Program-made: the position numbers and the translations under genes | Origin: a bacterium | GTDB lineage: Bacteria; Cyanobacteriota; Vampirovibrionia; Gastranaerophilales; JBAXKC01 | NCBI GenBank assembly: GCA_037137535.1 | Contig: JBAXKC010000002.1 | Location: 1 to 64,000 of the forward strand | Length of the DNA: 64,000 bases | Direction of reading: 5' to 3' | Shown here: positions 1 through 64,000 of the stretch, piece after piece | How the letters are laid out: every line of letters starts with the position of its first letter | Numbering within the stretch: the first letter of the stretch is position 1 | Notes under the pieces: model-generated | Seen by the model: only the letters and a program-made list of their open reading frames with translations | Database searches by the model: none | What the model was told of the DNA's origin: nothing

Positions 1-118
1 ATAGCAATGATAAGGGTTACCGTTAAAAAATGTTTTTAACCAAACAGCTTCTTAATTAAATCTCTATATTGATAAATATAAAATATTATTTTAGAATCCT
101 TTAAATTATATAAATCAC

Positions 119-155
119 TAGCAATAATTTACTTGTTTGTGTTTTATATAAATAG
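119..155 (+). promoter_or_regulatory. Recurring bipartite upstream motif TAGCAAT-N14-TGTTTTATATA (putative alternative-sigma promoter), copy 1
   Basis: TAGCAAT at 119-125, TGTTTT at 140; same elements and spacing at 27571 and 61525, and with a 13-nt spacer at 29322(-). Confidence 0.55.
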
Positions 156-206
156 AAGAAACAAATAAACAACTTCAAGATGTTAAATAGTAATGGAGTA
201 TATGAA

Positions 207-581
207 ATGTCATTAAATGTATCATTTGGTGCAAATCAACCGACAACAACTACAGCTGCGGCTGCAAAAAATACAATGCAGCTAAATCCACAAGCAAAAA
301 CACTTGAACCTGCTCCGCATAAAAAAGATGAAGTAAGCTTTACTACAAAAGCAACTAACTTTGCAAAATCACCTGCTGGGATTGGTACAGGAGTAGTTCT
401 TGCTTTAACTACAGCAGTTTGCGCTTTTTATCCACCTGCAACTAAGGTAATTACGGGATTATTTGCTAAAAAAGCAGAAGAAGCAACTAAAGTAACTCAA
501 AAATTATTAGAAAGTAGTGAAGCAATGGCGGCTAGACATGAAGCTGAAGCTGCCAAAAAAGCATTACAAGCTGCAAAATAA
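207..581 (+). CDS. Hypothetical protein with N-terminal VSFG motif and single hydrophobic helix
   Basis: GGAG RBS at 195-198 favours ATG 207 (MSLNVSFG...); TM-like GIGTGVVLALTTAVCAFY; followed by a terminator. Confidence 0.75.
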   Translation: MSLNVSFGANQPTTTTAAAAKNTMQLNPQAKTLEPAPHKKDEVSFTTKATNFAKSPAGIGTGVVLALTTAVCAFYPPATKVITGLFAKKAEEATKVTQKLLESSEAMAARHEAEAAKKALQAAK

Positions 582-604
582 TTTAAATCTTTAATATAAA
601 TAAG

Positions 605-645
605 AAAAAATAGACATTCTTTTATAGAGATATGTCTATTTTTTT
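605..645 (+). terminator. Intrinsic terminator (bidirectional type)
   Basis: AAAAAATAGACAT...ATGTCTATTTTTT inverted repeat with T tail. Confidence 0.7.
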
Positions 646-763
646 GCAAATAAATATTTTCATTATATCCATATAAAGAAAATATTTAGAAAACCTCAAT
701 TAAATATATTTCTATGTATAATTAATTTATTGAAAAAGATTATTTATTTACTAGGAGAAGATA

Positions 764-1141
764 ATGAGTGCTATGAAGTTGATTAAGAATGTAAAAAATC
801 GTATGTCAGGGAAAAGATTACCTAAAGAAGCTATTCCTTACTTATTAAAAGCGGTTGAATCTGCTGATCAACTAAGTAGAAACGATATTGAAAACCAATT
901 AGTAAAAATCGGTGAGAATTCAGCTCATTTATTAGTAAAAGAATTATCAAACTGTAGCGGTAAAACAAGAGGCTTAATAGCAATGGCTCTTGTTAGAATA
1001 GGATATAGCGCAATCCCGCATTTAGAAGCCGCTATTAATGAATCCTCTGAATGGGCAATTAATTATATAATTAATGAGATTAAAGGCTCAAGGATTTCAT
1101 TAACACAAAAAGATAACATTTCTAACGTTTTAGTTGGATAA
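764..1141 (+). CDS. HEAT-repeat (PBS lyase-like) protein
   Basis: EAIPYLL..., LVKIG, ALVRIG-SAIPHL HEAT-like helical repeats; AGGAG RBS. Confidence 0.65.
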   Translation: MSAMKLIKNVKNRMSGKRLPKEAIPYLLKAVESADQLSRNDIENQLVKIGENSAHLLVKELSNCSGKTRGLIAMALVRIGYSAIPHLEAAINESSEWAINYIINEIKGSRISLTQKDNISNVLVG

Positions 1142-1175
1142 ACATTAAAATCTTCTCCATAAAATATAAAAGTTA

Positions 1176-1202
1176 ATGCACCTTTACGGTGCATTTTTTT
1201 TA
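1176..1202 (+). terminator. Intrinsic terminator
   Basis: AATGCACC/GGTGCATT stem followed by T run. Confidence 0.75.
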
Positions 1203-1271
1203 GCACAAAATACAATGTTTTTAATTTTGCATAAATCTATAATAAATTAAGTTATAACTAAGGAGTATTTT

Positions 1272-1634
1272 ATGTTAAATGCTGTTATTAAATGGGTATT
1301 TTTGGCATTGGGTCTATTATTAATAGATGCAATATTACCAGGGCTTAAAATATCTGGCTTCTTTGCTGCATTAATGGCAACATTAATGATCGGGATTTTA
1401 AATATTGTGTTAAAACCTATTCTTAGCTTTATTACACTTCCAATAAATATTTTAACCTTTGGATTATTTACACTTGTAATTAATGCCCTCTTGTTTATGC
1501 TGGCTGCCGCAATCATCCCTGGATTTGCTGTTAGCAGCTTTGTTACCGCGGTTTTAGCTTCAATTTTATATTCCTTTATTAGTATAGTGATAAACTATTC
1601 CGCATCTGAGCTAAGAAGTCCTAGATATACATAA
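1272..1634 (+). CDS. Phage holin superfamily IV / YvlD (DUF360) 4-TM membrane protein
   Basis: KPILSFITLPINILTFGLFTLVINA signature; AAGGAG RBS. Confidence 0.85.
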   Translation: MLNAVIKWVFLALGLLLIDAILPGLKISGFFAALMATLMIGILNIVLKPILSFITLPINILTFGLFTLVINALLFMLAAAIIPGFAVSSFVTAVLASILYSFISIVINYSASELRSPRYT

Positions 1635-1650
1635 ATAATTCTGACCTATA

Positions 1651-1686
1651 AAAATAATCCTGCTAAATAGTAGGATTATTTTTTTT
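1651..1686 (+). terminator. Intrinsic terminator
   Basis: AATAATCCTGCT/AGTAGGATTATT stem plus T run. Confidence 0.7.
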
Positions 1687-1780
1687 AACAAATATATAAA
1701 GCTATTTAGTGGATGTTAGAAATATTAGTAAATGCTAGAATTTCCACATAATTGTTTTAGTCTCATTTGGGAGAAAAAAA

Positions 1781-2881
1781 ATGAGTAATATTTGGAAAAA
1801 ATATGCAAACGTGCTTGTCGATTATTGTACAGGTATAAAAAAAGATGATCTAGTTATAATTAAGGGTGCTGCACATGCTCAACCGCTTATTCATGCAGTA
1901 TATGACGAAGTTTTAAAGCGTGGAGCAAATCCTATAGTCAGAATCTCTATAGATGGATTGAATGAATCATTTTACAGATACGCAAATGATGACCAATTAG
2001 CCTATATTGACCCTATTACAGAGCTTGAATATGACAAAGTCAATAAAGTAATCTCTATCGGAGCGCCATATAACACAAAAAGTCTTGCTAAAGCTGATCC
2101 TAAAAAACTCGCTAAACGTTCTTCCGCAACTAAGCATTTATCTAATAAATTCTTAAATAAAGCCGCTGAGGGCAAATTAGACTGGGTAATATGTGATTTT
2201 CCTACTAATGCATTAGCTCAAGAGGCAAAAATGTCATTATATGAATATGAAGAATTTTTATTAAATTCCTGTTATCTGCACTTAGATAATCCTGTTGAAA
2301 AATGGAAAGAAATTGGCGAATTACAAGAAAAATACGCTGAGTATTTAACAAAGACAAGTAAATTAAGAATTGTTGGTCATAAAACTGATATTACTTTCTC
2401 AACAGAAGGCAGAAAATGGATTAATTGTTGTGGAAAAAATAATTTCCCTGATGGTGAAGTATTTACCTCTCCTGTTGAAGATAGCGCTAACGGTGAAATT
2501 TACTTTGATTTTCCTGCTATCTACAGAGGTAATGAAGCTCAAGGAATACATCTTAAATTAGAAAACGGTAAAGTTGTACATGCCACCGCAGAAAAGGGCG
2601 AGGACTTCTTTTTAAATATGATTAATCAAGATGAGGGCGCTAGATTTGTCGGTGAAATAGCCATTGGTACAAATGACATGATTCAAGACGTAACAGGAAA
2701 CATTTTATTTGACGAAAAAATTGGCGGTTCTATTCACATGGCATTGGGTTCTTCCTATCCTGAAACAGGCGGAAAGAATGAATCTGGTTTACATTGGGAT
2801 ATCATTAAAAACATGAAAAATGGCAGCGAAATATATGCCGATGATAAACTGATTTATAAAGATGGTAAGTTTTTAATTTAA
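1781..2881 (+). CDS. ampS: Aminopeptidase, M29 family (AmpS/AmpT)
   Basis: NFPDGEVFTSP, GEIAIG, LFDEK, HMALG..Y, S.LHWD motifs. Confidence 0.9.
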   Translation: MSNIWKKYANVLVDYCTGIKKDDLVIIKGAAHAQPLIHAVYDEVLKRGANPIVRISIDGLNESFYRYANDDQLAYIDPITELEYDKVNKVISIGAPYNTKSLAKADPKKLAKRSSATKHLSNKFLNKAAEGKLDWVICDFPTNALAQEAKMSLYEYEEFLLNSCYLHLDNPVEKWKEIGELQEKYAEYLTKTSKLRIVGHKTDITFSTEGRKWINCCGKNNFPDGEVFTSPVEDSANGEIYFDFPAIYRGNEAQGIHLKLENGKVVHATAEKGEDFFLNMINQDEGARFVGEIAIGTNDMIQDVTGNILFDEKIGGSIHMALGSSYPETGGKNESGLHWDIIKNMKNGSEIYADDKLIYKDGKFLI

Positions 2882-3216
2882 ATAATAATTAAAAATTATA
2901 ATTACTAAAAAACGGAGATTATTTTATGATCTTCGTTTTTTTATTGACTATTTATCACATAGCTTAACATTTAACATTAATTATTGTTATTAAATTGCCT
3001 GCATGTGGTATTTAATAACAGTTAATAATTTCAAACTTTAAGTTTTTCTTCTAAAAAAATTGTGTTGTTAATTTTTATTAAGATGAGTTTTCCTAGTAGT
3101 AACAACGCAATTTGGTAATCAAATGCATAATTAAATATAAAATATTAATAAACATATTAATTTAAAAACGAATTTATTTTTTATAAATATAAGTACTAGC
3201 GGATGAGGATAATTAA

Positions 3217-6200
3217 ATGTTTAATGCAGGTTTAAATACCAGTTTTACAGGAGAGATACACAAAACAAAAATAAAACACAAAGAAAGAGTACACAAAGAG
3301 GTAAAAGTACCTGAGCAAAAAAATGATGCTGTGGAATTATCAACAAAAAAATGTGCTGAAAATGATGATAAATTCACATGGAAAGAAGCCTCTAAGAATT
3401 TAGTGGCTGGTTTTGTCGGTCAAGGCAAAAATATGATTACAACTATGGTAAAAAATCCCGTTGCAACTGCTGGTGGAATCGTTGGAACAACAGCTCTTAT
3501 TTTGGCTGCTCCATTAGTCGGGGTTAGTGCTGCTGCAGTTGGTACGGCGTTATCAGTTGGATTTTTAGGATTTGGTGTAGCAAAATCTTTATCAGGTTTA
3601 GCTAAAGCAGTAAATGACTATGCTCATGGTCGTAAGGATGAAGCTGAAAAAGATTTTAAACAAGTAGGTGAAGGTGCTTTTGATATTGCAACAATAGCCG
3701 CTCCTGCAGCTATTGGAAAAACTACAAAAATTATAGGACACTCTGAATTAGGTAATATTATAGGAAACAGCTCAGCTGCCAAAACTTTCAATAATATAAC
3801 CGCTGTTATAACTTCCCCACTAAAATCTATCCAAAATTTTGCAGGCAGTTTAACCTCAGAAAATAAATTTTTAAATTCCATTGGGGAAACCTATGTAAAA
3901 ATCGTTAATAATGGTTTTTCAACAAGTCTTTCTAAAGGTTTACATGCCAAGCTAATAAACGGTTTACATAATAACTTAGTTGCTATAAGTGAAAAACTGA
4001 CAGTTGACGGTGTTAAATCGCTTAATGTTGTCATAGATAATTTATCACCGAAACATGTTATTGGTAGCGATTTTCATGGTAAAAAAGGTTCTTTAGCTGC
4101 GTTAGCCAGTAAAAACCCTAATGGTAAAAACTTACATATTAACGGTGATATTATCGATAAAGGTCAGCACCCTGTTACAAATGAAAAAACAAATACTAGA
4201 GATGTAATAAAGTTTGTAAATGAAGAACTGCCTGAAGCAAAAATAACTTACGGCAACCACGAATTCCAAGTTGCTTCTACTCAAGAAAGTATATATATCA
4301 GTCATATGAATGAATACACCCAAGCTATTAAAGAAGCAAAATTTAAGCTCGCAAAAGCTAAGAACTCAAACCAGCCCGAACCTGTAATTGCAGAATTAAA
4401 ACAACAAATAGCCACCTTAAAAGCTACATACAATAACTTTAAAGAACAATACTTCAAAATTGCAGATGCTAAATATAGAAATTTAAGTGACGTACTTGAA
4501 AAGCCTTCGACAAACTTCTATGAAGAAGTATTGAAACCTTATGATGTAAGCGGTAGTGGACTTGAAGATGCAGTTGGATCAAAAATTGTTAAAATATTTG
4601 AAAAAAGGCTTGAAGGTATAAATGCAAGAGTTAAAGCAGGTGAAGTTGGTATTCCTGAATCTCAAAAAGCATTAGCAAAACTTGTACTTAAACAAAATAA
4701 AGATGGAACATGGGCATTAAAAGGTAAGGCAGCCTCTGGAAATAAAGAATTCTTACAAGAAGTTGCGGCAAAAGAATTCTACAGATTCTACTCCAACTTT
4801 GGTGGCAATGTTGATCAAGCCGCAGCATCCTTTGCAAAAGTTTACGGACTTGCTGATAATGCATTACCACTTCAAAAAATTATCTATGGATTAAGAGAGT
4901 TCCACTCTGACTTTGCTCAATTAAAATCACGTATGCACATGTTTGATGTAATTAAAGGCGGAGAAAAAGGAGATATCTTATTAACACACGCAGGTATTCC
5001 GTACACAATTGATGAACAAGGAAAAACAGTATTACTTCCTAAAGCAATATTTAAAGCAGAAGAAAATGCTCAACAAGGTAAATTCTCACAAATGCTACTT
5101 GATAAAAACGAATCGCCTGTTTATGGTGGTGAAGCAAAAGGTGAGAAAAATGCTTTCTGGTTCGATAGAAAAGATGTAACAGCTGAAACAGTAGAGCAGG
5201 CATATAATGAATTCAGTCAGCTACATGCTGAAAAAACAGGTCAAAAAGTTAATGTAACCAGAGGAGTTATCGGCCATGAAACAAGATCTAATGGAGTCTT
5301 AGATCCAGGTACAGAAGGCTGGAATAAAGACTTTGAACATCTTTTAAATAATACTGATGGCGTTGAAGTAACTGGCAGTGTTGAAACCGGAGATTTAAAG
5401 GTTGTTCATGGTAAAGAAAATTTACAAAGAAGAATTGTATCAGCTTATGACGGTAAATTAATTCTGGCTGATGCCGCCGCAGGTGATGCAGCTGACGGTA
5501 AGTTAGGGATCTTACCTGAAGGACATGAGACAACATATGTACCAGGCAAAGGGCCAGCGGTCAAACATGGCGATGAAATAATTGATGCCACAAGATTTAG
5601 ACACGGTGCAGGTTTACAAGTACAAAGAGATGGTAGCATAAGAGATTTACATGTAAGATATGACGGCAAAGAAATGTATAAATCAAGACCCGGTGACTAC
5701 ATTTATGAAGCTGATATGGTTGCAGAAAGTAAAAAAGGCTTAAAAGACTATTTAGGACAAAATACTGAAGTTTCAAATAAATTAGAAGGTGTATTAGCAG
5801 AAAGCAAAAGTAATCTATCATTAGATGATGAAATTAATTCATTAGTTTCCTACTCAAAACAGTCAGGAAAAGCTGAATCTAAAGTTAGAGATTTAATAAG
5901 TAAATTATGCCCTGATAATTATTTTGAAACTAACATTTCTAATCCAACGAGTTTAGTTAATGAAATAATTGAAAATCCTAGTAAACTTCAAAATCCAACA
6001 TTGATAAATGCAAAAATCAATGTACCACCAACAGAATCTGTAGAAGAAACAATAACTCACTTAATGAAAAATATTACAAGTGAAAATAGCGGTATTAGCG
6101 TTATTGGAGCAAAAAGAATACCTGATACCAACAAATTAGAGCTATTACTAGGTAATGGAACAGACCACACCAGAGCATTAAGAGCTGAAATAGAGTTAAT

Positions 6201-6222
6201 TCCTGTTAATTCCGTAGTATAG
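3217..6222 (+). CDS. Large orphan protein: N-terminal SF motif, Gly/Ala-rich hydrophobic segment, calcineurin-like metallophosphoesterase domain with large insertion
   Basis: SDFHG, GDIIDKG, GNHE, LTHAG and VIGH motifs in the correct order. Confidence 0.7.
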   Translation: MFNAGLNTSFTGEIHKTKIKHKERVHKEVKVPEQKNDAVELSTKKCAENDDKFTWKEASKNLVAGFVGQGKNMITTMVKNPVATAGGIVGTTALILAAPLVGVSAAAVGTALSVGFLGFGVAKSLSGLAKAVNDYAHGRKDEAEKDFKQVGEGAFDIATIAAPAAIGKTTKIIGHSELGNIIGNSSAAKTFNNITAVITSPLKSIQNFAGSLTSENKFLNSIGETYVKIVNNGFSTSLSKGLHAKLINGLHNNLVAISEKLTVDGVKSLNVVIDNLSPKHVIGSDFHGKKGSLAALASKNPNGKNLHINGDIIDKGQHPVTNEKTNTRDVIKFVNEELPEAKITYGNHEFQVASTQESIYISHMNEYTQAIKEAKFKLAKAKNSNQPEPVIAELKQQIATLKATYNNFKEQYFKIADAKYRNLSDVLEKPSTNFYEEVLKPYDVSGSGLEDAVGSKIVKIFEKRLEGINARVKAGEVGIPESQKALAKLVLKQNKDGTWALKGKAASGNKEFLQEVAAKEFYRFYSNFGGNVDQAAASFAKVYGLADNALPLQKIIYGLREFHSDFAQLKSRMHMFDVIKGGEKGDILLTHAGIPYTIDEQGKTVLLPKAIFKAEENAQQGKFSQMLLDKNESPVYGGEAKGEKNAFWFDRKDVTAETVEQAYNEFSQLHAEKTGQKVNVTRGVIGHETRSNGVLDPGTEGWNKDFEHLLNNTDGVEVTGSVETGDLKVVHGKENLQRRIVSAYDGKLILADAAAGDAADGKLGILPEGHETTYVPGKGPAVKHGDEIIDATRFRHGAGLQVQRDGSIRDLHVRYDGKEMYKSRPGDYIYEADMVAESKKGLKDYLGQNTEVSNKLEGVLAESKSNLSLDDEINSLVSYSKQSGKAESKVRDLISKLCPDNYFETNISNPTSLVNEIIENPSKLQNPTLINAKINVPPTESVEETITHLMKNITSENSGISVIGAKRIPDTNKLELLLGNGTDHTRALRAEIELIPVNSVV

Positions 6223-6253
6223 GCTAATCTTAAAGTAATTTAAAATAACTAGA

Positions 6254-6288
6254 AAATTCCCTCTGCGACTAACAGAGGGAATTTTTTT
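6254..6288 (+). terminator. Intrinsic terminator between convergent genes
   Basis: AAAATTCCCTCTG/CAGAGGGAATTTT stem with T run. Confidence 0.8.
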
Positions 6289-6302
6289 AACCATAATAAA
6301 TT

Positions 6303-6941
6303 TTATTCAGAATCATTCTTTAAAGCTGATTCTAGTCTGGAAGAAACAACATACCAATTAATATTTTCTATAAATGTATCAATATACTCAGCACGATTAA
6401 TCCCGTAATCAAGAGTATAAGCATGCTCCCACACGTCTAAAACGAGAAGTGGCATAACAAATACAGGTAAATTTTGATTATGGCCATCAATGCCAAAATT
6501 ATAAAGTCTACCGTCTCTATAATTATAAGCAGTAAATGCCCAACCTCTCATTGATTTACCTACAGCCTTTAAATCTTCTAAATAATTTTGCCAGCTGCCA
6601 AAATCTCTTTCAATTGCAGTAATAAGCTCCGTAGTTGGTTCAGTATCTTTATCAGTTATATTAGAAAAATATAACTCATGTAAAACTACTGCATTCAAAT
6701 TATGTGATAATTCAACAGTTAAATTTCTCTTTTCAGAGTAATTATTATTAGCTTTAGAAATATCAGCAGTTTTCAACATTTTTGTAATATCGTTTACTTT
6801 ACCTACATATCTTTTGTATAGCTCAAGATGCTGATTTAACATCTCATTACTAATTCCCTCGATATTTTCAAAGAAATAACCAAAATCTTTAACTTTATAA
6901 GCATCAATTTGTTGATGAAATCTATTTTCAATAGTTGTCAT
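6303..6941 (-). CDS. sod: Fe/Mn superoxide dismutase family protein
   Basis: Metal ligands in HLELY, LHELYF, DVWEHAY; GGAG RBS before ATG 6941. Confidence 0.85.
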   Translation of the reverse strand: MTTIENRFHQQIDAYKVKDFGYFFENIEGISNEMLNQHLELYKRYVGKVNDITKMLKTADISKANNNYSEKRNLTVELSHNLNAVVLHELYFSNITDKDTEPTTELITAIERDFGSWQNYLEDLKAVGKSMRGWAFTAYNYRDGRLYNFGIDGHNQNLPVFVMPLLVLDVWEHAYTLDYGINRAEYIDTFIENINWYVVSSRLESALKNDSE

Positions 6942-6990
6942 GATAATTTTCTCCCATAGCATTTCTAATAATACTTAAATGTCTTTAGCA

Positions 6991-7887
6991 TTATTTAGAT
7001 AATGTTTGAAAATTTTCATCAGCTTTCAGGCTAGGGTATAGGCTATATAAAACAGTTTTTACTTTATTAGACTCTTCGGTTAATCCCATTGATTTGAAAT
7101 TTTTTATAAGTTCTATGTACAACTCGGGGCGTTCAATTCCTGCGTTTGTTAGTAATGTTAATATAACAGTAGCTTCTTCTTTTTTACCTTCTTTCGATAA
7201 TTGCATAGATTTATTAAGAATATCATCAATGAAAACATCATATTTTTTCACTTTTGTATTTATTTTATCAATCTCATCATTACATTTAGATAATTGTTTA
7301 GATTGTTCTAAAACGGTTGTTCTGTAATTATCCAAAGTTTCTTTTCTATTTATTAAATCATTATTTTCGCATGGACTTTGCTCAGATTTATGTTTTTTAT
7401 TAGATATTGGTTTAGTCTTTTCTTGCTTGCCTTCTAATATACTATTTTCCAGTTGATTAATTTTTGTTGAGAGTTCAAGCACTCTACATTTTGATAACTC
7501 AAGCTCATCACTTTTATTTGACATATCATCAAGATAATTTTCTTTATCCATTTCATAAGTTTTTGTAATATCAGCTATTCTATCATTGAGCCTCAGAATT
7601 TCATGAGTTAATTCATCAATTTTGTTATTTTTTTCATTTATAGAAGTTTTTTGTAAGGTTATCATATATTTAGCAGTTTCAAGCTCTTTAGAAATTTCAT
7701 TTAATTTTTGAGTAATTAAAGTAATCTCATCTGGTTTAGATTGAGCAATTAAGCTATATTGATTGCTGTTTTGTCTTTGACTAAGTCTGATAGTCTTTGA
7801 ATAAGTAGAAGAATTTAAAACAACTGAAACAGCAACAGCAATTACAGTAAATAATATTATTTTGTTTTTTATTTTATTTTGCCTCAT
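6991..7887 (-). CDS. Exported or membrane-anchored coiled-coil protein
   Basis: Basic N-terminus plus hydrophobic signal, long heptad region, helical C-terminus. Confidence 0.6.
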   Translation of the reverse strand: MRQNKIKNKIILFTVIAVAVSVVLNSSTYSKTIRLSQRQNSNQYSLIAQSKPDEITLITQKLNEISKELETAKYMITLQKTSINEKNNKIDELTHEILRLNDRIADITKTYEMDKENYLDDMSNKSDELELSKCRVLELSTKINQLENSILEGKQEKTKPISNKKHKSEQSPCENNDLINRKETLDNYRTTVLEQSKQLSKCNDEIDKINTKVKKYDVFIDDILNKSMQLSKEGKKEEATVILTLLTNAGIERPELYIELIKNFKSMGLTEESNKVKTVLYSLYPSLKADENFQTLSK

Positions 7888-7990
7888 TTGAATTTTTTAT
7901 ATTTGCTCATTTTATAATCTAAACTTTTGATATGGTAATATTATTATATAATTTTAAAAATTTAAACATTTTTAGTTGGTTAATTTATAT

Positions 7991-8644
7991 ATGTTAATAA
8001 AAAATAATTATTTCATAAAAGAAGAAAGAGAGCATTCACTTAATAAAATTTGCTCTTCTATTATTATTAAAAAAAATCTTCCACAATTTGATATTAATTC
8101 TTCAGCTCTAATTATTACAGATATGCAGAATTATTTTTTGAATGAAAACTCACACGCTTTTGTTCCATCAGGTCTTGAAATAATAGAAAATATTAATAAA
8201 CTTATACAAATCTTTGAAAAGACTAATAGACCTGTTATTTTTACTCAGCATATAAATAATGAGAATAATGCCGATTTAATGGGTGTTTGGTGGAAAGAAC
8301 TAATTTTAGTCGACAATCCGTTAAGTGAAATCACTGATTTACTTAATAAAGATAAAGCTATTTTTTTACAAAAGACTCAATACGATGCTTTTTATAATAC
8401 GTCATTAAATGAATTACTTAATAAGCATAATGTTAAACAAGTCGTTATAACAGGAGTTATGACGCATTTATGCTGTGAAACCACAGCAAGAAGTGCTTTT
8501 ATTAGAGGAAAATTACCATTTATTCCTATCGATGCAACTGCTACATATAATTTAGAATTACATTCCGCCTCGATACAAAATCTTTCTCATGGCTTTTGTG
8601 TTCCTGTACTTACTAAAGAATTTGAAAAGAAATATGATAAATAA
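7991..8644 (+). CDS. Isochorismatase-family cysteine hydrolase
   Basis: IITDMQNYF, K.QYDAF, GVMTHLCCETTARSAF (Asp-Lys-Cys triad). Confidence 0.88.
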   Translation: MLIKNNYFIKEEREHSLNKICSSIIIKKNLPQFDINSSALIITDMQNYFLNENSHAFVPSGLEIIENINKLIQIFEKTNRPVIFTQHINNENNADLMGVWWKELILVDNPLSEITDLLNKDKAIFLQKTQYDAFYNTSLNELLNKHNVKQVVITGVMTHLCCETTARSAFIRGKLPFIPIDATATYNLELHSASIQNLSHGFCVPVLTKEFEKKYDK

Positions 8645-9524
8645 CGAAGATATTATAATAATAGGTGCGGGCCCTGCGGGAGTAAACTGCTCTATTCAAC
8701 TTAAAAGATATGGATTTGAGCCATTAGTAATTGAACAAAATAAAATAGGCGGTTTAGCTGCAAATGCTAATTTGATTGAAAATTATTGTGCTTTTCCTAA
8801 TGGAATTAAAGGCGACAACTTTGTTAAAGTATTAGCAAAACAATTTAATAATAACAATATACGGTTGCATTCAGAAAAAGTAATAAATGTAAGTAAAGAA
8901 AATAATAAATATTCAGTTAAAACAACAAAGGGTGATTTCTTGTGCAATCATCTTGTTATAGCGACAGGAACGACTCCTAATATTTTAAATTTCACATCAG
9001 AGAAAATATTTTATGAAGTAGATAAACTTAAAGAAAAGAATGATTTATATAATAAAAATATTGTTATTATTGGTGCTGGTGATGCTGCTTTCGATTATGC
9101 TTTAAATCTTGCTGATAAGAACAAGATAACAATACTAAATAAAAGTAATAGAACTAAATGTTTGGATTTGTTAAAAAATAGAGTTTTACATCATAAAAAT
9201 ATAAGTTATTTAGAGTTTACTCGAGTAAATAATATTCAAGAAATAGACGATAAGTTAAAATTATCAGGTAAAGATCAGAAAAAAGACTTAGAGTTAAACT
9301 GTGATTATTTACTTGGCGCAATAGGAAGAATTGCAAATACAGAGTTTTTGAGTGAAAATTTAATTAATTCTGAAAATCATGATAATTTCTATATTATCGG
9401 CGATGCTAAAAATGGGATATTCAGGCAAATTGCAATTGCTTGCGGTGATGGATTAATTACAGCAATGAAAATATATAATAAGAAAGTAGGAGAATACAAT
9501 GAAAGTTCTTGCTTATGCAGGTAA
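8634..9524 (+). CDS. Thioredoxin-reductase-like FAD/NAD(P)H oxidoreductase lacking CxxC
   Basis: GAGPAG, ATG, GAGDAA, GD...RQIAIACGDG motifs; no CxxC before the NADPH motif; overlaps upstream gene. Confidence 0.8.
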   Translation: MINNEDIIIIGAGPAGVNCSIQLKRYGFEPLVIEQNKIGGLAANANLIENYCAFPNGIKGDNFVKVLAKQFNNNNIRLHSEKVINVSKENNKYSVKTTKGDFLCNHLVIATGTTPNILNFTSEKIFYEVDKLKEKNDLYNKNIVIIGAGDAAFDYALNLADKNKITILNKSNRTKCLDLLKNRVLHHKNISYLEFTRVNNIQEIDDKLKLSGKDQKKDLELNCDYLLGAIGRIANTEFLSENLINSENHDNFYIIGDAKNGIFRQIAIACGDGLITAMKIYNKKVGEYNESSCLCR

Positions 9525-10437
9525 TGATGATATAGCAAAGGTTTACATCGCTGAATTTGAAAATGGCAAAAAAGTAGAATTTGTTGAGTCAACACAACCA
9601 CCTATTCCATTTGAAAAAAAATGGGTTCTTATTGTATCAAATATGTTCGGATGCCCAATAAAATGCAGATTTTGCGATGCTGGTGGAAAATATGGCGGTA
9701 AACTAACGAGAAATGAAATAATATCTCAAATTGATTATCTCGTTAAAAGTAAAGGCTTTGAAAAATCTATACCTATAGAAAAATTTAAAATTCAATTTGC
9801 CAGAATGGGTGAGCCTGCATTAAACGAAGAAGTATTAGAAGTATTAAAAATGCTTCCTTCAATATATGATGCACCTGGTTTATTACCTTCCGTCTCTACT
9901 ATTGCACCAGAGAGTACTGACACCTTTTTTAAACGGTTATTATGTATTAAAAATAGTGTTTACGGAAATAATTTTCAGTTCCAATTTTCAGTTCATACAA
10001 CCGATGAAGAATTAAGAAATTGGTTAATACCTGTAAAAAAATGGTCATTTGATAAAATGGCCGAATACGGTGAAAACTTTTTTAATAAAGGTGATAGAAA
10101 AATAACATTAAATTTTGCATTAGCACAGGGCATGCCTCTTGATACTGATGTATTATTAAAACATTTTGATCCTGAAAAGTTTTTATTAAAAATTACGCCT
10201 GTAAACCCAACTTACAATGCAATAAATAACAATATTAAGTCGGAATTAATTAATCAAGAGAGTTTAAGCGATGTCATTGATAATGCAAAAAAATCACCAT
10301 ATGAAGTTATAGTAAGCATTGGTGAGCTTGAAGAAAATAATATTGGAAGTAATTGCGGTCAATACATAAATACATTAAACAATAATTGTGTTAAACCCGA
10401 AAATAGTTATACTTATGAAGTGAAAAACATAAATTAA
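9499..10437 (+). CDS. RlmN/Cfr-like radical SAM protein (divergent, short)
   Basis: CPIKCRFC, RMGEP, C-terminal NCGQ; lacks the RlmN N-terminal domain. Confidence 0.8.
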   Translation: MKVLAYAGNDDIAKVYIAEFENGKKVEFVESTQPPIPFEKKWVLIVSNMFGCPIKCRFCDAGGKYGGKLTRNEIISQIDYLVKSKGFEKSIPIEKFKIQFARMGEPALNEEVLEVLKMLPSIYDAPGLLPSVSTIAPESTDTFFKRLLCIKNSVYGNNFQFQFSVHTTDEELRNWLIPVKKWSFDKMAEYGENFFNKGDRKITLNFALAQGMPLDTDVLLKHFDPEKFLLKITPVNPTYNAINNNIKSELINQESLSDVIDNAKKSPYEVIVSIGELEENNIGSNCGQYINTLNNNCVKPENSYTYEVKNIN

Positions 10438-10477
10438 AAGTTAAGTCTGACGTAACTTTTAATTAAATAAAAAAATA

Positions 10478-10506
10478 GAGCCTGAGTATTTAAACTCAGG
10501 CTCAAA
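10478..10506. terminator. Terminator hairpin between convergent genes
   Basis: GAGCCTGAGT/ACTCAGGCTC perfect stem with A run upstream (T tail on the minus strand). Confidence 0.75.
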
Positions 10507-10522
10507 AGTTATGATTATAAAA

Positions 10523-11146
10523 TTACTCTTGTAAATGCTTAACGTGTCTAACGATATAAGTAATAAATAATACGAGTAAAACAGCTATTATTGCGTAATC
10601 AAACTTATGCCATACTCCTTTAAATAATTCAATATTTTCACCTAGTTTTACGCCTACAAACACTAGGAAATAGCTCCAAATTAATGAACCTAAAAAGGTA
10701 AAGAAAATAAATTTTGGAAAATTTGCTTTTAAAATACCGGCTGGTACTGATATGAATGTTCTTACAACAGGTAGCATTCTACAAAAGAAAAAAGCAGCAT
10801 CTCCATATTTTTCAGACCATTTATCAGCGGTTTCAAGATCTCTTTTGCTGATAAGAAACCATTTCCCATATTTTTCAACGAAAGGACGTCCACCATAATA
10901 ACCTAAATAATAAGAGGGTATAGACCCAACTACACAGCCAATTGCTCCTGCAAAGCAAGCAATATGGAAATTCATTTTGTTTATACTTACTAAATAGCCC
11001 GCAAATGGTAATATAGCTTCGCTGGGAAGAGGAATATTTGCTGATTCAATAGCCATTAATATAATGACACCAAATGCCCCTAAATGTGTGATTGTAGTTT
11101 GTATACAGTGAACAATCGGTGCTAATATTGCATCTAAATGACTCAT
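10523..11146 (-). CDS. dedA: DedA family membrane protein
   Basis: IESANIPLPSEAILPFAG, YYLG..GG, RMLPVVRTFISVPAG. Confidence 0.92.
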   Translation of the reverse strand: MSHLDAILAPIVHCIQTTITHLGAFGVIILMAIESANIPLPSEAILPFAGYLVSINKMNFHIACFAGAIGCVVGSIPSYYLGYYGGRPFVEKYGKWFLISKRDLETADKWSEKYGDAAFFFCRMLPVVRTFISVPAGILKANFPKFIFFTFLGSLIWSYFLVFVGVKLGENIELFKGVWHKFDYAIIAVLLVLFITYIVRHVKHLQE

Positions 11147-11220
11147 TTTAGTATCCTTTATTATAATTAGTTTAAATATGATTATAACATGCTAAATATT
11201 TATAAATTATATCTAACTGC

Positions 11221-11243
11221 AAAAAAAAATACCTTTCGGTATT
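11221..11243 (-). terminator. Intrinsic terminator upstream of dedA
   Basis: Minus strand AATACC-GAAA-GGTATT followed by a T run. Confidence 0.65.
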
Positions 11244-11367
11244 AATTTGTCTTATGCTCTCTTCTTCCAATTTGCTTAATTTAATATATCTTTTATTTGT
11301 CGAGTAATATATGTAGTTTATATGAATCTATATATCTATTGGTGTTGCTGCTACACTTCATATCTAT

Positions 11368-11396
11368 ATTAAAAAACAATTGAAGTGTCTTGTCAA
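11368..11396 (-). promoter_or_regulatory. Sigma70-type promoter TTGACA-N17-TTTAAT
   Basis: -35 at 11396-11391, -10 at 11373-11368; overlapped by inverted repeat ACACTTCA-N20-TGAAGTGT (11353-11388). Confidence 0.55.
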
Positions 11397-11485
11397 CACT
11401 AAATGAAAAACTTTATTTTATACTTATAATCTTCATGGTAAACTAATCTTTATTATTAATTATTTAACTGGAAAGGTTGTTTTAA

Positions 11486-12355
11486 ATGGAAAAATCGCTA
11501 AAAATTGCTATTCCAAATAAAGGCAGATTATCTGAAGATATTTTGGATTTATTACAAAGAGCTGGATTATCAATATCTAAACGTGGAAATAGAACTCTGT
11601 TTACAACAACTCATGATGGTAAATACACAATAATATTTGTAAGAACTCAAGATATACCAAGCTTTGTAAGCAATGGCGTAACTGATTTAGGCTTCACGGG
11701 CTATGATATTGTTCAAGAAACTGAAAAACCCGTTGAATCAATTATGGACTTGAATTTTGGTGCTTGTACAATGGTTGTGGCAACAAAAGAAGAAAGCCCT
11801 TATAACGATGTTAAAGATGTTCCTGATAATACTAGAATAGCAACCTCTTTCCCAAATATAACAAAGAACTTTTTTGAAAGTTTAGGTAAATCAGTAAATA
11901 TTACTGAAGTATGCGGAGCAACTGAAGTAACACCGCAATTAGGTCTAGCTGATGTGATTGTTGACATTACATCAACAGGATCAACACTAAAATCTAATAA
12001 ATTAAAAATAATTGGTAATATTCTTAAATCTCAAGCCGTAATTATTGGTAGACCCGGAATTCAAGAAGAAGAAAAAAATGAAATAATTGCATTTTGCAGA
12101 GCTATAAAATCTGCTATAGCAGCTGAAGAAAAGAAATATTTGATGGCTAATATTCCTAAAAAATCTTTATCAGATGTAAAGAACTTTTTACCAGGATTAT
12201 CATCTCCTACAGTAATCGATTTGTATGGTGAAGACGATAACGTTGCAATACATGTTGTTGTTGATAAAAAAACTATCTATGAAAATATTGATAAATTAAA
12301 AAATCTTGGTGCAACAGGCATTCTGATAATGACTGTTGATCAAATGATTCCTTAG
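11486..12355 (+). CDS. hisG: ATP phosphoribosyltransferase, long form
   Basis: IAIPNKGRL, VRTQDIP, GATE, DITSTGSTL; C-terminal regulatory domain (PGLSSPTV). Confidence 0.95.
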   Translation: MEKSLKIAIPNKGRLSEDILDLLQRAGLSISKRGNRTLFTTTHDGKYTIIFVRTQDIPSFVSNGVTDLGFTGYDIVQETEKPVESIMDLNFGACTMVVATKEESPYNDVKDVPDNTRIATSFPNITKNFFESLGKSVNITEVCGATEVTPQLGLADVIVDITSTGSTLKSNKLKIIGNILKSQAVIIGRPGIQEEEKNEIIAFCRAIKSAIAAEEKKYLMANIPKKSLSDVKNFLPGLSSPTVIDLYGEDDNVAIHVVVDKKTIYENIDKLKNLGATGILIMTVDQMIP

Positions 12356-12387
12356 ATTAATTTCTTTAAAAGAAAAATATTGTTAAA

Positions 12388-12422
12388 AAGTCATATTAAT
12401 TATCTGAATTAATATGACTTTC
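12388..12422. terminator. Bidirectional terminator hairpin
   Basis: AAGTCATATTAATT/AATTAATATGACTT. Confidence 0.6.
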
Positions 12423-12472
12423 TATTTTATATATTGTTTATTCTGAATCTAAGTTTCAATTAATAAATATTT

Positions 12473-12871
12473 CTACTTAATATTACTATTCAATACCGAA
12501 TCAAATTTACTCATTGCTGCTGTAGAATAGGAATCTTGATATAATACATTTCCATTCTTATCAAGTAATACAAAAAATGGAATTTTATCAGGCATAGACA
12601 AACCTAAAACTCTTGCTTGATCGGGTGTTACGTTTAAATCAACATTAAATTCTTTATACTCAACTTGTCCCGGATATTTTGCAATATCATCATTTATTGT
12701 TTTTCTTGCATCTCTGCACTTTGCATTCCAGTCAGTACAGAAAAATACAACTTTTAATTTTGCCTGAGCAACTGCGGGAAATAATGAAATGGATAAAAAT
12801 AAAGCAAGTGTTAAGCTAAATATTGTAAATAAATTTATTCGCTTTTTATTATTTTTTAAATTAGAGTTCAT
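12473..12871 (-). CDS. Exported thioredoxin-fold protein (non-canonical WNxxC site)
   Basis: Signal peptide ending AVAQA; FFCTDWNAKC; IPFFVLLDKNG cis-Pro motif. Confidence 0.65.
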   Translation of the reverse strand: MNSNLKNNKKRINLFTIFSLTLALFLSISLFPAVAQAKLKVVFFCTDWNAKCRDARKTINDDIAKYPGQVEYKEFNVDLNVTPDQARVLGLSMPDKIPFFVLLDKNGNVLYQDSYSTAAMSKFDSVLNSNIK

Positions 12872-12937
12872 AATTATTACCTCTATATATCGAAATCTTA
12901 TATTATTATAAAGCTATTTTTGATTAATTACATCATC

Positions 12938-13381
12938 TTATTTAATAAAATAAATCTTTTGCCCAATTTTAATTTTATATTTTTCACAAAATCCAGACTT
13001 TAGTTCTATAACACTATCTACCTGTTCAGAAGACGGATAGATAGGGCATGTAGTTGCTTTGCAAGTCGGAACTTTAGAATAAAAATTTACAATCTTATTT
13101 TTTCTAACAAAAAGCATATCTAAGGGGAAATTAACATTTTTCATCCAAAAATAGACTTCCTGTGTTTTATCAAATAAAAACAACATTCCTTGATGTTCAG
13201 AAAGAGTTTTCCTGTTCATTAGCCCGGTTTCTCTGTCTTTATCATTATCAGCTACTTCAAGGCTGACTTTCACGTCATTTATTTTGACTTTTACTATTTT
13301 AAGATAGTTAGCATTAACGTTTGTATTTACAGATAATATTAATACACACAGAAGAAAAGATATCAGTAATTTTTTATTCAT
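12938..13381 (-). CDS. DUF192 family exported protein
   Basis: EVAD..RETGLMNR, GMLFLF, FWMKNV.FPLD. Confidence 0.9.
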   Translation of the reverse strand: MNKKLLISFLLCVLILSVNTNVNANYLKIVKVKINDVKVSLEVADNDKDRETGLMNRKTLSEHQGMLFLFDKTQEVYFWMKNVNFPLDMLFVRKNKIVNFYSKVPTCKATTCPIYPSSEQVDSVIELKSGFCEKYKIKIGQKIYFIK

Positions 13382-13472
13382 AATTATATTTATTTCTAGT
13401 TAAATTTATCTTTTAATAATCACTAACTTTATATTATCATAGTTAAAGGCAATTTATAATTTTGGATCATGT

Positions 13473-13970
13473 ATGCCTGCAGTAAAAACTCGAATACTTG
13501 GAATAGACCCAGGGATAGCTATTACAGGCTACGCTGTTGTTGAATATACAAAATCCTCTTATGATGAAGATTTTGACTTAATTACATCAGGCTCTATTCA
13601 AACTGATAAATCTTTAAAATCACCTTGCAGATTATTAGAAATTCATAATGATTTGGAATTTTTACTTGAAAAATATACACCTGATGTAGCAGCTGTAGAA
13701 AAAATATTTTATTTTAAAAATGCAAAAACAATTATGCCTGTAAGTGAAGCTAGAGGTGTAATTACTATGACTCTTAGGAAATTTAATTTACCTATATTTG
13801 ACTATACTCCTCTTGAAATTAAGCAAACAATAACAGGCTTTGGAAGAGCTGAAAAATGTGACGTAAAGCAAATGGTAGAGATTATTCTCTCTGACTGCAA
13901 CCTTTCAAAGTTAGATGACACAATTGATGCGGTAGCAATAGCAATTTGTCATGCTCGAATGAATATTTAG
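13473..13970 (+). CDS. ruvC: Crossover junction endodeoxyribonuclease RuvC
   Basis: ILGIDPG, AVEK, EARGV, DDTIDAVAIA. Confidence 0.93.
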   Translation: MPAVKTRILGIDPGIAITGYAVVEYTKSSYDEDFDLITSGSIQTDKSLKSPCRLLEIHNDLEFLLEKYTPDVAAVEKIFYFKNAKTIMPVSEARGVITMTLRKFNLPIFDYTPLEIKQTITGFGRAEKCDVKQMVEIILSDCNLSKLDDTIDAVAIAICHARMNI

Positions 13971-14056
13971 TCAACAATCTACATAGCATAGAGGATGAAA
14001 TACACCTCATAACCCTATATTATAAACTTATAAATGGGTATATGGGAGGTAGGTAA

Positions 14057-14209
14057 GTGCATTCAGATTATATAAATGTGACTACAAAAGCTGAAGAATT
14101 AAGCTTAGCCATTGAGAAATTAGAAAATCTACTAAATACAGGCGATTCTCAAAAAATTATAGAAGAAATAAGAATGTTTAAAGCTAATCAATTAAATCCT
14201 GCATATTAA
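14057..14209 (+). CDS. Small 50-aa hypothetical protein absent from the ORF track (MHSDYINVTTKAEELSLAIEKLENLLNTGDSQKIIEEIRMFKANQLNPAY)
   Basis: GGGAGGT RBS 6 nt before GTG; open frame to TAA 14207-14209; terminator overlaps the stop. Confidence 0.7.
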   Translation: MHSDYINVTTKAEELSLAIEKLENLLNTGDSQKIIEEIRMFKANQLNPAY

Positions 14210-14222
14210 TGCAGGATTTTTT
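14194..14222 (+). terminator. Intrinsic terminator of the small ORF
   Basis: AAATCCTGCAT/ATGCAGGATTT stem plus T run. Confidence 0.75.
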
Positions 14223-14356
14223 ATATTAAAGGAGTATTTTTTTTTGCCCTTTTTTTGATATATTTATGTAACCAATCTTTACGAATTTAGAGAAAAATGA
14301 AAAAAATGTTATTATAGCTTTGTTGTTATAGATAACAATATATGAGGATACTAATT

Positions 14357-15625
14357 ATGAAATTTGATACAATTACATTACATGGCGGGCAACCTGTTGA
14401 TGAAGCGACAAACTCAAGAGCTTTGCCAATATATCAGACAAGTGCGTATGTGTTTGACAACTCCCATCACGCATCAAATTTATTTGATTTAAAAGAAAAT
14501 GGAAATATTTATACCAGAATATCTAATCCAACAACAGATGTTCTTGAAAAAAGAGTAGCTATGCTAGAAGGTGGAATTGGTGCTGTTGCAGTTGCATCAG
14601 GACAAGCAGCAACCACACTTGCTATTTTGAATATAGCTTCAGCAGGTGATGAAATCGTTGCATCATCTTTTCTTTACGGTGGTACACATAATTTATTTGA
14701 GTATACTCTTAAAAATATGGGAATTAAAGTTAATTTTATTAATTCCTCAAATCCAGCCGATTTTGATAATGCAATAAATGAAAATACAAAACTTTTATTC
14801 ATTGAGTCAATTGGAAATCCAAAACTTAACATTGGAGATATTGAAAAGCTTTCAAAAGTTGCGCATAAAAACCATATTCCGTTAATTGTTGATAATACTG
14901 TTCCAACTCCATACCTTTTAAAACCGATTGAGTATGGTGCCGATATAGTTATCCACTCAGCAACCAAGTTTTTAGGAGGGCATGGTACATCATTAGGTGG
15001 TATTATTGTCGACTCTGGTAAGTTTGACTGGTTTGGAGCAAGTAGATTCCCAGGACTTACAAATCCTGATCCTAGTTACCACGGTGTAATTTACACAAAA
15101 GAATTTGGTAAAGCTGCATATATTACAAAGTTAAGAACACAACTTTTAAGAGATATAGGCCCTGCGATCAGTCCATTCAATTCTTTCCTGATTTTACAGG
15201 GAATTGAAACACTTCATTTAAGAATGCAAAGACATTGTGAGAATGCGATGAAGGTTGCTAAATTCTTAAAAGGTCATAAAAATGTTCAATGGGTAAATTA
15301 TCTAGGTTTAGAAGATCATCATGAATATGATCTTGCAATGAAATACTTCCCAAAAGGTCAGGGAGCTCTTGTCGGATTTGGCATTAAAGGTGGAAAAGCG
15401 GCAGGCGTTACATTTATTGATAATGTTAAATTACTTAGTCATGTAGCGAATATTGGTGATGCTAAATCTCTGGTAATTCATCCTGCAAGCACTACTCATC
15501 AACAATTGAGCGATGAAGAAAAATTAGCATCTGGTATAACAGATGATTATATTAGACTAAGCATTGGCTTAGAAGATGCCGATGATATTATTGCAGATAT
15601 TGACCAAGCACTAAGCTTAATTTAA
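14357..15625 (+). CDS. metY: O-acetylhomoserine aminocarboxypropyltransferase (OAH/OAS sulfhydrylase)
   Basis: [27 protein letters not shown] (PLP Lys), [18 protein letters not shown]. Confidence 0.93.
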
Positions 15626-15642
15626 CTCTTAGAATAAAATAT

Positions 15643-15672
15643 AAACTCCCTTTGAATAATCAGAGGGAGTTT
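15643..15672. terminator. Terminator between convergent genes
   Basis: AAACTCCCTTTGA/TCAGAGGGAGTTT. Confidence 0.7.
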
Positions 15673-15695
15673 TAAAATAAATAAATTATATAAAT

Positions 15696-16643
15696 CTATT
15701 CAGGAATTGTTTCAGCAGGAGTATTAGGTTTTATTTCAGGCTTAACAATAGAAACAGATTTTGTTTCACACATAGCTGTTCTAGTTAAACTTAGCTTTTC
15801 TTTTTGTTCTTCATCAAACATAGAGCCTCTAATTACTCTATCGACATAGTTTCCATTTAACTTAACCGCTTTTTCATAAATTCCAAGCTCATCAAGCACA
15901 TCTTTAATTTTATCAAAATCATATTCATAAATACGTTTTTTCTGATAAGTAAGTTTTTCACCCGTAGTAGATATTATATCTTCTCCACCCATATCAAAAT
16001 AAACTTTAAATACAGACCTTAAATCAGAAAGCTCACATTGTAATGTTTGAACAGTTTGTTGAATTCTTAAAAATCTTTCAAATAAATAGTTCATACTTCC
16101 AAATTGAGAAACTTGCCAGTCATATTTTTGTTGGTACATTTTTATTAAGGCAGGATAAGCAAGAGCTAAGCCTTTAGCGTCAGCCATAGCTCTATGCCTT
16201 GTTTCAACTTCTACATCAAATCTTTTTAGCAATGAGCTTAACCCATGAGAAAATTCATCAGGAAAAACTTCCCTAAAAATATGTTGAGTATCAATTCTTT
16301 GATTATTAAGATATTTACCATATAATTCATGACTTGCTTGATTTAAAAAACTATAATCAAAAATAACATTATGACCTACCATCGGATATTCACCGATAAA
16401 TTCAAGAATTTTAGGCAAAGCTTCAGAAAGAACCGGTGCATCAGCAACCATATCTTGAGTAATTCCATGAATTTTGATACTAGAGTTTCTAATTTCTTGT
16501 TCTGGATTAACAAGCGTTTGAAATTCATCGACAATTACGCCGTTTTCAAGCCTTAAAGCAGCAAATTCGATTATTTTTTCTCTTTTATAATCAAGTCCTG
16601 TTGTTTCAATGTCTAGAACTATTTTGATGTCTTTATCGTTCAT
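15696..16643 (-). CDS. DEDDh 3'-5' exonuclease (DnaQ/Pol III epsilon-like) with C-terminal extension
   Basis: LDIETTG, GHNVIFD, HRAMADA motifs. Confidence 0.85.
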   Translation of the reverse strand: MNDKDIKIVLDIETTGLDYKREKIIEFAALRLENGVIVDEFQTLVNPEQEIRNSSIKIHGITQDMVADAPVLSEALPKILEFIGEYPMVGHNVIFDYSFLNQASHELYGKYLNNQRIDTQHIFREVFPDEFSHGLSSLLKRFDVEVETRHRAMADAKGLALAYPALIKMYQQKYDWQVSQFGSMNYLFERFLRIQQTVQTLQCELSDLRSVFKVYFDMGGEDIISTTGEKLTYQKKRIYEYDFDKIKDVLDELGIYEKAVKLNGNYVDRVIRGSMFDEEQKEKLSLTRTAMCETKSVSIVKPEIKPNTPAETIPE

Positions 16644-16692
16644 ATTGAACTCTTTCTATCTAATTAATTGACTACAATAAACAGGTTTAAGT

Positions 16693-18024
16693 TTAGGATT
16701 TTAATTTTTTAAGATAATCAGGAATGTCAACAGCTTCATTTGTTCCAATATTAATATTCCAATTTGGCAGTTCTTCTTCGATTTCCTGCCTTAGTGAGCT
16801 AACATATCCTGGAATAATAATATTCTTATGATTTATTAAGCTTTCAATTTCTGTTTCTTTTACAGCTTTAGCAATAATTTCACCTGTGAATTTATTAGCC
16901 GCCCATGCTGTTAATACGCTCATACCGTCTGACTTTGTTAATATTAAATATGTTCCGACTCCTGAAGCCTCAACTTCTGCTGCAACAGTAAAATAAGTTA
17001 AAGCAAAGTTTGTAGTTACAATAACAGGTGAGTCTTTTGTAACATCACCGATAATATAAAGCTTAGGCTCCATTTGAAGTGGTTTTTGTGGATCAATGTA
17101 TAAATTTTGTCTTAATGCTATTAATGTCGATATTTGAGCTTCATTAAAGTCATCTAAGACTATAATATTAGAATATTTTGCAATAAGTGCGGAGGCTAAA
17201 ATGGTTTTATCGATAATATCATCATTTTCTAAGCTATAATCAGATACGAAAGAAATAACAGGAAAACCTAGCGGTTCAAATTTATCTTCTATCGAAGCTC
17301 TTCTAATATAAGTAAGATCTTCAACTATTGAACTGCTTTTCTTTAAATTCAATACACAATTATCAGGTTTATTTACAATTTCTGCTAATTCTTCAACAGT
17401 ATTCGCAGAAATAACAACAGGTGTATTGAATTTTTTATTAAATTCTGAAAGTTCATTAGCATTAGTATCTTTTAAGAATACAAGTGGAAGATTATTTAAT
17501 GATTTATCAAGTATCTCTTCTACTTTTGATTTATCGGAACTAACTAATATCAATGTAATATTTCTATTTAATAAATCAATTGCTTTTTCAGCAAAATCCA
17601 AAGAATTATCAATTAAACAAACTGCATCAATTTTAAATTCTTCACCAACTCTTTCAATAGAATAGTTTATTATCTTAGAAAGTTTTTCATTATAGTTTTC
17701 ATCAGAAGTTTTTAATTCTACAGAAATTAAAGTGTGATTTACAAATTTCTTTTCATGTCTGAACATGACAGTTTCATTCCCACAAATAAGTTGTTTATAA
17801 GCAGGACCAAACTTAATTTCTTTTTGTTGCAATTTATTTACTTCATTTAATGTTGATTTCAATTCGTCTGAAGCAAATTCACATATATTTATGTCTGCTT
17901 CGCCTTTTGCAATTTTCATTGCGAATGCCATACAAGTTGGAAAACCGCATTTTTTACAATTAGCTTCTTTTTCTTTTTTTCCACCTGGTAATAATTTGAA
18001 TATTTGAAGACCTGTTAATGCCAT
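16693..18024 (-). CDS. acsC: Corrinoid iron-sulfur protein large subunit (ACDS gamma)
   Basis: NCKKCGFPTCMAFA...C 4Fe-4S motif, ETVMFRHEKKF, DPQKP, TTNFALTY, SVLTAWAA.KF. Confidence 0.9.
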   Translation of the reverse strand: MALTGLQIFKLLPGGKKEKEANCKKCGFPTCMAFAMKIAKGEADINICEFASDELKSTLNEVNKLQQKEIKFGPAYKQLICGNETVMFRHEKKFVNHTLISVELKTSDENYNEKLSKIINYSIERVGEEFKIDAVCLIDNSLDFAEKAIDLLNRNITLILVSSDKSKVEEILDKSLNNLPLVFLKDTNANELSEFNKKFNTPVVISANTVEELAEIVNKPDNCVLNLKKSSSIVEDLTYIRRASIEDKFEPLGFPVISFVSDYSLENDDIIDKTILASALIAKYSNIIVLDDFNEAQISTLIALRQNLYIDPQKPLQMEPKLYIIGDVTKDSPVIVTTNFALTYFTVAAEVEASGVGTYLILTKSDGMSVLTAWAANKFTGEIIAKAVKETEIESLINHKNIIIPGYVSSLRQEIEEELPNWNINIGTNEAVDIPDYLKKLKS

Positions 18025-18025
18025 T

Positions 18026-18943
18026 TTATTGACCTCTCTCTATAAATTCAGCAATTTTTTCAACACTGTCAGAGTGATATAGAGCCACCATATCAGCACC
18101 TGCCGTAATCATTGAGCTAGCAGTTACTGTTTCCCACATAATAGCCCTTTGATAGTGTTCTCCTGCTTCGTTAGAGATAAATTTAGCCTTAGCTTCTTTT
18201 GTTTTCCAAGCTTCTTCCCCTGCAAATGCAAGTATAGGCATGTTTAACATATTATCGCCATCTAGTGCGGCAATTCTGATTCTTTCAATTACACTATATG
18301 CATAATCCAAACCGTAGCCTAATGCACCAATATTTGGATCAATTATAATGTTATCAGGATCAATTCCTGCATCAGTAAGTAAAATATTTAGTTGTTTAGC
18401 TAGGTTTATATCAATTGGCGTTCTCGCAATCCAATAATGATTTTTATTTGTTAGTGACGGAATAATATTTTTGTAATTATCTTCATCTATTATGCCGAAA
18501 ATACATTTTTTTTCTAAAGCATTAGCGAGTATAGGTATAATTATCTCATTTATTTCTCTTTTATCAGTAGCATTAATCATTAACGGCTTTGATAAATTCC
18601 TTGAAATATATGTAATCAATTCAACAGTTTTATCTAACACAGATTGATTAAATTCTTTTAAATTAACTACAAGCGAAATAATATCAGCTTGCTGTTTATT
18701 CAAATAATCAATCAAGTTAGAATTATCTCTATTAATATCAGACCAGTTATTTAATAATAAAACAGGATAACTATCTCTTTCAAATAATGGAATTTCGATA
18801 ATGGTTAATTGCTTATTAGATGAATTTAATTCATTCTTCATAAAAGGTAATGAATTAAATTCACCTGTAACAACATTATTAATATTAAATTTTCTAATTG
18901 TATTTTTGTAAGTTTTCTGCGGTTTCGCATAGGTATTAGGCAT
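18026..18943 (-). CDS. acsD: Corrinoid iron-sulfur protein small subunit (ACDS delta)
   Basis: PIDINLAKQLN, DP..GALGYGLDY.YS..ERIR.AAL.GD.ML, EAWKTKEA; GGAG RBS before ATG 18943. Confidence 0.9.
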   Translation of the reverse strand: MPNTYAKPQKTYKNTIRKFNINNVVTGEFNSLPFMKNELNSSNKQLTIIEIPLFERDSYPVLLLNNWSDINRDNSNLIDYLNKQQADIISLVVNLKEFNQSVLDKTVELITYISRNLSKPLMINATDKREINEIIIPILANALEKKCIFGIIDEDNYKNIIPSLTNKNHYWIARTPIDINLAKQLNILLTDAGIDPDNIIIDPNIGALGYGLDYAYSVIERIRIAALDGDNMLNMPILAFAGEEAWKTKEAKAKFISNEAGEHYQRAIMWETVTASSMITAGADMVALYHSDSVEKIAEFIERGQ

Positions 18944-19046
18944 AATAATCTCCAGACGGCCAAAAAATCTATATTTTGTAGTTAATATAGCACAGATAAA
19001 AACAAATAAAAAATAAACGTTTAAGTTTATGTAAAGTTTGTAAATC

Positions 19047-19769
19047 TTATACAGATAATTTAGGTATTTTAAGCTTAAATAGGCTCTGAACATCGATATT
19101 GTTTATAACAGCATCAATTAGTTGCTCAGGATTAATTAACCCTTTTCTTAAACTTTCTATTCTTGGTAAAGTCCCCAGAACCTCTACGCCGGAAAGTTCT
19201 TTTATGAAGTGAGAAGCAGTTCTCATTGCTATATCTTTTGTATTTTGAGGATAATTAGAAATAATAACGCCTGCAATTTGAATATTGCGACTTTTAGCGG
19301 CTTCAATTGTTAAAAGTGTGTGATTAATAGTGCCTAAATCAGGCTTAGCCACAATTACCAGCGGAGTTTGCAAATCTTTTGCAAGATTTGCCATTAAATA
19401 ATCGTGATAAATTGGAACTAAAAGCCCACCTGCACCTTCAACTAAAATAAAATCACACTCATTTCTAAACTCATTGTAGTCTTGTAATAATTTTTTCTTA
19501 TCAACTGATACTTTTTCTATAATTGCTGCTAAATAGGGAGAAACAGGATAATTAAAATAATAGCTGCATTTTGTTTTTATATGAGGATCGATTAAGTTAA
19601 CAAAACAAAGATCGGGTGAGAAATATTCATTATTTTTTTTAACGGCACCACTTTGTACAGGCTTATAAACCCCGACAGAATAGCCTAAAGACTGCATTAC
19701 TGCGGCAATGCCGGCTGTAACGACTGTTTTACCTACATCCGTATCTGTTCCTGTAATAAATATATTCAT
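19047..19769 (-). CDS. bioD: Dethiobiotin synthase
   Basis: ITGTDTDVGKT, KPVQSG, VEGAGGL, LGTINHT. Confidence 0.95.
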   Translation of the reverse strand: MNIFITGTDTDVGKTVVTAGIAAVMQSLGYSVGVYKPVQSGAVKKNNEYFSPDLCFVNLIDPHIKTKCSYYFNYPVSPYLAAIIEKVSVDKKKLLQDYNEFRNECDFILVEGAGGLLVPIYHDYLMANLAKDLQTPLVIVAKPDLGTINHTLLTIEAAKSRNIQIAGVIISNYPQNTKDIAMRTASHFIKELSGVEVLGTLPRIESLRKGLINPEQLIDAVINNIDVQSLFKLKIPKLSV

Positions 19770-19887
19770 TCTCACATACAATTTTTTAATCTATATTTTG
19801 ATTATACCAGTGTTTACTCTTCGTAAATCAAGTATTAGTAGTATAATTCATTTTATTGATGGTCTTCAAAAGAAAAATATAAAGCAA

Positions 19888-19913
19888 AAAGCAGATACAT
19901 GATGTATCTGCTT
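19888..19913 (-). terminator. Terminator hairpin downstream of hup
   Basis: AAAGCAGATACAT/ATGTATCTGCTTT. Confidence 0.65.
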
Positions 19914-19934
19914 TAATTTAGTTTAAAGTGCTTT

Positions 19935-20210
19935 CTACTTGTTTACTAATTCTTTGAATTTTTTACCAGCTGTGAAGGTAGGAACAGTTTTAGCAGGTAT
20001 TTGGATTTCAGAACCTGTTTGTGGGTTTCTACCGGTTCTAGCAGCTCTCTTACGAGCTTCAAAAGTACCGAATCCAACTAAGGTAACTTTTTTACCTTTA
20101 GAAACTGTTTTTTCAACAACATCGATAAATAATGATAAGATTTCAGAAACTTCTTTTTGGGTTACTTTTGCTTTTTTTGCAACTTCTTGTACTAATTCCT
20201 CTTTATTCAT
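19935..20210 (-). CDS. hup: DNA-binding protein HU
   Basis: MNKEELV..., LVGFGTF, RTGRNPQTG. Confidence 0.95.
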   Translation of the reverse strand: MNKEELVQEVAKKAKVTQKEVSEILSLFIDVVEKTVSKGKKVTLVGFGTFEARKRAARTGRNPQTGSEIQIPAKTVPTFTAGKKFKELVNK

Positions 20211-20395
20211 GGAGAAACTCCTTTCCAAACAATAATAAACGCAACAATCATATTATATTCAGTAAGATAAAATACGCAAGAGTTTTTTTAAAAATTAGAA
20301 AAAAATTCAATTAGTGTTTTGCTATATATTATATTCAATTGTATAATTAGTTATGTGTTTTATTAAAATAAGAATTCATTTTTAGATTGATTTAT

Positions 20396-21313
20396 ATGAA
20401 AAATTTTTCAAGAATATCTATTATAGCAAGTTGCTCATTAGTCATAGTCTTAATGGGTATTTACCCTTCTGCCGCTGAGGAAATAAAGCCTGCTTATAAT
20501 TTAAAAGTAAATAATGATTCGTTTACTGATTTTACCGCTTCTGAAGATAATCAATATGTTACAAAACTACTAAAAATATATTTTGAATCCATAGATATAA
20601 ACAACTTAAAATTTAATAACAATGAAATTATTACTTATAAAAAAATTCAAGAAATTAAAAAAGATTTAGCTAAAGGTGTAGATACAAAATTATTTGATCA
20701 AAGTAATAAAATAGATTCTTCGATAACAACAAAAAGAATTTTTGATATTAATTTAATTAATGAAAGAAATAATCAAAGTCCGGAGATTACATCAACTAAA
20801 TCAAATAATGCTAAAAATATTACAAACAAGACTAATGACAATACTGAAACTAACAGTAAATTTTGGCAACTTGCCGAAGAAGCTTCTAATTACGAACGTA
20901 TAGGAAATTATGGTGAAGCTGTCAGATGTTATCAAAATGCAATTAAATTAAACCCCAATAGAATTGAGCTGTTATATAGTTACTCACTTTGCCTGTACAA
21001 AGCGGAACAATATAATAATGCCGAAATAACGCTAAATAAAATAATATTTTTAGATAATAATTTTACTTTAGCTCATTATAATTTAGGCAATATCTATTTT
21101 AAACTCGATCAATACAACAAAGCCTTAAATAGCTTTATGATTGCACTCAAGCAAAATCCTTATTCTGTTGATACCTGTTTTAATCTTGCATTAACACTAG
21201 AGTGTTTAAAAGAAAACACTCTAGCAGAAAAATATTATATAAAATGTTTAGAAATAAATCCTAATGATAACCAAGCACAGGCTGCCATTAAAAGATTAAA
21301 AGCAACAAAATAA
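20396..21313 (+). CDS. Exported TPR-repeat protein
   Basis: Signal peptide; about four C-terminal TPRs (AHYNLG, CFNLA, LEINP). Confidence 0.8.
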   Translation: MKNFSRISIIASCSLVIVLMGIYPSAAEEIKPAYNLKVNNDSFTDFTASEDNQYVTKLLKIYFESIDINNLKFNNNEIITYKKIQEIKKDLAKGVDTKLFDQSNKIDSSITTKRIFDINLINERNNQSPEITSTKSNNAKNITNKTNDNTETNSKFWQLAEEASNYERIGNYGEAVRCYQNAIKLNPNRIELLYSYSLCLYKAEQYNNAEITLNKIIFLDNNFTLAHYNLGNIYFKLDQYNKALNSFMIALKQNPYSVDTCFNLALTLECLKENTLAEKYYIKCLEINPNDNQAQAAIKRLKATK

Positions 21314-21781
21314 CTAATTTTTCACTTTGTTAATGATATTAGTTGTTGATTTACCTTCTACCATAGGCATAAAAACAACTTTACCGCCGTTTTCATGAAT
21401 CACTTTGGCTTCAGGAAGGTTGTTTATGTCATAATCGCCACCTTTGACGTGAATATCAGGTTTAATGTCGGCTAAAAGACTTTCAGGAGTGCTCTCGTTG
21501 AATAAAACAACATAATCAACCGATAATAAATTAGCTAATACTTCTGCTCTGTCTTCTTCTTTATTTACAGGTCTGGTAGGTCCTTTTAAACCTCTGACGG
21601 AACTATCGGAATTAAGCGCAATTACCAATATATCGCCTTCATTTTTTGCTTGAGCTAAATATCTTACATGCCCAACGTGTAAAATATCAAAACAACCATT
21701 AGTTGTTACAACAGTTTTATTATCATTTTTTAATTCTGAAATTTCTGCTAATAATTCATTTTTACTTAAAACTTTACCCAA
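21314..21781 (-). CDS. rfaE2: D-glycero-beta-D-manno-heptose 1-phosphate adenylyltransferase
   Basis: TNGCFDILHVGH, LNSDSSV..LKG..RP, KGGDY, STT. Confidence 0.93.
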   Translation of the reverse strand: MGKVLSKNELLAEISELKNDNKTVVTTNGCFDILHVGHVRYLAQAKNEGDILVIALNSDSSVRGLKGPTRPVNKEEDRAEVLANLLSVDYVVLFNESTPESLLADIKPDIHVKGGDYDINNLPEAKVIHENGGKVVFMPMVEGKSTTNIINKVKN

Positions 21782-21804
21782 GTTAAATTCCTTTCTTAAT
21801 GTAT

Positions 21805-22815
21805 TTATGAAGAAGCTAAAAGCTTTTCATCCATTGCTTCATGTTCAATTATATTTTTTAATTCAAATGGTGTAATAACAGTTGTACCTTTTTTTCTAAC
21901 AGCAACACCCGCCGAATAATTACCGAGTATAACAGATAATTCTAAATTATTCTTTGAAGCAGGAATACTTAATGCAATAGTTGAGATTAATGAATCTCCT
22001 GCACCTGTCACATCAAACACTTCTGTAGAGACTGCAGGGATTTTTTTATAAATATTGCCATCAAAGAGCAATACACCATCTTCACCAAGCGTTACAAGTA
22101 CATTTTTTATACTTATCTGTTTGAATAAACAAGCAGCAAGAGCTTCTGCTGATGAACCACAGCTTAATTCTGTCGCAATTTCAGCTTCTAACCTATTAGG
22201 AGTTAACAGTGTAGCACCTGTATATTTGGAATAATCAGAGCCTTTAGGGTCGACTACAATGTTTTTATTGTATTTTATTCCTAATTCAATGATACTTCGA
22301 CATAAGGACTCCGTTAATACGCCTTTTGCATAATCAGAAAGTAAAATAATATCGACAGAATTAATGTTATCTATAACTTTTAATAATATTAATTCTTCAA
22401 TATTTTTATTAATAGGTTTTTTAGATTCCCTATCGGCTCTAGCCAGTTGATAATGATTTTTCGACACTAAACGAGTTTTTACAGTAGTTGGTCTTTCCTT
22501 GTCAGTTATTATCGAGGAACAATCTATTGAATATTTTTCTAATTCTGATTTTATTACATTCGCATGTAGATCATCACCAACTACACCTGCTAATATGACA
22601 TTTCCTCCAAGTACAGCAATATTCGCTGCGACATTGGCTGCCCCACCTGGTATATTATGGTAATCATCAACCTCCAGCACAGGAACAGGTGCTTCAGGAG
22701 AAAGACGATTAGTCCTCCCCCTGATATACTCATCAAGAATAATGTCACCAACAACCAAAACTGTTTGGTTACAATAGTTTTCTATTATATTAAAAAGTTT
22801 AGTTTTATGAAGCAC
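21805..22815 (-). CDS. rfaE1: D-glycero-beta-D-manno-heptose-7-phosphate kinase
   Basis: RLSPEAPVPV, GGAANVA, SDYAKG, DPK, DVTGAGD. Confidence 0.93.
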   Translation of the reverse strand: MLHKTKLFNIIENYCNQTVLVVGDIILDEYIRGRTNRLSPEAPVPVLEVDDYHNIPGGAANVAANIAVLGGNVILAGVVGDDLHANVIKSELEKYSIDCSSIITDKERPTTVKTRLVSKNHYQLARADRESKKPINKNIEELILLKVIDNINSVDIILLSDYAKGVLTESLCRSIIELGIKYNKNIVVDPKGSDYSKYTGATLLTPNRLEAEIATELSCGSSAEALAACLFKQISIKNVLVTLGEDGVLLFDGNIYKKIPAVSTEVFDVTGAGDSLISTIALSIPASKNNLELSVILGNYSAGVAVRKKGTTVITPFELKNIIEHEAMDEKLLASS

Positions 22816-22854
22816 TTTTTACACCTGAATAATCTATAAAACGTTATTTGAAAC

Positions 22855-23934
22855 TTATTTGCTTTGTTGTGTAGCAGGTGGCATACTGCTTTTTGGCATA
22901 ATAGGAGAATGATCGGTTCCGCTACCTGATTTTGAAAGCTCAATTATTTCTTTCTTAATATTTACAGGATCAAATGATTTATCAACATACACTACTTTTG
23001 CAGTTGCACGAGCATTTGTCACTAATTTTTTGTAAATATCCATTTTTTGTTGCCCGTTTAAATAGTCTTTAATACTTGCTTTGACATCATTAAATGCAAC
23101 ATAACCGCCTTTTTTCTTGTCAATTACAATAATTATATGATAACCGAATTGAGTTTTAACAGGTTCGGATATTTTACCTGGTGTTAATGTTTTACAAGCT
23201 GCAGCAAATTCAGGAACCATTTGTCCAGCTTGGAAATAACCTAAATCCCCGCCTTTAAGAGCTGATTGTGTATCTTTTGAATATTTTTTCGCTAATTTGC
23301 TGAAATCAGCAGGATTTTTTTTCAATTGATCAACAATAAGTTTAGCCTGTTTTTCATCATTTACTAAAATATGAGAAGCATGAACTTGCTCAGGTGATTT
23401 AAAGAAAGTTTCTTTGTTTGTATCAAAATATTTTTTTACATCATCATCAGAAACAGGCTTAAGCATTTTTGTGCCTTCAACGATTTTATCAACTAAGATT
23501 TGATGTTTTACATCAGTTTCAAACATTTCTCTTGAAATTTTATTTGTTTGAAGCATTTTCTCAAGTCCTTGTGATCCACCAAATTTCTTCTCTATATCAC
23601 TGATAGCTTTTTTAGTGTCCTCAGGGGTTAAACTAACATTTTCTTTTTTAGCTTGTTGTTTTAATAATTCTTCAACTGTTAAGTCATTTACAACTTTATC
23701 TTTATAAATAATTTTGAAAAATTTATTTTTAGGATCATTAATATTAAAATTATCCTGATGTGCTGCGATAGTATCAATAGTATTCTTATAAAGCTGTTCG
23801 TATTGGCTTTTTGTTATTGAATCACCATTAACTTTCATGATGACCTTATCGCCTAATCCACCAATATTTGAATTACAACCTGATAATAGCATAATTGAAA
23901 GTGCTAATGCGCCTAATGCTGATTTTTGTCTCAT
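22855..23934 (-). CDS. prsA: PrsA/SurA-like parvulin peptidyl-prolyl isomerase lipoprotein
   Basis: Lipobox LSGC; ASHILV, GGDLG, MVPEF, TQFGYHII. Confidence 0.85.
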   Translation of the reverse strand: MRQKSALGALALSIMLLSGCNSNIGGLGDKVIMKVNGDSITKSQYEQLYKNTIDTIAAHQDNFNINDPKNKFFKIIYKDKVVNDLTVEELLKQQAKKENVSLTPEDTKKAISDIEKKFGGSQGLEKMLQTNKISREMFETDVKHQILVDKIVEGTKMLKPVSDDDVKKYFDTNKETFFKSPEQVHASHILVNDEKQAKLIVDQLKKNPADFSKLAKKYSKDTQSALKGGDLGYFQAGQMVPEFAAACKTLTPGKISEPVKTQFGYHIIIVIDKKKGGYVAFNDVKASIKDYLNGQQKMDIYKKLVTNARATAKVVYVDKSFDPVNIKKEIIELSKSGSGTDHSPIMPKSSMPPATQQSK

Positions 23935-23972
23935 TTGTTTCTCTCCAAATTTATACGTATGACACGTTAGTT

Positions 23973-26900
23973 TTATTTATGATTTTTAGAGATTGTCGTA
24001 AACAATTCTTCTAATATTTTTATCCTTTCTTGACTGAAAAGTCCAGTACAATTTAAGTTTATTATAGATATAGAATTTTGAGAACTAGTCGGAGCTTTTA
24101 CCCACTTGAACTTTACGGCATTTTCTCTTTTGATTTTTAACAAATATGATTTCCATTCATGTAGTTCATAATTCGTAAAAATTCTTATTACATCTTCATT
24201 TTCTCTAACAAGATTAATTCCTATACCTGTAGCAAGAATTCTTAATTTTATTATATCAAACAGATTCGCAACAGGCTCAGGTATATTTCCAAATCTATCA
24301 ACCCATTCTTCTTTAATATATTCTAATTCCCTTAATGATTGAATATCTGCTAATCGTTTATATTCTATCATTTTTTGATCTTTGCTGCCGCACCAATCAT
24401 CAGGAATAAATGCAGTTATATTGATATCAACAACAGGAGGTTCTTTTCTTAAAGGCTCATTTCCTTGAAGTTCATTAACAGCTTCCTCAAGTAATGAACA
24501 ATAGGTATCAAAGCCTACTGTTACCATATTTCCATGCTGTTGACCACCTAATATGTTTCCAACACCTCTTATTTCCAGATCTTTTAGTGCTATTTGATAA
24601 CCGCTTCCAAGAGTTGTAAATTCTTTTATAGCTTTTAGTCTATCAGTTGCTTCTTTTGTAAGTATTTTATCAGGTCTGTAAAAACAATAAGCATATGCTT
24701 GTCTTTCACTTCTTCCAACTCTGCCTCTCATCTGATAAAGTTGTGCAAGCCCAAATTTATCAGCATTGTCGACTAAAATTGTATTTGCATTCGGAATATC
24801 TAAGCCTGATTCAATAATTGTTGTACAAACTAAAATATCATACTCATGGCTAGAAAATTCATGCATGATTTTTTCAAGTTCTTTTTCGTTCATTTGTCCA
24901 TGAGCCACAGCAATTCTTGCATCTGGCACGAGGTCGTTAAGCTCTTTTGCAACAGAAAATAATGTCTCTACTCTATTATGAACAAAATAAATTTGCCCTT
25001 CTCTCTCTAATTCATGAATTATTGCTGTTTTAACTAGTGATGGATTATAAGCGCCTACATAAGTTTTAATAGGGGCTCTGTTTACAGGTGGAGTATTAAT
25101 TAAGCTCATATCTCTTACACCTGAAATAGACATGTACAAGGTTCTTGGTATAGGTGTTGCAGAAAGAGTCAATACATCAATTTTTGCTCTTAATTGTTTT
25201 AATTTTTCTTTATGAGAAACACCAAATCTATGTTCTTCGTCAATCACAAGTATTCCGAGGTCTTTGAATTCAACATCTTTTTGCAATAAACGGTGTGTAC
25301 CAATAACCACATCACATTCCCCAGTAACAAGACGTTTAACAGTTTCCTTAATTTCTTTTGCTGACCTGAATCTCGAGAGCAATTCAACTTTAACCGGATA
25401 TGGTTTAAATCTGTCTGCAAAGGTCTGATAGTGCTGTTGTGCCAATATCGTTGTCGGAACAAGAACTACTGCCTGTTTTCCAGACAAAGCAGCTTTAAAA
25501 ACAGCTCTTAATGCTACTTCTGTTTTTCCAAATCCTACATCACCGCAAACAAGCCTATCCATAGGCTTATCTGACTCCATATCAATCTTTGTATCGACTA
25601 TTGCTTGCATTTGATCCGGAGTTTCAGTATAGGAAAAAGCATTTTCTAATTCCAATTGCCAAGGACTGTCTGCATCAAACTGATAGCCTTTTACTTTTGA
25701 TCTATGAGCGTATAAATTAATTAAATCCTGTGCAATATCTTTAATGGATTTTTTAACTTTATTTTTTACATTTGTCCACTCTGTTCCACCCATTTTTGAT
25801 AATTTTGGAGCCGTTCCAGAGCCTCTGTATCTTGACAGGAAGTTTATCTGTTCGGCAGGCATGTGTAAACGATCGCCAGCAGTATATTCTATACTTAAAT
25901 AATCTTTTTCTTGTCCGTCAATTTCTTGTTTGCTTAGTCCAATGAATTTTCCAATACCGTGCTTTAAGTGAACAACATAATCACCAATGACTAGATCATT
26001 TAAAGATACTAGGAAATCTATATTTTCTTTTTTACTTGTTTTTTTAGCTAAAGTAGATTTTTTTATTTTTTTATTAAATAGCTCTGAATCAGTTATTACA
26101 CACAATTTTTCTTCTGATAATAAAAAACCTTCTTGAAAACCGTATTTTGAAATAACTACATTATTATTAAAATCTTTTAATTGAATATTTTTTTCATTTT
26201 CTAAAGATATATGAGGACATTCAAATTCCTTTAGCAGTTCTTCAATTCTTGCAGGATATTCTGTGCTAATTATTACATTGAATTTTTGGCGTCTTAAGTC
26301 TTGTATAAAAGTAAGGGTTTTTTCTAAATTACTCATAAAGTTTGGTATTGCGCTAAGCTCAAAAAATTCTGTATGAAAAATTTCTTCTTGTGCAAAACTG
26401 TCAAGATATATCTGACTAAAAGATTCTATATTCTTTAATGTTTCGTCTCCTGAAAGAGTTAGCATATATGGTAATTCTACAGCTAAACCTTCGTTGATAT
26501 TTAAATTATAATCTTTTTCATATTTTTCATGAAGAATATTCAATCTATGAATAACTTCAGTTCTTTCATTAAATATAAATTTGGTATTTTGCGGCAAATA
26601 GTCAAAAATTGTCTCTGCTTTAGGATATAAAAACGGAGCAAAATATTCTACTCCTTCAAAGTAATTTTCTCTTTCAAATGATTCATTTATATTTTCTTGT
26701 GTAATTTCAAGTGTTTCAGAAAAAGAATCGTTTAATCTACTTTTTTGTTTAACAATAGCTTCATTTATTTTAGTAGTTAATAAAACTTTATTTTCATTAT
26801 TAATTATTATCTTATATCTTGGCCCAATAGTAACAAAGTCAGCCTTTCCGCAAGAGCGTTGAGTATCAGTATCAAAATATCTAATATTTTCGACTTCATC

Positions 26901-27515
26901 TCCAAAAAATTCTACTCTTATTGCCTCTGATTGAATTGGATATATATCTAATATATCACCACGTGTACTAAATTCACCAGGATCAGTTACGGTTGTTGTT
27001 CTAATATATCCTAAATTAACTAGAACTTTAGAAATATCAGCAGGTTCAAGGTAGTCACCTTTATTTATTGTTAATGAGTTATTTTTCAATTCTAATTTGG
27101 GCAAATAAGTTGATAATAATGCTTTTGAAGTAGTTATAATAACTTTTGTTTTACCTGAACTAAAATTATTTAGTACTTCCATTTGTTGTTTAAGCGCATA
27201 ACCATCCGTATATAATGGTTCGTATGGTGAAATTTCGGAGCAAGGCAGATACTCTATTGCAGAATCTGTAATAAATTTCAGTTCATTATAAAATCTTAAA
27301 GCTGTTGATATATCAGAAGCAATAAAAACTAACGGAAGATTTAAAATATCAATCAATTGAGCAATATAAAATATTTTTGCAGAAGTATTTAATCCTGTTA
27401 CAGCAATATTATTATTTTGCTTTAGTAGAAGTGGTACTTTTTTTAGATTATGTAATTGTTTGGAATATTCCTTTAATAAATGCGATAACGCCTGATTTTC
27501 CACAGATTTCACCAT
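23973..27515 (-). CDS. mfd: Transcription-repair coupling factor
   Basis: UvrB-like N-terminus, RID (VVH..HGIG), [30 protein letters not shown] motif. Confidence 0.97.
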
Positions 27516-27570
27516 AGTCAATAAACTTATATTTTAACATAAAAAAATTTTAAAATTTCTTTTGAAATTT

Positions 27571-27610
27571 TAGCAATTTTATACTTCATATTGTTTTTAT
27601 ATATACAGAG
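27571..27610 (+). promoter_or_regulatory. Bipartite motif copy 2 (TAGCAAT-N14-TGTTTTTATATA)
   Basis: Same elements and spacing as the copy at 119. Confidence 0.55.
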
Positions 27611-27636
27611 GATATATTTTATTGGAGTAAGAGATT

Positions 27637-28680
27637 ATGTCGATACTGTCAGCAGCAAATTATTTAAGAATGCAAGGTCAGAGTTCGGCAAGCCAAACAG
27701 ATGCACAAAAGCCGACTGATTCAATTGGTGCCACTGGCAAAGCTTATAGTGTATTTACAAATGATGGAAAGAAAAAACCTACTAACTACTTTTCACCTGA
27801 AAATCTGGGTACAAACTTAGCAGGTAATATTGAAAGCTATGTCAAGAAAAATGGAAATCTTGATAAATTACAAAAGCTGGAATTAGCACCTGCATTAACA
27901 GCTAAACAATCAGCTAATGGTTTTGCTTCTAACATTGGTGGCGATGCTGATGATTATGTAATTAATGCAACAACACGTCATTTAACAGAACCGAAAAACA
28001 AAGAAGGCTTAGCTGAAATGTGTAAATTATTTGGCGTAAAAGACAATGATTACATTAAATTACAAGATGCTATGATGAAAGCTAATAAAAATAATGATTT
28101 AGTAATAACAAGAGATGAAATAGAAGCTTATAAAAAAAGTTTAGCTGATAATAACTCTCCAGCTACATCAAAAGCTCAACCATCAACCTTTCAATTCCCT
28201 TCAGCAGCTACTACGAATAATCAACAAACATCACAATTTCCATCAGCGAATACTACAACAAATAATAACCAACAGCTAGATGTAAATATGTTTGTAAGTT
28301 TATTAGCTCAACTATTTATGAATAATAGCTCAAATGCTCAACAACCTAATCAGCAACAACCTTGTTGTAATTATAATCAACCAATATTTCAAAATCCACA
28401 GTTCAATTATCAAAATCCACAATTAGTTCAACAACAAATCAATCCAGGTTATTATAGCAATGTAGGAATTAATAACGGAGTTATTAATAATGGACTAATG
28501 GCAAATGCAGGGTATCCTCAAAATATACCGACAAATATAAATGTTACAAATTACCCTGGAATACCTGGTTTATTTATGCCACCAGAACAAATGACAACAA
28601 CTCAAAAAGTTCTTAATGGTTTATATAATCTAGTTGATTTAATTCCGTCAGGTTCTAATAGAAGACATCATAGAAGATAA
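27637..28680 (+). CDS. Orphan protein with EF-hand-like loop and long N/Q/P-rich low-complexity C-terminus
   Basis: ANKNNDLVITRDE; repeated QFPSA-TT-NN-QQ; QNPQ repeats; GGAG RBS. Confidence 0.7.
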   Translation: MSILSAANYLRMQGQSSASQTDAQKPTDSIGATGKAYSVFTNDGKKKPTNYFSPENLGTNLAGNIESYVKKNGNLDKLQKLELAPALTAKQSANGFASNIGGDADDYVINATTRHLTEPKNKEGLAEMCKLFGVKDNDYIKLQDAMMKANKNNDLVITRDEIEAYKKSLADNNSPATSKAQPSTFQFPSAATTNNQQTSQFPSANTTTNNNQQLDVNMFVSLLAQLFMNNSSNAQQPNQQQPCCNYNQPIFQNPQFNYQNPQLVQQQINPGYYSNVGINNGVINNGLMANAGYPQNIPTNINVTNYPGIPGLFMPPEQMTTTQKVLNGLYNLVDLIPSGSNRRHHRR

Positions 28681-28721
28681 TTACACTTACTCCTCAATCA
28701 ATAAAATATTCTCTAAATAAT

Positions 28722-28752
28722 AGCGGATGTATAAAAACATCCGCTTTTTTTT
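28722..28752 (+). terminator. Intrinsic terminator
   Basis: AGCGGATGT/ACATCCGCT plus T run. Confidence 0.8.
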
Positions 28753-28763
28753 ATTTTTAATTT

Positions 28764-28793
28764 AAAAAGCGGAGGTTCAAATGAACCTCCGTT
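28764..28793 (-). terminator. Intrinsic terminator (minus strand)
   Basis: CGGAGGTTCA/TGAACCTCCG stem followed by a T run on the minus strand. Confidence 0.75.
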
Positions 28794-28800
28794 GTATTGC

Positions 28801-28887
28801 GCTGAGATTGCTGTTTAATTGCATTTTTTCTCTTACTGCACTTTAAGCCTATAAAGACTAAAGCCGGCATAAAACAGCGGTGTCAGC
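28801..28887. ncRNA. Candidate structured RNA (long interrupted hairpin)
   Basis: GCTGAGATTGCTGTTT pairs with AAACAGCGGTGTCAGC; internal hairpin; GC-richer than flanks; no family recognised. Confidence 0.35.
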
Positions 28888-28912
28888 TATATGAAATATT
28901 TAATACAGGTTA

Positions 28913-29254
28913 TTACTTTGGTGTATTAGTTTCAGCTTTTTTGAAAAGGCTTCCAGCTTTTTCTGTAACAAAATTCCAAGCCTGTTGTGCTTTCTCTTTG
29001 CCTTGTGTAACTAATGGCGCAAGATGTGTATCTACAAGCCCAGCAAAACTTTTGTTCGTCTTATAACCAAGTACTGATAATCCAGCAACAGTAACTGTTG
29101 CAACAGTCGCTTGAGCAATAGGATTTTTAGCTACGCTAATAGCTTGTGATTTAAAATCAGTTTTTGCATGTTCTTTATTATGCTCAGCCTTTTTTGTCGG
29201 TTTATGTTTTGCTGCAAAGCTTACATTGTGGTTGAAATTATTGATTGATGTCAT
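28913..29254 (-). CDS. Hypothetical protein with N-terminal VSFA motif and single hydrophobic helix
   Basis: GGGAG RBS before ATG 29254 (MTSINNFNHNVSFAAK); same architecture as 207..581. Confidence 0.75.
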   Translation of the reverse strand: MTSINNFNHNVSFAAKHKPTKKAEHNKEHAKTDFKSQAISVAKNPIAQATVATVTVAGLSVLGYKTNKSFAGLVDTHLAPLVTQGKEKAQQAWNFVTEKAGSLFKKAETNTPK

Positions 29255-29282
29255 TTTAGTTCTCCCTAACGCTCCAGTTCTT

Positions 29283-29322
29283 TCTATGAATGTATAAATG
29301 CAGCTAAAAATATTAATTGCTA
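29283..29322 (-). promoter_or_regulatory. Bipartite motif copy 3 (TAGCAAT-N13-TGCATTTATACA)
   Basis: Minus-strand TAGCAAT at 29322-29316, upstream of an SF-motif gene. Confidence 0.45.
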
Positions 29323-29434
29323 GTCTAATAAGATGTTTTTTAAAAAAAATCCTTAAAACTCCTGATATTAAATAAGAACAAGCATATTTACAAATCTTAA
29401 TCATATGTTGTACAAAAAAAGAACTAATAAAAAA

Positions 29435-29466
29435 ACAAGCTACTTTTAATAAAGTAGCTTGTTTAA
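29435..29466 (-). terminator. Terminator of the ABC-F gene
   Basis: AAACAAGCTACTTT/AAAGTAGCTTGTTT with T tail on the minus strand. Confidence 0.75.
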
Positions 29467-29478
29467 ATCAAAAATTAT

Positions 29479-31092
29479 TTATTTATACAATAATTCTCTT
29501 TGTTTTTTGATTTTTGGATCAGAAATATATTCTTCATAGGAAATTTGCTCGTTAACCCAACCTTTTGGGCTAATTTCAATAATTCTATTTGCAATAGAAT
29601 TAATAAATTGATGATCTTGTGAAATAAATAATACAGTTCCCGGAAACTCAATTAAAGCGTTGTTTAATGCAGTAATTGACTCTAAATCTAAGTGGTTGGT
29701 CGGCTCATTTAATATTAAGACATTTGCTCCCGTAACCATCATTTTAGAGAACATACAACGAACTTTTTCGCCACCTGAAAGAACATTAGCTTTTTTAAGA
29801 GATTCATCACCTGAGAATAACATTTTTCCAAGGAATCCTCTAATAAAGTTTTCATCTTTTTCTTTTGAATATTGACGTAACCAATCAACAAGAGAAAGAT
29901 CAACATCAAAATATTTTTGGTTTTCTTTCGGAAAATAAGCTTGTGTGGTTGTTACACCCCATTTATAACTTCCATCATCAGCTTCTTGCTCACCAGCTAA
30001 AATATCAAATAATGTAGAAGCTACTAAGTTATCTTTGCCTATAAATGCTATTTTTTCGCCTTTATCAACAGTTAAACTGAAATTTTTAATTATAAGATTA
30101 TCATCAATAGACTTATTTAATTTCTCGATAGTCAAGATATCTTTTCCAGCTTCTCTATCGGACTTAAATACAATATAAGGATATTTTCTTGTCGAAGGCT
30201 TAATATCTTCAAGACTTAATTTACTTAATAGATTTTTTCTTGAAGTAGCTTGTTTTGATTTGGAAGCGTTAGCACTAAATCTACGAATAAATGCTTTTAA
30301 TTCTTCCATTTTTTCTTCAGTCTTTTTATTATCATCTTGTTTTTGTTTCATAGCTAATTGACTAGCTTCGTACCAGAAAGAATAATTTCCTGTATAAAGT
30401 TGGATTTTTGCATAATCAATATCAGCAATATGAGTACAAACTTTATCTAAAAACTGTCTATCGTGAGAAACAACAATAACAGTATTTTCAAAGTTAATTA
30501 AAAACTCTTCAAGCCACATGATTGTATCAACATCTAAGTGGTTAGTAGGTTCATCCAATAAAAGAACATCTGGATTTCCAAATAATGCTTGAGCAAGAAG
30601 AACTCTTACTTTCTCACTACCGCTTAAATCACTCATTAATTTGTCGTGAAGATCTGTTTCAATCCCTAAGCAATTTAATAATTCACCAGCTTGTGATTCA
30701 GCTTCCCAACCGTTAAGCTCAGCAAATTCGCATTCAAGTTCACCTGCTCTAATACCATCAGCATCAGTAAAATCAGCTTTTGCATAAAGAGCATCTTTTT
30801 CTTGCATAATATCATAAAGGGTTTTATGACCAACGATAACTGTTTCTAATACTTTAAAGTCATCAAATTCAAAATGGTTTTGTTTTAATACAGCTATTCT
30901 TTTACCTTGAGCTATATGAACGTAACCTGAGGTTTGCTCAATTTCTTCTGATAATATCTTTAAAAATGTAGATTTCCCTGCTCCATTAGCTCCAATCAGT
31001 CCATAACAGTTGCCAGCGGAAAACTTTATACTTACGTCTTCGAACAATACGCGACTTCCAAATCTAAGTGTTAAATTACTAGTGCTTATCAT
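29479..31092 (-). CDS. ABC-F family ribosome-associated ATPase (YbiT/YkpA-like)
   Basis: Two NBDs, GANGAGKST, LDEPTNHLD, RFSANASKSKQATSR linker; second Walker A degenerate. Confidence 0.9.
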   Translation of the reverse strand: MISTSNLTLRFGSRVLFEDVSIKFSAGNCYGLIGANGAGKSTFLKILSEEIEQTSGYVHIAQGKRIAVLKQNHFEFDDFKVLETVIVGHKTLYDIMQEKDALYAKADFTDADGIRAGELECEFAELNGWEAESQAGELLNCLGIETDLHDKLMSDLSGSEKVRVLLAQALFGNPDVLLLDEPTNHLDVDTIMWLEEFLINFENTVIVVSHDRQFLDKVCTHIADIDYAKIQLYTGNYSFWYEASQLAMKQKQDDNKKTEEKMEELKAFIRRFSANASKSKQATSRKNLLSKLSLEDIKPSTRKYPYIVFKSDREAGKDILTIEKLNKSIDDNLIIKNFSLTVDKGEKIAFIGKDNLVASTLFDILAGEQEADDGSYKWGVTTTQAYFPKENQKYFDVDLSLVDWLRQYSKEKDENFIRGFLGKMLFSGDESLKKANVLSGGEKVRCMFSKMMVTGANVLILNEPTNHLDLESITALNNALIEFPGTVLFISQDHQFINSIANRIIEISPKGWVNEQISYEEYISDPKIKKQRELLYK

Positions 31093-31610
31093 TACCCTTA
31101 CATATCCTTAATTTTTACTATTTGTACTGCTTAATATTTCAATTACTTTATATGATACAACATTTGAAAAAGTTGCTTTTATAATATTTTACATAATTTA
31201 GATATTATTTTCTTTAAATAAAGAAACTTCAGTTCTATACTAACATTAAAAAGCATAGTATCAAGGTTTATTGCTCTTTTTTAGTTATTTTGATAACTAA
31301 TTAAATAGAATAGTGCTATATAGTTTAATATTTGTAGTTTTACAAAACTATATTAACTTATTTAAAGTTTATATAGTTTTATTAATTTAAAGGAATAAAG
31401 ATTTAAACATTAAAATTAATTTTTTTAAAAATAACTAACAAATATGTATTTTATTAATAAAAATAATATTAATTAAATAATAAACAAGTAAATTGTTAAT
31501 ATAAGAATTATAATTTTAAATCTACTATATACAGTACATAACCTATTGTTATAAGCACTTACCACACTTATAATTGTTTTTATAAAGTCAAGCAATAAAA
31601 GGTGAAAGAT

Positions 31611-31886
31611 ATGGCTTTTAAAAATAGAAAAAGAGATCTTTACAACAACTCTCCAGAAAAAATCAGATACATTATCCCAAAAAACAGGGGTAATATATCA
31701 AACTCAATCACTCAAAACTGGACAGACCAAGCATTGATGTGCTATTTAAGCAATCAATACTGTGAAACATGCGCAATTAAAAAAAACGATTACTCTTTTG
31801 TCTGTCAAATGCCCAAAGTGATAAAAATTTTAATTAAACAGTTGGGAGTTCCTGACACTGAAAGAATTGAAAAAATAACAGTTTAG
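31611..31886 (+). CDS. Small hypothetical protein with Cys cluster (possible Zn binding)
   Basis: CY-x5-CxxC-x10-C pattern; followed by a terminator. Confidence 0.65.
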   Translation: MAFKNRKRDLYNNSPEKIRYIIPKNRGNISNSITQNWTDQALMCYLSNQYCETCAIKKNDYSFVCQMPKVIKILIKQLGVPDTERIEKITV

Positions 31887-31912
31887 CAAGATGACTTCCT
31901 CTCAACATAACT

Positions 31913-31938
31913 AAAGAGCCTTTCGGCTCTTTTTTTTT
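31913..31938 (+). terminator. Intrinsic terminator
   Basis: AAAGAGCC-TTTC-GGCTCTTT plus T run. Confidence 0.8.
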
Positions 31939-31944
31939 ATTTAT

Positions 31945-33603
31945 TTAATTTACACCTTTACTTTTAAAAAATGGAGCATATTGCATGTCTTCTTTTAAAA
32001 TATGATTAGTTAACCAATCTTTAAGAAAATCTAAGAACTTATCATCAACTTCTAATGAACGACTTTCAAAGCCATTCATGAATCGCTTTAAGTCAGCTAA
32101 TAACTTAGTATGCTCGTCTATTTGTTGTGGCAATTGAGGGTAATCATATTTTTTCATTAATATTTGCTCATCAGCAAAGTGAACCCTTGTAATTTCATAT
32201 AGTTCTGCAAGTATATTCGATAAATAAGAGCGACTTTCTTTACTCAAATAGCCCTGATATAGTTTGTTAATATGATTAACAATCATAAAGTGTTGATAGT
32301 CAATTTCAACAACATGCGTAAATAAACTACTATTCCAAAAGAAAATAACTGGATCATCATCAACCTTAAAGATTGATGAATTGACATTTAAATTTCGTGC
32401 TAAAAGCATTACATCATTAGCGTTTGACTCTACCATCGATACACCAGCCGAATGTTCTTCAGTAGATGCAGCCATTTCTTCAGCGGCGGCTGCATTGCTT
32501 TCTGTAACACTTGAAACATTTTTCATAGCTTCATTTACAGCTGTATTTTTTTGAACTAAGCCAATAATTTCATTGTCGATTTTATTTGCTTCTTTATCTA
32601 TAATCTGAGATTGCAAATAAATTTTTTCAAAATTTTCTTTAATTAAATTAAAGGCCTTAACTCCATCATCGACTTTGACTAGACCATTTTTAGTAGATAC
32701 AACGGATTTATCTGATTCAACTTGAATTTTCTGAACCATTTCTTTAATTTGAGTCGCAGAATCAGCTGTTCTTTCTGCCAATTTTTTTACTTCTTCAGCT
32801 ACAACAGCAAAACCTTTACCTTCTTGTCCTGCTCTTGCTGCCTCAATTGCTGCGTTTAATGCGAGTAAATTGGTTTGATTTGCAATACTTGTGATTAAAT
32901 CTACTATTGCATTAATTTCATTAGCTAATCCTCCCAATGTTTGTATTTGATTAGCTGTTAATTCACTTGAAACTTTAATATCATTAACTTTACTTAGTGC
33001 TGTTTCAATATCAGATTTACTACTTAAAGCAATATGTAAAAAATCAGCAGCAATTTTGTTTATAGTCTTGATTTCATCATTTATCACTTCTGATACATTT
33101 GTAATTTCACGAATATTAGAACTACAATCATTTATATCATTAACTTGGAGAGAAGCACCTTCTGCTAATTGCTCTACTGTTTTCGCAACTTCAAATGCAA
33201 TATACGCAGAATTCTCAGAATATTTTTTTAAATTAGTACCTGCATTGTATAAAGTTGATGTGCCGCTATTTAGCTGAACAACTAAATTTCTTACAACACT
33301 GGCAACATCATAGGCAGATTCATAGACTTTAGACAAAAAACCAAAAGAGCTGGAGTTTTGATTAAAATTCAATTGACTGAAATCACCTTTTTTCATTTTA
33401 TCAAGTGATTTATTTAATTTATCAATTGGTTCAACAATTTTATTGTTAATTAAATATGTAGTGGATGCAGCTAATACAAGACCAGAACCTAAACTAGCTA
33501 TAAAGAATTTATCAGGGCCAAGAATGCTACTTATTGCAAACGGAACGCTAAATATTGCAAAACTGGCAGAAAATATTAAAATATTATTTTTTAATTTCAT
33601 CAT
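31945..33603 (-). CDS. Methyl-accepting chemotaxis protein with C-terminal bacteriohemerythrin domain
   Basis: 2 [47 protein letters not shown] hemerythrin ligands. Confidence 0.9.
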
Positions 33604-33674
33604 AAACTCCACTAAAGCTAAAACAGTTAAATATCTCACTATATTAATAATATCTCATTTTTTTAATAAACTGT

Positions 33675-34391
33675 CTATTGTTTTTTTAATATTCCCGCAG
33701 GAATAAGTTTATAACCACCGCCATAAATTGTTTCTATGTATTTTTTTTCAGCGCAGGCTTTTTCCATTTTAGATCTTAAGTGTCTAATATGAACTCTTAT
33801 TGTTTCTATATCGTCCTCTTGAGAATACCCCCAAATATCTTTTAATAATACTCCTGCTGGAACAGCTTGCCCATGTTTTTGAACAAGCGCATTTAGTATT
33901 TCATATTCAATTGGAGTTAATTTGATTTTTGTTCCAGTAATATCAGCTGATAAAGTTTCAGGTAATAAAGTAACATCTCCAATCATTAAAATCTCAGGAG
34001 TTAATAAAGATTCAGGTAAATTTTTTGTTCTGCGTAATAGAGCCAATACCCTTAATTTTAGCTCTTCAATATCAAAAGGTTTAACTAAATAATCATCAGC
34101 ACCAGAGGTAAAACCTTGAGATTTATCCTTAATTTCACCCAATGCAGTCAGCATTAATATACCAACATTTTTTGTTGTTTCATTTTGCCTTAATCGTTGA
34201 GTTACCGTAAAACCATCGACTTCCGGCATCATTACATCAACAATTATTAAATTAGGAATTTCCTGCTTTGCTAACGCCATGCCTTTTATTCCGTCAGGAG
34301 CAGTTATTACATCATGACCGCTAAGTTCAAGATTTATTTTAATCAGCTCAACTATAAAAGGATCATCATCAATAACAAGAACTTTACTCAT
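33675..34391 (-). CDS. rpaA: OmpR-family response regulator, RpaA orthologue
   Basis: DGIKG.ALA, DGFTV.QRLR, HGQ.V, WGY...DDIETIRVHIRHLR match cyanobacterial RpaA. Confidence 0.85.
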   Translation of the reverse strand: MSKVLVIDDDPFIVELIKINLELSGHDVITAPDGIKGMALAKQEIPNLIIVDVMMPEVDGFTVTQRLRQNETTKNVGILMLTALGEIKDKSQGFTSGADDYLVKPFDIEELKLRVLALLRRTKNLPESLLTPEILMIGDVTLLPETLSADITGTKIKLTPIEYEILNALVQKHGQAVPAGVLLKDIWGYSQEDDIETIRVHIRHLRSKMEKACAEKKYIETIYGGGYKLIPAGILKKQ

Positions 34392-34511
34392 TATTTTTCC
34401 TCAAGAAGTTAGTAATAAACGCGTAAAAATCAAATAAGTCTTAATTTTATTAGTAAAATAATAAATATATTATAGTAAATCTTTTATATTAATCAACTTA
34501 TTACTTATAAA

Positions 34512-35864
34512 TTACCCTATTAAATCACAAGATTTTTTATTTCCTTTTTGATGAAAAAATCCAGAAAAAGAAATGTTTTTAGTTTTATTTTTAATATATT
34601 TTGCCATTGCTAAAGGGGCAGAAAAAGATGTTCCCCAAACCTTACCAACAGATTGTCGCCCTGAACCATCCGGATCATAAACCAATTCATCATCTTTAAG
34701 TTTAAAAGCACGAGTAAAAGTAGCATTGACATATTCTCCCTCGTCCTTAATCTGATCTAATGCATCATTTGACTCGGGGAAAAGATTTTTCACTAAAGTG
34801 ATTGGAAAAACTTTTTTATTTTGACCTTTATCAACTTTATCTTCATCAAAGCAAATACCTACTGTATAATCATCTATGTCTTTTTCTCTTTTAATTAATT
34901 CGACTCTATTCAACATTTCTACAAGTTCTTCATAATCATTATCATTCGCAACAATAGAAGATGATGGCTTATTCGTATAATCAGATACTTCTGATTTATT
35001 ACCGCTTGTCATATAGACAGGAATGGTGATTTTACCCTTACCTAGTAAATCAAATCCTTGAATAATATTATTTTTATTTTTTATTGGAGTAACATTAAAA
35101 ATACCTTGTTGAAACTCTGTCATTAAAGTGTTATCAGCACTAAACGGAGCTAAATTTCCATTATAATCTGTAGCACCAATTGTTTGGACATTTCTCGCCA
35201 ATGAATATAAGTTAAAATATTCTTCACCTGAATTGCCAGCACTTAAAAATACAGGTATTTTTTTATCTGAACAAGTAATTCTTTCGATAGCTTTAATTAC
35301 TTTTGATACTTTTAAAAATTCTTCGTTTAATTTTGCAGTAGAGCCTGGTGATTGAATTTCCATGATTGCAGACATTTTTAAAGCAATTTTTGGATTAAAC
35401 ATCCAATCTCTCATCTCTTCTTTATGATTAATGACATTACAAGAATCAATTTTTTTATCCATTAAATCCCCTATTAAAGATAGTTTCATATCTTTAGAGA
35501 TAGAAATACTCACTGCATCAACTTTTTGACCTTTATCAATCAAATCAGCGGCTTCATTAATTTTTTCTGCTAATTTATCTATTTCAATGGAATAAGCTTC
35601 ATTTGTTGGTATTTTAATTGCAATTACACGAAGTGAACCAACTTCAGCTTGTGCCATTTTTCTACACATTGTTAAGTGTGAAACATCTGGAATATTATCG
35701 CCATCAACATCAACTACTTTATTGATTTTATCGTCTATAATCATAGCGACAGGTATATTGTCTTGCTTTAATACATTATCCTTAGATTGCTTATTTGAAG
35801 TAAATCTTACTGATGTTTTCGCATTATTACATAAATCAAGATTATGAAGCCCCGACATTATCAT
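34512..35864 (-). CDS. Divergent subtilisin-like (S8) serine peptidase
   Basis: AMIID (Asp), VSHLT (His), SAGNSG (oxyanion Asn), GTSFSAP (Ser); no signal peptide. Confidence 0.7.
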   Translation of the reverse strand: MIMSGLHNLDLCNNAKTSVRFTSNKQSKDNVLKQDNIPVAMIIDDKINKVVDVDGDNIPDVSHLTMCRKMAQAEVGSLRVIAIKIPTNEAYSIEIDKLAEKINEAADLIDKGQKVDAVSISISKDMKLSLIGDLMDKKIDSCNVINHKEEMRDWMFNPKIALKMSAIMEIQSPGSTAKLNEEFLKVSKVIKAIERITCSDKKIPVFLSAGNSGEEYFNLYSLARNVQTIGATDYNGNLAPFSADNTLMTEFQQGIFNVTPIKNKNNIIQGFDLLGKGKITIPVYMTSGNKSEVSDYTNKPSSSIVANDNDYEELVEMLNRVELIKREKDIDDYTVGICFDEDKVDKGQNKKVFPITLVKNLFPESNDALDQIKDEGEYVNATFTRAFKLKDDELVYDPDGSGRQSVGKVWGTSFSAPLAMAKYIKNKTKNISFSGFFHQKGNKKSCDLIG

Positions 35865-35988
35865 TATTCTATTCCTTTGTTATCTCATGACCCAATAGTG
35901 TATCTTTTACAATAATACTTAAAATAGAAATATTTTGATATTATTTATTAAGAATATTAAGATCACTTATAAAGATAAAATAAATAGA

Positions 35989-38900
35989 TTAACTTTTTAA
36001 TTTGCAGAAGTATTCTTCTATTTCTTTTAATAACATATCGCAAAGAAATAAATCATTAATTTTAGCAGCCTTTTCTAGGTTTAAAGCCAGTTCACTTAAT
36101 TTATGGATTCTTAAATTACCACTAGAGCCTTTCATTAAATGAGCTTTAGAATAGATAAGATCAAAATCTTTATTATTAATTCCTTCTGTAATGTCATTAA
36201 TTATTATTGATAGTTCTTCAAAGTATTCTTTAAACAAATCTTCAGATTCTTCTTGTGAAAAACCAATTTGTTGAATGAACTCAGTAATTATTGAACTAAT
36301 AGAAGTTATAATTTCAGTACTATTCGAATTTAATTCTGATGTGGGTAAATATTTATTTATTAAGTTTATTAATTTAACTTGATCTATTGGCTTTGAACTA
36401 TAATCATCCATTCCTGCTGATAAACACTTTTCTATATCACCATCAAGCACATGCGCAGTTAATGCAATAATAGGTATATGTAAATTAGTGTCAGATATAA
36501 TTTGATTGGCACTTTCAATATCTCTAATACTTCTTGTTGCGTCATAGCCATCTAAAATAGGCATTTGGCAATCCATTAAAATCAAATCATAATTATTATC
36601 ATTATACATTTTTACGGCTTCCTCTCCATTAGAAGCAATATCACATATAAATCCTGCATTATTTAAAATCTTTTTAGTTAATTTTTGATTAGTTATATTA
36701 TCTTCTACTAGCAATAATTTAAAATTACTATTTAATTTATTATCGAGAATAACGCTATTATGAAGAGTTTCATCAGGTTTATAGCCTCTCTGTTCTATTG
36801 AGGTCTCAAAAATAAGAGCAGTACATTCTATTAATTCTTTTTTTCTTATTGGTTTTGTAAGATAACCACTAAAGCCAGCTTGCTTAATTAAGTTCACATC
36901 GCCTCTATTAGCAATTGATGTAATTAGAACTTGAGGAATATATTCAAAGTCATCAATCGATCTTATATTTGAAGATAATTCATTTACATCTATATCAGGC
37001 ATTAGGTAATCCAATAAAATAATATCAATTTTAGACTTAGATTTTAATATATCTATTGCATTATCTCTATTAGTGGCTTGATATACATTACAACCTGCTT
37101 CTTTTAAATAATATTTAGCTACTTTCAAATTTGTTTCATTATCATCAATAATAAGTACATTAACATTTTCAAGAGATTTTTGTTTCAATACATTTGGACT
37201 TACATCATTCTTTTTAAATCTTGCAGTAAAGCTAAATATTGAACCTTTACCCTCATAGCTAGATACGCTAATATCTCCATCCATCATTTCAACTATTTTC
37301 TTAGAAATAGTCAAGCCTAATCCAGTACCACCATACTTTCTAGTTTTAGATGCATCTGCCTGAGTAAAAGATTCAAAGATTAAATCAAGCTTATCTTTGG
37401 AAATACCTATACCTGTGTCTGAAACATCAAATTTTAAATAAATGTATTCACTGCTTTCCGTATGTTTTTTTACGTTTATTAATATTTCACCGTTACTCGT
37501 AAATTTAACAGAATTATTAACTAAATTATTTAAAACCTGCTTTAATCGCCCTGGGTCTCCACATAGTTTATCTGGAACATCTGAGTGAATTAATGCGTTA
37601 ATTTCAATACCTTTTGTATAAGCACTTGAAGTAGATAATACAGCGACATCTTCAACCGTTGCTCTAACGTCGAAATCTATTGACTCCATTGTCATTTTAC
37701 CTGCTTCAATTTTAGAAAAATCTAATATGTCATTTATAATTGACAATAAAGATTCAGAAGACTTTTTAGCCTCAGCAATAAAGTCCATTTGCTCTTCGTC
37801 AAGTGGTGTATCAGCTAAAAGATTAATAAAACCAATAACACCATTCATAGGTGTTCTAATTTCATGACTCATATTAGCCAAAAATTCACTTTTTGTTATA
37901 TTAGCTAATTCAGCTTGCTCTTTTGCATTTATTATTTGACGCTCTACATTTTTTCTTATAGTAATATCATTAGCTAAACCTGCTGTACCTATAATATTTC
38001 CATTATTATCTTTAATCGGTGATTTGAATGTTTCAAACCAAATTAGACCATCAACAGTTTTAATAGTTTCTTCTATTGTCTTATGTATATCTAAATTTAT
38101 AACTTCACTATCATCAGCAATATACTTTTCGGCTAGATCTTTTGGCCAAATATCAAAATCAGTACAGCCGATAATTTCATTAATCTCTCTATTGCAAGAT
38201 TTTGCAAAGTTATCATTTACTATTATAAATTTACCATCTTTGTCTTTAATCCAAGCCAGAAAAGGTATATTGTCAAGCATAGCATTCAGTTGAGCCTGTT
38301 TTTTCATTAGCTCTAATTCATTAAGTTTTTGCTCAGTTATATCAATTATAGTTTCAACAGCACCTACAACTTCATTGTTTTTATCAAAAACAGGTTCAGC
38401 AGAAACGATAACATATTTTCCATTTTCAGTTAGTCTTTCTTCTCTTGACGAAGCTTTTGTCTTAAATGCTTTAACCACAGGACAATTTCTACATTTATCC
38501 TCAATATTATGTCGTAAATAACAATATTTATTAACAACTTCTTCATTTTTTCTATCAAATAATTTTTCAGATGCATTATTTGTCCATCTAACTATCATAT
38601 CTTTATCGATATAAGATATTACTTCAGAAATATTATTTAAGATCATATTTTTTTCTTTTTCTGAATTAAATAACTGATCTTCTATTAGTTTTTTATCAGT
38701 AATATCTCTTACTATACCTAATAGACCAATAATTTCATTATCAAAGTTATATAACGGAGCTTTTAATATATCAAGCAGGGCTTTTTTTCCATCATAATGA
38801 AACCACTCTTCATTATTTATTGCATGTTTTTCTTGCAATACAACCATATCACCAGATTTACAAATATCAGCTGATTCTTTATCCATTAATTCATAATCAG

Positions 38901-40074
38901 TATAACCAACTATATTATCCTTATTTTTACTCATAATTAATTCAAATTGTTTATTACAACCTAAATAAGAACCATTAAAATCTTTAAAAAATATTGCATC
39001 AGGTATTGAGTTCAATAAACCCTCTAATAACAATGTCTTTTCTTCCAGAATTTTATTAGTTTTAATGGCCTTATATCTTGATAGAAATAAAAATAAACAT
39101 AATATGGCTAAGTTGAAAAATATAAAATAAATTACGGTTATTAATCTATTTATACCTTTATAAGCAGTATTAGAAGGTATAATAATAACCAAATGGTAAC
39201 TATCTGACAAATGTGAAATTATTGCTTCTTTTAAAACATTATTCTCTTTATAATCTTGAAGTTCATCAATTTTTTTATCAATAAGACCATGTTGCTTTGG
39301 GAGTAAATGATTTAGGACCTCTTTATTAAGATTGGAATTTCCATTTTGATTAGCTGAAGCAATATTGGTATAATTTTTACCTATTAAAAATAAGTCAGAA
39401 GCATTATATTTTGCTTTTAGTTCTTTTAATAAAGGCGTTAGATTACTAATTGCAATATCTATACCAGCTACACCTAATAAAACATTATTAATATATATAG
39501 GCTTAGAATAAGTAATCATCGGTATTTTTATATCAGGATCACTATATAAATCGCTCCATATACCTTTTTTAGCTTTTATTGCCTCAAAATAATATGTATC
39601 TTCTTTAGGTGTAAGTCTAGTACTATCCCCATAAGTTTTACTAATTTTATTATTTTTTTTAGTAAACCAAGTATAGTGGTCAGGTTTATTATTTGTCAAT
39701 TGAGGGTTAACTTGAAACCAAACACCTTCAGTCCAAGGAGTATTTTTAGCTATAACATAAATAAATGGTGTTATTTCAGATAAATATTTATCAATATAGT
39801 CCCTATCTTTTATTTTACTTTTATCAAATGAGTTCTCAATATAGTTTGATAATAAAATATTATTATTTTCTACGTTTTTTACTACATCATTTAAAATAGT
39901 AAGTGATGTTCTTGCTTTTATATTGTGCATTAAAGTGTTTTTCATTGTTCTGATAACTATATCAGTACTTTTTATCGCAAATAAAAAAGTCCCTAATAAA
40001 AGAGATATAGTAAATAATAATGAAATAGTAAGTTTCAAGTATTTTTTATCTATTAATTTATTTGTTATATTCAT
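35989..40074 (-). CDS. Hybrid sensor histidine kinase (Cache, 3 PAS, HisKA, HATPase, 2 REC, HPt)
   Basis: [46 protein letters not shown]. Confidence 0.93.
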
Positions 40075-40101
40075 ACACTTAATTGCTCCTAATATAAAGC
40101 A

Positions 40102-41626
<1,525 letters not shown>

Positions 41627-41627
41627 A

Positions 41628-42026
41628 TTATTCCTTAATCAGATTAAATTCTACTAACTTTTGAATGAGTTTTTCTTTGACGATTGGCTTAACAATATAA
41701 GCTTCACATTGTGATCTAAAGGCTTTTTTAATATTATCAGAGTCATCTAGAGCAGTTGTCATTATAACCTTTGTACCATCAAGATCATATTTGCCTTTTT
41801 CTTTTTCTATTTCTCTTATTTTATCAAGTGCAGTATGACCATCCATTTCAGGCATCATAATATCAAGACAAATGAGGTCATAAGCATCCCATTCATCCAA
41901 TGCAAACTTTACCGCTTCTACTGCTTCTACTCCGTTAACTGCTACATCACATTGACCATAAGCAGAAAGATATTTTATAAGAATTTTCCTGTTTACAAAG
42001 TCATCATCGACAATTAATATTTTCAT
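41628..42026 (-). CDS. Single-domain CheY-like response regulator
   Basis: ILIVDD, LDIMMP, TTA, YIVKP. Confidence 0.9.
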   Translation of the reverse strand: MKILIVDDDFVNRKILIKYLSAYGQCDVAVNGVEAVEAVKFALDEWDAYDLICLDIMMPEMDGHTALDKIREIEKEKGKYDLDGTKVIMTTALDDSDNIKKAFRSQCEAYIVKPIVKEKLIQKLVEFNLIKE

Positions 42027-42035
42027 ATTTTACTC

Positions 42036-42851
42036 CTATAAAATGTTTTTTAAGTATACAGTCGGTTGAACATATTCGAATTTATATTGCTTTTGATTAA
42101 GACTTTCTGAATGACCAATAAATAAAAGGCCCCCACCTGTAAGCACATTGTAAAACTTCTTTATAAGTTGTTCTTGAGTCTCAAAATTAAAATATATCAT
42201 TACATTTCTACAAAAAATAATGTCAAAAGTATTTTGAAAGGGAAAATGATCCATTAAGTTAAAGGTCCTAAAAGTTATTAATTGCTTTAACTCAGGAACT
42301 ACAGCGTATTCATCCCCGACACGAGTAAAATATTTTCCAAGAAAATATGGATTAATCATATCTTCAGGATCTAGTTTATAAGTAGCTTTTTGTGCTTTTT
42401 CTATTATACCTGCGCTGACATCTGTTGCTAAAATTTTAATATTAATACCTGGTGGTAAATATTCTTTTAAAACAATTGCCAAAGTATAAGCCTCTTTTCC
42501 ATTAGAACAAGCAGACGACCATACTCTTATTTCATTGTTTCTTAGTATTCTAGGATTTTTTTTAAAAATAGAATCAAGTTTATTTCTAATAAATTCAAAA
42601 TGGTTATCTTCTCTAAAGAAATTAGTTTTATGAATTGTAATCTCATCAACAAATTGAGACCAATGAATACTTTTAGAGTTATTGATAAGAAACGTATAAT
42701 ATTCCTGATAAGTTTCTATGTTAAGCGCTCTCATCAATTTACCGACTTTTGACTGAACCATTTCACGCTTTGCTTCACTTATATGAATACCTAACTTATC
42801 ATATATAAGCATTTTGAAGTTATCAAATTGTTTATCTTTTAGTTTTTCCAA
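42036..42851 (-). CDS. cheR: Chemotaxis protein methyltransferase
   Basis: TNFFRE, WSSACSNG.E.Y, FCRNVMIYF, IGHSES. Confidence 0.95.
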   Translation of the reverse strand: MEKLKDKQFDNFKMLIYDKLGIHISEAKREMVQSKVGKLMRALNIETYQEYYTFLINNSKSIHWSQFVDEITIHKTNFFREDNHFEFIRNKLDSIFKKNPRILRNNEIRVWSSACSNGKEAYTLAIVLKEYLPPGINIKILATDVSAGIIEKAQKATYKLDPEDMINPYFLGKYFTRVGDEYAVVPELKQLITFRTFNLMDHFPFQNTFDIIFCRNVMIYFNFETQEQLIKKFYNVLTGGGLLFIGHSESLNQKQYKFEYVQPTVYLKNIL

Positions 42852-42884
42852 AATTTTCTCACTTTATAAATAAAATTAAATAGC

Positions 42885-42911
42885 TGACAGGGCAATATAA
42901 TGCCCTGTCAG
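42885..42911 (-). terminator. Intra-operon hairpin after mcp
   Basis: CTGACAGGGCA/TGCCCTGTCAG. Confidence 0.55.
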
Positions 42912-42924
42912 AATACTTTTATTA

Positions 42925-44901
42925 TTAGAAGCCTTGCATATCATCTTCTAAAGGAATTACATCTTCAGGTCTAACTGTTTTTGTAGTTTTATTAGATGCA
43001 AAACTATTATTAGAAATTCTTCTGTTAATATTCGGAATTACTTTTCTTTGAAAAGATCTATCAGAAAGTGCAATTTGAGCTTGTTCCTGAATAGCGTTTG
43101 CGCCATTAACAAGTTGAACCAGAGAATTAACAATCTCTTTCATATTAACAGACTGTGAAGATAATTCTTCTGATGCTGAGGCACTTTCTTCAGCCGTTGA
43201 TGCATTAGATTGAACAACTTGTTCCATTTGTGAAATTGCTTTATTAATTTGAGCAATACCTTGAGCTTGTTCTTGACTTGCTGCTGCAACTTCGTCAAGA
43301 AGTTCACTAACTTTTTGAGCTTGATCATTAATTTCCGCTAATGATTCATTTACGTTTCTTGAAACATTAACACCCTGTTCTGATAAATGAATATTGCTTT
43401 CAATAATTTCAGCAGTGTCTTTAGCAGCTTGAGCACTTCTTTGAGCAAGATTTCTAACTTCTTCGGCAACTACTGCAAAGCCCATACCTGCTTCACCTGC
43501 TCTGGCTGCTTCAACAGCAGCGTTTAATGCAAGAATATTTGTTTGGAAAGCAATTTCATCAATTACTTTAATAATTTTAGCAATTTGATCACTTGATTTT
43601 TTAAGCTCTGCCATAGAAGTCATCATTTCTTGCATTTCATTATTGCCTTTGCTTGCTGCATCTTTGGCATGTTTTGCAAGAATAGCAGCTTGTTTAGTAT
43701 TTTCTGTATTTTGACGAACCATTGATGCAGATTGTTCTAGAGTTGATGATGTTTCTTGAATAGAAGCGGCCTGCTCAGCACTACCTTCTGCAAGTTGTTG
43801 GCTTGATGCCGATAATTGACCTGATGCCGAAGACACTTGGCTTGCACTTTCATTTAAGCCGTCAACAATTCTATTAATAGGTTTGGTTATGCCAATAACA
43901 ATCACCCAAGCTAAGAATGAACCAAGACCGACAGCTGCAATTAATCCAATTATCATTAATCCTGATGAAGCTGCAAGGGCAATAGCTGAACTTGAAGCAG
44001 AACCTTGTGTTGCTTTCATACCGACTTCAGCCGTATCTTTTGCTGCAGCTAATACTAAATCTGCCGTTTCACTGCGTTTTTTACTAATTTCCTGTAATTT
44101 TAACCATTTATCTAAAAATGAATTCATTGTTTCTTTGTAAACAGCTCCTGCCACTTTGTTTTTTGCTATTTGTGATTGCTCAAAAGCTGAGTTATTGAAT
44201 TGTTCGAGTTGCGCAAGTTTTGAAGAAATTGTATCAAAGTTTTTATTTGTATCTCTAATAATTTGAGGATTACGTTCCGCTTGGGATTTAAAAGTATCTC
44301 TTATAATCCAATTACCTGAGTCAATTAAATCATTAACAATACCAGCTTTTTGTGAGAATTCTTTAATTTTAGCTGTCTTACCTGATGCAATTCCTTTTTT
44401 TATTTCAGTATTTTGAAGAGCAAGATAATCATAACAAGTTTTCATATAATCAGCTGCAGATTGATTTAACTTATTTTGATCTTCGTTCATTGCCTTAATT
44501 GTACTTTCTGTATCATTAAGGTGTTGTATATACTCATCAACTTTAGTCTGCGCTTTAGCAGCATTCGCTTTTAAATCACTAAGATCAGAATATTTACTAC
44601 CTAATTCTGTTGCATCTTTTAAATAAGAATTTAATTTTTCCAAACCTTTTCTAGCTTCATCAAGATATTTTGTATCGTAAGTAAATCCATAACTTCTAGC
44701 TGCCAGCATAATAGAAAGTGATGTTCTTTCAACGTTATTTGCTACCGCAACAGAAGGAACATATTCATTTGCTAATTTACCTGATTGTATTTGTGCATTT
44801 TTCATTGCTAAAACACAAAAAGTGCCTAAAACTACAGAAATGAGTAGAATGGCTGCAAAGCCTGCAGATATTTTAAAACCTAATTTCATATTATTAAACA
44901 T
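42925..44901 (-). CDS. Methyl-accepting chemotaxis protein with periplasmic helical sensor
   Basis: 2 [23 protein letters not shown]-terminal tether-like ...[10 protein letters not shown]. Confidence 0.93.
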
Positions 44902-45391
44902 TCACTAAACCCACTTTCGTCTCACTACCTAATAAGCTAACTATTTCATCACAATTTATTATTGTTTCAATATTGAGAAGCATTACAACCTTACCTTTAA
45001 CTTTACCGAGTCCTGTTAAAAAACCTGTTTCAATCTTAGTGCTTCCATATTGTGGTGGTGGTTCTATCTCAGAAGATTGAATATTTACAACCTCTGATAC
45101 AGTATCAACGACAATACCCATAAGCCGTTTAAACTGATTAATATTTACTTCAACAACAATAATACATGTCCGTTCGTTATAATCTTTTTCAGACATTTTA
45201 AATTTGAGGCGTAAGTCCATAATAGGGATAATTTTGCCCCTTAAATTTATTACACCTTTAATAAATTCAGGGGTTTGCGGTACATGAGTAATTTCCATCA
45301 ATCCAATAATCTCTTTGACTTTGAGAATAGGAATTCCATATTCCTCATTGCCCAGCGAGAAAGTTAGATGTTTTCCATCTTGAATTTCCAC
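44894..45391 (-). CDS. cheW: Chemotaxis coupling protein CheW
   Basis: [35 protein letters not shown]. Confidence 0.95.
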
Positions 45392-48063
45392 TATTGTGCT
45401 CCTTCTTTTTCATATAAGTGCTCAATATCAAGTATTAATGAGACTTTTCCATCTCCTAAAATAGACATTCCGGAAACATATTTTAAATTTGAGAACTCTT
45501 GTCCTGTAGGCTTAACTACAATTTCTTGTCTTCCTATTACATTTCTCACAGGAAGAGCTTTAAATTTTTGATCTAATTCAACAATTACTATTAATCTAGG
45601 CTCTTCTTCAGGTTTTCCTGTCTTAAATAATTCTGATACTGAAATAATAGGCATAATGTCTTCTCTTACTTTAATCATAGACTTAATACCTTGAATACAG
45701 ACCCACTGCTCTTCTTTAGGTTGTAAAATTTGTTTAACGTTTACCGTAGGAATAATATAATTTGAACCTTCAATATCAACAATAGTTCCATTTAAAACGG
45801 CGTGATTTACTGGAATTTTAAGAATAAAGGTGCTACCTTGACCTTTAACACTATTTATCTCAAGTTTTCCTCCTATTTTTAATATTTCTGTTTTTACAAC
45901 ATCCATACCAACTCCTCTGCCTGAAATATTATTAGCTACTTCAACAGTGGAGAAGCCGGGTAACAAAATGAAATCCTGTATTTCTTTTTCACTATAATCT
46001 TTATTAGGATCAATAAGATTTTTTTCTAAGGCCTTATTATAAACTTTATCTATATCAATACCTTTACCGTCATCAGAAATTTCAATATAGATACTGCCTC
46101 TTTTATTGTATGCAAAAACTTGAACGTTACCTTGTGGAGATTTACCAGACTTAATTCTTTCTTCTTTTGTTTCAATTCCATGTGAAATCGAATTTTTGAC
46201 AAGATGAACTAGCGGATCTAGTATTTTTTCTGTGACAATTCTGTCAATTTCAGTATCATCACCTATTGTTGTAAAATTAATATCTTTACCGAGTTCATTA
46301 ATAGTATCTCTCGCAATTCTAGTAATTTTTTGAAATGTAGACTTTAGAGCAACCATTCTAAGAAACATTGAAATATTCTGTAAATCTTTTGTTATTCTTG
46401 TCATTCTTCCAAGATTGGCTATAAAGAAATTATCCGTTGCATATTTATTAATAGAATGTTGCTCAATTAAAGATTGTGCGATTATAAGCTCTCCAACCAT
46501 ATCAACAAGACTATCAACTTTACTGGTTGCAATTCTCATATATTCTTCTGATGAAGCATTTTGTTTAGTTTGTTGTACTTTTAAAGCACCTAGAGCTTCT
46601 ACTGATTTAATTTTATCTTCTTTAACAGCAACTTGACCAAATTTTAAATCTGGATATTGTTCTTTTTGAATTAATAGAACTTCATTTACATCTTCTTGAT
46701 CTAATATCTTTTGTTCAACAAGAATTTCTCCAATTTTTTTACCATTTAAGTTTATAGCTTCAACACAATGAAGTTCATAATATTCAATTTCTTGTAGATG
46801 ATGATTAATAGTGGAAATAAAACCTCTATCTTTTGCAATACTAATATCATCACATATTTTTTTTATAAAATCTGATGAAGCTAGAATTAGATTAACAATA
46901 GTCTTATCAACATCAATCTTTCCTTTTCTGCAACTATCCATTAAAGTTTCAGTTTGATGAGCAATTTTTTGAATTAAAGTTTGATTTACAAAACCTGCTA
47001 ATCCTTTTATAGTATGGAAAGCTCTAAACATTGAATGTATTATTTCAGCATCATCAGGTGTTTTTTCAAGAGAAAGAAGTTGCGTTTCAATTGATTCAAT
47101 ATGTTCTTTTGCTTCAAAGATGAAGTCCTCTAAAAACTCATCATCAACTGCATCTTCAGCATTAAGCTGTTCTTCTTGAATTTGCTCTTCTTCTTTAAGA
47201 TCTGCCAAATATTTATGAACATCATTTAGAAATTCATTATTTTTGATTAAAGTTAAATCATCACAAATCTTTTTTATTAAATCAACAGATTTGAAAAGAA
47301 AAGTTATAGTATTTGAATTTACTCTCATAGTTCTTTTTCTACAACAATCAAGTAAAGATTCAGTATCTTGAGATATTCTCTGAATTAAAACTTGCCCCGA
47401 AAAACCTGCTAAACCTTTAATAGAGTGAATATCTCGAAATAATAAGTGAATAAAGTTATCATCTTCTAAGTTTTTCTCAAGGTTAATTATATTTTTTTCA
47501 ATTGAATCAAGATGATCTTTGGCTTCAAGAACAAAATCTTCCCAAAATTCATCATTAGCAGCTTCGACTATTTCTATCGTCCCCTCGATAATATTATCTA
47601 AATTATTATTTAGCTCTCTTTCAAGGTTTATAAGGTGCTTTTGAATTTGATCGATAAAGTCTTCATCGGTGCTCATATCTAAATTTTCACAAATAGTCTT
47701 AATAAAATCTGCTGATAATAATAATAAATTAGTTATATTTACATTGACCTTACTTGTACCTTTTCTGCAACAATCCATCAATGTCTCAGTTTCATGGGCA
47801 ATTTTCTGTATTAAGGATTGTCCGACAAATCCTGATGAGCCTTTGATATTATGAAAAGCTCTAAACATTATGTTTATAGAATCGATATTATCAAAATCTT
47901 GCTCAAGAACAAGAGCATTAAACTCAATTATCTCGAGTTCCTCAATTGCTTTTATGATAAATTCAGGAAGAAATTCTTGATAATTAATAGTTTGAGTACC
48001 TACAAACATTTCCTCTTCAAGAAGGCTTCTTAATATATCATCAGGATTAAAATCTTCAGTCAA
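45391..48063 (-). CDS. cheA: Chemotaxis histidine kinase CheA with three HPt domains
   Basis: FHNIKG, IHSIKG, FHTIKG; dimerisation domain; DPLVHLVKNS, GRGVGMDVV; CheW domain. Confidence 0.93.
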   Translation of the reverse strand: MTEDFNPDDILRSLLEEEMFVGTQTINYQEFLPEFIIKAIEELEIIEFNALVLEQDFDNIDSINIMFRAFHNIKGSSGFVGQSLIQKIAHETETLMDCCRKGTSKVNVNITNLLLLSADFIKTICENLDMSTDEDFIDQIQKHLINLERELNNNLDNIIEGTIEIVEAANDEFWEDFVLEAKDHLDSIEKNIINLEKNLEDDNFIHLLFRDIHSIKGLAGFSGQVLIQRISQDTESLLDCCRKRTMRVNSNTITFLFKSVDLIKKICDDLTLIKNNEFLNDVHKYLADLKEEEQIQEEQLNAEDAVDDEFLEDFIFEAKEHIESIETQLLSLEKTPDDAEIIHSMFRAFHTIKGLAGFVNQTLIQKIAHQTETLMDSCRKGKIDVDKTIVNLILASSDFIKKICDDISIAKDRGFISTINHHLQEIEYYELHCVEAINLNGKKIGEILVEQKILDQEDVNEVLLIQKEQYPDLKFGQVAVKEDKIKSVEALGALKVQQTKQNASSEEYMRIATSKVDSLVDMVGELIIAQSLIEQHSINKYATDNFFIANLGRMTRITKDLQNISMFLRMVALKSTFQKITRIARDTINELGKDINFTTIGDDTEIDRIVTEKILDPLVHLVKNSISHGIETKEERIKSGKSPQGNVQVFAYNKRGSIYIEISDDGKGIDIDKVYNKALEKNLIDPNKDYSEKEIQDFILLPGFSTVEVANNISGRGVGMDVVKTEILKIGGKLEINSVKGQGSTFILKIPVNHAVLNGTIVDIEGSNYIIPTVNVKQILQPKEEQWVCIQGIKSMIKVREDIMPIISVSELFKTGKPEEEPRLIVIVELDQKFKALPVRNVIGRQEIVVKPTGQEFSNLKYVSGMSILGDGKVSLILDIEHLYEKEGAQ

Positions 48064-48081
48064 AATTTAAAATCTCCAATA

Positions 48082-48450
48082 TTAAATTAATGTTTTATTT
48101 AATTTCTCCACAAATTTATCAGGAGTAAACGGCTTTAATAAAAAATTTCTCACGCCAACCGTAATAGCTTCTCGAATAATAGACTCTTGCCCCATCGCAG
48201 AAACCATAAGTATTTTTTTATCAGGGTGTATCTCAAATATTTTTTTAGCAGCTTCTATACCGTTTAGTTCAGGCATAGTAATATCTAAAGTTATCAAATC
48301 ATAATTATTAGCTTTATCCATTTCAATAGCTTTTAGTCCATTTGGTGCATATTCAATATTAGAATAACCATTATCCTTGAAAATCTTTTGAATCATTGAA
48401 AACATAAATGCTTGGTCATCAACAACGAGTATTTTAATATTTTTTTCCAT
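48082..48450 (-). CDS. cheY: CheY-like response regulator
   Basis: VVDD, LDITMP, SAMGQ, KPF. Confidence 0.85.
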   Translation of the reverse strand: MEKNIKILVVDDQAFMFSMIQKIFKDNGYSNIEYAPNGLKAIEMDKANNYDLITLDITMPELNGIEAAKKIFEIHPDKKILMVSAMGQESIIREAITVGVRNFLLKPFTPDKFVEKLNKTLI

Positions 48451-48516
48451 AATTTTAATACCTTTATAAAGCAGACCATTCAATTATATAGGTTTTATTA
48501 TTAAATGTCTCCAAAT

Positions 48517-48984
48517 TTATTCTATTGAATATGCAATATTGAATTTAGAGGTACCTAGCTTAAAAAATATTTTTTTTGATGGAGCCCTACTTATCATCAT
48601 AAACATTTTACTACCTGTTACAATTGTAGGCGGAGTAATATCAACAAGCTCATTAATAGCTTCAGCAACTTTTCCAACGGTATTTCCACCAAGCATGTTT
48701 GTAAACTCAGCTAGAGCACTTTTGCCCATAGAGTCAAGCTCTAAAACCTCTGCACCACCCATCATTCCTGAAATAATACTTAATGCAGTCTCTTTCGTCA
48801 GGCCAAGCACTATATTTCCATTTAACCCTTTGGTTAAACCTATTAATACATTAACTTCTTCTCCAGAATTTAATGATTTCTCCGACAATTCGCACAAAAA
48901 TTTTGGTTCAAGGCCAAACATTGGTAAAAGCTCTGAACATGCATTAATTATCGGATCTTTTAAACTAGAAATTTTTGCAGACAA
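48517..48984 (-). CDS. cheX: CheX-family phosphatase
   Basis: IGLTKGL.G, ALAEFTNM (ExxN), ITPP. Confidence 0.8.
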   Translation of the reverse strand: MSAKISSLKDPIINACSELLPMFGLEPKFLCELSEKSLNSGEEVNVLIGLTKGLNGNIVLGLTKETALSIISGMMGGAEVLELDSMGKSALAEFTNMLGGNTVGKVAEAINELVDITPPTIVTGSKMFMMISRAPSKKIFFKLGTSKFNIAYSIE

Positions 48985-48987
48985 AGT

Positions 48988-49464
48988 TTATACCTCTTCA
49001 ATACCTATATCAATAATAAAACTACCTTGTTCTCCTGAATAATAAGCAACTTCCGAATGTATTGTCGGTGATAATATTTCAAGATTTTCAGCAGAAAAAA
49101 TAGCAGGAGGACTAAGCCAGAATTCTCTGTTTTGATACTCATTATTTATATATGTAGTAGCTCTACCACAAAACATATTTGCAAACTCTGCTACATACAA
49201 ATACATATCTTTTGGATCTTCGAAAAAATCACCAAAATTCATTGCCACTGCGAAATTACTTGCTGTTTCAAAGTCACTTTCAAGAAGAATTCGACCTTTC
49301 GTATTTCCACATATTCCAATAATAATGGCAACCTTTGCATTATCTTTTAAAATATTTTCTGAGACGACATTGTACTCTGAATCAACAAGCTCTTTTGTAA
49401 TTTCAGTAAATGCTTTTTTCACATAATCAATAAATTTTTCAATTTTAATAACTTCAATAGACAT
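48988..49464 (-). CDS. cheX: Second CheX-family protein
   Basis: IGICG..KG, VAEFANM (ExxN), LSPP. Confidence 0.75.
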   Translation of the reverse strand: MSIEVIKIEKFIDYVKKAFTEITKELVDSEYNVVSENILKDNAKVAIIIGICGNTKGRILLESDFETASNFAVAMNFGDFFEDPKDMYLYVAEFANMFCGRATTYINNEYQNREFWLSPPAIFSAENLEILSPTIHSEVAYYSGEQGSFIIDIGIEEV

Positions 49465-49465
49465 A

Positions 49466-49828
49466 TTAAAGACCTAACAATTCATTTGCAGCCGCAATAA
49501 GTTCATCAGGTTTAAAGGGTTTTGTTACAAAATGGGTTATACCTAATGCTTTTGCTTCATTTACTAATACATCATCACCCATCGCGCTCAACATAATTAT
49601 TTTGACATTTTTATTAATCTCAAATAATCTTGCAGCAGTAGCTATACCATCCATTATTGGCATAGTAACATCCAGCGTGATAAGATCAGGCTGATATTTC
49701 TCATACATTTCTAAGCCTATTTGTCCATTTGATGCATTATCAACTACTTCAAATGATTTTGGCTCTAATGCTCTTTTAACAGCTTTGTAGATAAAAGGGG
49801 AATCATCAATTACAAGAACCTTAACCAT
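49466..49828 (-). CDS. cheY: CheY-like response regulator
   Basis: IDDSPF, LDVTMP, SAMG, KPF. Confidence 0.85.
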   Translation of the reverse strand: MVKVLVIDDSPFIYKAVKRALEPKSFEVVDNASNGQIGLEMYEKYQPDLITLDVTMPIMDGIATAARLFEINKNVKIIMLSAMGDDVLVNEAKALGITHFVTKPFKPDELIAAANELLGL

Positions 49829-49967
49829 TCTCTACACTCCTATAAGATGTCTACCGATTTTATGTTATATATTTAACTCGCCTGTAATTATATAATATTT
49901 TTTATACAATTACTAGCATAAATTAATTCTAGTTATAATTTTGTTTACAATTTAATGTTCTATACTT

Positions 49968-50297
49968 TTATGGCGGCTTACGATTAATATATCTGGATCC
50001 TTTTCTAAAAACACCTCCAGTATTAATTCTTACATTTTGACAATCAAGCTGATAGCCCATATCTTCCATTATCTGACGAACCATATGACCTATCATTTGC
50101 CTAATTCGCAATTTATGCAACTCTGATTTATATTTCAGTTCTAAATTGATTGCAATAGCTTCTACGGCAGGTTTGCCTAAATCCGATGCAGTTTGCATTC
50201 TAATTTTCATTTCATCTGTATTTAAAAATACCCATAGGTCTTTACCAAATTCTGTATGAAATAAATCAGAAAAATTACTAGATTTGTACTCAGACAA
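49968..50297 (-). CDS. Hypothetical protein
   Basis: 109-aa ORF with TTG start and GAGGA RBS; no family recognised. Confidence 0.6.
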   Translation of the reverse strand: MSEYKSSNFSDLFHTEFGKDLWVFLNTDEMKIRMQTASDLGKPAVEAIAINLELKYKSELHKLRIRQMIGHMVRQIMEDMGYQLDCQNVRINTGGVFRKGSRYINRKPP

Positions 50298-50549
50298 AAC
50301 ACTATCCTCTATTATTGCTTTTATATAAAATAAAATATGACATAGTATAAATTACATAGGTCTCATTTGCACTATATTCCATAAAAATACAAATTTAAAA
50401 CTGAATACAATTTATAATTAACAAATATTAATAAAGTTCGTAAACAAATTATTACAAAAGAAGTAGAAAACCTTAAGAACTATTGACGATGATACACATG
50501 AATATTAAAATTTATATCTACCGATTTTGAGTTGGAGTAAATCTATTAT

Positions 50550-53500
50550 ATGAAAATTGACTTGGGTTTTAATTCATTCAAGGCTAATATAACTACTAAA
50601 AATAAAGAAAACTCAAATGCAATTGATCAGAACGCTGACAAAATAAATAATGCCAATATAACAACTCAGGTGCAAACTTCTAAACCTCAATCTAATCCAA
50701 TTACAAATGTAATTAATGGATTAAATCTTCATAAAGTTAATAGTAATAGACTTAAACCTTTAGATTCGGATCAATTTAAAACACCTACTAAATCTAATAT
50801 TAATCAAAATCAACATAATATTACTAATTCAGGTGTTTCTAAGCCTGATATTATTTCTAATGCGCCATTGATAAAAAAAACAGGTACAGCAATTAAACAA
50901 ATAATATCTGCTATTGATAACACTGAAAAATCAATTAATAATCTTAAAATACAGCCCGATAAAATAGAAAGCATAATATCAGAGGAAAATGAACTACCAA
51001 TTCATAGTTCAGATTTATTAGAAATAAGTGCATCTGACAAAACAACAAAAACTCCAATATCAAAACAAATTATTGATGCAATTAATAATACAGAAAAATT
51101 AATTACCCCAAAAAGTGATTTTTCTGATAAAAATAAATCTTTAAAAAATGATATACAAATAGCTACAAGCAAAACGAACTCAACATTGCAAAATCAAGAA
51201 GTAAATGTACTAAATAATGAGATAAAATCAATTAACGGTCATGTTGATTTTCAAGATGATGTTAAACCCACTACAGATAAAACTGCAATTTCAAGCATAA
51301 AAAGACAACAACCTATATCACAGCAAATTATTGATACAATTAACAATACAGAAAAATTAATTTCACCTAAAAATCGACCAGATGTTAATGATGTGGCTAA
51401 TTCTAGTCAAATACAAATGGTTGATGATTCGATTATTCCTGCCAATAAAGAAATAAAAGAACTAAATAAAGAAGTTAAAATTAATAATGAGAAAAAAACC
51501 GAACCAATATCTAAACAAATAATATCTGCTATTAATAATACTGAAAAATTAATTTCGACTAAAAATCAAACAGAGATTAATAATCTGGAAAATTCAAATC
51601 AAATAGTAGAAGTTGATGATTCTATTATTCCTAATATGCATCAAAAAAATGATACAAATATTGATGAAAAAACCAAAGTAGATCAATCAAGTTTGGCAGT
51701 AGATAATACTAATAAAAAAGCAGCTACAACCACGCTCAAACAAATTATGAGTGCAATTGATAATACAGAAAAATTAATTAATCCAAAGAATCAATTAAAT
51801 CCTTCTAAAATTAACCTATCTGAAGATATTAAACCAAAAAAAATACAGATTTCTGCAATTCCAAATTTGGTGGATATAAAAGAAAATATTCAAATTGCAG
51901 GTAAAGAAGTAAAAATAGTTGCTAATAAAAATATGACATTTGAATCATGTCCAGTTGCAACATGGAATATTAAAATTGACGAAGATAAGTCAGTTAAAAA
52001 GCAACAAATTCAGTTTGCAAACGGAAGTCAAAACGCATTAATTACGACATATAAATACGAAGCACCGCTAAATGCTCCTGATTTAGATATTGAAGTTCTT
52101 GCTAATAAAAATCCGAATAATTTTGATACAAAATTAAATATAAATATCAGTAGTTCAACAGTTAATAAAAACGAATCACTGAAAGAAAATGAAATAAATA
52201 AAAAAATTATTACAATGAAACCAAATGAAACAGTTTCTATATCAGTTTCTAACACAGAAAAAAATATAAATATCAAACCCGAACAAATAATATCTAGACA
52301 AGACCAAGGAATTGAAAATGCCTTAATAAAAGCAAGGATTCCAACCACTAATGAAGCAAAAGAAGCTTATAGTTTAGCTAAACAGTTTATTTCCATAGGT
52401 AAGGAAATAAATTCGAATTCTGCAGCAGATAAAAATAATAATGCTGATAAAGAAGCTATAACGTTGCTTCCAACTTATGCATTAACACTTAAAAGAAATG
52501 ACATGACAAGAAATTCACTAAAAAATTACTCCGAATATGTAAAAAATGTGCTTTTAACTCCTGATTTAAAGCCAAAAGATAATGTTCATGATGATATTAT
52601 CAAAATTGCAATGCTTTGGAGCTCTTCATTAAATGATTTTAGTAATCAAACTCAATCGCTTGAAGATTTAGACGTGATAAAAGAGCAATATAGTTTAATT
52701 AAAAACATTATGAATATTCAAATTGAAGAAACAAAAAATAGTGAAAAAAGTAATGTTATAGACAATGATGGTTTAATAAAATTAACAAATTCTCAAAACA
52801 CGTTAACATCAGTAAGTTCAACAGAAAATTGTAATATCAATGCCGAAGGGAAATCTTTTGAAGCAAATGTACTTTGGTATAACGGATTAAAATCATTATC
52901 AGACATTGCTAAAACACTTGGTTACACAAGTGAACACGAAAAATTTTCAACAATGGCAAATATAGTTCAACAAAATTTAATGAAGTTCTGGGACGAGAAT
53001 CAAAATGGATTCAATTCTTTTATTGATAAATCAAATCCAGAACTATCAAAAATTGATAATACTTCACTACTGACAGCTTTAACTGTTACTAACAGACCAT
53101 TTGTAAATAAGCCTGAATTAGAAGCTGCAATTTTAAATAATGCCGAATCTCAAATATTTCCTGAAGAAGATAATCTGAATTCACATGTAAAAACAATACC
53201 AAGAGAAAAAACGGCTCAAGCAGCTCAGTATTTTGACGCTCTTATGAACTTTCAAAAAACCAATCCTGAACTTGTTTCGGATATAGAAATTAGCGAAAAT
53301 ATTGCGCCAATAATAAATAATCTCAAAAAGGATATGAATTTATTATTATCAATGAATAAACCACTAAATGGAATAGTTATACCTAATATAGATGCAATTC
53401 AATTGACTAATAGTAATGCTTGGACAGCAACAACAGTTCTTCAATTGATTAAAGGAACAGAGAATAAAATTTATGATGAAAATAAAAAAATAAAAACAGT

Positions 53501-53993
53501 TGAAGAAAATAAAATTCAACAAAAAAATGCTGATGTTATAACTTCTGAACAGCCATCTAAAATTGTGGTACAAAAACCTGAATACACAAATAAGCCTATA
53601 GCTGCATCTGAAGAAGACAGTAAAATTTCAGCTTTAGAAAAAGAAATAATAACAGAGCCAAATATTCAAATTAAAAAAGCAATAATACCAACTACAAAAC
53701 AAGTAGTAACAGAAAGTATAAAAATTGCAGCTCAAAAAGAGTTAAAAGATGCTCAAAGTAAACTGATAATAGAAAAACTTAAAGAGTCCTCAATCAATGA
53801 AGGAGCTGTTAATAATCCTGAAATTGCTAAATCAAGAAGAACTGAAATCATTAAATTCACTAAAAAATCTGATAAAGAAAAAGACAATAAAGAAGAGCTT
53901 GCTGATGGTGTATTAGCTGAAATAATGAGCACTTTTGGCGACCTTATGCAAAGTGTATTTAGCGGAATAACTAACGGAATATCCGGCAAATAA
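50550..53993 (+). CDS. Large orphan protein: SF-motif N-terminus, five internal repeats, degenerate glycogen-debranching (amylo-alpha-1,6-glucosidase-like) domain
   Basis: FNSFKA; 5x (P/A/T)I.KQII.AI.NTEKLI; EGKSFEANVLWYNGL...KFWDE resembles GDE GKxVExNALWYNAL. Confidence 0.6.
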   Translation: MKIDLGFNSFKANITTKNKENSNAIDQNADKINNANITTQVQTSKPQSNPITNVINGLNLHKVNSNRLKPLDSDQFKTPTKSNINQNQHNITNSGVSKPDIISNAPLIKKTGTAIKQIISAIDNTEKSINNLKIQPDKIESIISEENELPIHSSDLLEISASDKTTKTPISKQIIDAINNTEKLITPKSDFSDKNKSLKNDIQIATSKTNSTLQNQEVNVLNNEIKSINGHVDFQDDVKPTTDKTAISSIKRQQPISQQIIDTINNTEKLISPKNRPDVNDVANSSQIQMVDDSIIPANKEIKELNKEVKINNEKKTEPISKQIISAINNTEKLISTKNQTEINNLENSNQIVEVDDSIIPNMHQKNDTNIDEKTKVDQSSLAVDNTNKKAATTTLKQIMSAIDNTEKLINPKNQLNPSKINLSEDIKPKKIQISAIPNLVDIKENIQIAGKEVKIVANKNMTFESCPVATWNIKIDEDKSVKKQQIQFANGSQNALITTYKYEAPLNAPDLDIEVLANKNPNNFDTKLNINISSSTVNKNESLKENEINKKIITMKPNETVSISVSNTEKNINIKPEQIISRQDQGIENALIKARIPTTNEAKEAYSLAKQFISIGKEINSNSAADKNNNADKEAITLLPTYALTLKRNDMTRNSLKNYSEYVKNVLLTPDLKPKDNVHDDIIKIAMLWSSSLNDFSNQTQSLEDLDVIKEQYSLIKNIMNIQIEETKNSEKSNVIDNDGLIKLTNSQNTLTSVSSTENCNINAEGKSFEANVLWYNGLKSLSDIAKTLGYTSEHEKFSTMANIVQQNLMKFWDENQNGFNSFIDKSNPELSKIDNTSLLTALTVTNRPFVNKPELEAAILNNAESQIFPEEDNLNSHVKTIPREKTAQAAQYFDALMNFQKTNPELVSDIEISENIAPIINNLKKDMNLLLSMNKPLNGIVIPNIDAIQLTNSNAWTATTVLQLIKGTENKIYDENKKIKTVEENKIQQKNADVITSEQPSKIVVQKPEYTNKPIAASEEDSKISALEKEIITEPNIQIKKAIIPTTKQVVTESIKIAAQKELKDAQSKLIIEKLKESSINEGAVNNPEIAKSRRTEIIKFTKKSDKEKDNKEELADGVLAEIMSTFGDLMQSVFSGITNGISGK
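50887..51788 (+). repeat. Five dispersed ~55-60 bp coding repeats
   Basis: CAAAT(A/T)AT...GC(A/T)ATT(A/G)ATAA(C/T)AC(A/T)GAAAAAT near 50890, 51055, 51312, 51504, 51733. Confidence 0.8.
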
Positions 53994-54004
53994 TTCTGAA
54001 ATAA

Positions 54005-54748
54005 TTAATCCTCTATTTCAACTTTTGCATTGGGATTAAAGGGATTAGTCCGCAATATAAGTGAATATACAAAAGGATAATCAGTTCTTAAATGGTTAAC
54101 ATATAATAACCATTGGCTTATTAGTGAAACATAAACTCTTTTTATATCATTTGAAATATGCTCATAGTCATTTTTTGATAAATTATCAATATCTTTTCTA
54201 TATTCAAGTTCTTGCATTAAATGACAAACTGCCCACAACAAATCACTAAAAAGTTCATGTTCTAATAGGTTTTGATTTTCTAAAAGACTCAACAAGAAAC
54301 TTTTATTATTAATTAGTATATCTTTAATTTTTTTTATAATTATAGAGTCATTTTTAATTTTATAATTATGGTTCTCTATGTTTTTCTTTACAGAAATAAA
54401 ATCTTTTTCTTTCCATTTTGCAGAAATATTCAATAACTCTCTTATTTTATCAAGATTTATATCACTATTAGAGAGTATTTTTAATAATTCTACTCCTAAT
54501 TGAGTAAAAAAAGCACCGATAACCATATACATTTTATTTTGAAGTGCATTTTTCTCTCTAACTGCAATTATTTTGGTAATAATTAAAGTCACAATTAAAA
54601 TTTGCAATGGCAAGAAAGCTAAATCCTGAAATAAGTAAAAAAAGGTGTCCTGTGGTTTATTAAAAATAAAAATCTGAAGAACGTAGATTCCTGTTGAAAT
54701 GAAAACCAGTAAAAAGCCCATTAATATATATTTCAGCAATTTATTCAT
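54005..54748 (-). CDS. Conserved-type hypothetical membrane protein (2 TM)
   Basis: DLAFLPLQILIVT, VIGAFF, LLENQNLLEHE.FSDLLWAV.HL..EL. Confidence 0.7.
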   Translation of the reverse strand: MNKLLKYILMGFLLVFISTGIYVLQIFIFNKPQDTFFYLFQDLAFLPLQILIVTLIITKIIAVREKNALQNKMYMVIGAFFTQLGVELLKILSNSDINLDKIRELLNISAKWKEKDFISVKKNIENHNYKIKNDSIIIKKIKDILINNKSFLLSLLENQNLLEHELFSDLLWAVCHLMQELEYRKDIDNLSKNDYEHISNDIKRVYVSLISQWLLYVNHLRTDYPFVYSLILRTNPFNPNAKVEIED

Positions 54749-54770
54749 TATCTTAAATCCATTATTAATC

Positions 54771-54796
54771 TAATAATCTATTCAAATAGATTATTA
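54771..54796. promoter_or_regulatory. Perfect 12-bp inverted repeat in divergent intergenic region
   Basis: TAATAATCTATT-CA-AATAGATTATTA. Confidence 0.4.
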
Positions 54797-54950
54797 AGAA
54801 TAGAAGTAAGTGTAAAGCATAATCAATTTTAAATACTTTTATAAATTTTTATTAATTAAATTTAGAAAGATAGAGATGACTTTTATCAAAATATCTTCGG
54901 TTTGCCTTATAATATAAGCAAGTTACGTATAAAAAATTGGAAAAAAGTCA

Positions 54951-55868
54951 TTGAAAACTATAAATGAAAAATCTAAGCTTTCTCTCATAAAAAAAACAGC
55001 TGATGGAATAAGAAAAAGAGTTCTTGAGCACACTATCACCAATAATGGCGGTTATTTGAGTCAGGCATGCTCTTCTGCCGAAATATTCGCATCACTTTAT
55101 GAAGAAATCATGAATTTAGGTTCAATAGAAGCACCAATGATGCCTGAACAATTCGTTAGTGTCCCGAATAAAAACTTTCCTTTCAAAACAGGGGCTGATT
55201 TTAATGGTAAAAAGTCTGAAGAAACAGATAGGTTTATACTATCGCCAGCACAATATGCTTTAGTTCTATATGCAGCTTTAGTTGAAGTAGGGCGTATGGA
55301 CAATGAAGGAATGCTTCAATTCAACAAAGACGGAAGTACCGTTGAAATGATCGGTGCAGAACATTCACCCGGAATGGAAGTTATGACCGGCTCATTAGGG
55401 CAAGGATTAAGTCAGGCTTCAGGCATTGCAATGGCAAGAAAATTAAAGGGTGAAACCGGTAATGTATGGGTATTTATGTCAGACGGAGAGTTTCAGTCCG
55501 GTCAAAACTGGGAAGCTATTCAAGCAGCTTCATTTCATGAATTAAGCAATCTTAAAATTATTGTTGATGTAAACAGACAACAATGCGATGGAGCAATTAG
55601 CTCTGTTATGACTATTGAACCCTTTGATACTAGATTATCGTCTTTTGGCGCTCATGTAGTTTCACTTAACGGGCATGATATTCAAGGAATAATTGACGCA
55701 GCAAATGTCGATACGGGAAATAAACCACTTGTTATTCTTGCAAATACTAACCCATCAGAAGGATTTGAACTTTTAAATAAAAGAGCTCCGAAGCTTCATT
55801 ATGTTAGATTTACAAGTGCCGAAGAAAAAAGTATGTATGAAAAAGTCCTTGCGGACATAAATAAATAA
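54951..55868 (+). CDS. Transketolase-like enzyme, N-terminal (ThDP-binding) subunit, atypical active site
   Basis: DRFILS, TGSLGQG, SDGE..G..WEA...N ThDP motif; canonical His positions replaced. Confidence 0.85.
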   Translation: MKTINEKSKLSLIKKTADGIRKRVLEHTITNNGGYLSQACSSAEIFASLYEEIMNLGSIEAPMMPEQFVSVPNKNFPFKTGADFNGKKSEETDRFILSPAQYALVLYAALVEVGRMDNEGMLQFNKDGSTVEMIGAEHSPGMEVMTGSLGQGLSQASGIAMARKLKGETGNVWVFMSDGEFQSGQNWEAIQAASFHELSNLKIIVDVNRQQCDGAISSVMTIEPFDTRLSSFGAHVVSLNGHDIQGIIDAANVDTGNKPLVILANTNPSEGFELLNKRAPKLHYVRFTSAEEKSMYEKVLADINK

Positions 55869-55881
55869 TTTAGGAAGAATA

Positions 55882-56889
55882 ATGGAAGTATTATCAAAAG
55901 TTCACGCTAAAAACCTTATAAAATGGGCAGAAGATAAAAAAGAAGTAGTTGTTTTATCAGCTGATTTAACAAGCTCTACAGAAGCAGATTTATTTAGAGA
56001 CACTTACCCTGAAAGATTCTTTTCGATGGGAATAGCAGAACAAAATATGCTAAGTTTTGCAGGTGGAATGGCACGAGAAGGATTTATTCCTTTTATTCAC
56101 ACTTTTGCCGTTTTCATATACAGAAGAGCTTACGATCAAATTGCTATGTCTGTTGCATATCCAAACCTTCCTGTAAAAATGTTTGGATTTTTGCCTGGTA
56201 TAACAACACCTGGTGGAGCTACTCATCAGGCAATAGAAGATATTTCCGTAATGCGCTCGCTTCCTAATATGACAATCTTAGAATGTGGAGATGCAACGGA
56301 AGTTGAATCCGTTACAGAACTTGCCTATTCAATTGATGGACCTGTTTATATAAGAATGTTAAGAGGCGAAATACCTAGATTATTTGATAAATCAGAACCT
56401 ATGGAATTTAAAAAGCCAAGATTACTTTCATCAGGAACTGATATAACGATAATTTCAAGCGGAATATGTACAGAAGAAGCAATGAGGGCAATTACCGCAA
56501 TTAAAAAACGAGGAATATCAGTTTGTCATTACCATATTTCAACATTAAAGCCGTTTGATTTTGACAGTATTGCTGATTCTGTAAAAAACACTAAATATGG
56601 TGTTATAACCATGGAAAATCATTCTGTAATTGGTGGATTAGGCAGTATTATTGCCGAAGGTATTGCAGAAGCAGGAATAAGCACTAAATTCAAAAAAATA
56701 GGACTTCGTGATACGTTTGCTCATGGTGGAAGCAAAAGCTATTTAATGAGCAAATATAAAATTGATGCGATTGCATTAATTGAAGAAGTTGAAAAAATAA
56801 TTGGCGAAAAGCTTAACATTCAAGAGGCCGAACTTGCAAAGGTTCATATTACAGCCGTTCATAGTTTGGCAAAAGCGGAGGCTCTCTAA
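55882..56889 (+). CDS. Transketolase-like enzyme, C-terminal (pyrimidine-binding) subunit
   Basis: SADL..S, GIAEQNM, RAYDQI, GATHQ, ENHS..GGLG. Confidence 0.88.
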   Translation: MEVLSKVHAKNLIKWAEDKKEVVVLSADLTSSTEADLFRDTYPERFFSMGIAEQNMLSFAGGMAREGFIPFIHTFAVFIYRRAYDQIAMSVAYPNLPVKMFGFLPGITTPGGATHQAIEDISVMRSLPNMTILECGDATEVESVTELAYSIDGPVYIRMLRGEIPRLFDKSEPMEFKKPRLLSSGTDITIISSGICTEEAMRAITAIKKRGISVCHYHISTLKPFDFDSIADSVKNTKYGVITMENHSVIGGLGSIIAEGIAEAGISTKFKKIGLRDTFAHGGSKSYLMSKYKIDAIALIEEVEKIIGEKLNIQEAELAKVHITAVHSLAKAEAL

Positions 56890-58008
56890 ATGATTTCTAA
56901 TGATCGTTTTATTGTCGAATATTTAATCAAAGGAACAGAAAAAGAAGCCTATGCTAAGGCAGAAGACATTTGCGTAGAACAGACTATAGAATTTCCTAAA
57001 GATTTAGTAACAAGTCAACTAATTCTTGATCAAATAATTGGTAAGATTGATTCATTTGAAAAAGTAGCCGAGGGTTACTTAGCAAAAATCAGCTTTGCAA
57101 TAGAAATAACATCTTTTGAATTTACTCAACTATTAAACGTTATTTTTGGAAATATCAGTATAAAACCAGGCATAAAAGTTCAAAAAATTGACCTGCCAGA
57201 CTCTTTATTAAAACATTTTAGCGGACCTCGTTTTGGAAGAGAAGGAATAAGAAAACTTTTAAATGTCTATGACAGACCATTACTTTTTACTGCTTTAAAA
57301 CCGATGGGTTTATCAGCAAAAGAACTTGGGGAATTAGCTTATAAATTTGCACTAGGCGGAATTGACATAATAAAAGACGATCATGGACTTACAAATCAAA
57401 TTTTTGCACCATTTAACGACAGAGTAAAATACTGCGTTGAAGGTGTAGAAAAGGCTAATGAGGAAACAGGTTTAAACTGTATTTACGTTCCCAATATCAC
57501 AGCATCGTATGATGATACAATGACAAGAGCTGTAAAAGCTAAAGAACTTGGTGCAAAAGGGATTATGCTTGCACCTGCTATTACAGGACTTGATGCAATA
57601 AAAAAACTAGCTGACGATGATAATATGAATCTACCTATTTTTAGTCACCCAGCCTTTCAAGGAAGCTACTTAACCTGTTCTGAAAGTGGATTTTCTCATT
57701 ATGCACTTTTAGGTCAAATTACAAGATTAGCTGGAGCAGATGGAGTTATATATCCAAACTTCGGTGGTCGTTTTGCGTTTACAAAAGAAGAATGTAACAG
57801 TATTGCAAATGGTACTGCTGTTAAAATGGGTGATATAAAAGAAATATTTCCTTGCCCAGGCGGAGGAATGAGCCTTGATAAAATACCTGAAATGGTTGAA
57901 GTATACGGAAAAGAAGTTATTTTCTTAATGGGGGGCGGATTATTCAGACACAGCGATGATCTGGTCGAGAATTGTAGATATTTTAAGAAAATGGTTCAAC
58001 AATTTTAG
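56890..58008 (+). CDS. rlp: RuBisCO-like protein (form IV), KDDH type
   Basis: EQT, FGNIS, GPRFG..G.R, LKPMG, GGIDIIKDDHGL, HPA, GGRF, PGGG, GG. Confidence 0.9.
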   Translation: MISNDRFIVEYLIKGTEKEAYAKAEDICVEQTIEFPKDLVTSQLILDQIIGKIDSFEKVAEGYLAKISFAIEITSFEFTQLLNVIFGNISIKPGIKVQKIDLPDSLLKHFSGPRFGREGIRKLLNVYDRPLLFTALKPMGLSAKELGELAYKFALGGIDIIKDDHGLTNQIFAPFNDRVKYCVEGVEKANEETGLNCIYVPNITASYDDTMTRAVKAKELGAKGIMLAPAITGLDAIKKLADDDNMNLPIFSHPAFQGSYLTCSESGFSHYALLGQITRLAGADGVIYPNFGGRFAFTKEECNSIANGTAVKMGDIKEIFPCPGGGMSLDKIPEMVEVYGKEVIFLMGGGLFRHSDDLVENCRYFKKMVQQF

Positions 58009-58039
58009 GCAGAAATATTTGTTTAAAACAAAATCACTC

Positions 58040-59377
58040 TCAAGCAAACCTATCAATATACAATTTAATATCGAATTTACTTTTTAGTCCGTTATAACTC
58101 ATATAACGGACTTTTCCAAATACTTCTCGATCTTTCCAAGCTCGGTCATGAAGTCCACCTATTGACCATAAAATACCAACATATCCATTTGGATCTCTAC
58201 CATCAAGTTCATATTTATCATTAAGGTAAATGGCTATTTTAATTGCATCTTCAGGTGATCGTGTCCATTCAAGAATTTTTTTTGCCCAATACATTCTTAG
58301 ATAACCATGCATTTTACCTTTTATTTTCATTTCATTCTGACAAGCATTCCATATTAAATCATGCGTTTTTGCACTTTCAAACTCTTCCAACGAATAAATA
58401 TAACTTCTTATATCACTTCTATGATTATTTAAACTTTGCTTTGCCCAGTTAGGTAGTCCATTAAAATTATCATAATCAGAGTTATAATAACAAAAATTAT
58501 CTGATAACTCTTTGCGTACAATTAATTCTTCTAAAAAACTTTCTTTAGATAACTCAAAATTTGATTTATTTACTTCAATAGCAATTCGTTGTGAAGAAAT
58601 TTGCCCAAAATGTAAATATGGTGATAAGTTTGACAAAGCTGGAACATTTGGATTATTTCTATCTTTAGAATAATTACAAAGCTTTTCTTCAATAAAACTC
58701 TGCAATAATAATTTAGCTTCTTCTTCACCTGATTTCAGACCGTCAACAGGTTTTACTTCAAAATTGATTTCTAAATTTCTATAAACTAAATCCCAATTAT
58801 TAATATATTTATATTTAGAACAATCATATTCATTTGGATTAACAGAAGGAAATTCTTCTAAAAACTCGGGCAATTGACGCTTAATTTTATTTCTAATCGT
58901 ATAAGCACCATATTCTAACTTTGGTGATGCCTCCCATACCGGAACAATATTATGAGTATCCACTTCAAAAAAAGGAATATAAATTTTATTTAGAATATTA
59001 TTTTTCCACTCTCTTTTTATTTTTAATGGATCAAAATCTGTAATCAAACATGAAGCTTGTACCTCAGAAATAAAATTTGATAATTCTTCAACAGGATTAC
59101 CACTCAATAAAATAAAAGGAAAGTTATAATCAGTAAACTTCTTTTCTAACTCGATTAATCCATTTATCATAAAATCATATTGCTTAAATGTTGCATCTAA
59201 AAAATTTGGAACAAGACAAAAGCACACAATAACAGGTTGTTTGAATTTATTAGACAGTTCTTGAGCATAAACTAAAGCCCAATTATCACTAAATCGCTGA
59301 TCACGACTAATCCATAAAACAATAGGACCTGTTTTAAATTCTTTATCATTAAGTTTTCTTATACGTTTTAAATTCAT
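58040..59377 (-). CDS. phrB: Class II CPD photolyase
   Basis: RDQR..DNWAL, SNLSPYLHFGQIS, RKELSDNFC, RMYWAKKILEW, DGRDPNGY. Confidence 0.93.
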   Translation of the reverse strand: MNLKRIRKLNDKEFKTGPIVLWISRDQRFSDNWALVYAQELSNKFKQPVIVCFCLVPNFLDATFKQYDFMINGLIELEKKFTDYNFPFILLSGNPVEELSNFISEVQASCLITDFDPLKIKREWKNNILNKIYIPFFEVDTHNIVPVWEASPKLEYGAYTIRNKIKRQLPEFLEEFPSVNPNEYDCSKYKYINNWDLVYRNLEINFEVKPVDGLKSGEEEAKLLLQSFIEEKLCNYSKDRNNPNVPALSNLSPYLHFGQISSQRIAIEVNKSNFELSKESFLEELIVRKELSDNFCYYNSDYDNFNGLPNWAKQSLNNHRSDIRSYIYSLEEFESAKTHDLIWNACQNEMKIKGKMHGYLRMYWAKKILEWTRSPEDAIKIAIYLNDKYELDGRDPNGYVGILWSIGGLHDRAWKDREVFGKVRYMSYNGLKSKFDIKLYIDRFA

Positions 59378-59520
59378 TATTAAAAAATTATCTCTAAATT
59401 ATTATTTATTATTACATTTATAATCATTTAAATATATAATCAGTAAAACTGAAATTTACACTATAATATAAGTATATTAAATATTTCTGTATTAATTAAA
59501 TAAACTAAGTAAAGTATTAA

Positions 59521-60042
59521 ATGATAGATTTATTAATTTTCTCCACTATATATAAACAAAACCTTAGCGGCTATGCGATAAAGGCTTACATAGACGGCAA
59601 TTACAGTCCATTCTTTAAAATAAGCACAGGTGCAATATATCCTGTTTTAAAAAAATTGATAAATAATAATTTAATTATAGAAAATTCTTCCTTTTCTCAA
59701 GGTGGCCAAAAAAAAATTATTTATTCCATAACAAATAAAGGAAAAGATTTCTTTTTAAAAAAATTATTGGAAAATTTTTCCAATTCTCCTCAAAATGCTC
59801 AAAATGAATTTATTGCAAAATTTCTTTGCTTAAATGAATTAGAAATAGAATATAAATTAGAAATTATTAATAAATTAGACAAATATCTCGAATATGAAAA
59901 ATTAAAACTGGAAAAACATATATTAAAGTTAAAAGAAAATTCTCAAAATAAATTTTTACTAAGATTAGTTGAATCAAAGCAGTTTGAACTTAATGAAAAG
60001 AAAATGATGCTTAAACAAATAAAATCAGTACAAAATCTATAA
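59521..60042 (+). CDS. PadR family transcriptional regulator
   Basis: SGYAI, STGAIYPVLKKL, KIIYSITNKG. Confidence 0.85.
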   Translation: MIDLLIFSTIYKQNLSGYAIKAYIDGNYSPFFKISTGAIYPVLKKLINNNLIIENSSFSQGGQKKIIYSITNKGKDFFLKKLLENFSNSPQNAQNEFIAKFLCLNELEIEYKLEIINKLDKYLEYEKLKLEKHILKLKENSQNKFLLRLVESKQFELNEKKMMLKQIKSVQNL

Positions 60043-60047
60043 GTTCA

Positions 60048-61394
60048 TTATTTTTTTACCTTTTCAAGAACTTTTGAAATTGTAACTCTAAATTTTCCAT
60101 TTTTATCAGGTAAAATTTCATCTGGATACTCAAATTCATAACGAATATCTTCTTTTTGAGTCAGATTATTAAGAATTTTAATCATTTTATCTTGATTATA
60201 AGGTCTACTTTCAGCTGAACAAACTAGATTAATCCTAAAGTAATCAAAATCTTCTTGAATTATTTTATATTGCTTAACTTCTTTCATTTCACGAGCAATA
60301 AACCAACCCATTGCCGATGTGGGTATGACTTTACCATCACTTAAAAGAAAATGATCGCTTATTCGGCCTACTTTAAAGTCCATTAAAGGATAAGGTAATC
60401 CACAAGTACAAGTTTTGTCGGTTGGTAAGCCTGTATCGCCGATATCATATCTTAACAACGGCATCCCTTTAATATATAAAGGCGTACAAATTATTTTTTT
60501 TACATCATTTGTACCTTCTATATCTTCATATTCAACTAAAACCTCATCAATATTGACATGCATGTTGCCATGCCTGCACTCATGCGCAATACAAGGCATT
60601 TCTGAAGAACCGTATTGATCATAAACAGGAGCATTAAAAGCTTTATTTAAAACATCTCTACCATTTAACGGTTCAGCGGTAGAAAAAACGCCTTCGACAC
60701 CATCAATTTTAATATTGTTCTCAACTATAAACTTTGCAAACTCTGTCAAAAGAGCAGAATATCCGTAAACTTGTTTAGGCTTAAATTGTTGTAAATCTTC
60801 AACCCATTTCATCATGTCTGATTTTGATGATTTTCTTGTATCTAAAAGAAGTTTCCGCCTTAAAGTTAAGCCCATCTTTCTTTTGAAATTATTTAGCTCA
60901 TCAAGTCTTTTTAAATCTGAAACAACCCATGCAGATTTATCCCAATAATTCCAGCCCACCCATGAGTTAGATCGGTATCTTAAAGCAAAACCATATTCCT
61001 GATCCTCTTTGCTTTTATATATTTTTAACGGAATACCTGTAGAGCCGCCTGTTGTAGAAAAAATCAAATCATTTTGACTTAAACTCATATCTAAAAGTTT
61101 TTCATGTTGATCCCTGATTACAGTTTTATCCAAAATAGGAATTTGGGAATAATCCTTTAATGTTTTGATATCATCAGGAATAATATTAAGAGAATTGAAC
61201 AATTCAGTATAATATGGGATATTTTTATAACAATGATTTAGTAATTTCTTTAAATTAGACCATTGTAAATTTTTTAATTCCTCTGTCATCAAATAATCGC
61301 GTTTTTTTATTTGATTATAATACTTAATTCTATTATGACCTTTATAAATATTTATCGAAGGCAAAATTATATTTTTATAAAAAAAATCTTCCAT
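60048..61394 (-). CDS. Phenylacetate-CoA ligase family (CapK-like) adenylating enzyme
   Basis: IPYY, TTGGSTGIP, YGSSE, PLLRYDIGD, GRISD, GKFR. Confidence 0.85.
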   Translation of the reverse strand: MEDFFYKNIILPSINIYKGHNRIKYYNQIKKRDYLMTEELKNLQWSNLKKLLNHCYKNIPYYTELFNSLNIIPDDIKTLKDYSQIPILDKTVIRDQHEKLLDMSLSQNDLIFSTTGGSTGIPLKIYKSKEDQEYGFALRYRSNSWVGWNYWDKSAWVVSDLKRLDELNNFKRKMGLTLRRKLLLDTRKSSKSDMMKWVEDLQQFKPKQVYGYSALLTEFAKFIVENNIKIDGVEGVFSTAEPLNGRDVLNKAFNAPVYDQYGSSEMPCIAHECRHGNMHVNIDEVLVEYEDIEGTNDVKKIICTPLYIKGMPLLRYDIGDTGLPTDKTCTCGLPYPLMDFKVGRISDHFLLSDGKVIPTSAMGWFIAREMKEVKQYKIIQEDFDYFRINLVCSAESRPYNQDKMIKILNNLTQKEDIRYEFEYPDEILPDKNGKFRVTISKVLEKVKK

Positions 61395-61524
61395 TTATAA
61401 CCTCAGTCCAATGTTAATACCATCCGATAAACTTTATACAAAAAATTATAAATATTTGTTATAGCCTATTGACTAATAGCCAAAGGTATTTAACGAGTTA
61501 AATTAGATAAAATATTATATATTA

Positions 61525-61565
61525 GAGCAATTTTTGACATTTTATTGTTTTAATATATGTATAGA
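61525..61565 (+). promoter_or_regulatory. Bipartite motif copy 4 (GAGCAAT-N14-TGTTTTAATATA)
   Basis: Same 14-nt spacing as the copies at 119 and 27571. Confidence 0.5.
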
Positions 61566-61583
61566 TGTTTATGAGGTTGGCAA

Positions 61584-62249
61584 ATGAATTTAGTAAGATT
61601 ACCAATAATAGACAAAAGCCATCTTAAAACCTATAGTCAACTGATTGTCCCTACTGTTGCAGTAGCGGCAACTTTTAGCAAAGCCTATCAATTTGACGAT
61701 AAACAAGAACAAGTGAACCACTTATCTAATAATTTATCAACAAATTTTACAGCAGTAGCACTTCAAAAAATTCCTTACGGAGTTTTCAATGTGGTTGCAG
61801 CAGCAGCAACATTTATAAGAACTTTTGATGAAAAGACAAAATATGATAAAGTCTGCTCAGTCGTTCAAGATAGCAGTTGGATTGCATGCGGTCTTGCAGT
61901 TCAACGATTATTAAAAAATAACCCTTTATTTAAACACTCTGTTTGTGCAGGAAATGGAGCAGTTAATAAATTAATGGCTTTTATATATGATTTATGCACA
62001 TTTACAATTGGTACAAACCTAGTTGCTCCTAAACTGGAGAAATTTATACGACATATATTTGTAGATCCGTTTGTGGCAAGAAATCCTCAAAGTAGATTCG
62101 GCAAGGAAAATGACCTTAACTCTTACGATAAATTTGAACTTGTAAGCGATAAATTAAAAGAAGCACAAAGTGCTGATTCTCCGTTACCTATAAGAATGGA
62201 TAGATTTAATCTTGCAAGAATTCGTGAGGCAAAACCCGGAAAAGCATAA
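61584..62249 (+). CDS. Orphan hypothetical protein with weakly hydrophobic helices
   Basis: GAGG RBS; 221 aa; no recognisable family. Confidence 0.65.
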   Translation: MNLVRLPIIDKSHLKTYSQLIVPTVAVAATFSKAYQFDDKQEQVNHLSNNLSTNFTAVALQKIPYGVFNVVAAAATFIRTFDEKTKYDKVCSVVQDSSWIACGLAVQRLLKNNPLFKHSVCAGNGAVNKLMAFIYDLCTFTIGTNLVAPKLEKFIRHIFVDPFVARNPQSRFGKENDLNSYDKFELVSDKLKEAQSADSPLPIRMDRFNLARIREAKPGKA

Positions 62250-62348
62250 TTTGAAATATGTAATTAAATAGTTAGGTCTTGTGATGGCTTCTATTAACAT
62301 GATAAGATTTATCCATTGCTTTTAAATAAGGTTTTGGAGAAATATTTT

Positions 62349-62879
62349 ATGACAAAAGGATATTTAAAAAAATGTATCCTCGGAGCTATGTCAATATTGA
62401 TACTAACAGGATGTGTCTACAATCCTTCCATTGAAAAATTAAATAAAATGGCAATGGATCAAATGCAAAGCGGTAATTATGATGCTGCAATACAAAAATT
62501 ACAAGCAATAAATGATCTGGATTCAACAATAGCAAATAACTACTATAATCTTGGTATTGCATATTCACAAAAAGAAGATTATGAAAATTCAATAAAAAAT
62601 TTCAGAAAAGCAATAAGACTAAATCCTACCTACGCTAAATCTTATTTCAGCTTAGCCGTTGTAGAGGAAAATTATTCAATAACATTAAGTAATGATGAAA
62701 ATAAATTAAAAGATAAAAATAAAGTTAAACAAATTATTGATTTATTAACAGATGCAAATAAAAACTACTCTGACTATATAACTAAACCAAAAGCGCAAGA
62801 TATTCCGACTGTTAACCAAAAATTCGCTGTTATTAAAGCTGATATAGAAAAATATAGCCAAATATACTCAAAACTCTAA
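62349..62879 (+). CDS. TPR lipoprotein
   Basis: Lipobox LTGC; YYNLGIAY, AIRLNP TPRs; GGAG RBS. Confidence 0.8.
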   Translation: MTKGYLKKCILGAMSILILTGCVYNPSIEKLNKMAMDQMQSGNYDAAIQKLQAINDLDSTIANNYYNLGIAYSQKEDYENSIKNFRKAIRLNPTYAKSYFSLAVVEENYSITLSNDENKLKDKNKVKQIIDLLTDANKNYSDYITKPKAQDIPTVNQKFAVIKADIEKYSQIYSKL

Positions 62880-62896
62880 GAAAAGAGTTTAAATTA

Positions 62897-63694
62897 ATGT
62901 TTAGATCTCCTGGAGAAATTGCACTTAAATTAGGATTATTCCAAATTCACTGGTATGGAATAATAATTTGTATTGCGTTCTTTACAGGCTTTGTAATTGT
63001 CTTAAAATTATCGAAAAAGTTTGATATGTCAGAAGATCAAATTTACGATATATCTTTTTATTCCTTAATTAGCGCTATTATAGGGGCTAGGTTTTATTAT
63101 GTTCTTGTAAACCTACATTATTTTCTTACATATCCTCAAGAAATAATAATGGTATGGCATGGTGGAATATCAATACATGGTGCAATCTTTGGCGGTCTTA
63201 TATCGCTTTATGTTTATTCAAAAAAACAAAGTATAAATTTTCTGAAATTGACAGATTTATTTTCCATAGGACTTATATTAGGTCAATCAATTGGAAGATG
63301 GGGAAATTTCTTTAATTCGGAAGCCTTTGGAAAACCAACCAATTTACCATGGAAACTATACATACCTTTAGCCAAAAGACCTGTAGAGTACATAAATTAT
63401 CAATATTTTCATCCTACATTCTTATATGAATCAGTCTGGAACTTAATAGTATTTATATTGTTATTATTAACTCTTAACTATAAAAAGAACTTAAAAATAG
63501 GAGAATTAACCTGTTTATATTTCATTTTTTATTCAATAGGCAGAGCTTTTATTGAACAATTAAGAGTAGATAGTGTTTTTAGTCCGCATAACATCCCAAT
63601 TGCTTTTATTATCAGCATATTTTTAATTTTAACAGGTATTACAGGATTAGTTCTTATAGCTTTTCACGGCAAAAAATACAAAGAGAACATTTAA
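62897..63694 (+). CDS. lgt: Prolipoprotein diacylglyceryl transferase
   Basis: WYG, GAR, WHGGISIHG, GRWGNFFNSEAFG, HPTFLYES. Confidence 0.95.
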   Translation: MFRSPGEIALKLGLFQIHWYGIIICIAFFTGFVIVLKLSKKFDMSEDQIYDISFYSLISAIIGARFYYVLVNLHYFLTYPQEIIMVWHGGISIHGAIFGGLISLYVYSKKQSINFLKLTDLFSIGLILGQSIGRWGNFFNSEAFGKPTNLPWKLYIPLAKRPVEYINYQYFHPTFLYESVWNLIVFILLLLTLNYKKNLKIGELTCLYFIFYSIGRAFIEQLRVDSVFSPHNIPIAFIISIFLILTGITGLVLIAFHGKKYKENI

Positions 63695-63774
63695 TTTTAA
63701 ATGCATTTATTTGAAATTGAAGTTTTTGCGTTGTATGCTTTAACGTGGAAATAAATTAATAAAGGGTAATATTT

Positions 63775-64000
63775 ATGACCTTAACAATAGCAGGCAAAAC
63801 ATTTAATTCCAGACTAATGGCTGGAACAGGAAAATTCAAAGATTTTGAAACAATGCAGAAAGCTCACGCAGCAAGCGGAGCAGAAATTATAACTGTTGCG
63901 GTAAGAAGAGTTGATACAGGAGCTCCCGGTCATGTAGGGTTAATGGACTATATAGACATGGACAAATACTGGATTCTACCAAACACAGCGGGTTGCGCAA
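63775..64000 (+). CDS. thiG: Thiazole synthase, 5' part (runs off the window)
   Basis: Translated by hand: [21 protein letters not shown]...[12 protein letters not shown]...LPNTAGC. Confidence 0.93.

Follow-up and report, generated by a model that had tools for sequence, protein, structure and literature searches.

The three-gene locus

Within the window, by which we mean the whole 64-kb stretch of DNA analysed, three tightly packed genes on the + strand at positions 54951-58008 were read from the open reading frames as the two subunits of a split transketolase-like enzyme, TK-N and TK-C, followed by a form IV RuBisCO-like protein (RLP). TK-N (54951-55868, TTG start, 305 aa) is the ThDP/diphosphate-binding subunit; its TAA stop codon (55866-55868) is separated from the ATG of TK-C at 55882 by a 13-nt spacer on the same strand (55869-55881), in which an AGGAAG ribosome-binding site ahead of TK-C was read from the sequence. 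TK-C (55882-56889, ATG start, 335 aa) is the pyrimidine-binding and C-terminal-domain subunit, and its TAA stop codon (56887-56889) abuts the ATG of the RLP gene at 56890 with a gap of 0 nt. The RLP gene itself (56890-58008, ATG start, 372 aa) encodes a protein probably of the DeepYkr/Rlp1 kind. The window sequence confirmed the tight linkage, with 13-nt and 0-nt gaps, that the original prediction had described, and all the motifs quoted there for the three proteins were found in the translations. In Pfam, TK-N matched Transketolase_N (PF00456, 72.6 bits), TK-C matched Transket_pyr and Transketolase_C, and the RLP matched RuBisCO_large (PF00016, 122.9 bits).

No SAM riboswitch was found ahead of the triad, and no mtnA, mtnK, mtnP, nucleosidase, cupin or class II aldolase gene in the 64-kb window. 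The cupin, said earlier to be missing beside the triad, is absent from the whole window, and as the window has no mtn gene either, the link to MTA depends on other genomes. An O-acetylhomoserine sulfhydrylase gene is present at 14342-15625.

The RLP carries KPMG (137-140), KDDHGL (162-167), HPA (253-255) and GGRF (292-295) at the positions of RuBisCO catalytic residues. These motifs stand in place of the carboxylase set and, together with the PF00016 match, bear out the earlier reading of a non-carboxylase protein with a RuBisCO fold; KDDH, HPA and GGRF are invariant among 66 RLP relatives. The best solved relative was 3qfw (230 bits, residues 4-368, E 4.9e-67; next match, 163 bits), presumably RLP1 of R. 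palustris. RLP relatives at 56-65% identity adjoin cupins whose best PDB match was Rru_A2000 (E 1.2e-40). In published work, Rru_A2000 is the MTXu-5P sulfurylase and Rru_A1998 the Deep-Ykr RLP (PMC4958253). The 3qfw match, the KDDH motif and the relatives beside Rru_A2000-type cupins agree with the predicted assignment to the Rhodospirillum rubrum (DeepYkr) kind; the RLP tree comprised relatives of the window RLP. From homology and synteny we infer that the RLP is a putative 5-methylthioribulose-1-P 1,3-isomerase.

The RLP scored under every NCBIfam cut-off. We rejected the 2,3-diketo-5-methylthiopentyl-1-P enolase MtnW/YkrW (NF007095, 244.8 bits against 409; TIGR03332, 188.7 against 513.6) and the apionate RLP OiaX/OiaT (NF042437, 78.5 bits against 700, residues 65-215 only). 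The latter score leaves the apiose/apionate alternative of the original prediction without support.

Active site of the split transketolase

The departures from transketolase lie at GGYLSQ (33-38), LSPAQY (97-102) and EMIG (132-135) in TK-N and at PGGATHQ (110-116) in TK-C. We compared the sites, in E. coli TktA numbering, across 46 close TK-N and 41 close TK-C relatives, among them the catalytic and substrate residues His26, His66, His100, His461 and Asp469 of transketolase. In the window proteins, Tyr35 of TK-N takes the position of His26, Gln101 that of His66, and Met133 a position at or beside His100, while Phe103 and Gly111 of TK-C replace His461 and Asp469. In the site alignment, His26 is Tyr in 46/46 relatives, His100 is Met in 45/46 (Met or Leu across the family), and His461 and Asp469 are Phe and Gly in all 41 TK-C relatives. 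The change at His461, a phosphate site, is a fifth one, absent from the earlier description. Since the motif changes are shared by relatives at 52-73% identity to the window proteins, they do not represent chance decay.

The replacement of His66 is instead a subclade trait: Gln occupies this position in 36 of the 46 close relatives but in only 3/49 members of a wider set, in which 39/49 keep His (49 representatives at 50% identity covering all three TK-N sites). Thus the claim that the ligands of the donor C1 hydroxyl are lost holds only in part: His100 is replaced family-wide, and His66 is retained in most of the wider family. The loss of His461 and Asp469 is not accounted for by a methylthio group at C1.

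The cofactor side is conserved, as had been claimed. The SDGE...N motif is kept in TK-N, the ThDP residues are present in both chains (D178, G179 and N208 in TK-N; E53, F75 and F78 in TK-C), and TK-C retains the cofactor Glu53 along with Ser32, His115 and Arg161. In TktA numbering, the retained positions are G114, L116, D155, N185, E411, F434, F437, H473, R520 and S385. Two of the four phosphate ligands are retained, and the third (Arg358) is Lys or Arg. This pattern indicates that the cofactor chemistry stays and that the pocket at the donor C1 turns non-polar; judged from sequence, the enzyme would be a transketolase scaffold in which the substrate pocket has been rebuilt around an intact cofactor chemistry.

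Other features are peculiar to the family. An insertion of about 30 aa in TK-N (residues ~56-88), already predicted, is real relative to 6yak, human TKT and E. coli TktA. New invariant residues are H138, C40 and C212 in TK-N and H8 and H73 in TK-C. The latter ends in a flexible tail of about 28 aa (pLDDT 52/41) with a conserved ...AKAEAL terminus.

Among known enzymes, the split transketolase of Carboxydothermus hydrogenoformans (6yak/6yaj) shares the two-gene architecture and the cofactor residues: 6yak was the best PDB match of TK-N (E 2.6e-35) and 6yaj that of TK-C (E 2.8e-64), with DXS structures also among the matches of the latter, and the AF2 model of TK-N (pLDDT 87.5) matched the fold of 6yak with a TM of 0.77. 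The canonical transketolases of E. coli (TktA), yeast and human likewise have the same fold and cofactor-binding residues. From all of these, TK-N/TK-C differ in four family-wide site changes, the subclade change of His66 to Gln, the insertion, the tail and the invariant His and Cys residues. DXS, too, is a ThDP enzyme that handles glyceraldehyde-3-P and a C2 unit without the C1 hydroxyl; TK-C aligns well with it, and the GG(H/Y)L and RAYDQ motifs are similar. In contrast to DXS, the enzyme is split here in two chains, would be expected to cleave its substrate and has Gly and Tyr at the equivalents of Asp427 and His49.

As regards an ordinary transketolase (EC 2.2.1.1), the ThDP fold, the metal/diphosphate motif and the activating Glu are all present. 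We rejected this identity on the Tyr/Gln/Met/Phe/Gly reading of the five sites and on the NCBIfam scores, as the fused transketolase model NF004559 gave 172.4 bits for TK-N and 218.7 for TK-C against a cut-off of 488. A DXS identity was rejected in the same way (TIGR00204: TK-C 171.8 and TK-N 23.5 bits; cut-off, 465.95).

Partners of the RLP in other genomes

We surveyed the neighbourhoods of the closest 80 of 468 RLP relatives, mostly from Bacillota. TK-C lies directly upstream of the RLP in 60 of the 80 loci, with TK-N also seen in 57 of these 60; at one locus (L019) TK-C and the RLP are present and the upstream TK-N is absent. An Rru_A2000-type cupin was found in 13 loci, always within 6 kb and in 12 cases within 1.9 kb, seven loci had neither partner, and none had both. 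In the TK-type loci, a search of the locus flanks gave no cupin (0/60), and one might be encoded elsewhere in these genomes. As the 80 loci are the closest ones and mostly from Bacillota, the either/or pattern may blur further out.

TK-linked and cupin-linked RLPs are intermingled in the tree: the TK label has to change 12 times, with well-supported branches forcing at least seven of these changes. Nor does any alignment column tell the 61 TK-linked RLPs apart from the 13 cupin-linked ones. Pairwise identities of TK-C and RLP over 27 loci are correlated (r = 0.80; Mantel 0/999). The set of 47 long RLP relatives includes natural fusions: Cupin_2 is present in 23 of the clusters and the domains of the whole transketolase in 12. 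The five named clusters of RLP-transketolase fusions are all from diatoms (Cyclotella, Thalassiosira, Skeletonema); they retain the TK signature, KDDH and GGRF, and in complete fusion proteins the tail ends in ...ERPEDL or a close variant. Among the loci of the closest 80 of the 468 relatives, the triad spans at least nine bacterial phyla.

Genes related to the proposed pathway adjoin some triads. Upstream of the triad, mtnK and mtnA occur together in 5/60 TK-type loci (445 bits for mtnK, cut-off 275; 449 bits for mtnA, cut-off 279) and mtnK alone in one more, so that the proposed co-occurrence with mtn genes holds for six loci, whereas most triads stand alone. An MTA/MTI phosphorylase follows the RLP directly in L064 (239 bits, cut-off 223), metX, OAHS and cysteine synthase genes follow it in L008, and a futalosine-hydrolase-like nucleosidase precedes the triad in L013, with the same ORF cluster upstream in L041. 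OAHS sulfhydrylase is present in 7/13 cupin loci, and genes for class II aldolases were seen in the vicinity of four triads and of one cupin locus. The single SAM riboswitch found in a scan of seven loci was ahead of metX. The either/or loci, the interleaving of the RLPs, these neighbours and the fusions support the original prediction of a remodelled ThDP enzyme in the place of the cupin, a candidate branch of MTA/5'-deoxyadenosine salvage.

Several further genes were observed close to triads: alcohol dehydrogenases in L017, L031 and L034 (the L017 ORF cluster is also downstream in L077), a radical-SAM gene after the triad in L025, an ABC sugar transporter in L040 and, around the triad in L031, an LsrF-like thiolase, an epimerase, a mutarotase and a DeoR regulator. 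A ribulose-phosphate 3-epimerase homologue follows the triad in L031. In both L031 and L040 the sugar genes adjoin mtnK and mtnA.

A candidate salvage route and its competitors

In the MTA-isoprenoid shunt, a Deep-Ykr RLP is followed by a cupin MTXu-5P methylsulfurylase (PMC5893883, PMC4958253). The RLPs of this shunt (Rru_A1998, beside Rru_A2000, in R. rubrum; RPA2169/RPA2170 in Rhodopseudomonas palustris) appear to be of the same kind as the window RLP, a protein of about 370 aa with KDDH, HPA and GGRF and with 3qfw as best PDB match, and the close relatives of the window RLP adjoin Rru_A2000-type cupins and OAHS sulfhydrylases. The RLP half of the shunt is thus present in the window, but the cupin methylsulfurylase half is absent from it, a remodelled split transketolase being found instead. 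Given this replacement, the product is probably something other than DXP, and the need of the cupin for glutathione would vanish. We consider it rather probable, with confidence somewhat above even, that the three genes form one operon and a cupin-free branch of SAM by-product salvage of the MTA-isoprenoid-shunt type. No RLP plus transketolase salvage route was described in the literature searched, and the triad is probably a previously undescribed route for the recycling of the sulfur by-product of SAM.

In the proposed route, 5-methylthioribulose-1-P would come from MtnP or MtnN/MtnK together with MtnA, encoded at other sites of the genome, and the RLP, by homology and synteny, would turn it into 1-methylthioxylulose-5-P; it may also turn 5-deoxyribulose-1-P into 1-deoxyxylulose-5-P. 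TK-N/TK-C would then take the 1-substituted pentulose-5-P as donor and cleave it between C2 and C3 to release glyceraldehyde-3-P, a step suggested by the alternation of transketolase and cupin between loci, by the natural fusions and by what has changed in the active site. What follows is speculative: the CH3S-CH2-C(OH)= fragment on ThDP could expel methanethiolate in a beta-elimination to leave acetyl-ThDP, from which acetate or acetyl-phosphate would follow, or protonation could release it as 2-(methylthio)acetaldehyde. We favour, speculatively, the elimination over release of the aldehyde. In phosphoketolase and sulfoacetaldehyde acetyltransferase (Xsc), elimination of a leaving group from a C2-enamine yields acetyl-ThDP, and the comparison with these enzymes is a mechanistic analogy only. 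Methanethiol might be re-used by O-acetylhomoserine sulfhydrylase, such as that encoded in the window, and both sulfur and carbon would be recovered without oxygen and without the glutathione of the cupin. The DHAP shunt (MtnK/MtnP, MtnA and the class II aldolase Ald2) begins identically and may share 2-(methylthio)acetaldehyde as its C2 product, but it yields DHAP, whereas the proposed route would cleave after 1,3-isomerisation, by ThDP chemistry, to glyceraldehyde-3-P.

More precisely, and only tentatively, TK-N/TK-C could be a ThDP lyase, a 'methylthio-phosphoketolase', converting 1-methylthioxylulose-5-P to glyceraldehyde-3-P, methanethiol and an acetyl unit (acetate or acetyl-phosphate). 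It would act in a physical complex with the RLP, in which the conserved [K/R]-x-E-x-L tail at the C-terminus of TK-C might serve for docking, and it would be found in anaerobes from at least nine bacterial phyla and, in fused form, in diatoms. If the route is true, it would be a third fate of 5-methylthioribulose-1-P beside the cupin and aldolase (DHAP) routes, an oxygen- and glutathione-independent methionine salvage saving carbon and possibly energy, and it would give a function to many genes labelled merely "transketolase" and "RuBisCO large subunit". To our knowledge, MTA and 5'-deoxyadenosine arise in every S-adenosylmethionine-using cell, and their recycling in anaerobes is still being worked out. 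The single fused protein of diatoms would tie such a route to marine sulfur and methanethiol biology.

The triad could instead serve mainly to dispose of 5'-deoxyadenosine, with the RLP converting 5-deoxyribulose-1-P to DXP, the transketolase cleaving DXP to glyceraldehyde-3-P and hydroxyethyl-ThDP, released as acetaldehyde, and MTA as a side substrate or not used. TK-C does score nearly as well on the DXS model as on the transketolase model and has DXS structures among its PDB matches; the non-polar Met/Leu and the Tyr near C1 would fit a methyl group equally with CH2-S-CH3; and MtnK/MtnA-type enzymes also act on 5-deoxyribose in the DHAP shunt. The alcohol dehydrogenases and the radical-SAM gene near triads are also in line with it. 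Yet DXP could feed isoprenoid synthesis directly, so that an enzyme cleaving it seems wasteful, the other partner of the RLP is a methylthio-specific cupin with OAHS in about half of its loci, and metX-OAHS and MTA phosphorylase genes adjoin some triads. In the literature searched, no trial of 5-deoxyribulose-1-P on a DeepYkr RLP was found. We regard this reading as unlikely.

Still less probable is a true transferase, which would move a methylthio-acetyl-equivalent (or glycolaldehyde) C2 unit between sugar phosphates with the sulfur kept, and might rebalance the 3:1 xylulose:ribulose products of the RLP or make a methylthio- or deoxy-sugar with a longer chain. The transketolase fold and cofactor residues fit, as do the retained phosphate-site Arg, Ser and Arg (with Lys or Arg at Arg358) and the ribulose-phosphate 3-epimerase homologue of L031, and in a cyanobacterium transketolase reportedly makes 7-deoxysedoheptulose from 5-deoxyribose. 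However, the sulfur would stay locked in the sugar, which is no functional substitute for the cupin, no member retains Asp469 (which fixes the acceptor C2 hydroxyl) or His26, and no follow-up enzyme is conserved near the triads. We give very little credence to the last reading, in which the transketolase precedes the RLP or belongs to a different pathway altogether (apiose/apionate or a branched or acid sugar), with the RLP as the decarboxylase or isomerase of that pathway. Apiose pathways do employ split transketolases together with RLPs (PMC6302742), the former being AptAB and the latter OiaX/OiaT, and sugar-related genes surround the triad in L031 and L040. Against this stand the low and partial OiaX match, the absence of a conserved acid-sugar kinase or dehydrogenase near the triads, and 3qfw and the Rru_A2000-type cupin as nearest solved relative and partner of the RLP group. 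The context of the triad is methionine and MTA, and even in L031 and L040 it is mtnK and mtnA that the sugar genes adjoin.

Gene arrangement and protein identities

The triad lies on the forward strand and consists of TK-N (54951-55868; 305 aa, TTG start) and TK-C (55882-56889; 335 aa), the two subunits of a split transketolase-like ThDP enzyme, followed by the RuBisCO-like protein, RLP (56890-58008; 372 aa). The ORF coordinates and the window sequence bear out the tight linkage (13-nt and 0-nt gaps) described in the original prediction: the gap between TK-N and TK-C is 13 nt long and contains AGGAAG, and the RLP starts at the next base after the TK-C stop codon. All the motifs quoted there were likewise found, namely GGYLSQ (residues 33-38), LSPAQY (97-102) and EMIG (132-135) in TK-N, PGGATHQ (110-116) in TK-C, and KPMG (137-140), KDDHGL (162-167), HPA (253-255) and GGRF (292-295) in the RLP.

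By Pfam, TK-N is a Transketolase_N protein, TK-C combines Transket_pyr and Transketolase_C, and the RLP belongs to RuBisCO_large. No NCBIfam model reached its curated cut-off on the triad proteins: the transketolase model NF004559 scored 172 (TK-N) and 219 (TK-C) bits against 488, the DXS model TIGR00204 172 bits against 466, and, for the RLP, the MtnW model NF007095 245 bits against 409 and the form III RuBisCO model 176 bits against 497. These cut-offs, together with the motifs, led us to reject both an MtnW enolase and a true RuBisCO. A role in branched-sugar catabolism of the apiose/apionate type, which had been put forward as an alternative, is not supported by the OiaX model (78.5 bits, cut-off 700) or by the gene context, and was rejected.

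The best PDB match of the RLP was 3qfw (E 4.9e-67, 230 bits, residues 4-368), which we take to be the DeepYkr RLP of R. palustris, with KDDHGL, HPA and GGRFA in common in the alignment; 4nas, 3fk4 and the MtnW structures were far behind (150-163 bits). Among 7999 candidates scored, 4916 relatives had E <= 0.001, those of heliobacteria, Propionispora, Acetivibrio and Syntrophomonadaceae being 60-65% identical, and their database names were RuBisCO large-subunit-like proteins throughout.

The neighbours of the triad in the window are unrelated to it. A chemotaxis operon on the reverse strand (40102-49828) encodes CheB, CheD, a receiver, CheR, an MCP, CheW, a CheA with three Hpt stretches, a receiver, two CheX/CheC-like phosphatases and another receiver. 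It is followed by a 1147-aa protein (50550-53993, forward strand), of which the sole recognised part is GDE_C (amylo-alpha-1,6-glucosidase, residues 640-867), and by a 247-aa ORF divergent to the triad (54005-54748, reverse strand), which has no Pfam or NCBIfam match and is not conserved beside the triad in other loci. A photolyase (58040-59377, reverse strand) and a PadR regulator are also neighbours. Further away, two CdhD-like proteins (CO dehydrogenase/acetyl-CoA synthase delta subunit, corrinoid Fe-S type) and an AAA_26/CbiA-type ATPase (16693-19781, reverse strand) suggest an anaerobe with Wood-Ljungdahl-type parts; the window also holds, besides the photolyase, a superoxide dismutase (6303-6962).

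Searches of ORFs >=100 aa, and tblastn with proteins from related loci, detected none of mtnA, mtnK, mtnP, a nucleosidase, a class II aldolase, metX or a cupin in the 64 kb, so that the lack of a cupin noted beside the triad extends to the whole window. There were no Rfam matches in the window, hence neither a SAM riboswitch nor another RNA element before the operon, and in the promoter/terminator scan sites were not more frequent than in shuffled sequence.

Two alternative partners of one RLP

As described in passages of two papers (PMC4958253, PMC5893883), the Deep-Ykr RLP (Rru_A1998, RPA2169) converts 5-methylthioribulose-1-P into 1-methylthioxylulose-5-P and 1-methylthioribulose-5-P at a ratio of 3:1, a cupin (Rru_A2000, RPA2170) with glutathione then gives DXP and a methylthio-glutathione adduct, and methanethiol is turned into methionine by O-acetylhomoserine sulfhydrylase.

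One genome per species was scanned, and the best 80 of 468 relatives were taken as loci with flanks of <=10 kb. Among these best 80, 60 loci were of the TK type, with a TK-C homologue, 59-73% identical, ending <=400 nt upstream of the RLP; they came from Bacillota (39), Chloroflexota (8), Nitrospirota (5), Vulcanimicrobiota (2), and, with one locus each, Planctomycetota, Calditrichota, Acidobacteriota, Pseudomonadota and Verrucomicrobiota. TK-N was also seen in 57 of the 60. Two of the other three are contigs cut short, and the third (L019:1590-6509, a Brocadiia MAG) has TK-C and an RLP among the nearest relatives of the window's RLP in the tree, with an unrelated 890-aa ORF upstream of TK-C and no TK-N seen on its 6.6-kb contig.

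Thirteen of the 80 loci were instead of the cupin type, without a transketolase and with a 145-aa Cupin_2 protein at <=6 kb (<=1.9 kb in 12 of the 13), the best PDB match of which is 3jzv, "Rru_A2000" (E 1.2e-40). An OAHS sulfhydrylase (TIGR01326, 589 bits against 495) accompanies the cupin in seven of the 13, and a small CoA-binding protein does so in five. The two partners follow an either/or pattern: within the <=10 kb flanks of these best 80 of 468, seven loci had neither partner and none had both.

In a maximum-likelihood tree of 81 RLPs (the window's and its close relatives), TK-linked and cupin-linked RLPs interleave; 12 changes of the TK label are required, of which branches with SH-aLRT >= 95 force at least 7, and the relative of highest identity to the window's RLP (L001, 65%) is cupin-linked. 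At the 80%/80% level, no alignment column splits the 61 TK-linked RLPs from the 13 that are cupin-linked. Since the two kinds interleave and no column separates them, this is one orthologous RLP with two alternative partners.

Fusion proteins, sampled as the 47 clusters of RLP relatives > 651 aa, contain the same two partners. Cupin_2 stands behind the RLP in 23 clusters (e.g. P0293, with 640 member sequences) and a whole transketolase in 12 (RLP, Transketolase_N, Transket_pyr, Transketolase_C; 1020-1360 aa). The named sources of the latter are the diatoms Cyclotella atomus, C. cryptica, Thalassiosira exigua, T. profunda and Skeletonema marinoi, whose fusions (clusters P0308-P0318 and P0124) have an N-terminal extension of ~100-170 aa, to which Skeletonema adds DUF7726. 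P0124 (730 aa), the fusion that was detected first, lacks the first ~77 RLP residues and spans the RLP (45% identity with that of the window), TK-N (52%) and the start of TK-C in a single ORF. All RLP-transketolase fusions keep KDDH, GGRF and the remodelled transketolase signature, and in the tree their RLP domains group together. That the RLP occurs fused to one partner or to the other is what one would expect if its product is used by both. The other 12 clusters comprise one with ThiF ahead of the RLP (P0273), one with the RLP joined to a MarR/SorC-type sugar-binding regulator (P0284) and ten in which the RLP domain alone was recognised; several proteins of 660-756 aa (P0274-P0280) have ~300-480 residues of no recognised family beside the RLP.

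Residue changes in the transketolase

The Carboxydothermus hydrogenoformans split transketolase gave the best PDB matches, 6yak for TK-N (E 2.6e-35) and 6yaj for TK-C (E 2.8e-64). Human TKT came next, and TK-C also matched DXS. Modelled with AF2 (pLDDT 87.5), TK-N superposes on 6yak with a TM of 0.77. We aligned 46 TK-N and 41 TK-C relatives to E. coli TktA and Dxs (TktA numbering hereafter). The diphosphate and metal-binding residues G114, L116, D155, G156 and N185 are retained, as are the cofactor Glu (E411), F434 and F437, in agreement with the ThDP motif reported as kept; H473, R520, S385 and D381 are retained too, and R358 is Lys or Arg. The His26 site is Tyr in 46/46 TK-N relatives, His66 is Gln in 36 and His in 10, and His100 is Met in 45/46, while in TK-C the His461 and Asp469 sites are Phe and Gly, respectively, in 41/41.

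Of the top 150 representatives from a 50%-identity library, 49 span all three TK-N sites, and these read Tyr-His-Met in 15, Tyr-His-Leu in 11 and Tyr-Gln-Met in 3. The ~30-aa insertion described originally is present in 39 of these 49; its invariant residues are Pro, Phe and Gly. TK-C ends in a tail of ~28 aa, predicted to be disordered in the monomer, which closes with AKAEAL in the split forms and with ERPEDL or a near variant in the complete fusions. On the basis of the site counts in the 46 and 41 relatives and in the 49 representatives, the family-wide marks are Tyr (His26), Met or Leu (His100), the Phe and Gly of TK-C, the ~30-aa insertion and the ~28-aa tail.

In yeast transketolase, His69 and His103 hold the donor C1-OH, His30 and His263 act on the C3-OH, Asp477 holds the acceptor C2-OH, and Arg359, Ser386, His469 and Arg528 are the phosphate ligands. 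Set against these roles, the residue changes suggest that the pocket beside the donor C1 has become less polar, with the cofactor chemistry preserved and the phosphate site largely intact. The claim that the C1-OH-binding residues are lacking stands for His100, but only in part for His66, which is still His in 10/46 relatives and in the Tyr-His-Met and Tyr-His-Leu representatives. A methylthio group at C1 does not account for the loss of Asp469 and of the phosphate-site His461.

New invariant residues are H138, C40 and C212 in TK-N and H8 and H73 in TK-C. C40, C212 (aligned with E. coli Ile189, two residues beyond the metal-ligand Ile187) and TK-C C196 are invariant cysteines absent from ordinary transketolases, and might be acyl or methylthio acceptors.

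Proposed reaction and its alternatives

We propose that the RLP would convert 5-methylthioribulose-1-P into 1-methylthioxylulose-5-P, and perhaps also the 5-deoxy analogue into DXP, and that the transketolase-like enzyme would take 1-methylthioxylulose-5-P as donor and release glyceraldehyde-3-P. For the C2 fragment we favour, speculatively, a beta-elimination of methanethiolate from the ThDP enamine, giving acetyl-ThDP and then acetate or acetyl-phosphate, because this would replace the function of the cupin (freeing methanethiol), because glutathione would not be needed, whereas the cupin of the MTA-isoprenoid shunt uses it, and because phosphoketolase and sulfoacetaldehyde acetyltransferase are precedents for elimination at the ThDP enamine. 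An O-acetylhomoserine/O-acetylserine sulfhydrylase (14342-15625, forward strand; TIGR01326, 674 bits against 495), 40 kb away in the window and unlinked to the triad, could use the methanethiol freed by such a pathway.

The main alternative resembles the DHAP shunt in that the fragment would leave as 2-(methylthio)acetaldehyde, and the scattered alcohol dehydrogenases near some triads fit this. No enzyme conserved downstream of the triads points to the C2 product; only these dehydrogenases, a PFOR and an LsrF-like thiolase occur, none of them consistently. Rival readings are that the triad serves 5'-deoxyadenosine only, that the transketolase carries out a true transfer reaction, or that the genes belong to an unrelated sugar pathway. 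The gene context of the TK-type loci ties the triad to MTA. Among the 60, mtnK (TIGR01767, 445 against 275) and mtnA (TIGR00512, 449 against 279) lie just upstream in five (L025, L028, L031, L040, L070) and mtnK without mtnA in one (L067); an MTA/MTI phosphorylase is directly 3' of the RLP in L064, and a futalosine-hydrolase-like nucleosidase is upstream of the triad in L013, the same ORF cluster recurring upstream in L041. Class II aldolases are found near four triads, and the majority of triads, including the window's, stand alone.

In L008 the RLP is followed by metX, OAHS and cysteine synthase. No SAM riboswitch precedes the triad in the seven loci scanned, the sole one found (L008:11455-11555; RF00162, 87 bits) lying between the RLP and metX; thus the methionine genes after this triad are SAM-regulated and the triad is without such a leader.

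A full-text literature search returned no paper that connects a transketolase with a DeepYkr RLP or with 1-methylthioxylulose-5-P, though the gene context may have been mentioned in passing before, and none on the diatom RLP-transketolase fusion; public databases give the transketolase family generic "transketolase" labels only. The pathway is probably a new variant of a known one, and the putative transketolase-like activity is probably new.

The richest cluster (L031:4000-15200) comprises mtnK, mtnA, a DeoR regulator, TK-N, TK-C and the RLP, then an LsrF-like 3-hydroxy-5-phosphonooxypentane-2,4-dione thiolase (493 bits against 297) and a ribulose-phosphate 3-epimerase homologue and, further on, a FucU-like mutarotase, a Zn alcohol dehydrogenase and a class II aldolase. 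This epimerase might serve to turn the ribulose-type by-product of the RLP into the xylulose form.
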